Shown: one piece after another, positions 1 through 64,000 of the stretch
Numbering within the stretch: the stretch's first letter is position 1
How the letters are laid out: each line of letters begins with the position of its first letter
From: an uncultured Clostridia bacterium
GTDB lineage: Bacteria > Bacillota > Clostridia > Oscillospirales > CAG-382
Direction: 5' to 3'
Assembly (NCBI GenBank): GCA_944375955.1
Contig: CALWBE010000026.1
Location: 2,291-66,290, forward strand
DNA: 64,000 nucleotides
The notes under the pieces: generated by a model
Seen by the model: only the letters and a program-made list of their open reading frames with translations
What the model was told of the DNA's origin: nothing
Database searches by the model: none
Made by a program: the position numbers and the translations under genes

Positions 1-34
1 TATGCTTCCGGAAACAATTTTTACAGCGGTTGGT

Positions 35-943
35 TCATTTTTTGTTATCAGCGCTCTTAAATCCCGCAAGTCTTTGTAATAACTCGGAATTGTCTGGAAG
101 AGGGCATTCTATTTTCATAGGCAACCGGGTCACCGGATGAATAAATTCCAATGAAGAACAGTGCAGACAAAAAGTTTTCCCTTCGGTTTCTGTTCCGTAC
201 AGATAATCATAACTGAGAGGACAGCCTATATATGCCATGTGCACTCTTATTTGATGTGTCCTTCCGGTAATGGGATGAACTTGTACTATACAGCTGCCGT
301 CATTAAAAGTGCACAGTACTTTATATTCTGTTTCTGCAGATTTGCCGTTTTTACAAACACATCTTTTTATTATACTCTCGCCGCATCTCTTTATGGGTGC
401 GGCGATTTTTCCTTCTTTTTCGGCAGGAGTTTTGGAAAGCAAAGCAATATATGTCTTTTTTATCTCGCCTTTTTTTATCTGTTCAGATAAAATTGCTCCC
501 GCAAGCCTGTTTTTTGCTATTATAACAGCTCCTGTTGTATCGCGGTCGAGCCTTGTTACCGGACGGTAAACAAATGGATCAGAACGATAATAAAACATAA
601 CCGCATTTCCTAAAGTGTTTTCATAATTATTAATGCTCGGATGTATCGGCATATCTTTAGGTTTTGAAACCGCAAGAATGTCTTCGTCTTCATAAAGTAT
701 ATCTATGGGTATAAAGCGGGGAACTACGTTTTCGGAAGGCTGTTGCTCGCTTAGTAAAACCGATAAAATATCACCAGAATTTACTTTTTCAATGACCGCG
801 GCGGTCTTGCCGTTGAGTAAAATTCCGCCGGTTCTTTTTAATTCGGTAAGTAACTTTGATGATACGGAAAGCCGGCTTTTTAAAAGTTCTCCTACAGTCT
901 TCCCTGAACTGCAGTTGTCTACAGTAAAATTTATTTTTCTCAT
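35..943 (-). CDS. RluA-family pseudouridine synthase (RluD-like, N-terminal S4 domain)
   Basis: ORF 35..1030. Motifs VTRLDRDTTGAVIIAK (catalytic Asp) and HQIRVHMAYIGCPL. Start moved to ATG at 943 (MRKINF...), which has AGGA upstream. Confidence 0.85.
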   Translation of the reverse strand: MRKINFTVDNCSSGKTVGELLKSRLSVSSKLLTELKRTGGILLNGKTAAVIEKVNSGDILSVLLSEQQPSENVVPRFIPIDILYEDEDILAVSKPKDMPIHPSINNYENTLGNAVMFYYRSDPFVYRPVTRLDRDTTGAVIIAKNRLAGAILSEQIKKGEIKKTYIALLSKTPAEKEGKIAAPIKRCGESIIKRCVCKNGKSAETEYKVLCTFNDGSCIVQVHPITGRTHQIRVHMAYIGCPLSYDYLYGTETEGKTFCLHCSSLEFIHPVTRLPMKIECPLPDNSELLQRLAGFKSADNKK

Positions 944-1047
944 ATTTATAGCGATTCCTGTTTTATAATTAAATATTAAAAATAAGGACGTCTCGGTAAA
1001 CGGACGTCCTGTATTTTTTGCACTGAACAAACAGTATAAGTGAGTTT

Positions 1048-4000
1048 TTATTTTTGCTCTACTAAATAATTATTTACTGTCGTATCGTTGTTGAATACGA
1101 TTATCGATGTGTCGTCTCCGCACATATTCGATATGATTTTCGCTGCATTTTCATTTGCATACCATGATGCTCCGAACAACGTACCCATAAGAGCTCCCGC
1201 TTTCTGAACGTAAATGTTATCGCGCAGTTCAAGTTTTCTGTCGCCTACTGAATATACATTTATCAGTTTGCCCGCCGATCTGTCAAATATATTGTTTTCG
1301 GTTACGAAGTTTTCAGTATTTTCCGTGATTCCGGCACTCTGGAACAAGGTTGCGCCTGTCATTCTCGGAACGCTTCCCCAGCCATAGCCGTTGAGTCTGC
1401 AAATATTGTCAGCAATGTATGTGTTATAGAATGTGTGCACTCCGTTTTCATAATCAGGATTATAATATTCAATAGACCAATGGCAGTACTCTATAACGTT
1501 GCCGATATATTTTACATTATCCATCGTTGCGCTTCCGTGATCATACGGGCTGTTGTACTGATGCGTTACTCCTGTATCATATATCTGATAAATCCAGTTG
1601 TTATACAGATACCATCCGTCGCAGCTTCCGTAAACCTGAAGGGCATTTCCGTAACGAGTTGTATTTACTCCGTGGAATCCGCGAAGAATAGAACCTCCGA
1701 GATAATCAAACGTACAGTTTTGTACTGTTACATTTTTAAGTCCGCCTATACCTATTGCGTGAGTTCCGGTAAATCTGAATGTAAAATTATCTATTGTAAC
1801 ATTTCCGGGCGCTGAAACTGATACGCAGCCCCCTTCACTGCCTATTTCAATATTGCTGAATCTGTCACCCGGATTTCCGTTTTCACAATAAAGATAAAGA
1901 GAACCTGATGAAAGATCGCTGAAAAATTCAAGGTCGTTTTTAAGATCTGCATATGTTGTTACTCCGTCTACGCCGGCAATTTTGAGTGTGCCGAGCGTCT
2001 CGTTGTAATTTCCTAAAATGCCAGTAAAATCAAATGCCATTATACCTACGTTTGAAAGGTACTGTGTGCATTTGTAAATATTCGGATATTCCGTCTGTTC
2101 CCACAGCGACGGGTCTGCATAGTTACGTTTTGATGAGTTTATTATCGGCTTTGCACCTTCTCCGTATGCGGAATATGTAACTCCTGCTATACATGAAAGA
2201 TTTCCGCGCCATTCTCCTCCGCGCTCGAATAAAACGACATCTCCGGCCTTTATATCTTTCATTGCCGCGATTCCCTTTAATCTTTCAAGCGTCTTCCATG
2301 CTGTTTCAGGGGTTTTTCCGTCAGCGGAATCATCTCCGTTGTTTGACACGTAGAATATGTTTCCTGTAGTCTGATAGTCACTTTCGGCATTTACTATATT
2401 GTCGATCTGCCATTTTGATATCTTATCTATACCGTCTATAAAATCCTTGCTCGATATATCTGAATATTTTTCACGGAGATTTCTTATTTGGTCTCCGACA
2501 GTAACTCCTTCTCCTGAAAGCAATTCAAAGTTGCCTTTTGTAATATCTTCAGTTGTGGTCCAAATTGCCAATCCGTTGCTTTCTGAAGGATTGCATGCCG
2601 CTATTATTTGAGATTTCGCCCAGTGTCCTTCAATATCTGTAAATGTTACGGCGCCTGTATTGCCTGTAGGAGTTCTTCCGAGAAAACGATTTACTATTGA
2701 CACTGCCTCAGCTCTTGTAATGTTATTATCCGGACGGAAGGTGCCGTCTTCATATCCGTTTATTACTCCCAAATACGCAAGCTGTCCTATAGAATCAAAA
2801 TATGGATTTGATGAATCTACATCAGGAAAACTCTCTATGCCGAACTGTTTGCCTTCATATATTAAAGTTAATATATGTCTTGAAAGCTCGGCAAATTCCG
2901 CACGGGTGATATATTGATTAGGTTTTATTTCATTATTTATCTCAAGTTTTTCAAGATATCCCAGCTTTTCAAAATATGCTATAACTCCCGAATACCAATC
3001 TGTAGAAGCAACATCTGAATATTCGCTTACCGCTATTGACGGAAGAACTGAAATATCGCTGCAAATGATTCTTGCAAGCATTGTTACCGCTTCTGCTCTT
3101 GTGATATTGTTCTGAGGAAGAAATGTTCCGTCTTCATATCCGGCAACATATGACGCTTCCTTATTGAGCGTTATTGCCGCTGCAGATTCACATGTTATAT
3201 TTACAATTCCTTCGGGAAGTGTGTAAATTCCGTTGCTATGGGATATCTCAGATCCGTTCGCATATACCTTGGAAGGAATAAATCCGTTTTCATCTGTTAT
3301 ATTGAAACCGGAAAGAGTTGTGCCGGTAAATACCGGTTTAACAGTAGTCCCGTCGGCTTTTATCAGATAATCGTACATTCCTTCGGTAATTTTGGAATTC
3401 TCTGTACTGTCTATTATGATTACTTTCCCATTTACAGTATCTTTTGCGGATATTATTTTTGATACGGTCCCTCCGTATAATGTTAAGCAGACATTTCCGT
3501 TTATTACAGAACCGCTGTCTGAACCGATATAAAGGTTGTTAATCTCGCCGCCGGAAACCGTAAGTGAAAGATTTGCATTTGTAATTCCGCTGTCTGAACC
3601 GGCAACGGCACGGTCAATAACTCCTCCGCTGACGGTTATATCCGAATTTCCGGTAAATGTATCCTGAGTGTTGTAATTTCCGGAATATACGTAATCATAT
3701 TCTCCTCCGCCAATCTCAAAGACAGTATCTGCTGTAACTGTCTGATCACCGAAAGAACCGCCTACTATTGATTTATAGTGGCCTGATGTCAATGTTACCT
3801 TGCCGAGTTGTTGACCGGACGTATTTGCTCCTACGGCAAAGATAAAAGGAGAAACATATGTAATTATATTATTTCCGCCATCTACAAATTTTTCCGTATA
3901 GTAACATTCCATTTCACCTTCGGTTTTGAAAATATGACCGTTTGTATGTATCGGAACGTCAGGATTTGTACGTATGGTGGCATTATTTATATATGTATCA

Positions 4001-4359
4001 CCGTTCCATTCTACTGAAAGCGCATCCTCAAAATCAAGAACGCTTCCGGAAACTTTTGAGTCGGTTCCTTCGAATGTAAGCGGTCCTCTTCCTTCTGCAT
4101 CAATATAGCTGCCAAGTTTCAGCGTTCCGCTGAATATAAGTTTTCCGCCGTCACTGCCAAGAGCTGACAAAGCTTCGTCAAGCATGCGGTATGCAGTATA
4201 TACTTCACCGTTATATGTTATTCTTCCAAAATTAGACACAAATACGGTGTTTACTCCGTCGATCACTTGTACCGATGGAGTATCCGCTGATAATACGCTT
4301 GCCGGCAAAGCAGCAGCGATCATTATTGCGGATATCAGAACTGCGATAAGTTTTTTCAT
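1048..4359 (-). CDS. Secreted cell-surface protein: signal peptide, GG-rich beta-helix-like N-terminal module, three SLH repeats, C-terminal right-handed beta-helix domain
   Basis: ORF 1048..4416. Start set to MKKLIAVLISAIMIAAALPASVLSA (cat at 4357-4359, GGAGGG SD upstream). SLH motifs include DGTFRPDNNITRAEAVSIVNRFL, DGTFLPQNNITRAEAVTMLARI and YITRAEFAELSRHIL. The C-terminal ~430 aa align by eye with ORFs 29780..31198 and 31231..32646. Confidence 0.8.
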   Translation of the reverse strand: MKKLIAVLISAIMIAAALPASVLSADTPSVQVIDGVNTVFVSNFGRITYNGEVYTAYRMLDEALSALGSDGGKLIFSGTLKLGSYIDAEGRGPLTFEGTDSKVSGSVLDFEDALSVEWNGDTYINNATIRTNPDVPIHTNGHIFKTEGEMECYYTEKFVDGGNNIITYVSPFIFAVGANTSGQQLGKVTLTSGHYKSIVGGSFGDQTVTADTVFEIGGGEYDYVYSGNYNTQDTFTGNSDITVSGGVIDRAVAGSDSGITNANLSLTVSGGEINNLYIGSDSGSVINGNVCLTLYGGTVSKIISAKDTVNGKVIIIDSTENSKITEGMYDYLIKADGTTVKPVFTGTTLSGFNITDENGFIPSKVYANGSEISHSNGIYTLPEGIVNITCESAAAITLNKEASYVAGYEDGTFLPQNNITRAEAVTMLARIICSDISVLPSIAVSEYSDVASTDWYSGVIAYFEKLGYLEKLEINNEIKPNQYITRAEFAELSRHILTLIYEGKQFGIESFPDVDSSNPYFDSIGQLAYLGVINGYEDGTFRPDNNITRAEAVSIVNRFLGRTPTGNTGAVTFTDIEGHWAKSQIIAACNPSESNGLAIWTTTEDITKGNFELLSGEGVTVGDQIRNLREKYSDISSKDFIDGIDKISKWQIDNIVNAESDYQTTGNIFYVSNNGDDSADGKTPETAWKTLERLKGIAAMKDIKAGDVVLFERGGEWRGNLSCIAGVTYSAYGEGAKPIINSSKRNYADPSLWEQTEYPNIYKCTQYLSNVGIMAFDFTGILGNYNETLGTLKIAGVDGVTTYADLKNDLEFFSDLSSGSLYLYCENGNPGDRFSNIEIGSEGGCVSVSAPGNVTIDNFTFRFTGTHAIGIGGLKNVTVQNCTFDYLGGSILRGFHGVNTTRYGNALQVYGSCDGWYLYNNWIYQIYDTGVTHQYNSPYDHGSATMDNVKYIGNVIEYCHWSIEYYNPDYENGVHTFYNTYIADNICRLNGYGWGSVPRMTGATLFQSAGITENTENFVTENNIFDRSAGKLINVYSVGDRKLELRDNIYVQKAGALMGTLFGASWYANENAAKIISNMCGDDTSIIVFNNDTTVNNYLVEQK

Positions 4360-4516
4360 CGTTGTGTTCCCTCCGTTTTTTACATGTGCTTTTATAAAAT
4401 AAAAGCTGTACCACAATTATAACATAAAATATGATTTATGTAAATAGATATATTAATTTTACAAACAGTTAAAAATATTGTATATTTTAACAAAAATATT
4501 TTTAATATCATGTGGA

Positions 4517-6649
4517 TTAGCATAATATTTTTTCCGCGTCGTCAAATATAATAATCCTCCCGTCCGGCATTTTCAGGCGTTTTTTGATATCAGCCGGAGA
4601 TTTTATCGTTATTTTAAACGTTTTTCCGTCGGCGGTCCAGTTTATATTTACGTTTACGTTTCCAAACCTTGTCGGAACCGTACCACTGGCATTACTTGCT
4701 CCGAAAGAATGGGGCTCGATTATTATTTCATCCTCAAACGAGTATTTTACTCCTAACATTCCGGATGAAAATTCATATAACGGCGCACAGCTCCATGCGT
4801 GGCATTCGCTGCGCGGAGAATCCGGATTTTCACACCATGTAGTGCAGTGAAGATCTATCATTTTTTTCCAGCCGTCAAAGTATTCGGGTGCAGTATCACA
4901 GGCTCCGCACTGTTCAAGTGCACGGAACAGAAAATAGTTCATTGAATATGAGCTTTTGCTTATTGTTTTATCATTTATTTTTCTTGCCATTTCAGAAGCC
5001 GCGTCACCTGAAACTAAACCTGAAAGTATGGCCCAGATTATAGTATGCATACTGTAAGTTCCGTTGCCGTCGTGATACATTCCTTTTTCAGGCGCATACA
5101 GCTTTTCATTTATTATTCCGCACAAGCTTTTATATCTTTCGTTATATTCAGATGCAAGCGCGGCTCTTCCGCATTTCTCCGCAATATATGAAGCGCATTT
5201 GAGACCGTATAACAGATAAAGGTTATATACTGTAAGCGGCTTTCCGTCCGGTACGGGAGGAATACCCCTTTCCCATCCGGGAACCCAGTCTACAAAATCC
5301 CATTCTCTTGAACGTGTCACAAGTCCGTCCGGGTTTTTCGCATATTCAAAATACATAAGTATCTTATCCATTGTTCCGGTAAAACGGCGGACAAATTTGG
5401 CGTCAGCAGAATAGTCGAGATAATCTTTTAAAAGAGATATCCAAAATATAGAAAATCCAGGAATTATCTGAATCAGCGTAGAAGGATAATTAGCGCACAA
5501 AAGTCCGCACGGCTGCTGTGAAGCTGCAAATTCACAAATGCACTTTCTTACCATTGAAACGTCACTTGTCATTCGCATAAATACCGACGCTTCTATCGCC
5601 GAGTCCATTATATATTGCTGCTGCTCATAGTAAGGGCAGTCTACAAATATTTCGCTTGTGCAGCACAGCATAGTATTTATGCTGATCTTATACATTTCAT
5701 TATACGTTTTATCAGAGCATGAAAATGAGCCGTCGAATTTCACCGGATAATTAAAGCGATAAGCGCTTATATCCTTGACTTTTTCCGTATCTTCGGTTTC
5801 TATCCGTATAAATCTGAATGCGCGGAACCAAAAGCTTTCGAATGTGAACTCTTTTTTGCCGGAGGTTACTATATCATATACCCCGCGGATCGTTCCCGTT
5901 GTGTCGTCTCGCATCCGTTTCCCGTCTTCAAATTCATAGCATTCGGCATATATGATTTTTGCCCGGCAGCCAGGTGCAAAACGTATCTTTACATTTGCTG
6001 TAACATATATACCGGCATCATATTCTATAAAATTTTTCCCGCGTCTGACCTCACTGAAATTTACTTCTTCTCCGGGATAAAGCATCGGTATCGGACGAGG
6101 CATAAGCCTAAAATCTATTGAGCCATACGGCGAACTGTACCCTTTGTCAAAATCTATATTGATCCCGGTCTCGAGAGGAAGTTCTTCAATATTTGAATCC
6201 CCGTTTACGTCCTCAAAAGGAAACACAAAAGTGTCGTTCCCTATAAGCTTGTGATTGGTTATACGAAAGATTTTCCATGTATTGTCGGTGACAAAAGCGT
6301 CGGTATCCGAGCGTCCCTCAAGAACGAGCTGAGGTTTGTCGCATTTTATACCTGTAGTAAATGAATTTTTTTCTGTGATATGAAATACTACGGCTTTTAT
6401 TTCGTTTTCTCCTGAACGAAAAAGATCGGTTGTTACGGTATCAAAATAAGATATGTCAGCCGAAGACCGGCATGGACCTTCGCATACATATCTGCCGTTT
6501 ACGAAAAGCTTATATCTCAGCGCGGCAAATATACGCAGCGTTACAGGAGAATCCGAAGAAAGTTTTACAGTTTTTACAAATTCATATACTCCGTCCTCGC
6601 TTCTGCCTCGACCGTCAACATGTATATGAGGCATAATATAAGACGCCAT
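4517..6649 (-). CDS. Cytoplasmic GH78-like (alpha-L-rhamnosidase-related, six-hairpin) glycoside hydrolase
   Basis: ORF 4517..6658, no signal peptide. The segment VDCPYYEQQQYIMDS resembles the DCPxRE..GWxGD region of bacterial rhamnosidases. Start placed at ATG 6649, 6 nt after GAGGTG; GTG at 6658 is also possible. Confidence 0.55.
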   Translation of the reverse strand: MASYIMPHIHVDGRGRSEDGVYEFVKTVKLSSDSPVTLRIFAALRYKLFVNGRYVCEGPCRSSADISYFDTVTTDLFRSGENEIKAVVFHITEKNSFTTGIKCDKPQLVLEGRSDTDAFVTDNTWKIFRITNHKLIGNDTFVFPFEDVNGDSNIEELPLETGINIDFDKGYSSPYGSIDFRLMPRPIPMLYPGEEVNFSEVRRGKNFIEYDAGIYVTANVKIRFAPGCRAKIIYAECYEFEDGKRMRDDTTGTIRGVYDIVTSGKKEFTFESFWFRAFRFIRIETEDTEKVKDISAYRFNYPVKFDGSFSCSDKTYNEMYKISINTMLCCTSEIFVDCPYYEQQQYIMDSAIEASVFMRMTSDVSMVRKCICEFAASQQPCGLLCANYPSTLIQIIPGFSIFWISLLKDYLDYSADAKFVRRFTGTMDKILMYFEYAKNPDGLVTRSREWDFVDWVPGWERGIPPVPDGKPLTVYNLYLLYGLKCASYIAEKCGRAALASEYNERYKSLCGIINEKLYAPEKGMYHDGNGTYSMHTIIWAILSGLVSGDAASEMARKINDKTISKSSYSMNYFLFRALEQCGACDTAPEYFDGWKKMIDLHCTTWCENPDSPRSECHAWSCAPLYEFSSGMLGVKYSFEDEIIIEPHSFGASNASGTVPTRFGNVNVNINWTADGKTFKITIKSPADIKKRLKMPDGRIIIFDDAEKILC

Positions 6650-6889
6650 AAATGTCACCTCTTTATTCTTTGCTGATATGTTTATAAATTATGAAAACAC
6701 AGACAGTTTTATATTGAGGAATGTAAAATTGCTCTTAATTAAAACTGACGCAGATTGATTTCCCAGTATAAAACAGGCTTGAATGTGCTTTTTTATCATT
6801 ATATCTGTATGAAAAACATATGTCAATAGAATCGTTTAAGTGACAGAAGGCGTCTTGCATAAATAAGAAAAACAAAGAAGGTTTTATTG

Positions 6890-7525
6890 TCAGGTTCTGT
6901 TTTTCTTTTTGTAAAATGATATTGAAATTTTTATGGATAAAATACTTACAGAGACTGCAAGCAATAAGGATACCGATATGATAATAAAAGCGGTCAGGTT
7001 AGAGGAACCGAAAACAAATTGAGCTAATGAATCTATAAAAAATCTTGAAGTAATTATAATAGCCGCGCAGAATCCCAATAAAATGCTGTACAAAATACGG
7101 GCTTTTTCAACTCCCGCTTTCATTACAAAGGGCAGTATTAAGGCAATAAGCATTACGCCTATATACTGACCGCCGATAAAATTTGAAAAATAACTGAAAT
7201 CGGGTTTAAATCCGGCGGCGTTTTTTACTGCGGCGGCAATAAGTTCCGCTGCCGCGCAAACTACCGATGAAGCTATTATCATTATCCAGCCCAGCACGTA
7301 TTTTGACAATACAAGCTGTCTTATTGTATATGGCATTGACGACGCGAGAATATCCCATTTTGAACGCTCATCGTATGCGATTGCAGTTACGGGGAGAAGA
7401 GCGGAATAAATTATCGCATATATTGAAAATGAATTTCCGGCAAAGGCAAACGCCGTTGTCATTAAAAGCAATATGGGCAGCTGTTTTTTCAACACATAAT
7501 AATCTTTAAGCAAAAGTCCTTTCAT
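6890..7525 (-). CDS. ABC-2 type transporter permease (multi-TM)
   Basis: 211-aa hydrophobic ORF with about 6 predicted TM segments. Its start overlaps the stop of the upstream ABC ATPase by 4 nt. Confidence 0.6.
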   Translation of the reverse strand: MKGLLLKDYYVLKKQLPILLLMTTAFAFAGNSFSIYAIIYSALLPVTAIAYDERSKWDILASSMPYTIRQLVLSKYVLGWIMIIASSVVCAAAELIAAAVKNAAGFKPDFSYFSNFIGGQYIGVMLIALILPFVMKAGVEKARILYSILLGFCAAIIITSRFFIDSLAQFVFGSSNLTAFIIISVSLLLAVSVSILSIKISISFYKKKNRT

Positions 7526-8382
7526 TTTAACTCTTCCCCTTTCGCAAAAAACAAAATAATGTCCTCAAGCGTAGTATGTTCGCACTTGAAATTTTTCGGG
7601 ATTCCATCTTTTCTTATCAAAGCTTCGGTATAATACTTATTCTCCCTTTTTCCTATAACGCTCTCAGGGTCAACCGCTTCAAAATTTTCAGAAGTAAGCT
7701 TTATTATTGCATATTCATCAAGCAGTTTGTCCTTTTCCTCAAAAAATACAATTTTTCCTTTGTGAAGGAATATTATATAATCGCATATTTTTTCAAGATC
7801 GCTCACTATATGCGAAGATATAAGCACTGTGTTGTTTTCATCTTCAGTAAAATCGCTGAAAGATTCTAAAAGTTCATCGCGTATAAGCGGGTCAAGTCCG
7901 CTTGTGGCTTCGTCAAGAAGCAGCAATTTGGGATAATGTGAAAGTGCCGATGCAATGCCGAGCTTCATCTTCATGCCGCGTGAATATTCCCTGAACAGCT
8001 TATTTTCCGGAATCATAAATCTTTTTAGATAATCGTTATATTTTTTTTCATCAAAGTTATCATATGTCGCCTTTAAAATGCTGCCAACCTGCCGCGCCGT
8101 TATCATTTCGGGAAAATACGATTCGTCAAGCACCGCTCCTATATCTTTTTTTACACAGTCAAAACTTTTTTCCTTTACATTATGCCCTAATACGGTTATT
8201 TCTCCGCTGTCAGCCTGCAGGGCTCCTAATATTATTTTGATAATCGTGCTCTTTCCGGCTCCGTTTTCACCGACAAGTCCTGCTATGCTTCCGCTTGGCA
8301 GTGACAGATTTATATTGCCGAGCGTAAAATCTTTATAGCTTTTTGTAACTCCTTTTAATTCAATTGCATTTTTATTGCTCAT
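7522..8382 (-). CDS. ABC transporter ATP-binding protein
   Basis: Walker A GENGAGKST, signature-like YSRGMKMKLGIA, Walker B LLLLDEATSGLDP. Confidence 0.9.
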   Translation of the reverse strand: MSNKNAIELKGVTKSYKDFTLGNINLSLPSGSIAGLVGENGAGKSTIIKIILGALQADSGEITVLGHNVKEKSFDCVKKDIGAVLDESYFPEMITARQVGSILKATYDNFDEKKYNDYLKRFMIPENKLFREYSRGMKMKLGIASALSHYPKLLLLDEATSGLDPLIRDELLESFSDFTEDENNTVLISSHIVSDLEKICDYIIFLHKGKIVFFEEKDKLLDEYAIIKLTSENFEAVDPESVIGKRENKYYTEALIRKDGIPKNFKCEHTTLEDIILFFAKGEELK

Positions 8383-8759
8383 TATGAATCTTCCTCCATG
8401 ATTAAGGTCAGCATTTCTGACAACTCATCTATGCCTATATTGATATATGATGCCGCTTCTTTTATTTTCCTCATATGAGTTTCAATGTCGCACAGACATT
8501 TCTCTTTTATAATCTCGCTGTTTTGCTTGGCTGCAAAACAGCCTTTTCCGGCTACAGTGTTTATATATCCGTCTTTTTCAAGCTCATCGTACGCTCTTTT
8601 GGTAGTTATTACGCTTATGCGCAGTTCTTTTGCAAGTGATCGTATAGACGGAAGCAACTCTCCTTCTTTTATTTTTCCGCTTATAAGCTGAGCTTTTATT
8701 TGATCGTATATTTGCTCGTATATAGGCTGGTTGTTTGCATTGCTTATTATTATTTCCAA
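8382..8759 (-). CDS. GntR-family (YtrA-subfamily) transcriptional regulator
   Basis: Winged-helix motif PIYEQIYDQIKAQLISGKIKEGELLPSIRSLAKELRISVITTKRAYDELEKDGYI. The long ORF has no ATG here. A TTG at 8759 or a GTG at 8771 gives the usual ~125-aa size. Forms a regulator-ATPase-permease operon. Confidence 0.75.
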   Translation of the reverse strand: MEIIISNANNQPIYEQIYDQIKAQLISGKIKEGELLPSIRSLAKELRISVITTKRAYDELEKDGYINTVAGKGCFAAKQNSEIIKEKCLCDIETHMRKIKEAASYINIGIDELSEMLTLIMEEDS

Positions 8760-8868
8760 AATTTCTATCACCCGCTTTTTATAACTGTATATATATGATA
8801 AACACAGTATATACGATATATACGGATTTGTCAATATATTTTTTTGAATATATATAGATTTTTTTATC

Positions 8869-8897
8869 TTGACAAATTTAAATAAGCGTGATATAAT
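8869..8897 (+). promoter_or_regulatory. Consensus sigma-A type promoter for tRNA-Glu
   Basis: TTGACA (8869-8874), 17-nt spacer, TATAAT (8892-8897). Lies 16 nt upstream of the tRNA 5' end. Confidence 0.6.
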
Positions 8898-8913
8898 TAT
8901 AAAGCTAACAGAC

Positions 8914-8988
8914 GGCCTGTTGGTCAAGCGGCTAAGACGCCGCCCTCTCAAGGCGGAAACATGGGTTCGATTCCCGTACGGGTCACCA
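8914..8988 (+). tRNA. tRNA-Glu (anticodon CUC)
   Basis: Hand-folded 75-nt cloverleaf. Acceptor GGCCTGT/ACGGGTC, anticodon stem CCGCC/GGCGG with loop CTCTCAA, T arm ATGGG-TTCGATT-CCCGT, encoded CCA. Near-identical architecture to Bacillus tRNA-Glu. Confidence 0.9.
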
Positions 8989-8993
8989 CATTA

Positions 8994-9035
8994 AAAAACG
9001 CGTATAAATTTGTTATACGCGTTTTTGTGTTTTTA
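8994..9035 (+). terminator. Intrinsic terminator after tRNA-Glu
   Basis: Stem AAAAACGCGTATAA / TTATACGCGTTTTT with a 5-nt loop, followed by a T-rich tail. Confidence 0.6.
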
Positions 9036-9064
9036 ATAAATTGTTTTAAAAAATTAAAAATATC

Positions 9065-9093
9065 TTGACAAAAAACATATGCAATGTTATAAT
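9065..9093 (+). promoter_or_regulatory. Consensus sigma-A type promoter for tRNA-Pro
   Basis: TTGACA (9065-9070), 17-nt spacer, TATAAT (9088-9093). Confidence 0.65.
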
Positions 9094-9111
9094 AACTCTT
9101 GCTGATAATAT

Positions 9112-9187
9112 CTGGGTGTGGCTCAGGTGGTAGAGCGCTACCTTGGGGTGGTAGAGGCCGTGGGTTCAAGTCCCGCCACTCAGACCA
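9112..9187 (+). tRNA. tRNA-Pro (anticodon GGG)
   Basis: Hand-folded 76-nt cloverleaf. Acceptor CTGGGTG/CACTCAG (C1:G72, typical of bacterial tRNA-Pro), D arm GCTC-AGGTGGTA-GAGC, anticodon stem CTACC/GGTAG with loop TTGGGGT, T arm GTGGG-TTCAAGT-CCCGC, encoded CCA. Confidence 0.9.
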
Positions 9188-9193
9188 GCTTGA

Positions 9194-9233
9194 CGCTGGA
9201 CTCGATTAGCTTCGGGTTCAGCGCTATTTTTTT
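9194..9233 (+). terminator. Intrinsic terminator after tRNA-Pro
   Basis: Stem CGCTGGACTCG / CGGGTTCAGCG (two G-U pairs), then CTA and a run of 7 T. Confidence 0.5.
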
Positions 9234-9760
9234 GTCTGGTCCATCGATTGATAAGAAAGACGCTTTTTCGGTTTTTTTGTTAAGCGGTTCTGAGCCGGTA
9301 TGTGCAGAGGGACTTTTTTATTTAAATATGCTTAAGATTATTGAAGGCATAATTTTTGTGTAATATCAGTATAAAGAGTGTTCATGGCTGAACACTCAAT
9401 TTTTATTTATGAAATATCAATAACACGGCGGCAAGTTTATTTTAAAAGATTTTGTAATCTGATAAACATATGCGAGTGTTAAAAAGTTCACATTTTGTCA
9501 TAGATTTATTTTAAGTACTGTGCTATACTTAACACTTAAATAAAGCATTATTCCAAGCTCAGCATTTTATTCTTTATATGCAGAAATTTTAAACGCAAAT
9601 ATATGAATTATTGATTTTTTAAAGGGTGTCCGGAGATATTTCTCGTAAAGGAATAAAGCTTTTACGAAAAGTCCTCGGACTTTATAATTTATATACGCGT
9701 CATATACTGAATATAGGGCCTGTGTAACTGTTTAAAAAAGCTTGCTGCGGCAAAAAGGAG

Positions 9761-10606
9761 ATGAGCATACGATATATGAGTAAAAAGCAAAAATGTATAA
9801 GTCTCATTGTATTTGCTGTTTTGATATGTGTTTTTCTTTTAGGGATATTTATTGTAAAAAGTCCCGGAGAAACCGAAACCATACAGGAAACAATGCGTAA
9901 CGAGGTGCTTCATGAGACTGTAAAAGTAAGTCTTTTCGGAATTAAAGATGTTAATCCGGGACTGATATCGGCATTTTGCGTAACATTTATTATTACTGTA
10001 TTCGCATTGATTGTCCGTATATTTGTCATACCGAAATTTAAGTATGTTCCCGGGAAGTTTCAGCTTATTCTGGAAGAGGCGGTGGGAACTTTTGATCGTT
10101 TGGCGCAAAGCAACAGTCCGCATAAAAACAAGTTTCTGGGGGCATATGTTTTTACAGCCGGAACCTATATTTTTATAGGAACAATTTTTGAGCTTTTCGG
10201 ATTCCAGGCAATTTCATCAAACGGAGCGTCAGCAACGCTTCCGGCGCCGCTGTCGGATATAAACGGCGCGATATGTATGGGATTTCTGTCATACGGAATC
10301 ATTTTATCCGGAGGTATAGCCACAAACGGAATTAAGGGAGTGGGAAGAACTCTGAAAGACTTTTCACTGCCGATCTCAATGAGCTTCAGACTTTTCGGAG
10401 CTTTGCTGAGCGGAGCTCTTGTAACAGAGCTGGTATATTATTATATTGGACTGAGTTTTGTACTTCCGGTAATAGTCGGAGTATTGTTTACACTGCTTCA
10501 CGCGCTTATACAGGCATATGTACTTACGATGCTGACGGCATTGTTTTACGGAGAGGTATCTGAGCCTGCAAAGCCTAAATTAAAAAACAAAAAAACAGCT
10601 AACTGA
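9761..10606 (+). CDS. atpB: F0F1 ATP synthase subunit a
   Basis: Polytopic membrane ORF at the head of the atp operon. Conserved C-terminal helix region ...[13 protein letters not shown]... with the essential Arg. The start could be the second ATG at 9776. Confidence 0.85.
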
Positions 10607-10622
10607 AAAGGAGATTATTATT

Positions 10623-10973
10623 ATGAAAGCTATAGTAAGACTTATGATAATTATAGGAATGGCAGCTATGCTGTTATCAATGATGGGAATGCAGGTTTTT
10701 GCAGCTGAAGGAGAAGAAGCAGCGGCAGTCAGTGTTCAGGCGGATAATGTTGTATCGGGAAAGGCTATAGCAGCGGCTATAGCGATAGGACTTGCAGCAG
10801 CGGCAGGAGCTGTAGGAATGGGAATAGCAATAGCAAAGGCAGTGGACGGAATAGCACGTCAGCCCGAAGCTGAAGGAAAGATACGTACATCCTTAATGCT
10901 TGGCCTTGTATTTATAGAGACAGCTATAATTTATGCTTTAATTGTCGCAATTCTGGTAATATTTGTATTATAA
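10623..10973 (+). CDS. atpE: F0F1 ATP synthase subunit c with a ~40-aa hydrophobic N-terminal extension
   Basis: Hairpin loop motif [10 protein letters not shown] and carboxylate helix [23 protein letters not shown] lies upstream of ATG 10623. Confidence 0.85.
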
Positions 10974-10988
10974 GGAAGGTGAAACAAT

Positions 10989-11471
10989 ATGCCGTTAAAT
11001 ATAGATTGGCAGCAAATTTTGCTGCACTTGCTTAATGTGACTTTATTGTTTGCCGTATTGTATTTTCTTTTATACAGCCCTGTAAAAAAATTCATGCAAA
11101 AGAGAGTAGAATATTACAGCGATCTTGAAAAACAGGCAAATGATAAGCTTGCTGATGCGGAAGCTATGCAGAAATCACTTCAGGAAAAGCAGGACAGCTT
11201 TGACAGAGATGCCGCCGGAAAAAGACAGCAAATAGAGGCTGAGGCATATAAAACAGCAGAAAAAACGCTGTCTGACGCAAAGAAAGAAGCGGAAAAGCTT
11301 CTGGAGCTTACCCGTATAAAAGCAGAAAAGGAAAAAGAAGAAATTATAAACGAAGCTTCCGGTCAGATCTCTGAGCTGGCAATAGAAGCGGCTAAAAAGG
11401 TGGTCATGGACAGCACATCTAACGCCTACGATAAATTTTTGGAAAGTGCTGAAGGGAGCAATCCGCAATGA
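10989..11471 (+). CDS. atpF: F0F1 ATP synthase subunit b
   Basis: Single N-terminal TM segment followed by a long charged helix (KEAEKLLELTRIKAEKEKEE). Correct operon position. Confidence 0.8.
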   Translation: MPLNIDWQQILLHLLNVTLLFAVLYFLLYSPVKKFMQKRVEYYSDLEKQANDKLADAEAMQKSLQEKQDSFDRDAAGKRQQIEAEAYKTAEKTLSDAKKEAEKLLELTRIKAEKEKEEIINEASGQISELAIEAAKKVVMDSTSNAYDKFLESAEGSNPQ

Positions 11472-13225
11472 AGGATAAAAAACTTATAAAAGAAGCCGTT
11501 CTTTATTCCTCAGTCGAACCGGACAGCACGCAGCAAAAGCGTTTCCGTGATTTTATTGCTGCAAAATACGGTCCCGATATTCAGCTTATATGGAAAAAAG
11601 ACGGCAAGTATCCAAACGGATTCCGCCTTGAGGTTGAAAGCGACGTTTATGACTGGAGTATAGAGGGGCGTTTTGAGCAGCTTAAGCAAATGCTTAAAAA
11701 TTCAGCTTCTGACGGTTCGGACAGCATTCCTCTGATGAAAGAAAATATACGTTCATGGACTCCCGAAGCGCTTGCGAGGGAAGTCGGAACTGTTTTGACA
11801 GTAGGTGACGGAATTGCCACAGTAGGAGGCTTGCCTAATGCCACATACGGAGAAATTTTAATTTTTGACGGCGGTGTCCGCGGAATGATTCAGAATCTTA
11901 CCGAAACCGAAGCCGGCTGTATACTTTTTGACGACGACGGACAGATAAGTTCCGGAAGTAAAGTCGTCAGAACAGGGAAAAGAGCCGGAATTCCGGTCGG
12001 AGAAGGTTTTCTCGGCCGTGTAGTTAATTCGCTTGGAGTTCCGATAGATAAAAAAGGCGAGATACCTGCTTCGGAATATTATCCGATAGAAAGACCCGCA
12101 CCCGCGATTATTGACCGTCAGCCGGTCAACTGTCCTCTTAAAACGGGTATTATGGCGATAGATTCCATGTTTCCGATAGGACGAGGTCAGCGTGAACTTA
12201 TTATCGGTGACCGTCAGACCGGAAAATCCTCTATCGCGATAGATACTATTCTAAATCAGAAGGGCAAAAATGTTATCTGCATTTATGTTTCTATCGGTCA
12301 GAAATCAAGCTCGGTTGCAAAATTTGTCCGCGATCTTGAGGAAAAAGGAGCAATGGAATATACTATTGTGCTTCACGCTTCAGCAAGTGATACCGCGCCT
12401 ATGCAGTATATAGCTCCGTATGCGGGCACATCTATCGGCGAATATTTTATGCAGCAGGGTAAAGATGTTTTAATAGTTTACGACGATCTGACAAAACATG
12501 CCGTAGCTTACCGATCAATAAGTCTTTTGCTCGGACGTTCTCCAGGACGTGAAGCTTATCCCGGAGACGTATTTTATCTGCACTCACGTCTTTTGGAGAG
12601 ATCTGCGCATTTGAGCGATGAAAAAGGCGGCGGAAGCATGACTGCTTTGCCGATAGTTGAAACGCAGGCAGGAGACGTATCAGCGTATATTCCTACAAAT
12701 ATAATTTCAATAACCGACGGTCAGATATTTCTCGAGAGCGAATTGTTTTTTGCAGGTCAGCGTCCGGCTGTCAATGTAGGTCTTTCGGTATCCCGTGTCG
12801 GCGGAGATGCTCAGACTAAAGCTATGAAATCCGCTGCCGGAACACTTCGTCTCGAACTTGCTCAGTACCGTGAAATGAAAATGTTTACTCAGTTTGCCAG
12901 TGATCTTGATGATGAAACCAAAAAACAGCTGGCTTTTGGCGAAACCTTAATGCATGTTCTGCGTCAGGCACAGGGTGAATCAAGACAGCAATACGAACAG
13001 GTAATAATATTGACTGCAGTTCTTGCAAAAACTTTAACCCCGGTTAAACTTAATGATATTCGTGATTTTGTGGGGAAAATGCTTGATCATTTCCGCAAAA
13101 ATCACGCTGCTATATGCGACAGAATAGAAAAAACAGGTGTTCTTTCCCCGGAAGATAGATCGGATATTATTGAAATAGCCTCAAAATTTGTCAGTGAGAA
13201 TGCTGAGATTGAAACGGAGCTGTGA
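11468..13225 (+). CDS. atpA: F0F1 ATP synthase subunit alpha with an N-terminal delta (OSCP) C-terminal-domain-like extension
   Basis: Alpha motifs GDRQTGKS (Walker A) and VGDGIATVGGL. The alpha-like sequence starts at about residue 90. Residues 1-78 resemble the C-terminal half of subunit delta (NGFRLEVESDVYDWSIEGRFEQLKQML). 585 aa against the usual ~500. Confidence 0.9.
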   Translation: MKDKKLIKEAVLYSSVEPDSTQQKRFRDFIAAKYGPDIQLIWKKDGKYPNGFRLEVESDVYDWSIEGRFEQLKQMLKNSASDGSDSIPLMKENIRSWTPEALAREVGTVLTVGDGIATVGGLPNATYGEILIFDGGVRGMIQNLTETEAGCILFDDDGQISSGSKVVRTGKRAGIPVGEGFLGRVVNSLGVPIDKKGEIPASEYYPIERPAPAIIDRQPVNCPLKTGIMAIDSMFPIGRGQRELIIGDRQTGKSSIAIDTILNQKGKNVICIYVSIGQKSSSVAKFVRDLEEKGAMEYTIVLHASASDTAPMQYIAPYAGTSIGEYFMQQGKDVLIVYDDLTKHAVAYRSISLLLGRSPGREAYPGDVFYLHSRLLERSAHLSDEKGGGSMTALPIVETQAGDVSAYIPTNIISITDGQIFLESELFFAGQRPAVNVGLSVSRVGGDAQTKAMKSAAGTLRLELAQYREMKMFTQFASDLDDETKKQLAFGETLMHVLRQAQGESRQQYEQVIILTAVLAKTLTPVKLNDIRDFVGKMLDHFRKNHAAICDRIEKTGVLSPEDRSDIIEIASKFVSENAEIETEL

Positions 13226-13228
13226 TTT

Positions 13229-14149
13229 ATGTCTGGTATCAAGGAAATAAAAAACAGAATCGACGGAGTTGAAGAAACTCAGAAAATCACTAATGCCATG
13301 TATCTTATTGCGTCTGCAAAATTGAGGAGAGCGAAGGAAGACTGGGATAAGACTGAACCTTATTTCAGAATGATACGCGGAGAGATAAAAAGGATTTTCA
13401 GAACGGTCGGAGAGATAGACAGCCCTTATTTTTATCCATCCCCCGACGATCATCTTGATACGGGCACATACGGATATTTGATAATCACGGCGGATAAAGG
13501 TATGGCGGGCGCATACAATCACAATATAATCAAACAGATGGTGCAAATGATAAACGATCACCCTGACAGCAAGCTTTTTGTTGTCGGAGAATACGGAAGG
13601 CATTACTGCAAATCTCATAATATACCGATAGAAAAAAGTTTTATGTATACGGCTCAGAATCCGACTCTGCACCGCGCAAGAGAAATATCTGATTCTTTGC
13701 TTACAGCTTATAATGAGGAAAGACTGAAAAAAATATTTGTCGTATATACAGATTATACTCATAAGGGCGAACCTAATGTGTGTTCGACAAGAATACTTCC
13801 GTTTCATCACATGCAATTTGTTACTCCTACGGATGAAAAAACAGTAGATATTCCTTTTTCATTTGAGCCTTCTGTCGAAAAAATACTTGAAAATATGGTA
13901 AGCAGCTATGTTACAGGTTTTATTTACAGCGCCCTGACCGACAGTTTTTGCTGTGAACAGAACGCCCGTATGGTCGCTATGGATTCCGCTAACAGGAATG
14001 CTCAGAAAATATTGGAGGAGCTTTCAGTCAAATATCATCAGATGAGACAGGGGGAGATAACTCAGGAAATATCTGAGATTTCGGGCGGAGCTAATTATCA
14101 TAAAAGAATAGCTGAAAAACATAAAAAAGAAACGGGGGTGAACGGCTGA
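13229..14149 (+). CDS. atpG: F0F1 ATP synthase subunit gamma
   Basis: N-terminal IKNRIDGVEETQKITNAMYLIASAKLRRA and C-terminal ITQEISEISGGA, typical of gamma. Confidence 0.9.
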   Translation: MSGIKEIKNRIDGVEETQKITNAMYLIASAKLRRAKEDWDKTEPYFRMIRGEIKRIFRTVGEIDSPYFYPSPDDHLDTGTYGYLIITADKGMAGAYNHNIIKQMVQMINDHPDSKLFVVGEYGRHYCKSHNIPIEKSFMYTAQNPTLHRAREISDSLLTAYNEERLKKIFVVYTDYTHKGEPNVCSTRILPFHHMQFVTPTDEKTVDIPFSFEPSVEKILENMVSSYVTGFIYSALTDSFCCEQNARMVAMDSANRNAQKILEELSVKYHQMRQGEITQEISEISGGANYHKRIAEKHKKETGVNG

Positions 14150-15568
<1,419 letters not shown>

Positions 15569-15571
15569 GCC

Positions 15572-15985
15572 ATGACTGAATTTTCTCTGGAAATACTCGC
15601 AATAGAAAAGACCGTTTACAAAGGCACTTGCAGTTCGCTTGTCATTCCGGCTACCGACGGTCAGTACGGAATACTTCCGCATCATCAAAACACTATTATG
15701 GCAATAGTTCCGGGAATTTTGCGTTTCACCGTCAATGGCGGAGAAGAGTTTGTTTTTGTTGTATCTACCGGCTTGGTTAAAATAGAAAACAACGATGTGC
15801 TTGTACTTGTTGAAACTGCCGAAAGGCCGGAGGATATAGACGCTCTGCGTGCGGAACGCGCTGCAGAAGAAGCGAAAGAGGAAATTATTTTGAAGCGCAG
15901 CGTACAGGAACGCCGTTCGGCTGAGCTGAAGCTTGCAAGAGCTCTGACAAGAATGAGAGCAAAGGAAAATATCAACAATACTTAG
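15572..15985 (+). CDS. atpC: F0F1 ATP synthase subunit epsilon
   Basis: 137 aa at the last operon position, with a beta-sandwich N-terminus and a helical C-terminus (RAERAAEEAKEE). Confidence 0.9.
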   Translation: MTEFSLEILAIEKTVYKGTCSSLVIPATDGQYGILPHHQNTIMAIVPGILRFTVNGGEEFVFVVSTGLVKIENNDVLVLVETAERPEDIDALRAERAAEEAKEEIILKRSVQERRSAELKLARALTRMRAKENINNT

Positions 15986-16020
15986 TTTTTTATAAATATA
16001 ATACAATTTACAAAAAGGTT

Positions 16021-16084
16021 AAGACCTGCGTTTTTACATGAATGGCTTTTAAAAGCTATCCTTTACGCAGGTCTTTTAAATTTT
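16021..16084. terminator. Long hairpin between the convergent atpC and flippase genes (putative bidirectional terminator)
   Basis: AAGACCTGCGT (16021-16031) pairs with ACGCAGGTCTT (16065-16075). Loop ~33 nt, T-rich tail. Confidence 0.5.
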
Positions 16085-16095
16085 ACGTATAATTG

Positions 16096-17664
16096 TCAAA
16101 ATCTTTTATTAGTTTTTACTATGTTTGCAGATCCTTTTCTGCGTGATATAATTCTTGATATCGCATTTTTCATGTCCTTTGAAGATGCAAATGCCGCAAT
16201 TGAAAAAAGCAGAGGAACAGTTATGCAAACGGCGGCGCGAATCGAGAACGAAGGGATATAACGGCAGAGCGAATATGAGCATGCACATGAAAAGACAGAA
16301 GTTATCCCGTATTTTAAAAGCTTAGCGTAGTATGGGAGAACCGACCGTGAAAATCCGTATTTGTAAAGAATATAAGGTTCATACCAAAGACATATGATAA
16401 ATGATGTCAGCATCTGACCTAAATATATTCCGCCAAGCCCAATTTTTTTGCCGAAATACGCGGAAAACCCGAGAGAGCATATAAGTTCGAGAAAAGGTTT
16501 TATACGCTCTTTGCGGTATAAACCGTATCCATCCCGAAAAATCATAACAGTACGTCTCAGCCCGTTTACGAAAAAATGCATCGCCAGTATACACGATACC
16601 TGCATAGGAAGTGCAAGACTGCTTCCAAGCCATACTGTTATTATATCTCCTGACATTACAAACAGTACTGAAGTACATATATTTACTAAAATAAAAGACG
16701 CAAGCCCTGTCATTCCGAAAACTTCTTCCGCCCTCTTTACAGAAGCGGCTGCTCCCAGATTCCCCACGCTTGCCGACAATGCGCCTATAAGTGTTACCGA
16801 AAGCATCGACGCATAGCTCAATAGCATATTATAGTTTGAATATATGCCGTTTGCTGCAACTCCAAAAAGATATACTACTATAAAGTTGTCTGCTGTACGC
16901 AAAAGAGTTCCGCCTATATTTGATGGCTGCAAAAACAATATTTCCCGTCTCAGCGAACGCATATATTTTTTATCTTCAGGAGGTTTCCCCCTAAATGAAA
17001 TTTCAGGATAAAGACGTCTTATATATGATATTAGAAAAATATCTTCCGTGACGCACAAAAGTGTATGCACAGAAAGATATACTATATAATTCTTTGTCAA
17101 AAGCAAAGCTGCGCTTTCAAACAATACTGTTATTGCTCCGAAAAAATAGGAAAATATCTGACTGATATAGTTTTTCTGATCTGCGAATACCAGCAGTTTT
17201 TCGCTTGAAAAAAGATAACCTATTGAATTTGACAATAGATATATAAAAAACACCGAGTAAAGAGTCTTTGTATCTCTGAAATCTTCAACCATGTTCGGAA
17301 GATACGGCATTAAGAATAGACCTGCCGCCATCGTAATTGAGGCAGATATAAAACACAGCTTTCTGTAACAGGCAAGATATGCCGATACCGAATAATAGTC
17401 TTTTTGTGCAAGCGGTTTATACAGACGGTATATCGCTGCAGATGATGCTCCGAAATCAAGCAGCGAAAGCACAGCGGTCATATTTCCGATAAGACTGCCT
17501 AATCCTACAAATTCTTTGCCTAATACAAGCACAAAGACTTTTCTTGAAAAAAAACTCAGAATTAGATTTATAAATATTCCTGCAACCGATGCCCTCAGGT
17601 TTTTTGCCGCGGCGTCAGTGCGGGTTATGTCTTTTTTTTCATATATGCGCGGCTGTGTTGCCAT
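16096..17664 (-). CDS. Wzx-like oligosaccharide/polysaccharide flippase (MOP superfamily)
   Basis: 522 aa with about 12-14 TM segments. N-terminus typical of polysaccharide biosynthesis proteins (NLRASVAGIFINLILSFFSRKVFVLVLGKEFVGL). Confidence 0.7.
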   Translation of the reverse strand: MATQPRIYEKKDITRTDAAAKNLRASVAGIFINLILSFFSRKVFVLVLGKEFVGLGSLIGNMTAVLSLLDFGASSAAIYRLYKPLAQKDYYSVSAYLACYRKLCFISASITMAAGLFLMPYLPNMVEDFRDTKTLYSVFFIYLLSNSIGYLFSSEKLLVFADQKNYISQIFSYFFGAITVLFESAALLLTKNYIVYLSVHTLLCVTEDIFLISYIRRLYPEISFRGKPPEDKKYMRSLRREILFLQPSNIGGTLLRTADNFIVVYLFGVAANGIYSNYNMLLSYASMLSVTLIGALSASVGNLGAAASVKRAEEVFGMTGLASFILVNICTSVLFVMSGDIITVWLGSSLALPMQVSCILAMHFFVNGLRRTVMIFRDGYGLYRKERIKPFLELICSLGFSAYFGKKIGLGGIYLGQMLTSFIICLWYEPYILYKYGFSRSVLPYYAKLLKYGITSVFSCACSYSLCRYIPSFSIRAAVCITVPLLFSIAAFASSKDMKNAISRIISRRKGSANIVKTNKRF

Positions 17665-17934
17665 TTCCCCTAATTTCCCTCCCGCGTTCTGCCGTACATT
17701 TTATTCTATTTTTGTTTGCCGGAAAATATGTATACTTATATATTACTTGCCTTTCTGCTTGGTCATATAACAATTGTACTAATTAAGATACTTACTTGTT
17801 TATCCAGTATTCTTCATATGTCATATTTACGGTTTGTCAATGGTAATTTTTAACAAATTTTTCAAATTATTCCCATTTTTTTAATAAGCATATTGTGCAT
17901 ATACACAAAAATTAGAACTTGTGTTCGATTTTCC

Positions 17935-17963
17935 TTGACTTTTTGTTAAAAATATAGTATAAT
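17935..17963 (+). promoter_or_regulatory. Near-consensus sigma-A type promoter upstream of the capsid module
   Basis: TTGACT (17935-17940), 17-nt spacer, TATAAT (17958-17963). Confidence 0.6.
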
Positions 17964-17971
17964 TATGGCAC

Positions 17972-18014
17972 AACAGCAGAACAAAAGTTCTCATATTTGC
18001 TCTGCTGTTTTTTT
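17972..18014 (+). terminator. Intrinsic-terminator-like hairpin in the 5' leader of the capsid module
   Basis: AACAGCAGA (17972-17980) pairs with TCTGCTGTT (18001-18009), with an inner CAAA/TTTG extension and a 10-nt loop. Seven consecutive T at 18008-18014. No upstream + strand gene for it to terminate. Confidence 0.55.
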
Positions 18015-18066
18015 GAGACGTATAAAGAACAAATGTTCAATAATTACAACGGAGGTGTATGACAGC

Positions 18067-18315
18067 ATGAGAGAAGAAAGTTTTTCCTGCGGAGAGAGGG
18101 AAATATTGAGAGAAGAGGAGTTTATTGACGGGCTGTATTGTTTTGACGACAGCCGCGACCGTGAAAAGTGCATGTACTGCGGATATGACATATTAGAAGG
18201 GGAGGAAGCGGTAAAAGTATATTCTACTGGAGATATTATACACAGAAAATGCTGGATAGACTATGCGGAGGATAATATAGAAGAACTTTGTCTGCCGCTC
18301 GGAGAACGAATATAG
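18067..18315 (+). CDS. Small acidic Cys/His-rich protein (CxxC...HxxC, zinc-ribbon-like), function unknown
   Basis: ORF 17965..18315. Start moved to ATG 18067, 11 nt after GGAGG at 18051-18055. Motifs CMYCG and HRKC. Confidence 0.45.
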   Translation: MREESFSCGEREILREEEFIDGLYCFDDSRDREKCMYCGYDILEGEEAVKVYSTGDIIHRKCWIDYAEDNIEELCLPLGERI

Positions 18316-18334
18316 ATGAGACGAGGGGGAGAAA

Positions 18335-18730
18335 ATGATGGTGAATTACCGTACAAAAAAGGGCAGAGAATTTTTAGAGCTTAAAATAAAAGAATATTTT
18401 GAACTATGCGACAAAAAAAACGCTGAAGATGAGAAAGAAAAGAAATCAGTAAAGCCGTATACACTTACAGGGCTGCTGTATCATCTTGATATGAGTGCGG
18501 ACGAGCTTGAGGAACTGTCAAAAAGCAGAAAGCTGTCGCGCACAATAGGAAGCGCGAAAAGAAAAATAGAAGCTTATATTGAGGAGAACGCATTAAACGG
18601 ACGTCTTTCGCCGACAGCAGCGATAAACAGTTTAAAAGAGCACTTCGGGTGGAATGAGAAGAACGGCGGAATTATGTATGACAGGCTGTCGGTAGAGCTT
18701 TCAGATGAAGTGAAAGAGCTTGGAGCATGA
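18335..18730 (+). CDS. terS: Phage terminase small subunit (candidate)
   Basis: 131 aa immediately upstream of TerL, overlapping it. The segment KPYTLTGLLYHLDMSADELEE resembles the HTH region of small terminases. Confidence 0.6.
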   Translation: MMVNYRTKKGREFLELKIKEYFELCDKKNAEDEKEKKSVKPYTLTGLLYHLDMSADELEELSKSRKLSRTIGSAKRKIEAYIEENALNGRLSPTAAINSLKEHFGWNEKNGGIMYDRLSVELSDEVKELGA

Positions 18731-20061
18731 GTGCTAAGAAAAAGAAGCTTGTACTTAAAGGAAGTCCGCAGGAACGTCAAAAGCAGTTTTTTCGGGCATC
18801 TGAAAAATATGTAGCTTACGGAGGGGCTCGCGGCGGAGGTAAAAGCTGGGCGCTCAGGCGAAAAGCGGTTCTTATGTGTCTTAGATATAAAGGATTATCG
18901 GTGCTGATTGTGAGAAAAAGCTATGCTGAGCTTATGGAAAATCATATAAGGCCTCTTCGCGCGGAACTTGGAGATGCGGTAAAGTATACCGATTCACGAA
19001 AAACCTTTGAGTTTCCAAACGGATCGAGAATAAAAATGGGCTACTGCGACGCAGAATCGGACGTTGACAGATATCAGGGGCAGGAATTTGACATAATAGC
19101 ACTTGACGAAGCCACACAGCTTACCGAGTATCAGTTTCAGACATTTAAAGCCTGTCTGCGAGGTGCAAACGAATTTCCAAAGAGAATGTACATAACCTGC
19201 AATCCCGGCGGTATAGGACATGGGTGGGTAAAGCGGCTGTTTATCGACCGGGAATACCGTAGCGGAGAAAACGCGTCGGATTATAAATTTATTCCGGCAA
19301 GTGTATATGACAATAAAATTCTTTTAAAATATGACCCGGATTATCTACGCAGACTTGAAAGTTTGCCTCCGGCGCTTCGTGACGCATGGCTGTACGGAAA
19401 ATGGGACGCATTTGCAGGCCAATTTTTTCCTGAATTTGATATGGCGATGCACACAGTCGAGTCTTTTATTCCCGACAGTTCGTTCTCAAAATACTGCGCG
19501 ATAGACTACGGCCTTGATATGCTTGCCGCTGTTTTTGTAGCGCTATCCCCGGACGGCAGCGCTATTGTATATGATGAGGTTTATGAAAGCGGGCTTATAG
19601 TAAGCGAGGCGGCAAAACGCATTTTAGAAAAATCCAACGGGGTATGTCAGTTTATTGCCCCTTCCGATTTATGGAACAGACAAAAGGATTCCGGCAAAAG
19701 CATATACGAGCTTTTTGCTGAAAACGGAGTTTTCCTGACAAGGATAAATCCCGAAAGAATACAGGGCTGGCTTTGTCTTAAAGAATGGCTTAAGCCTTAT
19801 GAAAAAGACGGCAAAAGGGACAGCCGCATGAAAATCTGCCGTAACTGTACAAATTTGATACGCTGTCTCCCTCAGCTTTTGTACGATGAGAGAAATCCCG
19901 GGGATGCCTCTACTAAGCCTCATGAAATAACCCATGCTCCCGACGCTTTAAGATATTTCGCGTCTTCAAGGGCATTTTTTAAATCTTTTTCGAAAGGTAC
20001 CGATAAACAGGTTAAGCTTGCGGAAAAGCTTAAAAAACATTCATATAAGATAAATAAATAG
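18727..20061 (+). CDS. terL: Phage terminase large subunit
   Basis: Walker A GGARGGGKSWA and Walker B DIIALDEAT, with a C-terminal nuclease-like half. ATGA overlap with the preceding ORF. Confidence 0.9.
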   Translation: MSAKKKKLVLKGSPQERQKQFFRASEKYVAYGGARGGGKSWALRRKAVLMCLRYKGLSVLIVRKSYAELMENHIRPLRAELGDAVKYTDSRKTFEFPNGSRIKMGYCDAESDVDRYQGQEFDIIALDEATQLTEYQFQTFKACLRGANEFPKRMYITCNPGGIGHGWVKRLFIDREYRSGENASDYKFIPASVYDNKILLKYDPDYLRRLESLPPALRDAWLYGKWDAFAGQFFPEFDMAMHTVESFIPDSSFSKYCAIDYGLDMLAAVFVALSPDGSAIVYDEVYESGLIVSEAAKRILEKSNGVCQFIAPSDLWNRQKDSGKSIYELFAENGVFLTRINPERIQGWLCLKEWLKPYEKDGKRDSRMKICRNCTNLIRCLPQLLYDERNPGDASTKPHEITHAPDALRYFASSRAFFKSFSKGTDKQVKLAEKLKKHSYKINK

Positions 20062-20128
20062 TCAGTTCAGGTAATCGTATATATTAAATCTGTCCGAAGT
20101 TATACAAAATTATGTTGAAAAGGAGCAT

Positions 20129-21919
20129 ATGATGAAAAAAACAGTCAGCCGGAATGAAGCCGGCGGTATTTATGACTATTCCGAAAAGTCTGAAAGAGAA
20201 AAAACCATTGCCGGTCTTATAAGGCTTGCAGAAAAAAGCAAAAGTCCGATAACGGCATACTGGAAGAAAATGAGAAGCTATTATGACGGTGACCATGAAA
20301 TTCGAACTCACAATGCCGCTTTTACTGCCGAACAGGATATACCATGGGAACCCGCACAGGCAACAGACGGATTTATTCACGTTGAAAGCCAGGTAGATAC
20401 AAACGTTCCCGACTTTGAGTTTTCTCCACGCGCATCAAAGGATTATGAGCTTGCAAAACAGCGGGAAAAAATTACGCGTTATATCTGCGATATAGGAAGG
20501 CTTGAACTCAAAAATGCAGTAAATGAACGCCGGCTTAATATTCTCGGTTCCGCGGTATATAAAATTTGCTGGGACAGCGCGGCTTTTGACGGATATCGCA
20601 AGGGAGATATCTCAATAGATACACCTAAACCTGAACAGATTTTTACCGATCCGTGTTCTGCTACTGTCGACGGTTGTGAATATATAGGATATACTTACCG
20701 CCTGCATAAGCAAAAGGCGAAGCGAATATTTGAAAATGATTTTAAAAACTCAGATTCGGATATGTCTGATTATATAAACGCTTATAGATCCGGTTTAAGT
20801 TATTATGAATATACGGGAGAAGAAAGAAATTCATACGGTATGGCGGAAGATACTATAACCGTAACAGAATGGTGGTTCAGGCAGCCGTATGACGGTCAGT
20901 GCACAATAAAATGCAATATCGACGGAAGACAGGTGAACGTATTTTACAAATGGAAAGCAGGAGATATCGCGTTATCTATTCTTCTTGGCGACAAAGAGAT
21001 AAGATATATACCCAAATACTGGAAAAATACCGCCTGCTCAATGTTTCCTTTTGTTATTTACAGCAAGATTCCTAAGGAAGACTGCATATGGGGAAAAAGT
21101 GAGCTTGAAGCTATAATTCCGCTTATTGACGCATCAGACAGAGAACTTGCTTATGCGCAGTTAAACTCGGCTTTTTCATCAAACGATATAATTGTCGCCG
21201 AAGAAAACGCGCTTGCAGATGACGGAGAACTTGACAATTCACCCGGAGCGGTATGGAAATTGCGACCCGGAATGATGGGAAAAATACAAAGACTCGGAAA
21301 CGGCGCATATTCCGAAAACAACCAGTATTCAAACAGTAATTACTGGCGGGATATAATGAAGGATACCACGGGAAATTATGAGCTTAATCAAGGTGTCGAG
21401 CCTACAAGAGTTACGACCGCGTCAGGAATTGCGCTGCTGAATGAACGTGCTAAAAACCGCCAGATGATGAAAAAGGTAATAAAATCGGAAGGCTTCAGGC
21501 GATTATACGAGCTTATTGACCGTACGGCGCTCGAGTATTATGATGACGACCGAATACTTGAAATAGGGGCGGCTGAAAAAGGAGAAAAAATTTACGGATT
21601 TAAAGATTATGCCGAATATCCTGACAGTACCGGCGAAGCTTATATGCCTGTCATAGATGTAAAAATACATATAGGAGACGGAATAGCCAACTCAAAGGCG
21701 TTTACCGTACAGGCTCTGAGTGAACTTATAAAGGTTCCGATAAATGCGGATAATTTCAGGCTTGTTCAAAGTTATGTTGAGTTAGTAGGCTTGCCTATGC
21801 GCGGTCAGATATGCGATGCGCTGGAAAAGAAATACGGACTTGCAGAAGAAAGCTCAGATGTGAAAAGTGATTTTAAATCATTGCTGAATAATGTCTCGGA
21901 GGATAACTATGTACGATGA
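20129..21919 (+). CDS. Phage portal protein (candidate)
   Basis: 596 aa directly after TerL. Size and position are typical of a portal. AAGGAG SD; the second ATG at 20132 is also possible. Confidence 0.7.
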   Translation: MMKKTVSRNEAGGIYDYSEKSEREKTIAGLIRLAEKSKSPITAYWKKMRSYYDGDHEIRTHNAAFTAEQDIPWEPAQATDGFIHVESQVDTNVPDFEFSPRASKDYELAKQREKITRYICDIGRLELKNAVNERRLNILGSAVYKICWDSAAFDGYRKGDISIDTPKPEQIFTDPCSATVDGCEYIGYTYRLHKQKAKRIFENDFKNSDSDMSDYINAYRSGLSYYEYTGEERNSYGMAEDTITVTEWWFRQPYDGQCTIKCNIDGRQVNVFYKWKAGDIALSILLGDKEIRYIPKYWKNTACSMFPFVIYSKIPKEDCIWGKSELEAIIPLIDASDRELAYAQLNSAFSSNDIIVAEENALADDGELDNSPGAVWKLRPGMMGKIQRLGNGAYSENNQYSNSNYWRDIMKDTTGNYELNQGVEPTRVTTASGIALLNERAKNRQMMKKVIKSEGFRRLYELIDRTALEYYDDDRILEIGAAEKGEKIYGFKDYAEYPDSTGEAYMPVIDVKIHIGDGIANSKAFTVQALSELIKVPINADNFRLVQSYVELVGLPMRGQICDALEKKYGLAEESSDVKSDFKSLLNNVSEDNYVR

Positions 21920-22709
21920 AAATATAAATAAAATAGGAGATAAACCAGAAAAGCGAGAAGAAAGACTTTATACAAGCGAAGATCTTGAGAATATTGTTGA
22001 ACAAAGGTTATCCCGTGAGCGGAAAAATAATGAGTCTTATGCAAAAATACGTGAATTAATAGGAATACTGAGGCGTACCGAGCCCTTTAAAAAATTATCT
22101 AACGCGGCTGTAGCGGAAAAAATAGCAATATTGGCACAAAACAGCGCGGAACAAAACAAAGCAATAGCCGAATCTGATATAAAAGCTGCGAATCCCGACG
22201 CGGCAGAGAACAGTATTACGGAAATTGCAAAGGATACTGAGACTTTTAACGCTGACAATACCGGAAAAGGCTTGCCGGGATCAAATTTAAGATCAGACAC
22301 AGAGCCTGCCGACGCTTTGTTGGCGGATAACGAAAAAATACGTAGACTTAATGAAATTGACAGATTTTGTCTTTCTTACGGAAAAAGCGCGCTTGAAAAT
22401 GCTCTTAAAGACCGGGCTTTCAGAGAATTTTGTGCTGGTAAAGACGGCGATATAATGTCTCTTTACGAAAGCTATCAAAATTTTCTTGAAATGCTTTCTT
22501 CAAGTCCGGCAGCAAAAAGATACAGAGCGGCTGAACAAGGGCTTGCTTCCACGGGATTCTCCGGAAACGCCTCGCCGTCGGCGGATTACGGCAGTTTGCT
22601 GACGGAAAATCAAAAACGTATCGCCGCATCTGCCGGAATGTCTTACCGTCAGTATGCCGAATTACTTGAACAGATACCGTCAAAAATGCCGGGGACAAGA
22701 AAGGTTTGA
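21909..22709 (+). CDS. Capsid scaffolding protein (DUF4355-like)
   Basis: YTSEDLENIVEQRLSRERKN is a hallmark of DUF4355 scaffolds. Helical, acidic, low-complexity middle. C-terminal LTENQKRIAASAGMSYRQYAELL. Start set to ATG 21909, 7 nt after GGAGG. Confidence 0.7.
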   Translation: MYDENINKIGDKPEKREERLYTSEDLENIVEQRLSRERKNNESYAKIRELIGILRRTEPFKKLSNAAVAEKIAILAQNSAEQNKAIAESDIKAANPDAAENSITEIAKDTETFNADNTGKGLPGSNLRSDTEPADALLADNEKIRRLNEIDRFCLSYGKSALENALKDRAFREFCAGKDGDIMSLYESYQNFLEMLSSSPAAKRYRAAEQGLASTGFSGNASPSADYGSLLTENQKRIAASAGMSYRQYAELLEQIPSKMPGTRKV

Positions 22710-22825
22710 TACCGAAAATAACCAAAAGCGCATTTAAAATGAGACTCTGAATCAAATATTCCGAGTTTTTTAATAAACACGGGCTTGTCTGCAGCAAAAT
22801 ACAAATTAAAATAAGGAGAAAAAAT

Positions 22826-23470
22826 ATGGATTATTTTATGAATTCCGCAGGGATAAGTGTTCCCTGCATAAGAGAATATGAAATTGAAACCGATGAGAAT
22901 CTGAAAAAAGGAACAATTATGACACTATCTTCCGGAGCAGCGGCAAAAGCTTCCGGAAGCGACACGGTTTTAGGTATTCTTGCAGAAGATTATAATACCG
23001 AAAAAGATCAGCTTAATCCAAGAAGCGGAAGCGGCAGAGCAAGAATTATTGTGTCGCCCGGCACTATATGCCGTCAGCCATTATATGAAACCGTTGCTGA
23101 AGAAAACGCAACTGCAACTTCTTTAAAAATAAACGGTCATACAGTTCCGTCAGAAGCAAATTTGTTTAAAGGCGGATATATTAAGCTTGTTTATAAATCG
23201 GATACTTCTGAAAATGCGGATTTTGTGGGAAAAACTCGCAAAATTACAGCTTCATCCAGCGATACTCTTACCGTTGAATCAGGAGGTATTCCAAACACTG
23301 GAGATATATATGCCATTCTCCCGCCTGCCGGTTTTTCATATATTGCTCTTGCGTCTGACGGAACAAGCTTTGATCTTTCGTCTTCAAAAAGCAGTGTTGC
23401 TCAGATTGTTTCATGTATGCCTGAAAATGATTACTGTGAAATCGGTTTTTTAAAGACTTTCTTTAACTGA
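22826..23470 (+). CDS. Hypothetical virion protein (between scaffold and capsid genes; possible decoration protein)
   Basis: 214-aa ORF with SD AAGGAG. No recognisable motif. Confidence 0.5.
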   Translation: MDYFMNSAGISVPCIREYEIETDENLKKGTIMTLSSGAAAKASGSDTVLGILAEDYNTEKDQLNPRSGSGRARIIVSPGTICRQPLYETVAEENATATSLKINGHTVPSEANLFKGGYIKLVYKSDTSENADFVGKTRKITASSSDTLTVESGGIPNTGDIYAILPPAGFSYIALASDGTSFDLSSSKSSVAQIVSCMPENDYCEIGFLKTFFN

Positions 23471-23516
23471 TACGGTACCGCATTTTCAGATCTATATAAT
23501 AAAGGAGAATTAAATA

Positions 23517-24434
23517 ATGAACGATATCTATACATGGCCCCAGGATTTATATCCGCTTGTAAAAAAAAGATTTGATTTAAGATATGCCGACAGGATGGAT
23601 GTGATATCCAATCTTGCGGAGGTTATAACTCAGGACTCGGTAGATTACAGATTTGAAGGAGTAGGAGGATACGGGGAAATTCCTGTATATGACGGCTCTA
23701 ATATAGCCGAAGCTGATCAGAAAAGGGCATTTATTACTACAATCACGCCGAAAGAACATGCTTTAAAAGTAACTATGTCATATAAAAAGACAAAGATCGA
23801 TCAGTCAAAAGAATCCGAAAAGGTCGGAACAAGACTTGCAGATTCCGCTTATATGACGGTATTAAATGAATTTTACCGCCTTTTCGGCAATGCGTTCGAG
23901 ACTGTCGGTTCTGACGGTGTAGCTTGGGCGTCTGATCAGCATAAGATAAATTCTGAGACTGACGAAACTTTTTCCAATGTTATTCACAGCGCACTTTCTG
24001 TATCCGCAATAACTTCAGCTCAGACCAAAGCTTCTGCTTTCGTTACACCTGACGGGCTGCCTTTTGCGGGAAATTTTGATCTGCTTCTTGTAAGTCCTGA
24101 ACTTGAACCGAAAGCTAAGGAAATATGCGGTCCAAATTCAAGATTGATACCCGAAAATAATCCTGATGCCGATGCGCCGAGAAATGCCGCAAACCCCATT
24201 TACGGCATGAAGTATCTTGTTGTCGGCGGAGGCGGAATAGGTCTTGCCGGCAAAAAATGGGCGATAGCCGATTCAATGCTTATGCCGGAGATTCTTAAGC
24301 TTATATATATTACCGAACCTACCGTGCTTGTGGCAAATCAGTCAAATCCCTTGCTTACAGACTATATAGGATATGTTGATTTCGGATTCGGATTCGGAGA
24401 TGCAAGACCTATAATCTTCTCTGATCCGGCATAA
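23517..24434 (+). CDS. Major capsid protein (candidate)
   Basis: 305 aa after the scaffold gene, with SD AAAGGAG. Size and position fit a capsid protein. A strong hairpin follows the next small ORF. Confidence 0.6.
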   Translation: MNDIYTWPQDLYPLVKKRFDLRYADRMDVISNLAEVITQDSVDYRFEGVGGYGEIPVYDGSNIAEADQKRAFITTITPKEHALKVTMSYKKTKIDQSKESEKVGTRLADSAYMTVLNEFYRLFGNAFETVGSDGVAWASDQHKINSETDETFSNVIHSALSVSAITSAQTKASAFVTPDGLPFAGNFDLLLVSPELEPKAKEICGPNSRLIPENNPDADAPRNAANPIYGMKYLVVGGGGIGLAGKKWAIADSMLMPEILKLIYITEPTVLVANQSNPLLTDYIGYVDFGFGFGDARPIIFSDPA

Positions 24435-24450
24435 CGGGAGGAATATATAA

Positions 24451-24723
24451 ATGTATGTAACAAGTCAGCCAGGCAGAATTACTGCCGCGAGAACTTATAA
24501 TATTCCGTCAAAAAACGAACTTCGTATCGGGGGCGACGGCATTGAATGCCGTGTGCGCATCGGCGGTGAAGGAATAATACTTATGGCGTCCGGAAAAGAA
24601 GACATTTCTTTAGGATATGAAGCTAAAAACGGAGAAACATTTGATTTTTCCGGAGAAGCGGTATTTTATAACGACGCGACATATGAAATTCCGGTTTCGG
24701 TTATAACGATGGATTTTATGTAA
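24451..24723 (+). CDS. Hypothetical 90-aa protein of the capsid module
   Basis: ORF with SD GGGAGG, tightly coupled to the capsid gene. Confidence 0.5.
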   Translation: MYVTSQPGRITAARTYNIPSKNELRIGGDGIECRVRIGGEGIILMASGKEDISLGYEAKNGETFDFSGEAVFYNDATYEIPVSVITMDFM

Positions 24724-24740
24724 TAAAGCAAACTTGCTTT

Positions 24741-24768
24741 CGGCGGGGAAAGCTATTTTCCCCCGCCG
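24741..24768 (+). terminator. GC-rich hairpin after the capsid gene pair (possible attenuating terminator)
   Basis: CGGCGGGGAAAG / TTTTCCCCCGCCG stem with one bulge. Only a weak T tail (GTTCGTATTG). Confidence 0.35.
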
Positions 24769-24835
24769 TTCGTATTGAAAAATTTGATATTTTAAAGGCC
24801 TGTACAGGCAGTTTAAAAATACAAAGGAGAAAAAA

Positions 24836-25804
24836 ATGAACAAAAGCGTCTATACTCTCGGACGGCTTAAATCCGAAGTTTTTCGCGCGCTTGACGAATA
24901 CAGTTCAAACGGACTGGGACATGAAATTTTTTCGGGTGGAACCGGAGATATTGACAAAAGATTTATCCCTGCATTAAATTCTGCGATAAGGCTTATTTTT
25001 CTTTCAAGCGCAAGACAGGAAAAAACATGTTTAGTAGCTTTACAAAAACCTGAAAAACTAATGGCAATATGTGATTTTTCTGTTGCCGGAAATGAAAAAA
25101 GAAAAATTATGCTGCCTCTTAATTCCGGCGCGGTAAGCTTTGATTTTAGCGGGAACGGATCGTTTTTTATTCTTGATTCCGGCGAAGGCATCATTTCGGA
25201 ACATAAGCTATCTACAGAATACGGCAATATAGAAAACTGTAAAAAAATAATTCAGTCAAATGCCGTTTGTATTGAATTTACAGCTTCTTCCGAAGAATTT
25301 TTATCTGTATCCGGCTTATATTCATATAATATTTCGTCGGTCCGCGGCTGCCTTGAGGAAAAATTTTTGCCGGACGGAAAAAGAGTTTTCTGTGCTTTTC
25401 CGCCAAGATGTGCTGAAATATGCTCTGTAAGCACCGAAAAACGTGGAAGAAGAATACCTTGTCCTTCGGATATTTTTAATTTTTCTGAAGGCTTGCTTTC
25501 CTGCGAGGAAAAATACTCTGGTAATTATAATATAACTTACTGTGAATATCCTGAGGAAATCCCTGAAAATGCTTCTCCGGATACAGAGCTTTCTTTATCT
25601 CCGGCAGCTTTCGGCGCCGCAGTATATGCCGTTGCCGCAGAACTATGCGCAAGAGAGGACGGCGAAATGTATTCAAGATTGACTTATAAATACAGGGAAA
25701 TGCTTGCAAATACGTATCCCGTAGAGAATTATAGTTTAAAAAACAGCTTTTTTGCGGGCGGCCTTTTCGGCAGAAGAAAAAAAGGACGGAATTTTTTCAG
25801 ATGA
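24836..25804 (+). CDS. Hypothetical virion protein (322 aa)
   Basis: ORF with SD AAAGGAG. No recognisable motif. Confidence 0.55.
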   Translation: MNKSVYTLGRLKSEVFRALDEYSSNGLGHEIFSGGTGDIDKRFIPALNSAIRLIFLSSARQEKTCLVALQKPEKLMAICDFSVAGNEKRKIMLPLNSGAVSFDFSGNGSFFILDSGEGIISEHKLSTEYGNIENCKKIIQSNAVCIEFTASSEEFLSVSGLYSYNISSVRGCLEEKFLPDGKRVFCAFPPRCAEICSVSTEKRGRRIPCPSDIFNFSEGLLSCEEKYSGNYNITYCEYPEEIPENASPDTELSLSPAAFGAAVYAVAAELCAREDGEMYSRLTYKYREMLANTYPVENYSLKNSFFAGGLFGRRKKGRNFFR

Positions 25805-25928
25805 TATTAAAAAAAATATATATAATACTGTTGTTGTCTGTTGGGAAAATGTCGGTTTTTATCCGGACTTCAAAAGCTGTTTTAGGTGTGTTTTATAATA
25901 TTTGCGGCTGCATAAGGAGGAAAAATAT

Positions 25929-27782
25929 ATGGCATATAATCCCGTAAACCATGCTGATATAAGCTCGTATAGAAATTATATGTTTACAGTAAGCGAACTG
26001 TCCGGAGGATATAATGCAGCCGGAAAAGTTGCGGCAGATAATCAGGTATCGCAAATTGAAAATATGTATTTTCAGGACGGCAATATCATATCAAGGGGCG
26101 GATTAAGCCGAGTCGGGGAAAAGATTACAGGAACTTTTCACAGCATTTTGCGTGAAGAATTTTGCGGCAGTATTCTTTTTCATTGCGGGACCGCCATATA
26201 TCGATTTGACGGAGAGGCGGCTGAATCCGTGAAGACACAGATACCGGACGAATCAAGTTTATTTCTGCGTATGAACGGAAAAGTATATTTATATTTAAAA
26301 AGCGGCAAAATATATGAGATAGAAAACGATTTTTCATGTATCGAAAAAGAGGCATATGTTCCTTTAATAATAGAAAATGCAAATCAGGCGCTTTCCTCAT
26401 ATGATGTCTGCGAACCTTTAAATATGATGACAAGAAGAGTAAAATGCAGCTTTAATATTGTGGATGGAATAGCTTCAAAAATGTACAACGTTCCGTATGA
26501 TATCGATGAGAATTATCCGATAAACATATATATGGACGGAGAAGAAGTCGACGTATGCTATGCTTCAAGAACCGATAAAAAGCGAATAATCGTAAACGGA
26601 AACGATACAGGTTTGGATATGGGCGACGAAATCACATTTGAATATACCATAAAAGACGAAGATGACAATTTTGACGAATATTTTGCAAAAATATTCGGTT
26701 GTACCGCGGCGTTTACTTACGGAGGAACTTCCAAAGACGGAACACGTGCGTTTTTTACAAGCAATGATGATTATCCGGGCATGTATTTTAGAAGCGAGCT
26801 TAAAAATCCTTTGTATTTTCCGGACACGGGATCTGATACGCTTGGCGACGGGAGCGAAAAGGTGACCGGCGCGGAAAAACGATATGAAAAGATGTATTTT
26901 TTTACAGAAAAACATGTATATGCTATGTCATATGAATTTTCAGCTGATAACGGAGCCTCATTCGATGTTGTACAGGTTAACACCGGTATCGGTTGCAATA
27001 TGAAAAACACAGTGCAGGCGGTAGACAATACACTTGTTTTTGGAAATTACGAATCGGGAATATATCTGCTTCAGTCAACCGAAATATTTGAAGAATTAAA
27101 CGTAAGACATATATCTGTCAATCTTAACGGCAAAAACGGCGGCGGGTTTTTTAATGAAGCCGGAGCCGTATATTCATCATGCGATATTGACAGAAAATAT
27201 TTTTTGTTTGACGGAAATTTGCTTTATATGTGGGACTATGGCAGAACACCTTATTATGAAAACGGTGATTTAAGAAAAGCAGAAGAAAGACTGGCATGGT
27301 ATATTTTTTCGGGTTTTGACGGATGTATAAGTCTTTTTTCGCTTAAAAACAAGCTTTATTTTTTAAGAGGTTCTGATGAAACAGAAATAATGTTGTATAA
27401 TTCCGCAATCGCAGAAGATACTGAATTTGATGATGAAGGAAATACGGTCAATGTTTCTGTAAAAAGCTGTTTTATGACAAAAAATTACAATTTCGGCGAT
27501 TCATATTCAGGAGTGAGGAAAAGGCTTCTTTATTTTGCATTTGACTATGAGTTTTTTGAAAACTTAAAGGCAGATATTACTATAAACTTTTACGGGGACG
27601 GGGAAAAATTTTATACATTTCATCCGGAACTACCGCTGAGATCAGGTAGAATAAAGCTTAGATTGCCGCCATATTATGCACGTTCGTTTGCAGTGGAATT
27701 TTCTTTTATATCAGGCAGAACCGGTATTTCAGAGCTTGCGTTTTACTGGCAGCCTTCCGAGCGGATAAAAGACAATATGTGA
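25929..27782 (+). CDS. Hypothetical large virion protein (617 aa; possible tail/nozzle component)
   Basis: ORF 25902..27782. Start set to ATG 25929, 8 nt after AAGGAGG. Composition is beta-rich. Confidence 0.6.
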   Translation: MAYNPVNHADISSYRNYMFTVSELSGGYNAAGKVAADNQVSQIENMYFQDGNIISRGGLSRVGEKITGTFHSILREEFCGSILFHCGTAIYRFDGEAAESVKTQIPDESSLFLRMNGKVYLYLKSGKIYEIENDFSCIEKEAYVPLIIENANQALSSYDVCEPLNMMTRRVKCSFNIVDGIASKMYNVPYDIDENYPINIYMDGEEVDVCYASRTDKKRIIVNGNDTGLDMGDEITFEYTIKDEDDNFDEYFAKIFGCTAAFTYGGTSKDGTRAFFTSNDDYPGMYFRSELKNPLYFPDTGSDTLGDGSEKVTGAEKRYEKMYFFTEKHVYAMSYEFSADNGASFDVVQVNTGIGCNMKNTVQAVDNTLVFGNYESGIYLLQSTEIFEELNVRHISVNLNGKNGGGFFNEAGAVYSSCDIDRKYFLFDGNLLYMWDYGRTPYYENGDLRKAEERLAWYIFSGFDGCISLFSLKNKLYFLRGSDETEIMLYNSAIAEDTEFDDEGNTVNVSVKSCFMTKNYNFGDSYSGVRKRLLYFAFDYEFFENLKADITINFYGDGEKFYTFHPELPLRSGRIKLRLPPYYARSFAVEFSFISGRTGISELAFYWQPSERIKDNM

Positions 27783-27809
27783 TCAAAAGAGAAAGGAATT
27801 TATAAATAT

Positions 27810-29162
27810 ATGGCTACAAAATGGAAATATGCGACGGTTCCTGCGGCACAGAGACTTGATATGCTCAGAAGCGGAAATGATGAGCTTTACAAAGAGGAAA
27901 TCGCCCGTACCAAGGATGCAATAAGCAATAGACTTGCCGCGGGTCTTGATGTAGACGAGCAGATGAAGTGGGCGGATTCAGTAGCATATCAGTATAATCT
28001 TTCAAAAGCGGCGGATATGGGTATAGATGAAAAAAACGTAGCAAAAACTGGCTATGCGCAAAGACTTTTCGGAGATATGACGGAAAGTGTAACAAAAGAT
28101 AAAGTATCTTCCGTGTCAGCACCTCAGAAGCTAACAAGCAGTAAATATTACGAGGATTATACGGGATATGACAGAGACAGTCTTGCCAAATCGGTTATTG
28201 ATTCTTATGTAAGCGGAATAAATAAACGCGCCGCAAGCCTTAATCAGGCATATAAGAACTATGCCGATAAAATTTCAGAGGAATATGATAAAAAAATTGC
28301 GGAACTTCAACAGCAGTACAGAAAAGATGAAAAACTGTACAGGGAAGCGCGTATAAATGACGGAACGTCAGAATACAGCGGAAGAACGATGACCGATCAG
28401 TTAAAAAGCCGAGAGCAGCTGCTTGATATGATAACACAATTAAGAAATGAAAAAGATTCATATCTTAGCGCAGCACAGGAATCTCTGAGAGAACAGCTTT
28501 ACTCGCTGAGCGGCGATGCGATGCAGTCGGCGGCGGATGAATATTACAGATATAATGCGCTGCTTTCCGACGAAAAAGAGGCGGAATATCAAAAACAGCG
28601 TGACGCAGCCGAAGATGATAAATGGTGGCAGAATTTCTCATTTGAAAAGCAACAGGCTGACATTGCCGCAGCTGAAAGAGCTGACGAACGCGCCGCTGCT
28701 CAAATTAAGGCTGAAAACGATCTCCGTATTGCGGAAGCAGAGCTTGCTCTTGCGAAAAGCGAAAATGACAGGGATTATGAAAAATGGCTTAAGGAATTTG
28801 AGGCTGACATAAAATATCAGAATTCAAAACTTAACTCGGAAACGGCTTTGAATAACGCAAAGCTTGCACTTGACCGCGAAAAATTTGAATATGAAAAATC
28901 GTCGGATGAAAGAGAAAATTCAGATATTTCCGCATATTTGCCTGAAAGTACAGTACAGGAAATAAAATATGGAAATTCATATAAGGCATATCTTGATTTG
29001 GCAAAAAAAGTTTCTTCTATGGTTGTATTTAATGAAAAAAGTAACGGATATGTTAAAAAATATTCTGATGAACAAATACTAAGCTTAATTAAAACATTTA
29101 ATATCAGCGTTGAGGAAAAAGAATCCATTTGCAAAGAAATCGGTATAAAATACATAGGATAA
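27810..29162 (+). CDS. Coiled-coil K/E/A-rich protein (450 aa; possible internal/ejection protein)
   Basis: Long helical heptad-like stretches (AAERADERAAAQIKAENDLRIAEAELALAKSEND). Last ORF of the tight cluster. Confidence 0.6.
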   Translation: MATKWKYATVPAAQRLDMLRSGNDELYKEEIARTKDAISNRLAAGLDVDEQMKWADSVAYQYNLSKAADMGIDEKNVAKTGYAQRLFGDMTESVTKDKVSSVSAPQKLTSSKYYEDYTGYDRDSLAKSVIDSYVSGINKRAASLNQAYKNYADKISEEYDKKIAELQQQYRKDEKLYREARINDGTSEYSGRTMTDQLKSREQLLDMITQLRNEKDSYLSAAQESLREQLYSLSGDAMQSAADEYYRYNALLSDEKEAEYQKQRDAAEDDKWWQNFSFEKQQADIAAAERADERAAAQIKAENDLRIAEAELALAKSENDRDYEKWLKEFEADIKYQNSKLNSETALNNAKLALDREKFEYEKSSDERENSDISAYLPESTVQEIKYGNSYKAYLDLAKKVSSMVVFNEKSNGYVKKYSDEQILSLIKTFNISVEEKESICKEIGIKYIG

Positions 29163-29247
29163 GTATAATTTCCGGTATATTTAAAATGTTGTGGGACACA
29201 ATAATGTACGGGTATCTGCATATATTTTTGAAAGGACCATATGCAAA

Positions 29248-29556
29248 ATGAGCATAAAAAATAAAAAAACGCTTCTTGCCGCACTTTTAATACTGACGGT
29301 GACCGGTTCTTTTTGCAGCTGCACCAGAGACGATAATAATAAAGACGATGCAAACAGCGTAAATAATGACATGACCGATGACAACAAAGATATTACTGAT
29401 AAAAATAACAACAACGATAATGAAAATGATATGAATGACAATATCAATGATAATGATGTCAACGGAACAAATGACAATAATGCCAACACGGACAGCAATA
29501 TGTCCGCTGGAAGTATCAACAATCCGTCCCCTGACTCTGCCAACATTATGCCGTAA
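29248..29556 (+). CDS. Small secreted/lipoprotein-like protein with an Asn/Asp-rich low-complexity tail
   Basis: ORF 29191..29556. Start set to MSIKNKKTLLAALLILTVTGSFCSC (signal peptide with Cys). The rest is about 70% N/D/T/S. Confidence 0.5.
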   Translation: MSIKNKKTLLAALLILTVTGSFCSCTRDDNNKDDANSVNNDMTDDNKDITDKNNNNDNENDMNDNINDNDVNGTNDNNANTDSNMSAGSINNPSPDSANIMP

Positions 29557-29583
29557 CTTACTGGGTTAATTTTCAGAAATACA

Positions 29584-29618
29584 AAAGGAAAGGCAATTTA
29601 ATTGTCCTTCCTTTTTTT
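29584..29618 (+). terminator. Intrinsic terminator
   Basis: Stem AAAGGAAAGGCAAT / ATTGTCCTTCCTTT (one mismatch, one G-U), 3-nt loop. The T run of the 3' arm extends to 29618. Confidence 0.55.
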
Positions 29619-29779
29619 ATGTGAAAAATCAACAAAAATTACAAAACAAATTCAAACAACATGACGAAAGCAAATTTTTTGATTTTATTGAAATAATTCC
29701 TTGTTTATGGTATAGTTGCTATGTAAGGAGTATTTTGCTCTTTTCACTAAAACTATAATTTTGAAAGGAATATTTTATT

Positions 29780-31198
29780 ATGTTAAATATCCAGTACATG
29801 GCCGAACTTGAAAAAATGTCACCGGCGGAAGCAAAAAAAGTTCTTGACCTAAAGGCGCAGGAAATGAAAAATTCGGTTATTTTTACACCTAATTATATTC
29901 CTAAAGCAGAGCGCGTAATATATGTTTCCGAATCGGGATGTGACTGCAATGACGGACTTTCTATGGAAAAACCGATAAAAACACTTGAAAAGGTAAATGA
30001 AATAACACTTCCGGGCGATACTATTCTGTTTAAAAGAGGGGATCATTTCCGCGGAAGAATCACAGTAAACAAAGACGGCGTTACTTATGCCTCTTACGGC
30101 GAAGGTATAAAGCCTATTATAGATTCATCAAGACGCAATTTTGCTGATCCGGAAATATGGGAGAAAACAGACGCTGAAAATGTTTATGTCTGTACAGAGC
30201 AATTCAACAATGCCGGACTTATTCATTTCGATCCCAGCTATACGTATGGACAATATAACGAGCTTTACGGCCATATGAAGCTTCGCCGTGAAGACAGTTT
30301 TGACTATAAAAAGCTTGAAAATGATCTTGAGTTTTTCTGCGACAGAAAAACCGGCAAACTTTATCTTTACTCTGATAAAGGAAATCCCGGAGAGCGTTTT
30401 CTCGATATTGAAATCGGCGAAGGCGGAAATACTTTCGGCGGATCGGCGCATAACGTGACAGTGGACGGATTATGGATAATGCATACCGGTTCTCACGGAG
30501 TGGGCTCGGGAACTACTGTAAACCGTGTTGTCCGCAACTGCATTTTCTCATGGCTCGGCGGTTCTATGCTGGGCGGTGAAATGAACGGAGATAAATATAA
30601 CACAACTCGTTACGGCAACGCCGTTGAAATATACGGAGGCTGTGAAGGCTATACTGTAGAAAACAACTGGATGTATCAGATATATGATACCGCTGTAACT
30701 CACCAGTATGGTTGGTATTCTGAAGGAAACTGCATTCAGCATGACGTGCTTTACCGTGATAATCTTATGGAATACTGCTTCTGGTCAATAGAGTTTTATG
30801 ACGGTGAGCGTGCAGGAACAACAAGAGAAGTAAAAAATGTTTATATGACAAATAATTTCTGCCGCATGGGCGGATATGGTTGGGGCTGCAAAGGACGCGA
30901 ACACGGAGCTCCGCTGTTCTGCGGTTCTCATGTATGTGATAATCTTTCAAATTTTGTTGCCGAAAACAATATCTTTTGTCAGACTCTCGGTGTTATTATT
31001 CATCTTGAAGACGATCCTGGAGCAAAAAATATTGAACTTAAAAATAATGTTTACGTAAATCCAAAAGGGGCAAATCTCGGAACTATTTTCGGAAAGAGAT
31101 ATTCTTTCGATGATAGCGCGAAAGATACACTGCGCAAGCTTGTTCATGAAGAAAATCCCACAGTTGTATTTATGCCTGCGCCGGAAGTAAGATTTTAA
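29780..31198 (+). CDS. Right-handed parallel beta-helix protein, no signal peptide (polysaccharide lyase/depolymerase or tailspike-like)
   Basis: 472 aa. Paralogue of 31231..32646 and of the C-terminus of 1048..4359. Shared blocks GVTYASYGEGIKPIIDSS, TRYGNAVEIYGGC, WMYQIYDTAVTHQ, GGYGWGCKGRE. Confidence 0.8.
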   Translation: MLNIQYMAELEKMSPAEAKKVLDLKAQEMKNSVIFTPNYIPKAERVIYVSESGCDCNDGLSMEKPIKTLEKVNEITLPGDTILFKRGDHFRGRITVNKDGVTYASYGEGIKPIIDSSRRNFADPEIWEKTDAENVYVCTEQFNNAGLIHFDPSYTYGQYNELYGHMKLRREDSFDYKKLENDLEFFCDRKTGKLYLYSDKGNPGERFLDIEIGEGGNTFGGSAHNVTVDGLWIMHTGSHGVGSGTTVNRVVRNCIFSWLGGSMLGGEMNGDKYNTTRYGNAVEIYGGCEGYTVENNWMYQIYDTAVTHQYGWYSEGNCIQHDVLYRDNLMEYCFWSIEFYDGERAGTTREVKNVYMTNNFCRMGGYGWGCKGREHGAPLFCGSHVCDNLSNFVAENNIFCQTLGVIIHLEDDPGAKNIELKNNVYVNPKGANLGTIFGKRYSFDDSAKDTLRKLVHEENPTVVFMPAPEVRF

Positions 31199-31230
31199 TT
31201 TTCCTGCAAATAAATTTCGGAGGTGAAAAA

Positions 31231-32646
31231 ATGCCACTAAATAATTTTATGAAAGAGCTTGAAACTGTGTCTCCGGCAAAAGCTAAAGAGATACTTGATA
31301 TAAAAGCTCAGAATATGAAAAATTCGGTAATTTCCGCAAAAAATTATATTCCGAAAAATGAAAGGGTAATATATGTCTCAAATTCGGGAAACGATTCGAA
31401 CGACGGACTTACTCCCGAAACAGCAATAGCATCGTGCGATCGTGTCAATGAGATTACCTGTCCCGGGGATACCGTGCTTTTTGAACGCGGAAGTCATTTC
31501 CGCGGTCACATAGCGGTAAAAAATGATGGAGTTACATATTCAGCATACGGAAAGGGCGTAAAGCCCATTATTGACGGATCTCCTAAAAATTTCGCAGATC
31601 CTGAATTCTGGGAAAAAACAGATGCGGAAAACATTTGGCATTTAAAAGATAAAATAAAAAATGTCGGACTTGCTCATTTTGATCCGAGCTATACTTACGG
31701 AGAATACAATGAGCTTTACGGCACAATGAAATATAAAGGAGACGGGGATTTTTCCGGTTACCGCGATCTGAAATCGGATCTTGAATTTTATTCTGATTAT
31801 GATACTGCCGATTTTTATATTTACAGCGAAAAAAATCCCGGAGATCGTTTCCTTGATATTGAGCTTGCAGAAGCAGGTACGATATTTGCAGGAAAAGCCG
31901 ATAATGTGACGATTGATAATCTGTGGATAACTCATACCGGATGTCACGGTATGGGAAGTGCCGGAGGTTCAAAGAACCGCCGTGTTACAAACTGTGTTTT
32001 CTCATGGCTTGGAGGATCTATCCTTTCCATAAATTTCAGGGGCAGCGGAAAGCCCGTTCGATTCGGAAATGCAGTTGAAATATATGGAGGATGCGACGGT
32101 TATGAGGTGTCAAACTGCTGGATGTATCAGATATATGATACGGCGGTTACGCATCAGTTCTCGGGAGGACCTACAGAGTGTCATCAGCATAATGTGATTT
32201 ATAAAGACAATCTCATGGAATTTTGCTTTTGGTTTATTGAGTATTATAACGGAGATTGCCAGGGACATCCGCAGAGCGTAAAAAATGTTTATATGACAAA
32301 TAATTTCTGTCGTTTCGGCGGATACGGCTGGGGCTGCAAGGGCAGAGAGTCGTCGACTCCTATGTACTGCGGTTCAAGAATGTGCGACGACGTTGAAAAT
32401 TATATTGCGGAAAATAATATTTTCTATCAGTCTTTAGGATTCCTTGTCGTACTCGCAAACTGCGAAGGTCATAAAAAAGAAATACTCCGGAACAATGTAT
32501 ATGTTAATCCTAAGGGTGAAAAATTCGCAAGAATGTATGATAAGGTTTACTTGTTTGACGGAACCGAAAAGGAAATATTAAAAACGGTTGCAAATGAGGA
32601 AAATCCGACAGTCGTATATATGCCGAGACCTGGATATGATTTTTGA
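31231..32646 (+). CDS. Right-handed parallel beta-helix protein, no signal peptide (tandem paralogue)
   Basis: 471 aa, roughly 60% identical by eye to the preceding ORF over its full length. SD GGAGGTG. Confidence 0.8.
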   Translation: MPLNNFMKELETVSPAKAKEILDIKAQNMKNSVISAKNYIPKNERVIYVSNSGNDSNDGLTPETAIASCDRVNEITCPGDTVLFERGSHFRGHIAVKNDGVTYSAYGKGVKPIIDGSPKNFADPEFWEKTDAENIWHLKDKIKNVGLAHFDPSYTYGEYNELYGTMKYKGDGDFSGYRDLKSDLEFYSDYDTADFYIYSEKNPGDRFLDIELAEAGTIFAGKADNVTIDNLWITHTGCHGMGSAGGSKNRRVTNCVFSWLGGSILSINFRGSGKPVRFGNAVEIYGGCDGYEVSNCWMYQIYDTAVTHQFSGGPTECHQHNVIYKDNLMEFCFWFIEYYNGDCQGHPQSVKNVYMTNNFCRFGGYGWGCKGRESSTPMYCGSRMCDDVENYIAENNIFYQSLGFLVVLANCEGHKKEILRNNVYVNPKGEKFARMYDKVYLFDGTEKEILKTVANEENPTVVYMPRPGYDF

Positions 32647-32694
32647 GTATTGAGGATTTAAAGCCTTACATAGATAAATTTTTATAAAAGAGAT

Positions 32695-32731
32695 ATAAGC
32701 GGCATTGATAAAAATTTGCAATGCCGCTTAT
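32695..32731 (+). terminator. Perfect 13-bp hairpin after the beta-helix pair (no T tract on the + strand)
   Basis: ATAAGCGGCATTG (32695-32707) pairs with CAATGCCGCTTAT (32719-32731), 11-nt loop. Followed by A-rich sequence, so the terminator call is weak. Confidence 0.35.
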
Positions 32732-32761
32732 AAAAAATGTAATGTACTGAAAGGAAAATAT

Positions 32762-32926
32762 ATGAAAAAAATCCTTTTCGGAATAGCGCTTATTTTATTT
32801 GGTTTTTATTGCACATATATTTCTGAAATAGCCCGTTGGGGCATTGTAACTATTGCAGGAATAATTTTTTCGGTTGCAGGAATTCTTGTTTCGGTATTTG
32901 CTGTACTTGGGGAAGACAAGAATTAA
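32762..32926 (+). CDS. Small 2-TM membrane protein (54 aa) with a charged C-terminus
   Basis: MKKILFGIALILFGFYCTYISEIARWGIVTIAGIIFSVAGILVSVFAVLGEDKN. SD AAAGGAAAA. Start taken inside ORF 32705..32926. Confidence 0.45.
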   Translation: MKKILFGIALILFGFYCTYISEIARWGIVTIAGIIFSVAGILVSVFAVLGEDKN

Positions 32927-32967
32927 ATTTGATTTTTATATCATAAAACAAAAGGCGGATATAGAAA

Positions 32968-33138
32968 ATGGGAAACGATAAACTTACTGTAATAAATAAA
33001 ACTGTAAAGACCGGAATTACTTTCGGCAGCGCGCTTGCCATGGTTATAAGTTATACGACTTGGAAATCCGTCGGATGGGCTATTTTTCACGGACTTTTAA
33101 GCTGGGTATATGTTATTTATTTTGTTATAAGATATTGA
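32968..33138 (+). CDS. Small membrane protein (56 aa), not in the supplied ORF track
   Basis: Hand-translated as MGNDKLTVINKTVKTGITFGSALAMVISYTTWKSVGWAIFHGLLSWVYVIYFVIRY*. AAGGCGG upstream. Followed by a strong terminator. Confidence 0.5.
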   Translation: MGNDKLTVINKTVKTGITFGSALAMVISYTTWKSVGWAIFHGLLSWVYVIYFVIRY

Positions 33139-33175
33139 TATGGAATTTTAGTTTACATTTAATCGGTTATAATTC

Positions 33176-33216
33176 AAAACCCTTCTGAAAAAGAAAATTT
33201 TTCAGAAGGGTTTTTA
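33176..33216. terminator. Bidirectional intrinsic terminator
   Basis: AAAACCCTTCTGAAAAA / TTTTTCAGAAGGGTTTT, a perfect hairpin flanked by A and T tracts. Lies between convergent genes. Confidence 0.7.
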
Positions 33217-33223
33217 CCTTGGG

Positions 33224-34405
33224 TTACAGACCGATTTTTCTAAGAAGATCCGCGATTTTTTCGGACTGTTCGGATGTTGTATTTTTGTTTATCTGAAGTT
33301 CACGTACCGACCGTTTGATTCCTCCGCAGAAAATAAGTTTAAACCATCTTCGTATCTCGAAAAGCGGAGTAAGCCACTTATGTTTTTGAAGTATGGGGTA
33401 ATGATGCTTTATTATTTCGTAAGGAAGAAAAATTTTTTTCAAAGCATACATTGCTCCGCCTCCACGCTTCTTTTTATGGATAGCTATATGGTTTTGTACT
33501 GTGCCGTATACGCCGCCGCTGAATATATATTCCTGAAGCTCGGATGTTGTATCGTCAGGTTCCGCGCCTGAAAACCATACTTCTGACAGCCTGCGGCAAA
33601 TATTTGCAAAATCAAGAAGATTTCCTTTTTCAAGGAGCATATCGCGGGCGGAAATTTTGCCGGGACCTGCTTTTTTTTCATTTTTATCGAGCAGCCATAA
33701 ATCAAGTATCGGACGAATACCGCAGCCGCCTTCTTCAATATGCTTCGCAATGTGTGCAATATGATAGAAATAAAACATTTCATCTGTCATCATGCGCAAG
33801 CTGCGGTTTGTATCGGGCAGATAAGAATATTTACTGTCCCATACCGAAATTAAAATATCATGCGCGGATGACGCGTATTTGTCTTCTACCAGCTCATAAT
33901 GCAGTTCTATGTGAGTTTTGTTCTTTGAAAACAGAGAAACGTCATGTCCGCCTTCTTCTTCAAAACGGTATCCCAGCTTTTCGGTGAGACTTTTGACTGC
34001 CTGTTTTAAATCCTCCTGATGAACAAGTATATCTATATCGCAGCTTGTTCTCATCCATGGTTCGGGGTAAAAATCTCTTATAACAGCGCCTTTCAGCGGA
34101 ATATATTGTATTTTTTCCTGCTCAAGTATTCCGCAGGCAAGCTGTTGTTCGTACTTCATCTGTTCATATCTGCGAACAGCCTGAAACTGCTGCTTTCTGA
34201 AAAGCGCCGCATTCTCATCGGTATCGGATATAAGTCCGTTTTTAAAGAGTGCCGCACCGACAAGATGTGCAAGTTCCATACGTTTTGAAAACGCATATAA
34301 GCTATTGAAAATATCAGGCTTTATTTCAGATTTTATTTTGCCGTCGAGTTGTTCACCGCAGACTTCACTGCGAAGAAGAGCAAAAAATATCTGTGATACA
34401 GTCAT
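33224..34405 (-). CDS. Nucleotidyltransferase family protein (NTP_transf_5-like)
   Basis: MRTSCDIDILVHQEDLKQA matches the DxD nucleotidyltransferase core of the 'uncharacterised nucleotidyltransferase' family. 393 aa. Confidence 0.65.
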   Translation of the reverse strand: MTVSQIFFALLRSEVCGEQLDGKIKSEIKPDIFNSLYAFSKRMELAHLVGAALFKNGLISDTDENAALFRKQQFQAVRRYEQMKYEQQLACGILEQEKIQYIPLKGAVIRDFYPEPWMRTSCDIDILVHQEDLKQAVKSLTEKLGYRFEEEGGHDVSLFSKNKTHIELHYELVEDKYASSAHDILISVWDSKYSYLPDTNRSLRMMTDEMFYFYHIAHIAKHIEEGGCGIRPILDLWLLDKNEKKAGPGKISARDMLLEKGNLLDFANICRRLSEVWFSGAEPDDTTSELQEYIFSGGVYGTVQNHIAIHKKKRGGGAMYALKKIFLPYEIIKHHYPILQKHKWLTPLFEIRRWFKLIFCGGIKRSVRELQINKNTTSEQSEKIADLLRKIGL

Positions 34406-34592
34406 GATACGTATACTCCTTTAAAATTATATATTGTATGGCTTTTCTCAAGAAATATCCGGCAAATTGTCGTTTACATATAAATTTTATAATTGTTATT
34501 CATAAGTATAAAAATTTCGAGTTATGCATAATGCGAATTGCAAGTAAAAAAAGCGGCGAAAAATTTTCGCCGCTTTGCTTTTTCGTTTTACT

Positions 34593-35294
34593 TTATACAT
34601 CTGAAATTTTTTTTGCTTCTTCACGAAGTTTATTGTAGACGTCTTGTCCTATTTTTCCGGTTCTTAAAAGATAGTCTCCTAAATCTTCAGAAGTCTCAAT
34701 GCCGTCGGAGGAGACACCTTCACGTAAAACTACTTTTGCGGCTGTCTTTAGTATTATCTTTAAATCTCCCAAAAACGATATATGCTGTATGTATTTTAAA
34801 TCATATTCAAATTTTTTTTCCCATGATATTGCATTGCGTCCGTTGCACTGTGCAAGACCGGTTATACCGGGCATAACTGTATGACGCTTCCTCTGTTCCG
34901 GAGTCATAAAAACCATATCAAGTATAAGTTGCGGGCGCGGTCCGACAAAAGACATATTGCCTAAAAGAACATTGATTATTCCCGGAAGTTCATCAAGAGA
35001 TGTGTCTCTGAGAAATTTACCATATGAGGTAAGGCGATTATTGTCAGCGAGAAATATACCGTTTTTATCTTGTTTGTTTGTCATAGTACGGAATTTTATC
35101 ATTTTGAATATTTTCTCGTTTTTCCCCGGCCTTTTTTGAACAAAAAAAGGATTTCCTTTCATCATGAACAAGCCTGATAATGTAAGAATTAAAAACAGCG
35201 GGGACAAAACAACAAGAAGCACAAAGGCAAGACAAATATCAAAGACGGGCTTAAAAAACTTAACATACATATCTGTGTATTTCCTTAAAAACAC
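34593..35294 (-). CDS. Small (PglC-type) phosphoglycosyl transferase / bacterial sugar transferase
   Basis: N-terminal re-entrant helix, PFFVQKRPGKNEKIFKMIKFRTM, and LDELPGIINVLLGNMSFVGPRP. Confidence 0.85.
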   Translation of the reverse strand: MFLRKYTDMYVKFFKPVFDICLAFVLLVVLSPLFLILTLSGLFMMKGNPFFVQKRPGKNEKIFKMIKFRTMTNKQDKNGIFLADNNRLTSYGKFLRDTSLDELPGIINVLLGNMSFVGPRPQLILDMVFMTPEQRKRHTVMPGITGLAQCNGRNAISWEKKFEYDLKYIQHISFLGDLKIILKTAAKVVLREGVSSDGIETSEDLGDYLLRTGKIGQDVYNKLREEAKKISDV

Positions 35295-36430
35295 GCTTTT
35301 ATAGCTTTAATTACATAATTTTGTTCTTCTTCCGTCATCTTTATGTCTGAAGGCAAACATAAGCCCCTGCTGAAAACATCTTCGCTTACCGGGATTTTTT
35401 CTGTATATATATTATCGCATCCTGAAAATACCGGCTGCATGTGCATAGGTTTCCATAACGGACGGGATTCTATATTAAGCTCGTTTAATTTTTTGACTAT
35501 TTCTATAGGATCTTTTTTACAGTTTTTATTTATAAGCATGCATGAAAGCCAGTGATTTGGCGACGTATAATTCAAATAAGGATTCATTGTAACGGGAAGA
35601 TTTTCTTTTATAAACCCTTCCTTATAGTTGTTATATATCTTTTGTTTAAGGTTTCTGTGTTCGGAGAGATATTTCATCTGACCGCGCCCTATTCCGGCAA
35701 GGACGTTTGACATACGATAGTTGTAACCTATTTCCTCATGCTGATACCACAAAGTATTTTCCCGCGCCTGTGTTGCCCAAAAAAAAGCTTTTTCACGAGC
35801 ATTTTTATCACGGGTAATCAACATACCGCCGCCTGATGTAGTGATTATTTTATTTCCGTTAAAGCTTATAATACTGTATTTACCGAAGGATCCGCACTGT
35901 CTTCCTTTGTATGAAGAAGACAAGGCTTCGGCAGAATCCTCGATAAGAAGGATATTGTTATTTTTGCATATTTCAAGTATTTCGTCCATTTTTGCGGGAG
36001 TTCCGTACAAATGCACCATAACAAGCGCTTTTGCCTGAGGATATTTGGCAATTGCCTTCTCAAGCGCGGAAGGATCTATATTCCAAGTATCTCTTTCTGA
36101 ATCTACAAATACCTGTATTCCGCCTTCATAGCTTATGGGATTGACGGTTGCTGAAAAAGTCATATCGCTGCAGAGTACAATATCTCCGCTTTTTATTCCC
36201 GCGAGTTTTATTGCGAGATGCAGTGCAGCAGTACCTGAATTAAGAGAAAGCGAATAGTATTTTTCCGGCATACTGCCGCCTATGTAATTGCTTATGTCTT
36301 CTTCAAAAATATCGCAGTTGAAACCAAGCGGAGCTAACCAGTTTTTTTCAAAAGCTTCTTTTATATAGAATAGTTCCTCTCCATGGGTAGTCGGAGATGA
36401 AAGAAGTATTCGCTTTTTTAATTTCTCCAT
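35285..36430 (-). CDS. DegT/DnrJ/EryC1/StrS-family sugar aminotransferase (PglE-like)
   Basis: N-terminus LSSPTTHGEELFYIKEAFEKNWLAP and PLP-lysine region SFNGNKIITTSGGGML. Overlaps the sugar transferase gene by 10 nt. Confidence 0.9.
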   Translation of the reverse strand: MEKLKKRILLSSPTTHGEELFYIKEAFEKNWLAPLGFNCDIFEEDISNYIGGSMPEKYYSLSLNSGTAALHLAIKLAGIKSGDIVLCSDMTFSATVNPISYEGGIQVFVDSERDTWNIDPSALEKAIAKYPQAKALVMVHLYGTPAKMDEILEICKNNNILLIEDSAEALSSSYKGRQCGSFGKYSIISFNGNKIITTSGGGMLITRDKNAREKAFFWATQARENTLWYQHEEIGYNYRMSNVLAGIGRGQMKYLSEHRNLKQKIYNNYKEGFIKENLPVTMNPYLNYTSPNHWLSCMLINKNCKKDPIEIVKKLNELNIESRPLWKPMHMQPVFSGCDNIYTEKIPVSEDVFSRGLCLPSDIKMTEEEQNYVIKAIKACF

Positions 36431-36674
36431 AATTAAATGCTAACTTAGCCTTTCGCCCTGCAATTTGATTTATATAAATTACCGCATATCCAAAAAAATT
36501 TATACTTATTGTACAGATTTTTTTAGAGTTGCCAAAATAATTGAAATAATATAACTATTACAAAATATTGTAACATGAATATATTATTTTGTCAACATTT
36601 CATAATTAAGCCTTTATATCAAAACAAATATTTAAAATTGATTTTTTTGTAAGATATCAAACAACAGTTAAAGA

Positions 36675-36714
36675 AAAAGCCTCAGATAAATACTTTTAGC
36701 TGAGGCTTTTTTGT
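36675..36714 (-). terminator. Intrinsic terminator after the sigma/anti-sigma operon
   Basis: AAAAGCCTCAG / CTGAGGCTTTT hairpin with T tracts on both strands. Confidence 0.6.
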
Positions 36715-36740
36715 TATAATATTAGGAGTATAAATTCATA

Positions 36741-38261
36741 TTAGTCGCGACGATCTTTTTCCCAGTCTATTATAGTACCGTTTGAAGCATTTACTTCGTA
36801 ATCATACTCATATCCGTTAGAATCAAATTCGATTTCATATACATATATACCGTCGTCTCTGTCTTGTTTTATCTTATAGTTTGTAATATCGGTCTCGGAA
36901 ATTCCGGCATGAGAGAGCGCGGCGGATTTAGCTTCGGCTTCGCTTATAAAGCTGTCTGAAGATGAGGAACCAGGTGAAGAAAATTTATAATCATCATCTT
37001 TTTCCTTGCTGCTTTTTACGATATTGCCGTTTGAAGCATTTACTTCGTAATCATACTCATATCCGTTAGAATCAAATTCTATTTCATATACGTAAATACC
37101 GTCGTCTCTGTCTTGTTTTATCTTATAGTTTGTGATATCAGCTTCCGATACAGCGGCATGAGAAAGAGCTGCGGATTTAGCTTCAGCTTCGCTTATGATA
37201 TTGCCTGTAGATGAGGAATCCTGCCCGTTTTGTGGATTTGTGAATTTGTATTCGTCATCTTTTTCCTTTGAGTTCTTTATTATATTTCCTGTTAACGCGT
37301 CTATCTCATATTCATATTCATATCCGTCAAAAGCAAAATCTATCTCATATACCATAAGGCCGTCTTCAGTATCAAGTTCGGTCTCAAATTTATAAACGCT
37401 GCTAATATCGGAAATTCCGGCATGTGAAAGAGCAATATCAGATGCAGAGTCTTTGTCTATATAAGCTTTACTGCTTGCGGTTCCGACAGATTCAATGCTT
37501 TCCGGCAATATGTTTGCAGATTCCATAAGAAGATTAAGTTCATTTATAGATAAAGGAACGAGCCCTTCAAAGGTGTAGCGTGTATTGTATTTCATTATTT
37601 CCTGTATAAGTCTTGCTTTACCTACAGTTATACCATACTGTTCAGCAATGTTAGACAGTTCTTTATCTGCTGCAACAGTCTGGCTGAGAACAGCTCCGGA
37701 AAAGGTTTCGGTTTGCAGAAGAGAGTTGATCTCTTCAGTTAATCTTGCCTGAAGCTTTTCGCTTTCCGCCTGATCGCTGCCGTCAACACTTATAAGAATA
37801 GAATTTGCAAGCTCATTAAGATAGCCGTTTCTGAGCATAGATCCTATTATAGCATTTACGGCAATATCAAGATCGCTGTTTTTAAAATCCATATCTCCGA
37901 TAACAATTTCAGCGTCTTCATTAAGAGCTTTAACATCTATAACTTTTTCTTTGCGGTTCGCAGTAATCTGAATACTTGGGTTAACATCTAAGGATATTAT
38001 AGAAGCTACCTTATAGTTTTCGGAATAATAAAAACCGAAGCCGAATGCACCGCCGATAAATACGAGCAGACATGCTGCCAAGGCGGTAGCGCGTTTTGTC
38101 CAATTGAATTTTCTTTTGCTGTTATTAATTGAATTCATGGTAATAACCTGTCCTTTCTCCTCCGAGCAGTCAGAGAGGACAGATTCAAGCACATCGGGTA
38201 CGGATTTTTCAAAAGCCTGTTTTAACTTTGAATTTATCTCGCTTTCTCTCATTCGTGTCAC
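36741..38261 (-). CDS. Membrane anti-sigma factor with three extracellular PepSY-like repeats
   Basis: Translationally coupled to the ECF sigma gene (4-nt overlap). One TM segment (ALAACLLVFIGGAFGFGFYY). Three C-terminal repeats of the form SEAEAKSAALSHAGIS..DGIYVYEIEFDSNGYEYDYEVNASNG. Confidence 0.7.
   Translation of the reverse strand: MTRMRESEINSKLKQAFEKSVPDVLESVLSDCSEEKGQVITMNSINNSKRKFNWTKRATALAACLLVFIGGAFGFGFYYSENYKVASIISLDVNPSIQITANRKEKVIDVKALNEDAEIVIGDMDFKNSDLDIAVNAIIGSMLRNGYLNELANSILISVDGSDQAESEKLQARLTEEINSLLQTETFSGAVLSQTVAADKELSNIAEQYGITVGKARLIQEIMKYNTRYTFEGLVPLSINELNLLMESANILPESIESVGTASSKAYIDKDSASDIALSHAGISDISSVYKFETELDTEDGLMVYEIDFAFDGYEYEYEIDALTGNIIKNSKEKDDEYKFTNPQNGQDSSSTGNIISEAEAKSAALSHAAVSEADITNYKIKQDRDDGIYVYEIEFDSNGYEYDYEVNASNGNIVKSSKEKDDDYKFSSPGSSSSDSFISEAEAKSAALSHAGISETDITNYKIKQDRDDGIYVYEIEFDSNGYEYDYEVNASNGTIIDWEKDRRD
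36778..37275. repeat. In-frame 249-bp tandem duplication (two PepSY units), near-identical over the first ~110 nt
   Basis: Unit starts at 36778 and 37027 both read CCGTTTGAAGCATTTACTTCGTAATCATACTCATATCCGTTAGAATCAAATTC. A third, diverged unit follows at ~37276. Confidence 0.8.
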
Positions 38262-38830
38262 TCTCCTTCATAGAGTTTTTTTAATTTTGTCAATGCGCGG
38301 TTGTATTTTGAAAGAACCGTAGGCAAAGGAATTTGCAAAAGTTTTGCAATTTCTCTGTGTTTAAAGCCTGATACGGCATGAAGGATAACGATCTGACGTT
38401 CGGTATCCGAGAGGCTTCCCATAAATTGATAAAGAATGAGTTTGTCATCGTTGGAAAGACCTTCATGAGACTGGATAAAAGGTTCCCAGTCCTCCTGCGA
38501 TATATCTGCAGACTTGCCGCGTTCGCGTATTTTATGCAGGCATAAATTTTTTGCGATAGTAATAATCCATGCCATAGGTTTCTTTTTAGATTGATATTGT
38601 CCGGCCGATGAATATATAGACACATAACAATCGTGAAGCACATCTTCCGCATCATGACGGTTTTTCAAAATAGAAAGGGCAAAACTGTATACAGATGCAC
38701 TTGTAAGCCGATACAGTTCCTCAAGCGCTGCTGTATCCTTTTCTGCGATTTTGTAAAGGCACCTGTCTAACACAGTATTGTCATGCTCAGATTCAAACAT
38801 ATTTGTCGATATCAAACAAACAGAAATCAT
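38258..38830 (-). CDS. ECF-type RNA polymerase sigma-70 family factor
   Basis: Region 2 DAEDVLHDCYVSIY and region 4 ERQIVILHAVSGFKHREIAKLLQIPLPTVLSKYNRALTKLK. AAGGAG lies 8 nt upstream of ATG 38830. Confidence 0.85.
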   Translation of the reverse strand: MISVCLISTNMFESEHDNTVLDRCLYKIAEKDTAALEELYRLTSASVYSFALSILKNRHDAEDVLHDCYVSIYSSAGQYQSKKKPMAWIITIAKNLCLHKIRERGKSADISQEDWEPFIQSHEGLSNDDKLILYQFMGSLSDTERQIVILHAVSGFKHREIAKLLQIPLPTVLSKYNRALTKLKKLYEGE

Positions 38831-39019
38831 AGCTTGACTCCTTTCATTTATAATAATACATTTACTTATTGTTTTATTGCATGTGTTTAAAAAAAATTTT
38901 TATTCTAAATAATTATAGTATTTATTTAATGTTTTTTCAAGCGATTTTATTAAACGAACAAGGAAAAAATAAATGTTGATTTTTTCGAAATTTTTAATTA
39001 AAAAAATGATTTAATAAGA

Positions 39020-39056
39020 TAAAAAGAAGCTGATATTAATATCAGCCTCTTTTTAT
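39020..39056 (-). terminator. Intrinsic terminator after the 1594-aa surface protein gene
   Basis: GCTGATATTAATATCAGC palindrome flanked by A/T tracts. Confidence 0.5.
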
Positions 39057-39124
39057 ATTTTCAAAGACAAACTATATTTAATTTTGAAATACTGAAAATT
39101 CCGAGAAGTGACGTAAATTAAGGT

Positions 39125-42100
39125 TTACTGCTGAGCTGTATATTCTTCATATTCGTCGATTATTTTCTGAAGCTCTTCACTGTCTTCGCTTCCTTCGGCA
39201 ATAAGACCGTTTGCTACGTCTATTACCGAGAGATTATAGTCGGCGTTGTAATCAGCATATACGGTATATTCACCGTCATCGGAAACATATTTTATATATG
39301 GCCTTGCCGTAAAATCTCTGATGTAATTTTTAACGGCAATTTCGGTAATACATACGGTATAGCTGAAACTGTTATCTGTTATTTCAAAATATTTAAACTC
39401 ATCTCCTAAAAGTGACATTGATATATCTCCGCACTGTGCAGTTTCATGAGTAGTGTTTCCGCCTTCTGATAAATCATAGGGTATTACGATTATTCCGTAA
39501 TCGCTGAAACTGTTGTTTTCGAGCTCTGCGGATATTTTAGCTATAAATCTTAATCCCTGAACACCGGAAAGGCGTATCTGAACTCCGTCAAGCATTACAA
39601 TTTCAGAAGCTATGCCGGACGGCTTATATATATGTTTTTCTCCTTCAGAACGCACAGCCACAAGCGTATCCGCATGCAGTGAATCATATATGCTTTCGTA
39701 TGATATAACGACGGAATCCTGAGAAAGAAGCAGTTTTTCACCTGAAATTGAAGCACCCTTGCATATTTCCAAAACGCATCCGCCGGGAACAACAAGGCCG
39801 GGCGAGACAACAGCTTCTCCTAAGAGATATACCGTGTCGCCGGTTTGCGCGACAGTAAAAGCGCTGTCAAGAGAGGGATATCCGTTTCCTTCTATAAAGG
39901 CGATATTGTCGGATATCATATATAAAGCCGGTTGATAGAAACACTCATAGCTTTCATAATAAGGAAGATAAGCACTGTCTGCTCCTGCCGGAAAGTCTTT
40001 GTGATCTGACGCTCCGTATTCGTCCGGAGACGGAGCGGAAAATGCGAAGTCATCGTATCCTGCATTATCTGAGGCAGTAAAATTGAAGCATCCCAAAAGA
40101 ACATATGAGTTTTGTGCGTCGGCAAAAGTTTTTGCCGCCCATGCGTCTCCGAACAAACCTTGCTCATTTACATAGCAGTCATATCCGCCCTGTTCTTTAG
40201 GTATATTTCCGGCCGAGTAAAATCCTTCGGCATAATCGAAACTTTCAAGATTAAGCAAGCCGGAATTATATTTTATTCCGAAGAAACCGCTTTGAGCTGC
40301 AGCTCCGCGGAAATAAACGTTTACTTTTACATTATTTTCGGACTGAGAGACTGTATATATGTACTCTGCGGTATCGGGGGTATTGAGCATAAGGAAATAT
40401 TTTCCCGATTCATATGCGCTGAATCTCATTCCGCCGTCTTCCGTGTCAAGATTGCAGATAAACTCTGCAGAAAGTCCGTCTGCACGGTAAAGCCTCAGAA
40501 ATTCGCCCGGATTTGAATCTGACGAATATGCATAATCTGGTATTATAAAATCTATACCGTTTTCAAATCCGCGGATGTTTCCGTCAGAACCGTAAGCGTT
40601 TATTTCAAAGGCATAAACAGCAGCCGAACTTGAAATAAATACCGGGTCATTCTGAGCCGAGCTTATGGAATCCGAGATAGATCCGTCGGTTATCGGGACA
40701 TGATTTATCTCGACTCTCACAACCCCGTTTGCATCAAAATTAGGTGTTCCGTAAAGCGTGGGAAGTTTTTCAAGCCATATGGCGTAAAGCTGAATATCTT
40801 CAGTAAGTGTAAGGAAAGTAAAGCCGGAATCGGCGTCTGGATCAGTATTCCAGCCGATAAATATGCAGTTTTCCTTTGTAAGGCCTGACGCATCCGGAAG
40901 CTGGTATGTTTCACCGGATATATTTGTTATAGGCTGCGGAACTTCACCGGAAGCGCCGTTGGGATCGAATGTTATGGTATAGTTTTTTCTCCATTCGACA
41001 TTTATTTTTTCGGAAGAGCTTTCAGGAGCATAGCGGTATACGCCGTCAGTCATCTCAACAGGTTTTCCGCCGATATACGGAATACCGGAGCCTTCAGGTG
41101 TAAGTATAAATACGGGATTGCCGGTCGTATCCTCATCTTCGACGCTTACAAAGCCGCCTTTTTTAGAATAAACTACGAAATCATAAGCCGGATCAACGGA
41201 AATTTCCGAACCGTCAGGACGCTTATACATTTCATTGTTGAAAATAACGGTTTTTTTGCCGGTAATGGTACCTTGATCTGAGAATGTTACGCCTCCGCTT
41301 ATATAACTGCCGTTAACATATATAAACAGATTTCCGTACATAGTTTTCGGAGCCCAGCCCCAGCCGCCGTTTACGCTGTAGAATGATCCGCCGTTAAGAT
41401 GTGCGGAGGTGTGAGACGGATTTTCTTCAGTCCCCACCTGAGCGTTAGAGCTTATAACGTCTATTACGGCAAATTGGCCGTTTTCGACAATAATTTCCGA
41501 TTTCGGTTCATTTGTGGAATATATGGGCGAAATATAAAGATTAGAATTTGAAGAGAAGTTTTTGGTAAAGATTATATTTCCGTTTCCGTGAATATACTTT
41601 CCGTTTGAGGTTTCGACGAAAACTGTAATATCGTCCATAACGGTAGGCCCGCCGTTGAATGTGAAGGGCTGAGCGTCGCCGCTTATCTTTAATACCGAAT
41701 CGTCATCAGCGCCTTTAACTGTTATAGTACCTCTTGGTATAGTGTCGCTGAATTCTATATGAGTATATGTTCTGCCGATAATGACTGTTCCGCCGTCTTT
41801 CAGATTTGAAACCGCTTCAGTCAGAGATGTGAACGGTATATATTTTTCGCCGTTGTATTCAACGTCGGCGTTTATATCTGATACAAAAACGGTTTTTACT
41901 CCGTCTATCTCATAAACTGCGGCTGTTCTTTCGGACCAGCTGACAGTATATACTCCGTTTTCAGAAACTTTAAGCGTATATCTGCCGTCGTCTCCCAAAG
42001 ATAATTCTTCACCGTTGACGCAAGGAACTTTTTCTGCCTCGGGAGAAAATACAAGTATTGGTTCAGCGTCCGCGGCGGAAGATTCATCGACCGAAACGCT

Positions 42101-43909
42101 GCCGCCTTCAGAGGATTTTACTACAAACACGCTGTCAGAATCAATATTAAATCCTTCTGCTGTACCATTGTTGAATATTACTATTTTTCTGCCGGAAGCA
42201 TGCGTAAGATTGTTGTAAGTAATATTTTTATTTGAAAAATTGCCTCCGTTTATTATAAAGTATAAGTTCCCGTAAACATTAACATTGGAATATCCGCTTC
42301 CGCCGTTTAGGTGAGTGTTTATATCTCCGCCGTTTATTGTTACAGAGGCGTATCCGGGGGCCGGTTCACTTCCTAAAGTGGCTGAATTTACACCGATAAG
42401 ATTTATTTGGTGGAAAATACCTCCTGATATTGTCTGAGTCACCTTATTTGTATTGCCGGATATAAGACCGGTTAGAAAAAGGTCTCCGCCGTCATTCTGA
42501 ACTTTGAATTTTTCGGTTATTACAAGATCGGGCGCCGAAATGTAGTTCAGCTTTTTTACCTTAAGGGTGATATCATCAAGAATTATTTTGCCTGATTTAA
42601 AATTAAGAAGGGAATACTGACTCAGAGAATCCGTATCCGCACCGGCGATACCCGTTATTGTCACGGGTCCGCGTCCTGCGGGATCCACAAAATCTGAATC
42701 CGTATTGTTGTCTGAAGGCGAAAAATCTCCGCAGATTATCGCTTTTCCTCCTTCGGCGCCGAGGGCGGCAAAAGCTTCGCCGAGCGAAGTGAACGGAGTA
42801 AATGAGATACCGTTGTAAATTACGTTTTCGTCATTTGACAGAAATACGGTTTTTACTCCGTCTATTATACATCCTCCGGATATTTCTTCAACCCAGGTTA
42901 TGTCATATTGTTTTGTGCTGTCTAACGGGAGGGAATATTTGCCGTCGGCACCTGCAAATATTGCTATTCCGTTTGCCGCCGGGATTTTTCCTTCTTCCGG
43001 AGTGAAAATAAGCACCGGGTTTTCATCAGAAGCAGAATTTTCATCTATTGACACGGTTCCTCCGGCAGACGAGCGTATTATATATGCGCTGTCAATGACT
43101 TCAAAACCGTCAGCCATGCCGTTGTTGAAAATAACTACTTTTTTGCCGGAAGCATGTATAAGCTTGCTTTCAACTATTTTTTTAGTGGTAAAGTCGCCGC
43201 CGTTTATTATGTAATATAAATTTCCGTAAACGGTTGAATCAGAATAGCCGCTACCAAAGTTAATCTGAGTGTTGACAGTTCCGCCGTTTATGGTTATAGA
43301 GGCATATCCCGGCGCGGATGTGCTGCCGAGCGTTGCCTGCCACATTCCTATTATATTCATTTGATCGAATATTCCGCCGGAAATTACCTGTGTAATACGA
43401 TTGGTATTCCCGGAGATCATTCCCGTCATGAAGAGCGATCCGCCTGACTTTGAAACTTTAAAGTTTTCCGTCATTACAAGATCCGGGGCGGAAAAATATT
43501 TGGTTTTCATCATTTTGAGGGTTATGTCGTCAAATATTATCCTGCCTGATTTGAAATCAAGTGTCGCACTCTGATTAAGTGAATCCGTATCTGCTCCGGA
43601 AGCTCCTGTTATTGTAACCGGACCGCGTCCTGCAGGATCAATGAAATCGGAATCGTTAACATTGTCAGACGGCGAAAAGCTGCCGCATACTATAGCTTTG
43701 CCTCCGTCTGCTCCAAGCGCCTGAAATGCCTGCGCGAGAGACGAAAACGGAATATATGTTTCTCCTTTATAGCTGACGCTTGCGTCATTTGAGAGAAAAA
43801 CGGTTTTTTCTCCGTCGATAACGTAAGCCGAAGGATCATCGGCACTCACGCTGAAAACGAGCAGAGAAGCAAAAAGCAATGATAATATTATAAAACTTAG
43901 TTTTTTCAT
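39125..43909 (-). CDS. Giant secreted surface protein: three ~318-aa beta-helix-like repeat modules, a Listeria-Bacteroides (Flg_new) repeat and a cohesin-like region
   Basis: Signal peptide MKKLSFIILSLLFASLLVFSVSA. Modules start at IDG(E/V)KTVF(L/V)S (aa 31, 349, 668). YTITFDPNGASGEVPQP...FIGWNTDPDA is a Flg_new-type repeat. Confidence 0.8.
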   Translation of the reverse strand: MKKLSFIILSLLFASLLVFSVSADDPSAYVIDGEKTVFLSNDASVSYKGETYIPFSSLAQAFQALGADGGKAIVCGSFSPSDNVNDSDFIDPAGRGPVTITGASGADTDSLNQSATLDFKSGRIIFDDITLKMMKTKYFSAPDLVMTENFKVSKSGGSLFMTGMISGNTNRITQVISGGIFDQMNIIGMWQATLGSTSAPGYASITINGGTVNTQINFGSGYSDSTVYGNLYYIINGGDFTTKKIVESKLIHASGKKVVIFNNGMADGFEVIDSAYIIRSSAGGTVSIDENSASDENPVLIFTPEEGKIPAANGIAIFAGADGKYSLPLDSTKQYDITWVEEISGGCIIDGVKTVFLSNDENVIYNGISFTPFTSLGEAFAALGAEGGKAIICGDFSPSDNNTDSDFVDPAGRGPVTITGIAGADTDSLSQYSLLNFKSGKIILDDITLKVKKLNYISAPDLVITEKFKVQNDGGDLFLTGLISGNTNKVTQTISGGIFHQINLIGVNSATLGSEPAPGYASVTINGGDINTHLNGGSGYSNVNVYGNLYFIINGGNFSNKNITYNNLTHASGRKIVIFNNGTAEGFNIDSDSVFVVKSSEGGSVSVDESSAADAEPILVFSPEAEKVPCVNGEELSLGDDGRYTLKVSENGVYTVSWSERTAAVYEIDGVKTVFVSDINADVEYNGEKYIPFTSLTEAVSNLKDGGTVIIGRTYTHIEFSDTIPRGTITVKGADDDSVLKISGDAQPFTFNGGPTVMDDITVFVETSNGKYIHGNGNIIFTKNFSSNSNLYISPIYSTNEPKSEIIVENGQFAVIDVISSNAQVGTEENPSHTSAHLNGGSFYSVNGGWGWAPKTMYGNLFIYVNGSYISGGVTFSDQGTITGKKTVIFNNEMYKRPDGSEISVDPAYDFVVYSKKGGFVSVEDEDTTGNPVFILTPEGSGIPYIGGKPVEMTDGVYRYAPESSSEKINVEWRKNYTITFDPNGASGEVPQPITNISGETYQLPDASGLTKENCIFIGWNTDPDADSGFTFLTLTEDIQLYAIWLEKLPTLYGTPNFDANGVVRVEINHVPITDGSISDSISSAQNDPVFISSSAAVYAFEINAYGSDGNIRGFENGIDFIIPDYAYSSDSNPGEFLRLYRADGLSAEFICNLDTEDGGMRFSAYESGKYFLMLNTPDTAEYIYTVSQSENNVKVNVYFRGAAAQSGFFGIKYNSGLLNLESFDYAEGFYSAGNIPKEQGGYDCYVNEQGLFGDAWAAKTFADAQNSYVLLGCFNFTASDNAGYDDFAFSAPSPDEYGASDHKDFPAGADSAYLPYYESYECFYQPALYMISDNIAFIEGNGYPSLDSAFTVAQTGDTVYLLGEAVVSPGLVVPGGCVLEICKGASISGEKLLLSQDSVVISYESIYDSLHADTLVAVRSEGEKHIYKPSGIASEIVMLDGVQIRLSGVQGLRFIAKISAELENNSFSDYGIIVIPYDLSEGGNTTHETAQCGDISMSLLGDEFKYFEITDNSFSYTVCITEIAVKNYIRDFTARPYIKYVSDDGEYTVYADYNADYNLSVIDVANGLIAEGSEDSEELQKIIDEYEEYTAQQ
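40985..43831. repeat. Three in-frame ~954-bp coding repeats (modules 1 and 2 closely similar, module 3 diverged)
   Basis: Protein-level period is 318-319 aa, e.g. DPAGRGPVTITG(A/I)(S/A)GADTDSL at aa 91 and 409. DNA similarity is visible around 42660 versus 43615. Confidence 0.7.
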
Positions 43910-43924
43910 TTTATTTTCTCCCGC

Positions 43925-46900
43925 TTAATTATTGTTCACCGTAAATTCGTATTCACCGGAGGTTATTTCATACCATGCGCGTCCGTTCTCATATTTTATA
44001 AAGCTTACGCCTTCTGATAAAAGAACATCCTTGCCGCCCTCGGTTATCACGGCAGCTTCTTTTTCAATAGGCAAACCTAAAGTTGCCGTTGTGTTTGCCG
44101 GGACAGTGCATTTGTAAGTAAATATTTTTCCGTCATCCGACAGTTTCCATTCGCTTTTTATTTCTCCGCTGCGCGAATTATAACTGCCTTTTGCATAAGT
44201 AAGGCTTCCGCCGTATGTCGGTTGAAGGATAAAATGCTGATAACCGACGTTTTCTTGCTTATATCCGTGAGTGATGCCGAGAATATCGGTATAAAGCCAT
44301 GATGCTACACATCCTGAGAAGAAGTGATTAAGAGAATTTACTCGGCTGTAACATTCCCATGTAGTAGTAGAACCTTGGGTTACCGGATAAAGTATAGAGG
44401 GATATTGGGTTTGTTCTATGAGAGTAAAAGCCGTATCGGCGTTGCCGTGCTGTGAAAGTGCATAATAAAGGATAGGATAACCTATAAAGCCTACTGTCTG
44501 CACGTTTGGAGCGATTCCGTTTTGGCTGTCTCCGTTTTGTATCAGTTCGGCGAGAAGATCTGCTGCAAGCTGGCGCTTTTCTTCTGATTCGTAAAGATTG
44601 TAGTATATTCCCATGGCGTATGACGTCTGAGTATTTGTTTTGCAGGTATAGCCGTCTTCCTCAAGGAAGTTTTCACGCCATGCCGCCGCAAATTTTTCAC
44701 TTTCAGCAAGATAATAGCTTTCGTCTTCCGTATAGCCGAGAATACCGGCAATTTTAGAAAGTATACCTATACTGTATGCGCTGTAAGCCGTTCCTATTTC
44801 CGGATAGTTTTCACTTGACGCCATTCTTCTGTCGTATGCAACATTGTCGCCGTACCAGCCGTCGGCACGTACATATCCGTTGTTTTTGCAGGTGCGTATA
44901 AGGTAATCCGCCCATTTTTTCATTTCATCATAGCTGTCCTGAAGGAATGATATATCTCCGTACTGGAAATACAGCTGCCACGGTATCATAATCACGGTGT
45001 CGCTCCAGCCGCTTGGAGTTTTTGTCGTCTCGGACGGAAGAGACGGAAGAGGCACAATCTCCGGAATAACGCCAGAGGGTCCCTGAGCATTGCGCGTCAT
45101 CTCTTGAAAGCTTCTGTAAATATTATAAGCGTTGAAATTATAGTTTGCCGTGTATGCAAAGCCTTGGGCGTCACCGGTCCAGTTGTTTTTCTCGCGCGTA
45201 GGACAGTCGGTTATAGCGCCTATGAAGTTGCCTTCCTGAGAGCGTATGGTGTTTTCAAAATATGTATTTAAAAGTTCGTTTGACGATTCGAAATATCCGG
45301 TTCTTATATTATCTGTGGAAAGTACAAGAGCCGTGATGTCGGATAATGGAATAGGTTCTGAAAGACCGCTTATCTCGGCATATTGAAATCCGTGATATAC
45401 AAAGGAAAATTCAAAGGTTTCCATTCCGTCGCCCGCAAAAATATATTTATCTTCTCCGTTTTGATCTCCGCTTCCCTGGTTTACTATGTAAGGAGTCACG
45501 TCAGTTCTGCCTTTTGAATCAAGCATTTCGCTGTAACGCAGGTTTATTTCCGTTCCTTCGGGAGCTTGAGCAGTTATACGGAGCGTAGCGGAAATATTTG
45601 TCGGGAATTTATATACATATACTCCGTCTTCCGGATTTGTAACTTCTATAGGATTAACCTGTCTTATTACTCGTATCGGATTTGTATTTTCACCGACGAT
45701 ATCTCCTTTTATTCCTCCTATTGTATCGGTTACCGTGCATTTGCTCCAGGCGGATGTGTCAAGACCGTTTTCATTCCAGCCGTCAATATTTTTTCTTCCG
45801 TCAATATACTGACCGATATAAAAGCGGTTTGTAATTACCGGACCGTCTGTTGTTGAAAGCCACGAATCGTCTGTATCAATTACTTGTTCACTGCTGTCGG
45901 CATAAGTTATAATAAGTTTTGCCTTAAGGCCTATTTTTGTGCCGTAATCAGAACCTATAGGACCACCGTTGTACCAACCCATACCTAGCTGACAGGCAAG
46001 TGTATTTTCACCGGAGCTGACAAGATCGGTAACGTCGTAAGTCTGATAATAAAGCACCTGATTATATTCGGATTTCCCTGGCGCGAGATAATCGTCGCTG
46101 CAGCGGTTTCCGTTAAGATACATTTCATGAGTTCCGGCGGCGGTTACATAAAGGCGCGCTTTTTCTACTGCTTTTCCTTCATCCGTAGAGAAGCTTTTTC
46201 TGAAAAGAGGTGCCGCATACGGAGATGAACTGCTGTTTTCATATATTAGTGAATCGTCGGTGCCGTAAAGCTGCCATTTATTAAGAGATCCGAATTCTCC
46301 GCCTGCAACGCGCGGTTCGGCATGACCTATGCGTCTGACATATTCAGAATTTGTGTAAGTATGGACCTTTGTGCCGTTAATATATGTCACAACCGTTCCT
46401 TCGTTTATTTCAAGAGTCATTTCGAAAGGAACATTTAGCATATCGCTTACGCTTGGAAATATTGAGCTTAAGTCTACTTCCTCAATGATGCCGTAACCGC
46501 CGTCTTTTTGATAATGCGGACGGAAGTACGGTTTGCCGGAAGTGACGTTTATCTGCCACATAAGATTTGACGAGCCGTCTTCTGACTGACAGAAATTGAT
46601 TCCTACAGCGCCGGAGATAAGCACAAGCTCGGCTTTGATTTTGCCGGAAGTGTAATTAAAATCCGCCGTGCCGGCTGAGATCCATTTGTTATTGGTGCCG
46701 AAATCTCCGAAAAGACCTGTTTCAAAACGGGCTATAGTACCGGGTGATATAATTTTTCCGTCTTTGTCCGATGCGAAAACAGTCCAGAAATATTCGGTGC
46801 GCGGCTGCAATTCTGGACCTGAATAATAAATACCGGTTTCACTGGTTTCAGGTTTATTTATATCCCAGACATCATATATGCCTGAATTCAGATTTTCAAG

Positions 46901-47575
46901 ACTTGATGAAACGACAAGCCTGTATCCGGTTTGTTTTTGTCCTCTGACAGCAGAACTAAAATTCCATGATAAATATGGATTTTTATAGTCTATACCGCGC
47001 GGATCTTTACGGAAATCGCATAAAAGATTTGTGATATTTGTATATTCGAGTTCAGAGTTTGTTTTCATCATATTTCTCACTATCGTGTTAAAATCGTTTT
47101 CATCTGCAATCTTGTCGCCGTTTATATCAATAATAGGCAGAAGGCTGTCAAAGTTTCTTTTCGATACCATTATGTCGTCTATATTGATTACGCCGTCTCC
47201 GTTTAAATCTCCGGCGTCAAGCTCTATTTGAGGCAGAATTATATTGTTGTTGTCTACAACAACATTGTTTATGCCGGCTTTAAGATATCCGTCTCGCAAT
47301 ATGGTTATATCGTATTGCCCCGGATCAAGTTCAGCACTAAAACTGCCTAAAGGTCCGATTTCATGCGCTGTTGTGATTATCCGCATACCGTCGCTTCTTG
47401 AAAAAGTGATTTTTGCGCCTGATAAATTTCCTGTAAAAGCGGAAAGCACGGTATAGCTTCCTTGTACCGTCGCTTTGTCAGAAATTCCTTCATCCGCATA
47501 AGAAAAAATACTCATGCTTCCGGTAAACAAAAAGCATGCGGCAAGAAACAATGCAAGCAGTTTGTTTCGTTTCAT
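43925..47575 (-). CDS. Secreted GH78 alpha-L-rhamnosidase with an N-terminal dockerin module
   Basis: Signal peptide. Dockerin-type duplicated Ca-binding segments DLNGDGVINIDDI and DINGDKIADENDF (aa ~121-170, nt 47066-47215). GH78 motif ITDCPTREKNNWTGDAQ. Confidence 0.85.
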   Translation of the reverse strand: MKRNKLLALFLAACFLFTGSMSIFSYADEGISDKATVQGSYTVLSAFTGNLSGAKITFSRSDGMRIITTAHEIGPLGSFSAELDPGQYDITILRDGYLKAGINNVVVDNNNIILPQIELDAGDLNGDGVINIDDIMVSKRNFDSLLPIIDINGDKIADENDFNTIVRNMMKTNSELEYTNITNLLCDFRKDPRGIDYKNPYLSWNFSSAVRGQKQTGYRLVVSSSLENLNSGIYDVWDINKPETSETGIYYSGPELQPRTEYFWTVFASDKDGKIISPGTIARFETGLFGDFGTNNKWISAGTADFNYTSGKIKAELVLISGAVGINFCQSEDGSSNLMWQINVTSGKPYFRPHYQKDGGYGIIEEVDLSSIFPSVSDMLNVPFEMTLEINEGTVVTYINGTKVHTYTNSEYVRRIGHAEPRVAGGEFGSLNKWQLYGTDDSLIYENSSSSPYAAPLFRKSFSTDEGKAVEKARLYVTAAGTHEMYLNGNRCSDDYLAPGKSEYNQVLYYQTYDVTDLVSSGENTLACQLGMGWYNGGPIGSDYGTKIGLKAKLIITYADSSEQVIDTDDSWLSTTDGPVITNRFYIGQYIDGRKNIDGWNENGLDTSAWSKCTVTDTIGGIKGDIVGENTNPIRVIRQVNPIEVTNPEDGVYVYKFPTNISATLRITAQAPEGTEINLRYSEMLDSKGRTDVTPYIVNQGSGDQNGEDKYIFAGDGMETFEFSFVYHGFQYAEISGLSEPIPLSDITALVLSTDNIRTGYFESSNELLNTYFENTIRSQEGNFIGAITDCPTREKNNWTGDAQGFAYTANYNFNAYNIYRSFQEMTRNAQGPSGVIPEIVPLPSLPSETTKTPSGWSDTVIMIPWQLYFQYGDISFLQDSYDEMKKWADYLIRTCKNNGYVRADGWYGDNVAYDRRMASSENYPEIGTAYSAYSIGILSKIAGILGYTEDESYYLAESEKFAAAWRENFLEEDGYTCKTNTQTSYAMGIYYNLYESEEKRQLAADLLAELIQNGDSQNGIAPNVQTVGFIGYPILYYALSQHGNADTAFTLIEQTQYPSILYPVTQGSTTTWECYSRVNSLNHFFSGCVASWLYTDILGITHGYKQENVGYQHFILQPTYGGSLTYAKGSYNSRSGEIKSEWKLSDDGKIFTYKCTVPANTTATLGLPIEKEAAVITEGGKDVLLSEGVSFIKYENGRAWYEITSGEYEFTVNNN

Positions 47576-47776
47576 TTTATCCCTCCGTAATAATTTTTAT
47601 TAAAGGATTTTCAAATTCTGCCTGAAAATCGGCAGAATTTCCTTTATATCTTAATTATATCATGTCGTTTTGTTATTAAAATTGTTTTTTATGACTATAA
47701 TATATTGATTTTTTTAGTACAATATTTTATAATTGACTTGATAAAATATGCAAAGAGCGTAAAAGGATAAGATGGC

Positions 47777-48757
47777 ATGCAAAACCGTTATATAAAAAAA
47801 CTCACCACTTTTCTTCCTGTGGAGCTTGAACATAAATTCGATCCGCTTGATTTTTCATGTGATAAAGACAGTATGGTATTAACAGAAAAAATTTTAAACG
47901 GCAGAGATATAATTTTAAGTAAACATGACTGGAAAATGCATGCGATGTACCACAGCCTGCAGACATATAAGTTTGCATATATTCACAGCGGTTCATTTCT
48001 CATATATACCGACGGCAAGCCGACGAGGCTTAATGCCGGTTCTCTTTGCATAGTTCCTCCGGGTGTTGTTCAAAAGTTTACGATAGATTACAGTAAGGCG
48101 GATACGTCTGATACGGTTATGGTAAATATTCTTGTAAGATCTTCGGCTGTTACAGATATACTTTATCAAGTTTTCGCCGGAAAAAATGAGGTTTCTGAAT
48201 ATCTTTATAATACATTTTATAAGGAAAGTTTTCCTGAATTCATGGTGCTTCGTACTCCGGGTGAATTTACCAGAGATATAGCTGAGGCTTTATTTACAGA
48301 AATAATGTCATCAGCGGAAAAAGACGATCCGCCGTATACGGCAGGGTGTCTTTTAAGTGCGCTGATATTCAGTTATCTTAAGCATTCGGCAAACTATACC
48401 GTCGAGATTTCTTCAGTGTATACCGGAAGTACTGAGGCGATAAACCGTATTATAAGATGTATACAATTGGAATTTAAAGATATTACACTTGAGGAGCTGT
48501 GCAGAAGATTTCATTACACGCCTTCATATATTTGCCGCATAATAAAGCGTCATACCGGAATGACTTATAAAGAATATTTATCAAATGAACGGTTAGACAA
48601 CGTATGCAAAACTCTGATTTTGACTGATAAACCTATACGCGATGCAGCAGCTGAAGCGGGATGGCAAACTCTCGAGCATTTTTACAGGGTATTTCACAAA
48701 AAATACGGAATGACTCCTCTTGAATACCGAACTGTAGCAAAGAAAAAGCTGCTTTAA
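47777..48757 (+). CDS. AraC-family transcriptional regulator (cupin sensor + HTH_18)
   Basis: C-terminal dual HTH: LEELCRRFHYTPSYICRIIKRHTGMTYKEYL ... AGWQTLEHFYRVFHKKYGMTPLEYR. Confidence 0.85.
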   Translation: MQNRYIKKLTTFLPVELEHKFDPLDFSCDKDSMVLTEKILNGRDIILSKHDWKMHAMYHSLQTYKFAYIHSGSFLIYTDGKPTRLNAGSLCIVPPGVVQKFTIDYSKADTSDTVMVNILVRSSAVTDILYQVFAGKNEVSEYLYNTFYKESFPEFMVLRTPGEFTRDIAEALFTEIMSSAEKDDPPYTAGCLLSALIFSYLKHSANYTVEISSVYTGSTEAINRIIRCIQLEFKDITLEELCRRFHYTPSYICRIIKRHTGMTYKEYLSNERLDNVCKTLILTDKPIRDAAAEAGWQTLEHFYRVFHKKYGMTPLEYRTVAKKKLL

Positions 48758-48854
48758 TTATTTCATATAATAAAAGCATATTGACAAAAATCCGAAATCG
48801 TACTATACTATTAAAGTTCGATTTCGGATTTTTATTTTTATGGAGAAAAAATAT

Positions 48855-49307
48855 ATGGAACATCGGAGAGAAATAAGAAGGATAATGACGGCGATAAATA
48901 TTATTGACGGAATTTATTCACAGGCTGCAAAAGAAATAGGGATAAGCGAGAATACGCTTGCATTGATATATGCGCTCGACGATGAAAAACATCATTCTCA
49001 GGTAGATATAAGCCGGGAATGGCTTATTCCGAAAACAACACTCAACTCTATTGTAATGGACTTTATATCTAAAGGATATATAAAGCTTGTTCCCGAAGGA
49101 CATACAAAAGAAAAATTAATTTGTCTTACTGAAGATGGGAAGAAATATGCGGAATCAGTGCTCAGACAAATATATTTTATGGAAGAAAAGGCATTTTGCG
49201 AAACGCTTTTAGATTCAGAAAATTTTGCAGAAGATATAGAAAATTTTGCACAAGGGCTCAAAAAAGAGCTTAAAAGGCAGAAAAATATGAATATTAAAAA
49301 GACATAA
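48855..49307 (+). CDS. MarR-family transcriptional regulator
   Basis: Winged-helix region SQVDISREWLIPKTTLNSIVMDFISKGYIKLVPEG. Start set to ATG 48855, 10 nt after GGAG; ATG 48840 is also possible. Confidence 0.7.
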   Translation: MEHRREIRRIMTAINIIDGIYSQAAKEIGISENTLALIYALDDEKHHSQVDISREWLIPKTTLNSIVMDFISKGYIKLVPEGHTKEKLICLTEDGKKYAESVLRQIYFMEEKAFCETLLDSENFAEDIENFAQGLKKELKRQKNMNIKKT

Positions 49308-49332
49308 ATATAATCGAATCAGGGGAATTTTT

Positions 49333-50661
49333 ATGAATATACAATTATCGGAACATTTCACATACAAAAAATTGCTGAGATTTACTTTGCCGTCGGTTAT
49401 AATGATGGTTTTCTCATCGATATATGGTGTAGTAGACGGATTTTTTGTATCAAATTTTGTAGGAAAAACACAATTTGCCTCTGTCAATTTTATTTTTCCT
49501 TTTCTTATGATATTAGGATCTGCCGGGTTTATGTTTGGTACAGGGGGCAGTGCACTTGTTGCCAAGACTTTAGGAGAAGGGAAAAAAGAAGAAGCGAGAA
49601 ATATATTCTCACTCATAGTTTATGTTTCGGTGGTGGTAGGTTGTATAATATCAATTTTGGGAATAATTTTTATTCGTCCCGCAGCGGCGTTTTTAGGGGC
49701 TGAGGGAGAGATGCTCGATTATTGCGTGACATATGGCAGGATATATTTGCTGTCTATGCCGGCGCTGATTTTGCAGTATGAGTTCCAAAGCTTTTTTATT
49801 GCTGCAGAAAAACCTCATATGGGACTTGCGGTAATTATATGTTCTGGAGTTGCAAACATGGTGCTTGACGCACTTTTCACTGCGGTGTTTAAATGGGGAA
49901 TAGCCGGAGCATCGGCAGCTACGGCTATAAGTCAGTGCATAGGAGGATTTGCTCCTTTAATTTACTTTGCGTGCAGATCTACCGGTGATCTTAGGCTGAC
50001 GAAAGCTCATTTTGAAGGGAAAGCACTTTTAAGGACTTGTACAAATGGCTCGTCTGAGCTTATGTCAAATTTATCGATGTCGCTTGTAAGCATGCTTTAT
50101 AATATACAGCTTAACAAATATGCCGGAGAGGATGGAATTGCGGCATACGGAGTATTAATGTATGTAAGTATGATATTTATCGCTATTTTTATAGGCTTTT
50201 CAGTTGGAACAGCGCCGATAATAAGTTATAATTATGGAGCACAGAACTTATTTGAATTAAAAAATCTGTTAAGAAAAAGCCTTATCATAATAGGAATTGT
50301 GTCAATTTTTATGCTTGCATTTGCTGAATTTCTTGCACAGCCGTTATCAGGAATATTTGTGGGATATGATAAAGAACTGTACAGACTTACTCTGCGCGGA
50401 TTTTTTATTTACTCATTTTCTTTTTTGTTTTCGGGTATAGCTATATACGGTTCTTCGCTGTTTACAGCATTGAATAACGGGATAGTTTCTGCATTAATAT
50501 CCTTTTTAAGAACGTTGCTTTTTCAAACAGCAGCTGTATTAATTCTACCACTTTTTTTAAAGATGGACGGAATATGGCTGTCTGTGGTGGCAGCCGAAAC
50601 GGTTGCGGCCGCTGTGACGGCTGTATTTATTATTGCGATGAGAAAAAAATACGGTTACTGA
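49333..50661 (+). CDS. MATE-family efflux transporter
   Basis: 442 aa, ~12 TM segments. N-terminus LLRFTLPSVIMMVFSSIYGVVDGFFVSNFVG is typical of MATE. Confidence 0.85.
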   Translation: MNIQLSEHFTYKKLLRFTLPSVIMMVFSSIYGVVDGFFVSNFVGKTQFASVNFIFPFLMILGSAGFMFGTGGSALVAKTLGEGKKEEARNIFSLIVYVSVVVGCIISILGIIFIRPAAAFLGAEGEMLDYCVTYGRIYLLSMPALILQYEFQSFFIAAEKPHMGLAVIICSGVANMVLDALFTAVFKWGIAGASAATAISQCIGGFAPLIYFACRSTGDLRLTKAHFEGKALLRTCTNGSSELMSNLSMSLVSMLYNIQLNKYAGEDGIAAYGVLMYVSMIFIAIFIGFSVGTAPIISYNYGAQNLFELKNLLRKSLIIIGIVSIFMLAFAEFLAQPLSGIFVGYDKELYRLTLRGFFIYSFSFLFSGIAIYGSSLFTALNNGIVSALISFLRTLLFQTAAVLILPLFLKMDGIWLSVVAAETVAAAVTAVFIIAMRKKYGY

Positions 50662-50700
50662 TTTTTTCTAAAGCCTTTTATTTAATGTTTTTACATAAAA

Positions 50701-51333
50701 TCAGATAAGTTCCGAAAATGATTTTATGTAAATATCAGTGATATTTCTTATGCTGTCAGCGCTTTTTTCGGATGATTCGTCATAAACTCCTATACAGTAA
50801 AATCCTGTACTTTTAGCGGCTGACAGAGCTGTAAAATTATCATCAAAAAGTGCGATTTCGGAAATGTCGGCTCCGAGTCTGTCAGCTGCCTGACGATATA
50901 TTTCAGGATCAGATTTTACAAGGCCGAAGTCGTCTATGGACCATATTTTTTCAAAAAAATCATATATTCCGTTATTTTTTAGGCATACATCGGTCGTAAT
51001 ATGAGGACTTGCAGTAAGCACTGCGAGAACATGACCGTTATTTTTGAGCGTTGCAAGATATTCCGGAATATATGGCTTGGTTTTAATTCTTGTTGAATAT
51101 GCCTTAATGGCATAGGAATTCATGCGTTTTATAATATCTTCTTCAGTTCCGGACACACCCATTTCGCGAAATAGCTTTGCTGTTCCTAAGTCGCCTAACG
51201 GAGTTATTATCTGAATAATATTTTCAGGATAGTTTATTCCGCTTTCATCAAGTATTTGAAGCATTTTTTTTGCCCATTCATCCATGGAATCAACAAGAGT
51301 TCCGTCAAGATCAAAAACGCAGTATTTCTTCAT
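50701..51333 (-). CDS. HAD-superfamily hydrolase (beta-phosphoglucomutase-like)
   Basis: Motif I VFDLDGTLVDS. C-terminal motif FDDNFTALSAAKSTG. Confidence 0.8.
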   Translation of the reverse strand: MKKYCVFDLDGTLVDSMDEWAKKMLQILDESGINYPENIIQIITPLGDLGTAKLFREMGVSGTEEDIIKRMNSYAIKAYSTRIKTKPYIPEYLATLKNNGHVLAVLTASPHITTDVCLKNNGIYDFFEKIWSIDDFGLVKSDPEIYRQAADRLGADISEIALFDDNFTALSAAKSTGFYCIGVYDESSEKSADSIRNITDIYIKSFSELI

Positions 51334-51352
51334 GAGCAGATCCTTTCTTTTA

Positions 51353-52876
51353 TTACAGTATTTCTATAAGTAAAAGCCCGTTATTGTACAACTCGACTTC
51401 AAATTTGCATACGCCGTCGATACACTCGGCTTCAAATTCTTCTGCCGGTCTTAGCTGTGAAATTTCCCGAAGTTCCTGGATTTGTTCAACGGTCAGATTT
51501 TTTCCGTATCCTTTTTCACAGTATACACGGTATGGGTTTATATTTTTTTCATCTATGCGCCAAAAAATAACACGCTTTGTTTTTCCGCTAATTCCGTTTA
51601 TTATTATTTCCTGTGAAATTTTGGGGAGACTTTTGTTAAAGTTTTCGGAAGAATAAGTTAAAACAAGCGCAAAATTACCGCAGTTGTCGGAAGTGGCGAG
51701 CAGAGTTGTATTTTCGGGAGCTTTTTCGTAATACAATACATTTTCTTTTAGTTTTCTTAAAACTGCAAAAGCATTGTAAATCGGCTTTTTTATAAAGTTG
51801 AGTGAAAAGAAATTCCGGAATCCAGAAAAATCTTCGGTCATCTCATGTTGTCCGGAAAGACATATCATCAGCTTTGAAATTATCGCGTTTCTCTCTATAA
51901 GCCGAGTGATCATTTTTGCAAAAAAAACAGCATAAATTTCCGTTTCCCTGAAAATCAGAGACGGAAAATGTTCACAATCGGCAAAGCCTCCCGTGCTTGC
52001 TCCCCATTCGTCGATAACAAACTCAACTGATGTCGGCAAATATTTGTCTATGGCTTTTCGGTAGTTTTCATATTTCTTGCAGTTTAATTCTACATCAAGC
52101 GGAATTTCACCGCTTTCTAATGCTCCGGGATTTGTTCCGTAATCGTGCGCGCATACGAAATCAAGCTGTACATTGTTTTCTTTAACATATTTCATAAAGC
52201 CTTCAAAAAAATTCATATGCACCGCAAGCGCCGGACCGCCTATCTTCATTTTGCCTGCGCCGAGCGTCTGACATGCCTCATTTATTCCATCGGCAAAACC
52301 GCAGTAAAGCTTTATGTATTCTTTAAGGCGTATTTCGGCGCTTTCTTCAGATGAATCCAGCTCTCCCATGAAATACGGCTGAATATCAGGTTCGTTGTAA
52401 CATTGCAAATACCATTTTGATACGGTCTTTGCTCCGTATCTTTTTATTATATGTTCTGTATAAGCGCGGCAAATTTCTTTCCATATATCATAATCAGCGG
52501 GTATGGAATTAACTATCATTTTGCCTTTATATCTTGTTTTATTTTTTGCCGAAGCGCTTTTCAAATCGGGATTTTTTGCAAGAAACGGAGGAAGAAAGTT
52601 GTATGACAAAAGTATTCCGAATCCTTTTTCGGTCATATAGTCGAGTCTCTTGTCATTGAGTGAAAAGTCATAATGCAGCTTTCCGTCTCTTTCCGTTACT
52701 ATATCTTCAAGCATAGAGTACATCCTGACGGTATCGGCTATATTTTCTTCAGCTATTGTATCAAGGATCCGCTTTCCCCAGTCGTCTTCTATTGCATCCG
52801 TGGGATGAAAATGGATATTATTCCAGAAATTACTCTGCTTTTTTATCATTTTTCCAGCATTTATTATTATTGACAT
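51353..52876 (-). CDS. Clan GH-A TIM-barrel glycoside hydrolase (GH39-like), cytoplasmic
   Basis: Candidate acid/base CYNEPD and nucleophile VIDEWGAS. No signal peptide. Family assignment is uncertain. Confidence 0.5.
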   Translation of the reverse strand: MSIIINAGKMIKKQSNFWNNIHFHPTDAIEDDWGKRILDTIAEENIADTVRMYSMLEDIVTERDGKLHYDFSLNDKRLDYMTEKGFGILLSYNFLPPFLAKNPDLKSASAKNKTRYKGKMIVNSIPADYDIWKEICRAYTEHIIKRYGAKTVSKWYLQCYNEPDIQPYFMGELDSSEESAEIRLKEYIKLYCGFADGINEACQTLGAGKMKIGGPALAVHMNFFEGFMKYVKENNVQLDFVCAHDYGTNPGALESGEIPLDVELNCKKYENYRKAIDKYLPTSVEFVIDEWGASTGGFADCEHFPSLIFRETEIYAVFFAKMITRLIERNAIISKLMICLSGQHEMTEDFSGFRNFFSLNFIKKPIYNAFAVLRKLKENVLYYEKAPENTTLLATSDNCGNFALVLTYSSENFNKSLPKISQEIIINGISGKTKRVIFWRIDEKNINPYRVYCEKGYGKNLTVEQIQELREISQLRPAEEFEAECIDGVCKFEVELYNNGLLLIEIL

Positions 52877-53279
52877 AATTAAAATCTCCTTTTAAAACTA
52901 TTATAAGGCATATTTACATTTTAATATTTTATAATAAGGCAATAAATGAGAAATACGACTTATAATTTATAAAAAAAGACTTATTGTTATAAGACGGGGA
53001 TTTTTAATGCTGATATTCTATCATTTTGTATTATAGAAGTCAAGGAGAAGTATTTAAAATATCTTTTCGGATAAGTATTTGAGATGTGAAATCCGGCGGA
53101 TTGGCTCAACATCGATCGCCGGTTTTTAGAATTATAGATTTAATATTTTATTGTGCAGGTGCATTGTGTAATAAAACCTTTTTGATGTTTTAAATAACCC
53201 AAAAATTCATGTATTAGAAACTTTTAGAAGTTTTTTTCGTCTATACAGACAGAAATATATTTTAAGAGGAGAATTTTCT

Positions 53280-53666
53280 GTGAGAAGGTATTCAGCGTTA
53301 ATTTTAGCATTTATTTGTGTATTAGTTATGATAAGCTGTTCCGAAACCGAAACAGAAGGTATAACAGGAACGATAAAGTTTTACTCTGAGCCTGCAAAAC
53401 AGTTTACCGCCCCTGTTTCAGCTGATTCAGTTAAATTGACGAAAGAGCAGGAAAAAGAAATAAAATCGATACTTGATAATGTAGAGGTATGGGTTGACGA
53501 CTATTTAGTTGACCGTGTAGTATATTATTTTGACGGTGAGTTCAAATTGTCTGACAGTGAGTTTGTGTATTACTTTTCTTACGAGTATAATTTAATTTAC
53601 TATGATCATTATTTTGCTGAAATTGCCAAAGAAGAAATGCAATTTATCAAAGACCTTAATACATGA
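53280..53666 (+). CDS. Small lipoprotein, function unknown
   Basis: GTG start after AGAGGAG. Signal peptide with lipobox-like VMISC. Confidence 0.5.
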   Translation: MRRYSALILAFICVLVMISCSETETEGITGTIKFYSEPAKQFTAPVSADSVKLTKEQEKEIKSILDNVEVWVDDYLVDRVVYYFDGEFKLSDSEFVYYFSYEYNLIYYDHYFAEIAKEEMQFIKDLNT

Positions 53667-53987
53667 ATAAAAACCTTATGGTAAAGATCATTTTTATATA
53701 TGCATATATACCGAACTGAAAGTGTGGTTGTAACGATATACATTTATATAGAATATTTGATAAAATGATCAAAAAGAGAATTGATTTTTAAAAAGCCGGC
53801 ATAATCATAATAAATATAAAGAAATTTCGGTATAACGTGAAGGTATATAGGTATATCCGTATATTTTAAAAACATATCTGCTGTCATTATTTTTATTTCG
53901 GTCATATAATGACAACGGATGCGCCTGTGTATTTATATTTACAGAGCGTATCCATTTAACAATAAAGAACTGTCAGGAGATAAATAT

Positions 53988-54554
53988 ATGAATAACCAAC
54001 AGAATACTGAAAATAAACTTACAGGCACGCGTACTGAAAAAAATCTCACATCAGCAGCTTCTCAGGAAGCTCAGGCACACACAAAATATGAACTTTATTC
54101 AGGCGTTGCATATGAAGAAGGACTAGCGACAGTTGGAGACAGCCTGTGGAATTTATCACATCAGGAAAAGGAACACAGTGAGATATGGTATGATTATCTC
54201 GGAAAAATAGGGACTACGCAGCAGAATCTTGAAGCGGCGATGGCATCGGAAGCATATGAGGCTGATTCACTGTATCCTGAATTTGCAAGAGTTGCTGAAG
54301 AAGAGGGCTTTGATGATATTGCTGAAAAATTCCGTCTGGTTGCAGGAATAGAAAACAATCACAGAGATATACTTAAGAATATTCTCACCGAACTGAAAGA
54401 CGGAACCCTTTACGGAGGAGCTCCCGAAAACGCAGAATGGTTCTGCACTAACTGTGGATATGTTGCCAAAGGCTCAGACGCTCCGGAGCAGTGTCCGGTA
54501 TGCTCTTACGGACGCGGATATTTTATAAGGTACGACAACGATATCAATTGTTAA
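53988..54554 (+). CDS. rbr: Rubrerythrin
   Basis: Ferritin-like diiron motifs (TEKNLTSAASQEAQAHTKY, SHQEKEHSEIW) plus a C-terminal rubredoxin-like CTNCG...CPVC. Start set to ATG 53988 after GGAG. Confidence 0.85.
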   Translation: MNNQQNTENKLTGTRTEKNLTSAASQEAQAHTKYELYSGVAYEEGLATVGDSLWNLSHQEKEHSEIWYDYLGKIGTTQQNLEAAMASEAYEADSLYPEFARVAEEEGFDDIAEKFRLVAGIENNHRDILKNILTELKDGTLYGGAPENAEWFCTNCGYVAKGSDAPEQCPVCSYGRGYFIRYDNDINC

Positions 54555-54635
54555 ATTTAAAGTCTAAAAAAAGAGGTCTCCTTTATAAAAAATATCTGTC
54601 GATGTGTTCAAGAGTAACGTTGACGGCATAAACTG

Positions 54636-54670
54636 AAAAACTGTCATGATTTTTATCATGACAGTTTTTT
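54636..54670. terminator. Bidirectional intrinsic terminator
   Basis: AAAAACTGTCATGAT / ATCATGACAGTTTTT, a perfect hairpin between the convergent rbr and ddl genes. Confidence 0.7.
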
Positions 54671-54678
54671 GATTTTAT

Positions 54679-55884
54679 TTAAGCTTTGCCTTTGCAGCCT
54701 CCGAAAGAAACTCCGGAAAGCAAATTTGTATCAAATGAAAAATTGAGCTTTTCGGATTCGCGCTCACGTTTTAATGCAAGACGTATAAGCTCGTCGAGAA
54801 GTTCGGAATATTTTATTCCGCTTGCTTCCCAAAGATAAAAAGACAGAGAACCGGGAATAGTGTTTATTTCATTTATATAAATATCTCCGGTATCTTTATC
54901 TATAAGAAAATCAACACGCGATACTCCTGAGCATCCAAGCGCTCTGAATGCTCCTATTGCATACTGCTGTATCTTTTCTTTCTCCTCTACTGACAATGGG
55001 GCGGGAAGTATTCTTTTTGTATCTGCCATTCCACCGCTTTTTGCGCCTGTTTTTCCTCCGTTTTTTCCGCCTGACAGATATTTGTCCGCATAGCTTAATA
55101 TTTCATCGTGATTTATCGGCTCTTCACATTCCGAAGCCTGTGCTTTTTCCGAATCCCCAAGTACGGAACAGTTTATCTCCCGCATATTTATTACGGCGTT
55201 TTCCACAAGTACGCGGTCGGCAAATTCGTATGCATATTCAAGAGCATCTGAAAGTGCCTTTCTGTCGGCGGCTTTCTTTATGCCTACGCTTGATCCGAGG
55301 TTTACAGGTTTTACTATTACAGGATAGCGTGTAGCCGATTCTATTTCCGAAATAACGGAATCGGTATTGAGGAGATATTCTCTTCTGCCTTTTACTATGC
55401 AGTCAAGCACCGGAAGGCCGGCTGCTTTCATTATTATTTTTGATGCATATTTATCCATTCCGAGTGCTGAAGAAAGTATATCGCATCCGGCATATGGGCA
55501 TGAGACGGCATGCAGATATCCGGCGATAGTTCCGTCCTCAACATTTGTTCCGTGTACTACGGGAATGGCAACGTCAATATAGTCGACTATATCCTTTGAA
55601 AACATTTTTGACGGATATCTTACAAGATTTATCCTGCCGCTGTCATTTACTAAAGTTATGCGTGTGCTTTGTGAAATAAGCTCGTTTATATCTCCGCCAT
55701 ATGATGAAATGTCGGAGATTTTCTCGCCTGTGAACATTTCTCCCTTTTTGCTTATGTATATGGCTATAGGATCATATTTTTCGGTATTAAGGCTGCGGTA
55801 TGCCTGAATACCTGAAATAACCGACACTTCATGTTCGACGCTTTTTCCGCCAAATAATACCCCTGCTTTTATTTTTATTGCCAT
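54679..55884 (-). CDS. ddl: D-alanine--D-alanine ligase family ATP-grasp enzyme (long form with a Gly/Lys-rich insertion)
   Basis: N-terminus KAGVLFGGKSVEHEVSVISG and C-terminus YINEINTIPGSLSFYLW. Insertion KYLSGGKNGGKTGAKSGGMADTKRILPA. Confidence 0.85.
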   Translation of the reverse strand: MAIKIKAGVLFGGKSVEHEVSVISGIQAYRSLNTEKYDPIAIYISKKGEMFTGEKISDISSYGGDINELISQSTRITLVNDSGRINLVRYPSKMFSKDIVDYIDVAIPVVHGTNVEDGTIAGYLHAVSCPYAGCDILSSALGMDKYASKIIMKAAGLPVLDCIVKGRREYLLNTDSVISEIESATRYPVIVKPVNLGSSVGIKKAADRKALSDALEYAYEFADRVLVENAVINMREINCSVLGDSEKAQASECEEPINHDEILSYADKYLSGGKNGGKTGAKSGGMADTKRILPAPLSVEEKEKIQQYAIGAFRALGCSGVSRVDFLIDKDTGDIYINEINTIPGSLSFYLWEASGIKYSELLDELIRLALKRERESEKLNFSFDTNLLSGVSFGGCKGKA

Positions 55885-55926
55885 AGCTTTCTCCTAAGAA
55901 ATATAATATTTAATATTAAATTATAT

Positions 55927-57486
55927 CTAAAAATTATCCGGAAGGTCATTTTCAATGAGAATGACGTTTCTTGAACTGCCCGGAAGAGTTTTTGCAGTTT
56001 CTATTGCTGTTATGACATTTTCAAATATCATAAGCTTGTTTTGATCAAATCCGGCGGATAAAACTCCTTGTTTTATCGCTCGGGTCTGCTTTTCTCCGAT
56101 AAGGAATATATAATCGCATATTTGTGCCGCTTCCTCACCGAATTTTCTGTTGTATTCGTCCTGTTTTTCCCCAAGCTCTATCATACCCGGAGTTATTATA
56201 ATTTTCCTGCCTTCAAAACCGTTTAAAACTTCAAGAGCGGCTCGGGCGCCGCCGGGATTAGAATTAAATGAATCGTCAATTATGACAAATCCCTGACCTT
56301 TAATTAAAGAAAGTCTGTGAGGTGCGCCTTCAATGCGTCTTGCTCCGAGTATCAGACTGTCGTCCGAAACTCCGAGAGCTTTGGATACTGCTACGCATCC
56401 CGTAACATTTAAAATATTGTGAGCGCCAAGAAGTTTTGTAGAAAGTTTAAGGCTTTGCCCACCGTAACAAACTGAGAACGAGGTGCCGTTTTCAGACAAT
56501 GACAATATGTCGGCTGTATAATCTGCTTTTTCCTTATTTTGTATTCCGTAATATACAGCCTTTTTTGTCAGTTCTGTTTTTGAGGCTAAATATTCATTGT
56601 CGGCATTTAAAAATATTATTCCGTCCTCAGGTAAAGCGTCATAAAGTTCAAACTTTGTTTTTATTATATTTTCTATACTTCCGAATGTTTCAAGATGACA
56701 TGGACCGATTGAGGTTATAATACCGTATTTCGGCTTTACAATATCGCAAATTTCCTTAATTTCACCACGGCTTCTGGCTCCCATCTCGCAAATGAATATG
56801 TCGTGCGCGGCAGTGAGATTTTCACGTATAACTTTTACAACTCCCATAGTTGTATTATAACTTGCAGGAGTCATAAGGGTATTGTATTTTTCAGAGAGAA
56901 GTGTATTCAAAATATATTTTGTACCCGTTTTGCCGTAACTTCCTGTTATACCTATAACGATAAGATTAGGAAGTGAAGCTATTTTTCTTTTTGCTTCGTT
57001 TATATATTTTCTGCGGACAGCATTTTCAGCAGGTCTGTTTGCAAGATTTACAACAATAACGGAATAGGAAGGGAAAATCAGCATTAACTGACAGATAAGC
57101 AAGTATATTCCGTGAGATGCGGAAATAAACGAAAGTACTCCTAAAAATATAAATAATATTGTTGCGGTTATATACAGACGTTTTACTCTTGCCGTAAAAA
57201 CCAAAGGCTTTTTAGCTTTTTTAGGCAGATGCAAAAGTAAAAAAGCAATATTTGGTATAAGCGAAAGCAATGCAAGCCATCCGCCGCCGAAAATAAAACA
57301 TATAACTGCCGACAGCATGGGCAGGATAGCTTTCGCGAAATTTACAGCAAGATTATTTTTTATCCAATCCCGCATAAAAACGTATTTATAAGCGTTAAGC
57401 TGAAACATATGTACGCGGTTTGTAAAAGCAAACAAGAAGCATATATATGAGACGGCTGTGAGAATAAGAGTAATAAAGCTGTTCAT
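55927..57486 (-). CDS. MurF-like Mur ligase with an N-terminal polytopic membrane domain
   Basis: About 150 aa with 4-5 TM segments, then the P-loop GITGSYGKTGTK. C-terminal domain GAPHRLSLIKGQGFVIIDDSFNSNPGGARAALEVL ... TPGMIELGEK. Confidence 0.75.
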   Translation of the reverse strand: MNSFITLILTAVSYICFLFAFTNRVHMFQLNAYKYVFMRDWIKNNLAVNFAKAILPMLSAVICFIFGGGWLALLSLIPNIAFLLLHLPKKAKKPLVFTARVKRLYITATILFIFLGVLSFISASHGIYLLICQLMLIFPSYSVIVVNLANRPAENAVRRKYINEAKRKIASLPNLIVIGITGSYGKTGTKYILNTLLSEKYNTLMTPASYNTTMGVVKVIRENLTAAHDIFICEMGARSRGEIKEICDIVKPKYGIITSIGPCHLETFGSIENIIKTKFELYDALPEDGIIFLNADNEYLASKTELTKKAVYYGIQNKEKADYTADILSLSENGTSFSVCYGGQSLKLSTKLLGAHNILNVTGCVAVSKALGVSDDSLILGARRIEGAPHRLSLIKGQGFVIIDDSFNSNPGGARAALEVLNGFEGRKIIITPGMIELGEKQDEYNRKFGEEAAQICDYIFLIGEKQTRAIKQGVLSAGFDQNKLMIFENVITAIETAKTLPGSSRNVILIENDLPDNF

Positions 57487-57584
57487 GTATCTCCTTTTCA
57501 GATCATTCGGTAATTAAAAAAGTTTTATTTAAAGAGTAAGGATTTTTACGATATAGGCAAAGAAACTTTGCTGAAATATATATT

Positions 57585-58370
57585 TTATCCGATATCGAGA
57601 AAAGAATAAAGAACTCTGCGTATAAGTAAGGGATCAGAAAGAAAGGAAAAATGCCCGGCGTTTTTTATAGTAATAAGACCGCTGTCAGGGATAAATTTAT
57701 TAAATTTTTCCGCCTGATACATAGGGGTATCGGTATCATTTTCACCCCAAATAAGAAGCGTAGGAGCTTTGATATGAGGGAGCAGAGGAGAAAGATCCTC
57801 GTTGATAACGGAAACCATGCTTTTACGCATGATCGGAGAAGCGGCAGCATAATCTGCCGAGCCGTTTTTCCTGCGCAGGTTTTCGATATATTCCGGGAAC
57901 ATGTTTGATAAAAGTTTTGCCGAGAAAAACTTTTTAGCTAATTTGAACCGGGCAATTTTTATTTTTTGACTTAAAGTCTTTTTACGTATAAGACCTGCGC
58001 TGTCAATAAGGATAATTTTCGGAACTGATATTTTAGTTTTATCTGATGTTACAAGTTTTACGATAGTTCTTCCGCCGTGTGAATGTCCAATCAGTATGGC
58101 TTTTTTTATATCAAGCTTTTCACAGAAACATCTTACAAAATCAGCGTAATTTTCCGCGGTATAAGGAAAAGACGGCTCTTGAGAACCGCCGAAACCCGGC
58201 ATATCCGGGGCGATAACCCTGAAATAAGGTGTAAGCATATCTATTATACAGCGGTAAGTTTCGCCGCGCGCTCCCCAGCCGTGGAGAAGCAGCACGATGT
58301 CGCCTGAACCTTCGTCTATATATTGAATATTAAGTTCTTCACCGCACACGGTCAAGAGCATGGGCAGCAC
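57585..58370 (-). CDS. Alpha/beta-fold hydrolase
   Basis: HGWGARGETY and nucleophile elbow GHSHGG. Confidence 0.75.
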   Translation of the reverse strand: MLPMLLTVCGEELNIQYIDEGSGDIVLLLHGWGARGETYRCIIDMLTPYFRVIAPDMPGFGGSQEPSFPYTAENYADFVRCFCEKLDIKKAILIGHSHGGRTIVKLVTSDKTKISVPKIILIDSAGLIRKKTLSQKIKIARFKLAKKFFSAKLLSNMFPEYIENLRRKNGSADYAAASPIMRKSMVSVINEDLSPLLPHIKAPTLLIWGENDTDTPMYQAEKFNKFIPDSGLITIKNAGHFSFLSDPLLIRRVLYSFLDIG

Positions 58371-58743
58371 ATCCCTTTATAAAAATATTGATATAAAAAA
58401 TATAATCGGGCTCATATTTTAAAAAATATCCCAAAATACAGTTATATTATAGTATAAGATTTTTAATGGAAAATGTCAAGGAAAAAGAGCCTGAAAGCGG
58501 GGTTTCCACTAATATTTTTTATGGTATAATTTATTTAATGCAAAAGTTTTTAATTTTATGAATATAAAAAATATAATAAGAAGTTATGTAAAAATAATGG
58601 TTAAAATATATATTTGAAGATTTAAATGTATTAAATGAAAAAACATTGCACATAAAAGTAAAATTAAGGGGCTTGTGCTATTGACTGACATAAAAATTTT
58701 TATTATAATAATTAAATAAAATGGTAAAAAAGAGGTTTTTCTG

Positions 58744-59541
58744 TTGAAAAAATATAAGATAATTGATGCGCATTGTCATATTTACCCGGATAAAATTGCC
58801 GAAAAGGCGTCGAAGAGCACCGGAAAATTTTATGATATAGATATGCTTTACGACGGTAAAGTGTCTACTTTGCTTAAGGTCGGAACGGAAGCCGGGATAG
58901 ATCATTATATAGTTCAATCTGTTGCTACGAAACCGGAGCAGGTTTCTTCTATAAATCATTTCATATCCGAGGCAGTGAAGGCAAGCGGCGGGAAAATGAC
59001 CGGACTTGGCACGCTGCATCCAGACAGCGCGGATATTAAAAGAGATATAGACGAGCTTATATCCCTTGGGCTGCGCGGAGTCAAGCTTCATCCCGACATA
59101 CAGGGTTTTAAGCTTGATGATTACAGGTGTCTTAAGATATACGAGCTTTGCGAAGGTAAGCTGCCGATACTATTTCACACGGGAGACAAAAGATATGACA
59201 TGTCAAACCCGAATCGAATGGTGCCGATACTTGATATATACAAAAATCTTACGGCTATAGGAGCGCATTTCGGAGGATATTCGGTGTGGGAGGATGCTGT
59301 CAGGATGCTGCCGAAATATCCTAATATATTTGTAGACTGTTCATCGAGCTTTTTTGCAATGAGTGATGAAGAAATACGCCGAATGATAAATGCTTTCGGA
59401 GAAGACCGCGTTTTGTTCGGAACCGATTATCCGATGTGGGATCCCAAAAAAGAAGTAGACAGACTTTTATCACTCGGACTTTCTGACAGCGTATATGAAA
59501 AGATATTTCACCTAAATGCCGAAAGGATTTTCGGAATCTGA
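58744..59541 (+). CDS. Amidohydrolase-family (TIM-barrel metal-dependent) hydrolase
   Basis: IIDAHCHIYPDKIA metal-binding HxH. TTG start after AGAGG. Confidence 0.7.
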   Translation: MKKYKIIDAHCHIYPDKIAEKASKSTGKFYDIDMLYDGKVSTLLKVGTEAGIDHYIVQSVATKPEQVSSINHFISEAVKASGGKMTGLGTLHPDSADIKRDIDELISLGLRGVKLHPDIQGFKLDDYRCLKIYELCEGKLPILFHTGDKRYDMSNPNRMVPILDIYKNLTAIGAHFGGYSVWEDAVRMLPKYPNIFVDCSSSFFAMSDEEIRRMINAFGEDRVLFGTDYPMWDPKKEVDRLLSLGLSDSVYEKIFHLNAERIFGI

Positions 59542-59590
59542 ATATCTTTTGTTATAGAAAGCAGAGACGTTTTTTATGCGTTTCTGCTTT

Positions 59591-60754
59591 TTATTTGTTT
59601 TTTTTGAAACGGCGGTATTTTAAACGTGCCGATGATATTTTTTCGGTAGTATCTTCAGGAGGAGTTTTAAAAATTTTTATAATATTTTTATCATTTAAGT
59701 TTTTAATAATTATGGCGATTACGGGGAAAATAAAAATTCCGAGAATGCCCATAATTTTAGCGCCTGAAAAAATAACAAGCAGAGCTGTAAGCGGATCAAG
59801 TCCAGTAAAAGTGCCTAGGATTTTAGGTTCTATTATCTGGCGCACGGCTGTTATAATTATATATAATATCAATATTTTTAAAGCGTCAGAGCCGTTGCCG
59901 AAAGCATATTCTGCAGCTGCCCACGGAAGCAGAACCGCACCTGAACCGAATACCGGCAAAATATCGACAAGAGTGGTTGCGAGCGCGATTATAAAAGCAT
60001 AGTCACGTCTTATAAACATAAGACCGGCAAGAAGTTCAGCAAAGGTTATTATGGCAATTGCGGCATAAGCGCCGAAATATTTTGATATGGTATTAAAAAA
60101 TTGTATTCTGCATTCCGAAAGGATTATTTTAAGCTTTTCTGGAAGCTGAAATAAAAAGAATCTTTTTATTTTTTTAAGATCGAGCGTAAAATAATATGTG
60201 GCGAGTATAGTTATTATTGCGGAAATAAAAAAGTTAGGAATAAATGAAAATATTGCCGGAAGCGCTTCTGAAATATAACCGGCTATTCCTCCGGCAACGG
60301 AATAAGCTATTTGTCCGAGACTGCTTATAATAAAATCTCCGGTTTCATCTCCAGCCTGAAAAAACGGAAATTTTTCCGATACAAATAATTTTAAATCATC
60401 TATATATCCCGGAATATTATCCCTTAGGATATACGCATACTGTGAAAGACCGGAAATTTCCTTTAAAAGACGGGAAATTATTATATAGGCAAAAGTAAAA
60501 AGCGCGGCAAAAAAAGTGGAAGTTATAAAAATACATGCCGCCCATTTGGGCATATGAAGCTTTTCACGCAGATATTCTGCCGGGGGAGATAGAAAATGAG
60601 CGCATATTCCAGAAACAATAAAAGGAAAAAGTATTCCTAACACAAGGTTTCCGTATTGTGATAAAAGATAACATATTCCGACAATTCCGGCAGTTATAAG
60701 AAAAAAATATTCTGCTTTTTTTATATCAAAGCTCATTTTATAAATACCTTTCAT
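59591..60754 (-). CDS. AI-2E family transporter (YtvI-like sporulation membrane protein)
   Basis: 387 aa, ~8 TM segments. Conserved C-terminal region ILGTFTGLDPLTALLVIFSGAKIMGILGIFIFPV. Confidence 0.7.
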   Translation of the reverse strand: MKGIYKMSFDIKKAEYFFLITAGIVGICYLLSQYGNLVLGILFPFIVSGICAHFLSPPAEYLREKLHMPKWAACIFITSTFFAALFTFAYIIISRLLKEISGLSQYAYILRDNIPGYIDDLKLFVSEKFPFFQAGDETGDFIISSLGQIAYSVAGGIAGYISEALPAIFSFIPNFFISAIITILATYYFTLDLKKIKRFFLFQLPEKLKIILSECRIQFFNTISKYFGAYAAIAIITFAELLAGLMFIRRDYAFIIALATTLVDILPVFGSGAVLLPWAAAEYAFGNGSDALKILILYIIITAVRQIIEPKILGTFTGLDPLTALLVIFSGAKIMGILGIFIFPVIAIIIKNLNDKNIIKIFKTPPEDTTEKISSARLKYRRFKKNK

Positions 60755-60853
60755 AAAATAATATTGATTTTAATATGCATTTGTGATAAAATGTATTGAA
60801 AAAATTGTAAACTGATGATATTCATAAAAATAATGATTTGAAAGGAATAAATC

Positions 60854-62041
60854 ATGATAAATATCGCAATACTCGGTTTTGGAGTAGTCGGTTCGGGTGT
60901 CGCCGAAGTTATAAGTGAAAATTCGGATTCTCTCTCTGAAAAACTCAGTGGAGAAGAAATCTGTGTAAAATACATATTAGATAAAAGGTCTTTTCCCGAG
61001 CATGCGCTTGGAAACCGTGTTACCATGGATTTTGACATGATCCTTAACGACCCTGAGGTTATTGTAGTTGTTGAAACTATGGGCGGTTCGCATCCTGCAT
61101 ATGAATTTTCCAAAAGAGCGCTTGAAGCCGGTAAAAATGTTGTTACTTCAAACAAGGAAGTTGTTGCAAATTTCGGAACAGAACTTTTATCGATAGCCCG
61201 GGAAAATAATGTAAATTATCTTTTTGAGGCAAGTGTCGGAGGCGGAATACCGATTATACGTCCGATGTGGCAATGTCTTGCCGCAAATAAGATAGAGTCT
61301 GTCACCGGTATTTTAAACGGAACTACAAACTTTATACTCACAAAAATGATAAGCGAGGGAATGGATTTTGAAGAAGCTCTTAAGCTTGCTCAAAGTTTAG
61401 GCTATGCCGAGGCAAATCCTGCGGCGGATATAGAAGGAATTGACACTTGCCGCAAGATTTGCATACTTGCCTCTCTCGCGTTCGGAAAAACTGTTTTGCC
61501 GGAAAACGTTCATTGCGAAGGCATTTCGGATATAACTTTAGAGGATATGACAGCCGCGGAGGCTCTGGGATATTCGATAAAGTTGCTCGGAAGAGCTGAA
61601 AACACGGATGACGGAATATATGTTATTACAGCTCCTTTTCTTGTCGGATATGATAATCCCATGGCAGGAGTAAACGATGTTTACAACGCTATTACCGTAT
61701 GCGGCAATGCGGTGGGCGATATAATGTTTTACGGTAAGGGAGCAGGAAAGCTTCCTACGGCAAGCGCAGTTGTGGCGGATATAGTTGATATCGCCCGCGA
61801 GTGCAAAAAGAATATTATATGGAGTTTTTCAAAAGATAATCCGGTTACCGATTACCGCAGTGCAAAAACAAGATTTTTTGTACGCACTGAAGATCCCCGC
61901 GCAAAGGAATATTTCCCAGGCTGTGTATTCTGCGACAGTGAAAACGGAGAATATGCCTTTATAACGGATGAGGATAAAGAGTCAAGACTGAGTGAAAGGC
62001 TTACCGGATTTTCAGTGATTTCTAAAATAAGAGTTTTATAA
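60854..62041 (+). CDS. hom: Homoserine dehydrogenase
   Basis: NAD-binding INIAILGFGVVGSGV, catalytic region LFEASVGGGIPII and LNGTTNFILTKM. Confidence 0.85.
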   Translation: MINIAILGFGVVGSGVAEVISENSDSLSEKLSGEEICVKYILDKRSFPEHALGNRVTMDFDMILNDPEVIVVVETMGGSHPAYEFSKRALEAGKNVVTSNKEVVANFGTELLSIARENNVNYLFEASVGGGIPIIRPMWQCLAANKIESVTGILNGTTNFILTKMISEGMDFEEALKLAQSLGYAEANPAADIEGIDTCRKICILASLAFGKTVLPENVHCEGISDITLEDMTAAEALGYSIKLLGRAENTDDGIYVITAPFLVGYDNPMAGVNDVYNAITVCGNAVGDIMFYGKGAGKLPTASAVVADIVDIARECKKNIIWSFSKDNPVTDYRSAKTRFFVRTEDPRAKEYFPGCVFCDSENGEYAFITDEDKESRLSERLTGFSVISKIRVL

Positions 62042-62135
62042 AAAAACATGTTTAATGCAGTTATATATCAATATTATTTTCGTATTTGGGGAAAAAATAC
62101 CAAAAACGTGTTTTTTGCGGAGGTTAATATAACAA

Positions 62136-63206
62136 ATGCAGAAAAATGACAGAATAGGAAGCGTAGGCGGACAGGCGGTTCTTGAAGGCGTAATGATGCG
62201 CGCCGGAGAAAATGTGGCGCTTTCTGTACGCAGTACTGACGGTGAAATAAAAACCGAAGTTGAGAAGTTCCCGGCTCCTGGAAGCAAATATAAAATATTG
62301 AAAGCGCCCATAATCCGCGGCGTCGTCAATTTTATAGCAATGCTCAGACTTTCGATAAGAATTCTTAATAAATCCGTGGAGATGCTCGGACTTGAGGAGG
62401 ATATGGAGCCCGGAAAGGTTGAAAAATGGCTTGATAAGCATTTCGGAAAAAGCATAACGGCAGTTGCTACTGCGGTAGGAAGCGTTATAGGAATTGTACT
62501 GTCGGTATTTCTTTTTATGTATATACCGATAGTCACTTCTCAGTGGATATTTGGGGAGGAGACATACGGAATCATAAGACTTGGAAAAAGTGTTTTTTCC
62601 GGTGTTTTTAAAATAGCTATATTCCTCGTTTACGTATGGCTTGTTGGACTTATACCCGATATAAAACGAACATTTCAATATCACGGAGCGGAGCACAAAT
62701 CGGTTTTTTGCCATGAAAAATCATTGCCTCTAACTGTAGAAAACGTAATGAAGCAGTCGAGATTTCATCCGCGCTGCGGCACAAGTTTTCTTGTCGTAAT
62801 GATGATAATAGGAATTTTTGTGTCTTTCTTTTTCGTAAATATACCGTCTACTATTTTGCAGACGTTTCTTAAAATAATTACGCTTCCTTTAGTTGTCGGC
62901 CTTGGGTATGAATTTATAAGATATGCGGGGAAACATGACAATATGGCGGTAAAGATTCTTGCCGCACCCGGTCTTTGGATACAGAGGCTTACGACAAAGG
63001 AGCCGGACGAAAAACAGGTTGAAGTAGCAATACAGTCGCTCAAAGCTGCTTTGCCGGATATTTATCCTGAAATAAAAGAGGTGCTTGAGCGGCAGAAAGC
63101 TCAGACTGAATCCGAAACGGAAATAGAATCCGGCGAAACTTCGGACGAAAACAGTAAAAGCGGCAACGCTGAAAAAGAGCAAAAAGAAGACGGCAAAGAC
63201 GAATGA
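62136..63206 (+). CDS. DUF1385 (YqhQ-like) membrane protein
   Basis: GGQAVLEGVMMR and YHGAEHK motifs. Usual position upstream of prmC. Confidence 0.75.
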   Translation: MQKNDRIGSVGGQAVLEGVMMRAGENVALSVRSTDGEIKTEVEKFPAPGSKYKILKAPIIRGVVNFIAMLRLSIRILNKSVEMLGLEEDMEPGKVEKWLDKHFGKSITAVATAVGSVIGIVLSVFLFMYIPIVTSQWIFGEETYGIIRLGKSVFSGVFKIAIFLVYVWLVGLIPDIKRTFQYHGAEHKSVFCHEKSLPLTVENVMKQSRFHPRCGTSFLVVMMIIGIFVSFFFVNIPSTILQTFLKIITLPLVVGLGYEFIRYAGKHDNMAVKILAAPGLWIQRLTTKEPDEKQVEVAIQSLKAALPDIYPEIKEVLERQKAQTESETEIESGETSDENSKSGNAEKEQKEDGKDE

Positions 63207-64000
63207 CTTTACGGCAGTTTCGCGGATATGCTGCGAAAAAGATATATGAAAGTCCATTATGTCCTGATGAGAAAAAAGATATTAAAACTGCAGAGTTTGA
63301 AGCAGATGTACTCATAGAACATTTTGCCGGCACCGAATGTAAATTTTTAGAACGGGATAAAGATATTCCGGAAAAATGTGAAAAAAAACTAATTGATGCT
63401 TTAGAACGCAAACTTTCCGGAGAGCCTTTACAATATATTATAGGCGAATGGGAATTTTACGGCATCCGCATTTTCTGCGGGAAAGGATGTCTTATACCGC
63501 GGCCGGAAACGGAATTTGTTGCGGAATATATAATAAAAAAACTTCCTCGGGGAGGCCGGTTTCTCGATCTTTGCACCGGAAGCGGCTGTATACCAGCGGC
63601 CGTGCTGAAACACCGGGAAGACGCGGCGTGCGTCGCGGTGGATATATCAGAAGAAGCTTTGCATTATGCCGAAAAAAATTTCAGATACCACATGCTTGAA
63701 AGCCGCGCGGAGATCGTGCGTTGTGATATAAGCGAATATTTCCCTTGCGGGGATTTTGATATAATTTCATCAAATCCTCCTTATATAAAAAGCGGTGATA
63801 TGAAAACTTTGTCATGCGAGGTATTGCAGGAACCGCATATTGCGCTTGACGGAGGAGAAGACGGATTGTTATATTACCGCTTGATATTAAACCGTTATTT
63901 GCCGTATTTAAAGAAAAACGGAATATTTGTATTTGAGGCCGGCTATGATACGGCGGATAGTGTAGCATTTATGCTTGCGGAAAAAGGATTTGAAACTGAA
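63203..64000 (+). CDS. prmC: Release-factor glutamine N5-methyltransferase (HemK/PrmC), 3' end outside the window
   Basis: Hand-translated open frame from ATG 63203 (ATGA overlap with the DUF1385 stop) to the window end. Motifs PLQYIIGEWEFYG, LDLCTGSGCI and the catalytic SNPPYI. Absent from the ORF track because it has no stop in the window. Confidence 0.8.
   Translation, partial: MTLRQFRGYAAKKIYESPLCPDEKKDIKTAEFEADVLIEHFAGTECKFLERDKDIPEKCEKKLIDALERKLSGEPLQYIIGEWEFYGIRIFCGKGCLIPRPETEFVAEYIIKKLPRGGRFLDLCTGSGCIPAAVLKHREDAACVAVDISEEALHYAEKNFRYHMLESRAEIVRCDISEYFPCGDFDIISSNPPYIKSGDMKTLSCEVLQEPHIALDGGEDGLLYYRLILNRYLPYLKKNGIFVFEAGYDTADSVAFMLAEKGFETE

Follow-up and report, generated by a model that had tools for sequence, protein, structure and literature searches.

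In the 64,000-nt stretch of DNA analysed here (the window; uncultured Clostridia bacterium, GCA_944375955.1, contig CALWBE010000026.1, positions 2,291-66,290 of the forward strand), eleven co-directional ORFs lie tightly packed between positions 18067 and 29162 of the plus strand. Their coordinates are those of the initial annotation and, in line with it, all are intact. Intergenic gaps range from -29 to 124 nt, with a 4-nt overlap between the genes of the small (TerS) and large (TerL) terminase subunits. A strong Shine-Dalgarno site had been reported for each ORF; a clear one of the GGAGG/AAGGAG type was detected at nine of the eleven, with none clear at the translationally coupled TerL gene or at the scaffold gene. 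The unit has been extended to a conserved twelfth gene and an intrinsic terminator (Table 1), and the locus and its predicted transcript are 11.6 kb long. The terminator region (29557-29640) folds at -16.4 kcal/mol (z = -2.3), a stability matched by one of 200 shuffled sequences.

Table 1. Genes and regulatory features of the locus, in window coordinates
Feature	Position	Strand	Basis or remark
LexA box A (putative), GAACTTGTGTTC	17915-17926	+	3' end 9 nt upstream of -35 hexamer
Sigma-70/sigma-A-type housekeeping promoter, TTGACT-17-TATAAT	17935-17963	+	11/12 consensus positions
LexA box B (putative), GAACAAAAGTTC	17979-17990	+	16 nt 3' of -10 hexamer, over expected transcript start
LexA box C (putative), GAACAAATGTTC	18027-18038	+	Leader, 28 nt before first start codon
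g01, small zinc-finger protein, 82 aa	18067-18315	+	CxxCG...DxxHxxC motif; role unknown
TerS, small terminase subunit, 131 aa	18335-18730	+	PF16677 3e-16; phrog_606 2e-14
TerL, large terminase subunit, 444 aa, ATPase and nuclease	18727-20061	+	Terminase_3/6N; phrog_979 2e-50
Portal, 596 aa, P22/SU10 type	20129-21919	+	P22_portal 2e-14; SU10_portal 2e-10; phrog_156 3e-29
Scaffold candidate, 272 aa	21891-22709	+	Alternative start 21909; position between portal and capsid genes
g06, head-module protein, 214 aa	22826-23470	+	Candidate cement, decoration or minor capsid protein
Major capsid protein, 305 aa, HK97 fold, Mu gpT type	23517-24434	+	Family profile against solved capsids
g08, small conserved protein, 90 aa	24451-24723	+	Same position in most loci; role unknown
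g09, probable head-to-tail adaptor, 322 aa	24836-25804	+	Position and fold matches
g10, podovirus tail nozzle (hub), 617 aa	25929-27782	+	AF2 model and Foldseek
g11, charged-residue-rich protein, 450 aa	27810-29162	+	Candidate needle, fibre or ejection protein; position after nozzle
g12, small acidic lipoprotein, about 102 aa	29248-29556	+	Orthologues directly after g11; role unknown
Intrinsic terminator, 14-bp interrupted stem then U run	about 29583-29622	+	RNA fold

Promoter and putative LexA operators

The promoter preceding the block is the best site within 17.5-33.3 kb of the window, and an equivalent matching 11-12 of 12 consensus positions was found in 12/12 related loci. It lies within the sole cluster of GAAC-N4-GTTC motifs in the window, where three perfect matches (boxes A, B and C alone) occur against 0.6 expected. 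Measured from the start of the -35 hexamer, box A is found at -20 to -23 in 12/12 loci and box B at +40 to +44 in 9/12, with the position of box C kept in 10/12. Upstream of the block in 14 loci such boxes are 20-fold enriched. One relative, the IMG/VR fragment L010, lacks them. The motif is identical to the consensus for LexA in Bacillus and Clostridium, and the core of box C is that of the C. difficile recA operator, GAACAAATGTTT (PMC4234289). The regulated host-type promoter suggested in the initial annotation is, from its sequence, a near-consensus promoter bracketed by three conserved putative operators for the host DNA-damage repressor LexA; both LexA binding and SOS induction are inferred.

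Colicins, pyocins and PBSX-like elements are classically regulated by direct LexA-type control. As SOS control is typical of killing particles (PBSX, pyocins), gene transfer is not the sole possible use of the locus, and the predicted operators lend weight to a reading in which the block encodes an SOS-induced killing or altruistic-lysis particle (PBSX/bacteriocin-like) that would damage or lyse competitors once DNA damage has triggered its production, with packaged DNA incidental and undelivered. Further support comes from a sister clade, in which an endolysin-like CHAP/SH3 gene lies in the same direction as the operon.

DNA-packaging, head and short-tail proteins

Profile searches confirmed the earlier assignments of TerS, TerL, portal and capsid protein. 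Across 13 TerL sequences no variation occurs at the Lys-Ser of Walker A, the Glu of Walker B or several Asp residues of the C-terminal half, and the window protein shows a weak match to a PBSX terminase model (1e-21, below the cut-off). TerS is not detectably related to the 207-226-aa Terminase_2 TerS of related true phages. A stretch within it, PYTLTGLLYHLDMSADELEEL, was read as helix-turn-helix-like, so that sequence-specific packaging cannot be excluded. The capsid protein meets Phage_capsid_4 at 1e-4, below the Pfam cut-off, and does not match the NCBIfam N4-gp56 model; its family profile matches the solved structures 8rkc/8rkx ('Mu GpT domain') at 1.6e-18 and 9jod at 8e-15. Capsid size, and thus whether the head is too small for its own 11.6-kb locus, is not readable from the sequence.

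The remaining head-module genes are less firmly assigned. For the DUF4355-like scaffold of the initial annotation, gene position supports the candidate role and the gene is kept in all loci, phage relatives included; the DUF4355 link amounts to a single weak match among 14 orthologues (0.021). The g06 gene is likewise retained by every locus and by the phage relatives, and weak matches among 14 orthologues to Peptidase_G2 (four, best 1.4e-5), Phage_cement_2 (two) and an XM1 minor capsid protein (one) make its product a candidate cement, decoration or minor capsid protein. At the head of the operon, the g01 motif is invariant in nine orthologues spanning all clades, with weak matches to Prok-RING_1 and phrog_4331, and most loci have a g08 counterpart in the same place (about 30% identity).

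The initial annotation had left the 617-aa ORF as an unknown, which fold comparison has amended. The AF2 model of g10 (pLDDT 86, pTM 0.84), the 617-aa ORF at 25929, was matched by Foldseek to the cyanophage A4 tail (1.4e-18), T7 gp12 (1.6e-16) and P22 gp10 (8eap_D, 8.6e-16), as well as to the nozzles of SU10, Sf6 and HRP29, all nozzle matches having a probability of 1.00 and e-values of 1e-18 to 1e-14. It also matches phrog_3287, a 'virion structural protein', at 2e-14. On this model g10 is a podovirus tail nozzle, which indicates that a short tail is encoded and that the predicted particle would not be tail-less. For the ORF at 24836 (g09; AF2 pLDDT 82), the matches in BFVD are uncharacterised phage proteins (best 1.6e-18), together with podovirus entries named 'Head to tail adaptor' and one tail protein of a podophage, these at a TM of about 0.4; the PDB fold search was uninformative. 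As g09 is always located directly upstream of the nozzle gene, phage relatives included, it is regarded as a probable head-to-tail adaptor. The portal family, the order portal-scaffold-capsid-adaptor-nozzle and the nozzle fold are shared with podoviruses of the P22, SU10 and T7 types.

Downstream of the nozzle gene, g11 is present throughout the close clade at 37-53% identity and lacks a family match, remaining a candidate needle, fibre or ejection protein; a coiled-coil had been read in it in the initial annotation. Orthologues of g12 with a lipobox and a shared C-terminal motif (SPDSANI) directly follow g11 in four loci (L001, L002, L003, L007), and ORFs of 83-95 aa fill its place in five others (L016, L017, L023, L024, L025). 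No receptor-binding protein was identified with confidence. Known phage-derived killing particles are contractile or flexible tails. The present locus encodes a nozzle only, and no toxin or immunity gene was recognised, both of which speak against a killing particle.

Conservation, selection and missing phage functions

At least 12 species-level chromosomal loci, on contigs as long as 685 kb, carry the block in the same order and with every ORF intact, all of the carriers being uncultured metagenome-assembled genomes (MAGs). The gene order is common to loci L001-L007, L013-L018, L024 and L025. The capsid family is narrow in sequence space: when 1.84 billion proteins are clustered at 50% identity, it accounts for only 132 clusters. 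At 90% identity it forms 616, and the best 120 of these are all at least 72% identical. A neighbourhood is shared as well: a trio of Ddl, Mur-ligase and hydrolase genes adjoins the block in two loci (L023, L025) and lies 25 kb away in the window, and a membrane-protein gene is located divergently upstream in six loci. Between the window and locus L001, identity is 73% for the Mur ligase, 72% for the hydrolase, 78% for the portal, 77% for TerL and 89% for the capsid protein. With 89-94% identity across species, the capsid protein exceeds the flanking housekeeping genes (72-73%) in conservation.

Values of dN/dS are well below 1 for every gene, at 0.03-0.32. In the pair L003 and L007, for which dS is unsaturated (0.29-0.64), the lowest ratio is that of the capsid (0.025), followed by the portal (0.10), TerL (0.11), g11 (0.16), the nozzle (0.20), g06 (0.24) and the scaffold candidate (0.32). 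TerS, TerL, portal and capsid are the most conserved genes (0.03-0.11), which points to selection on DNA packaging itself and is a further argument against a killing particle; that reading is considered unlikely, though it stays in contention.

Pfam scans of the other large ORFs in the 64-kb window revealed host genes only, in agreement with the earlier observation that integrase, repressor, replication and endolysin genes are lacking; no lysis gene (holin or endolysin) was found there either. The flanks of 12 related chromosomal loci likewise yielded no integrase, replication or lysis gene. In the Pfam-annotated loci L013-L018 and L023-L025, no other phage functions occur within 10 kb on either side, except for one strain-specific recombinase in a flank of L016, absent from the sister strain; for L002-L007 the flanks were compared with window genes by similarity alone, without Pfam. 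A 522-aa ORF in the left flank of the window, labelled a Wzx-like flippase in the initial annotation, matched no Pfam, NCBIfam, PHROG or PDB entry, and the label was rejected in favour of an unknown family.

A small locus of head and packaging genes with a dedicated TerS could also be a phage satellite with mobility of its own, a PICI-like island that forms its own small capsids and depends on a helper phage for its remaining functions and its spread, and a 2026 preprint notes that Oscillospirales clusters of this type can be confused with capsid-forming satellites (10.64898/2026.07.08.737213). At this locus, however, neither an integrase, a primase/replicase nor an AlpA-type regulator was found, no flanking direct repeat was convincing, and a nozzle and a probable adaptor of its own are encoded. 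The neighbourhood is kept between species and divergence tracks that of housekeeping genes, which fits vertical inheritance rather than site-specific mobility. A satellite is regarded as very improbable.

The nearest phage relatives are complete podovirus-like genomes of uncultured phages (L011, L012, L019, L021), whose capsid proteins are 39-51% identical and whose core gene order is the same. They encode late activators resembling RinA/ArpU and a larger TerS of the Terminase_2 type, along with numerous short early ORFs, additional head and tail genes and large tail proteins, whereas the block has in place of these a LexA-box promoter that none of them possesses. As structural genes alone are left at the locus, a decaying or recently truncated prophage remnant without present function could be envisaged; it deserves next to no credence. 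In at least 12 species-level loci the full set of 11-12 ORFs is intact, even where repeat arrays fill the intergenic gaps, dN/dS is 0.03-0.32, the capsid is more conserved than neighbouring housekeeping genes, and the promoter/operator layout is conserved. A single recent insertion copied by assembly is excluded by the 40-90% protein divergence of the loci. Intact ORFs, synteny, dN/dS, flanks and conserved operators uphold the earlier preference for domestication, and on these sequence data recent truncation of a prophage is regarded as excluded.

Known particle systems and proposed function

In January 2026, FpGTA I of Faecalibacterium prausnitzii was described (Borodovich et al., Nat Commun 2026; PMC12946183), a Faecalibacterium operon, similar to the block, that makes 40-nm DNA-filled particles; its authors found no homologues outside Faecalibacterium and leave open the option of a killing particle (PMC12946183). 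GTA-type packaging of 4-10 kb of host DNA is observed in many Oscillospirales (PMC12946183). The idea of a domesticated podovirus-like gene transfer agent (GTA) is hence no longer new in kind. Both systems are chromosomal Oscillospirales operons (about 10 kb in FpGTA I) with a podovirus-like morphology, predicted for the block; both lack integrase and replication genes, and have TerS, TerL, portal, capsid, a nozzle matching the same solved structure (P22 gp10, 8eap) and a terminal charged 'TolA-like' protein, the position of g11 being held in FpGTA I by an abundant virion protein annotated 'TolA'. Judged by accession numbers, FpGTA I has two genes between capsid gene and nozzle. The FpGTA capsid is named by the N4-gp56 model, whereas that of the block is Mu-gpT-like and on this basis assigned to another family, although no direct sequence comparison was made. 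Between portal and capsid, FpGTA has one gene (Prp) and the block two, neither matching Prp; the block further differs in having a zinc-finger gene at its start and a lipoprotein gene at its end. The FpGTA paper reports no LexA control (PMC12946183), and what is new here is the near-consensus promoter bracketed by three conserved LexA boxes.

Like the block, RcGTA and CcGTA are vertically inherited head, packaging and tail clusters under purifying selection and host regulators, without replication or integration genes, and have accessory loci elsewhere in the genome. They differ in their siphovirus-like build (long tail and tape measure protein), their unrelated proteins and their control by CtrA and GafA/GafYZ, whereas the block has its operators directly at the structural promoter. 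LexA is known to act only indirectly on the GTA of R. capsulatus. PBSX of Bacillus subtilis resembles the proposed system in being SOS-inducible, non-replicating, phage-derived, Gram-positive and able to package host DNA, and differs in its myovirus-like contractile tail, its own Xre repressor and lysis genes, and its nature as a killing particle.

Taken together, the locus is interpreted, with a probability of about 0.7, as a domesticated, SOS-induced, gene-transfer-agent-like DNA-packaging particle system. Experimental data are lacking for the block family, and particle formation, host-DNA packaging, release and delivery to recipients are inferred. In the undamaged cell, LexA dimers on the three operators bracketing the strong housekeeping promoter would keep the operon silent; upon DNA damage, activated RecA would promote LexA self-cleavage and the 11.6-kb transcript would be made. 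Capsids would then assemble and be loaded with DNA by the terminase, and as the locus cannot replicate or excise, this DNA would be mostly host chromosome, resulting in a GTA-like (viriform) particle. Its release would require lysis genes, which are absent from the locus in the carrying clade. The locus itself covers the head, the packaging motor and the core of a short tail, and further parts such as fibres or lysis proteins may have their genes elsewhere. As far as sequence can tell, it has become fixed in the chromosome of a clade of uncultured gut Oscillospiraceae/Clostridia, where it is inherited vertically, and it constitutes a strong candidate for a new lineage of GTA-like particles.

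Gene products of the proposed particle operon

The eleven co-directional ORFs described in the initial annotation were all recovered in the ORF listing of the window, with an intergenic spacing of -29 to 124 nt within the block and a 4-nt overlap between TerS and TerL. The Shine-Dalgarno sites claimed for each of them occur, as GGAGG or AAGGAG, upstream of most genes but not all. A twelfth gene has been detected after that of the 450-aa protein (g11), both in the window and in the related loci L001, L002, L003 and L007; its product is a small lipoprotein whose C-terminal SPDSANI motif is conserved. This gene and an intrinsic terminator downstream of it define the extent of the transcription unit. 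The GC content of the block (0.38-0.43) is not distinct from that of its surroundings. Profile searches upheld the packaging and head assignments, with TerS matching PF16677 (3e-16), TerL matching Terminase_3/6N and phrog_979 (2e-50), and the portal matching P22_portal (2e-14) and SU10_portal (2e-10); the catalytic residues of TerL are invariant across 13 sequences. As a single sequence the capsid protein has a weak Pfam match (Phage_capsid_4 at 1e-4), and the profile of its family matches the solved Mu-gpT-type capsids 8rkc/8rkx at 1.6e-18. The DUF4355-like scaffold remains a candidate that is supported by its position between the neighbouring genes, a DUF4355 match having been obtained in just one of 14 orthologues. 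Between the scaffold and capsid genes lies that of a 214-aa protein (g06), whose 14 orthologues have weak matches only, to Peptidase_G2, phage cement protein and minor capsid protein. The first gene (g01) encodes a zinc-finger protein with a CxxCG...DxxHxxC motif that is invariant in all clades.

Searches of the PDB by sequence and profile gave no match for g09, g10, TerS or the portal, and fold prediction was therefore needed. A model of the 617-aa protein (g10), built from 30 homologues (pLDDT 86, pTM 0.84), matches solved podovirus tail nozzles at a probability of 1.00 in PDB fold comparison, including those of cyanophage A4 (1.4e-18) and P22 gp10 (8eap_D, 8.6e-16), as well as T7 gp12, SU10, Sf6 and HRP29. 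A short tail is therefore encoded at this locus. The 322-aa protein (g09), whose gene is always immediately upstream of the nozzle gene, was modelled with a pLDDT of 82; comparison with PDB folds returned only generic and uninformative jelly-roll matches (TM < 0.22), while its matches in BFVD are to uncharacterised proteins of phages (best 1.6e-18) and to some podovirus entries annotated as head-to-tail adaptor or as tail protein. Judging from gene position and the BFVD matches, g09 is a probable head-to-tail adaptor. A short GC-rich hairpin just past g08, in the gap ahead of the adaptor gene, may be a partial internal terminator dividing head genes from tail genes.

Coordinates of features in the window and in related chromosomal loci (L002, L014-L018)
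Sequence	Position	Strand	Feature
Window	1048-4416	-	1122-aa SLH-domain cell-wall protein
Window	11468-13225		ATP synthase alpha-subunit ORF, 585 aa
Window	16096-17664	-	522-aa ORF
Window	17915, 17979, 18027 (starts)		Boxes A, B and C, perfect GAAC-N4-GTTC
Window	17935-17963		Promoter, TTGACT-17-TATAAT
Window	about 17964-29622		Transcription unit
Window	17975-18012		Leader hairpin
Window	18067-29556	+	Genes g01-g12
Window	24736-24753		GC-rich hairpin, GCTTTCGGCGGGGAAAGC
Window	29780-31198; 31231-32646		Two tandem beta-helix paralogs, 472 aa each
Window	32705-32926; 32968-33138		Small ORFs, 73 aa and 56 aa
Window	33176-33214		Perfect 17-nt inverted repeat, AAAACCCTTCTGAAAAA / TTTTTCAGAAGGGTTTT
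Window	54679-58370		Ddl, Mur ligase and alpha/beta-hydrolase genes
L002	9793-11211		Sole beta-helix paralog, split into 208-aa and 241-aa ORFs
L014/L015	14303-15700		465-aa CHAP/SH3_3 protein
L016	5668-6500; 11221-12368		Palindromic repeat arrays
L016	18000-18893		297-aa tyrosine recombinase (Phage_integrase)
L017	5523-6496; 11221-12008		Palindromic repeat arrays
L018	4030-4780		Palindromic repeat array

Promoter region and LexA-type boxes

The best promoter match of the region, of sigma-A type, is surrounded by three palindromes, boxes A, B and C, which are the only perfect matches to GAAC-N4-GTTC in the 64 kb (0.6 expected) and remain the only cluster in the window when one mismatch is allowed. 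In Bacillus and Clostridium the same motif is the consensus for LexA operators (PMC4234289), and box C, GAACAAATGTT(C/T), is identical to the core of the recA operator with which binding has been studied in C. difficile (PMC4234289). The 550 bp that precede TerS show a 20-fold enrichment in such boxes over 14 loci. An 11-12/12 promoter occurs in all 12 chromosomal loci, and in every one of them the start of box A precedes the -35 hexamer by 20-23 nt; counted from the start of that hexamer, box B lies at +40 to +44, just past the -10 hexamer, in nine of the 12, and a third box at +82 to +118 in ten. The sequence around boxes and promoter is otherwise unconserved, and the arrangement was not found in the phage relatives. 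Membership of a Firmicutes LexA regulon is marked by an operator at or overlapping the promoter and conserved in orthologous promoters, both of which are seen here, and the host regulatory control that characterises a GTA or viriform is met at sequence level only. We infer from this arrangement that the operon would be directly repressed by host LexA and induced in the SOS response, binding and induction both being inferences. No riboswitch was detected in the leader with Rfam. The leader hairpin was considered as a transcription attenuator and rejected, given that it folds no better than shuffled sequences (z = -0.37) and that its palindrome is box B.

Flanks, relatives and selection

In agreement with the initial annotation, no integrase, repressor, replication or lysis gene was detected when the large ORFs of the 64 kb were scanned against Pfam, and those outside the block are ordinary host genes (the atp operon, glycan enzymes, a sigma/anti-sigma pair, rhamnosidases, Mur ligase and Ddl). 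In the atp operon, the C-terminal half of a delta/OSCP subunit is in frame at the N-terminus of the alpha-subunit ORF (Pfam OSCP on residues 2-76), which is possibly a delta-alpha fusion or an upstream-extended ORF. Replication, integration and repressor modules are also missing from the annotated flanks of L013-L018 and L023-L025, save for the recombinase of L016, which is encoded 1.4 kb past the block end, is lacking in the sister strain L017 and represents an insertion specific to the one strain, without relation to the block. A GTA or viriform is expected to consist of phage-derived structural and packaging genes in the host chromosome with no module for replication, integration or repression, and this is what was found here. 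No convincing att-like repeats flank the block. In the sister clade L014/L015, a CHAP/SH3_3 protein and a metallophosphoesterase are encoded after the nozzle in the same orientation; the former has a PHROG amidase/endolysin match at 1e-9, and in that lineage a lysis function may directly adjoin the block.

The genes flanking the block are of host type: AddA and an oxidoreductase in L013-L015, GH39 and HAD in L016 and L017, AhpC in L018, a YjeF kinase in L023 and FeoB in L024. Rearrangement of the GH39/HAD pair found in the window was rejected as the source of the L016/L017 flank, there being no similarity at E <= 1e-10. In L023 and L025 the block is adjoined by three genes, for Ddl, Mur ligase and an alpha/beta-hydrolase, and the same three lie 25 kb downstream in the window. 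The 522-aa ORF of the window is conserved in six related genomes, as an ORF of 500-520 aa upstream of and divergent from the operon; it has no match in Pfam, NCBIfam, PHROG or PDB sequence searches, in which its proposed identity as a Wzx-like flippase thus found no support.

Downstream of the operon, the beta-helix paralogs adjoin the block in five genomes. Comparison between species resolves them into three orthogroups, ancient and evenly conserved, which usually lie beside the operon; one of the three is missing from the window. They match the GH136-type glycosidase PDB 7v6m at 1e-9, align near full length to the C-terminal part of the SLH-domain cell-wall protein and have no evident N-terminal signal sequence when read by eye. 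A role as tailspikes, for which their position beside the block speaks, was rejected in view of the intervening terminator, a promoter-like site of their own, the GH136 match, the SLH-protein alignment and the ancient orthogroups. It is unlikely that they belong to the particle system, and they look like host cell-surface glycosidases. In L002 the tblastn alignment spans the break in the split paralog, which is either a pseudogene or a sequencing error. Two small ORFs with hydrophobic stretches (by eye) follow the beta-helix genes and end the co-directional run; they have no family match, and nothing supports the holin-like role that was entertained for them. The inverted repeat between the last of these and a convergent nucleotidyltransferase gene is a likely bidirectional terminator.

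The phage-type genomes L011, L012, L019/L020 and L021/L022 contain capsid relatives with 39-51% identity and share the core gene order of the block. Beyond this core they encode RinA/ArpU-like late activators and further head and tail proteins, with numerous small ORFs upstream and large proteins following the nozzle. Their TerS, of 207-226 aa, is a Terminase_2 protein with no similarity to that of the block. Among GenBank phages (tblastn, 50,697 records), the best portal match has 21.6% identity (Bacillus phage PK1), with nothing real for the capsid protein. The domesticated module and its free phage relatives offer a clean comparison: late activator, large TerS and additional tail genes are gone from the domesticated form, which, unlike those relatives, has a LexA-box promoter.

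The initial annotation had left open a recently truncated prophage, while favouring domestication. A portal scan of one genome per GTDB species detected seven Oscillospiraceae/Clostridia MAGs carrying the block, which is whole and in the same order in all five whose contigs span it. Identity of these MAGs to the window is 89-94% for the capsid protein, 69-80% for the portal, 69-77% for TerL, 56-60% for TerS and 38-44% for the nozzle. At 90% identity, homologues of the capsid protein fall into 616 clusters, and the best 120 of these are all at least 72% identical, on contigs of up to 685 kb. An exhaustive HMMER search of 1.84 billion representatives returned only 132 capsid-family clusters at 50% identity; the family is narrow in sequence space yet carried by many genomes. 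Where named, the capsid relatives are hypothetical proteins of uncultured Clostridia, Oscillospiraceae or Ruminococcaceae, no Faecalibacterium name appears among those listed, and the NCBI copies examined are all annotated as hypothetical proteins. Related genomes include at least 12 species-level loci with the block, in a conserved neighbourhood. Between the window and L001, the portal (78%), TerL (77%) and capsid protein (89%) are about as conserved as, or more so than, the host Mur ligase (73%) and hydrolase (72%). For the L003/L007 pair, in which dS is unsaturated, dN/dS ranges from 0.025 (capsid protein) to 0.32 (scaffold candidate), the highest value still being well below 1. The criterion of vertical inheritance with purifying selection is met by these loci, their neighbourhood and the housekeeping-like divergence, without a host phylogeny. 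Palindromic repeat arrays with GC-rich units (e.g., GTTGCCGTGAAATACGAATTCCGATGGTCGGAATTCGATTTCAC...GTTGACATAGAATTT) occupy intergenic gaps in L016-L018, filling the TerL-portal and g08-g09 gaps of the human-gut relative; they look like REP or MITE elements, and their copy number differs between the strains L016 and L017, in which all ORFs are intact. Block conservation, synteny, co-divergence, dN/dS and the intact ORFs beside the arrays together exclude recent truncation and fit a long vertical residence under selection. Domestication is supported by the intact syntenic loci, the dN/dS values and the conserved LexA-box promoter.

Comparison with known particle systems and significance

The closest described likeness is FpGTA I, a 10.5-kb, ten-ORF operon of Faecalibacterium (CP030777, 2536737-2546346; proteins RCH50844-RCH50853) encoding TerS, TerL, portal, scaffold, capsid protein and hypothetical proteins, one of which matches the P22 nozzle 8eap, together with an abundant virion protein annotated as TolA (Borodovich et al., PMC12946183). 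Its particles measure 40 nm and contain about 9 kb of host DNA, and a second locus 125 kb away encodes fibres, a receptor-binding protein, holin and endolysin (PMC12946183); no holin, endolysin, fibre or receptor-binding genes of this kind were found in the 64-kb window. Its authors found no homologues outside Faecalibacterium, reported no LexA/SOS control, and described 4-10 kb GTA-type packaging in many other Oscillospirales with no locus known (PMC12946183); this packaging is not linked to the window locus. The two operons share a length of about 10 kb, TerS, TerL, portal, capsid and nozzle genes, and a nozzle matching P22 gp10. Nonetheless, the FpGTA capsid protein is named by an N4-gp56 model, whereas that of the window has no NCBIfam match at E <= 0.01 and is of Mu-gpT type; two genes rather than one lie between portal and capsid, and the window operon has additional first and last genes. 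The window element is therefore not placed in the FpGTA family, though it is of this recently described kind; there are no sequence orthology data. A cf-PICI satellite would carry an integrase, att sites, replication genes and a regulatory module, none of which were found at the window locus, and would use helper-phage tails without tail genes of its own, whereas the window locus has its own nozzle and probable adaptor.

We consider the block to be a host-controlled, selected particle operon, with a probability of about 0.7. That it truly transfers genes falls somewhat short of even odds, packaging of quasi-random host DNA in pieces shorter than the locus and its delivery to recipient cells both being inferred. 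Held about as tentatively is the proposal of a podovirus domestication independent of FpGTA, giving a family-wide GTA of uncultured Oscillospiraceae that the host has wired directly to LexA, by which DNA-damaged cells would turn their chromosome into transducing particles of the 40-nm class. If this is true, it would be, to our knowledge, the first GTA to have an array of SOS operators for its structural promoter. New here are the assignment of the nozzle and of the probable adaptor, the additional gene g12 with the terminator, the family breadth and synteny, the phage relatives and the conserved LexA-operator promoter. Long-read virome work of 2026 has revealed random host DNA in small capsids from many gut Oscillospirales, with the responsible locus found only in Faecalibacterium. 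The block family is a concrete candidate locus for the other, uncultured Oscillospirales and, should the proposal hold, the missing genetic basis of the orphan 4-10 kb GTA-type packaging signals in gut viromes. Through a LexA/SOS switch, antibiotics and further DNA-damaging stresses of the gut would be directly coupled to the mobilisation of chromosomal DNA in bulk, and such a switch is testable.
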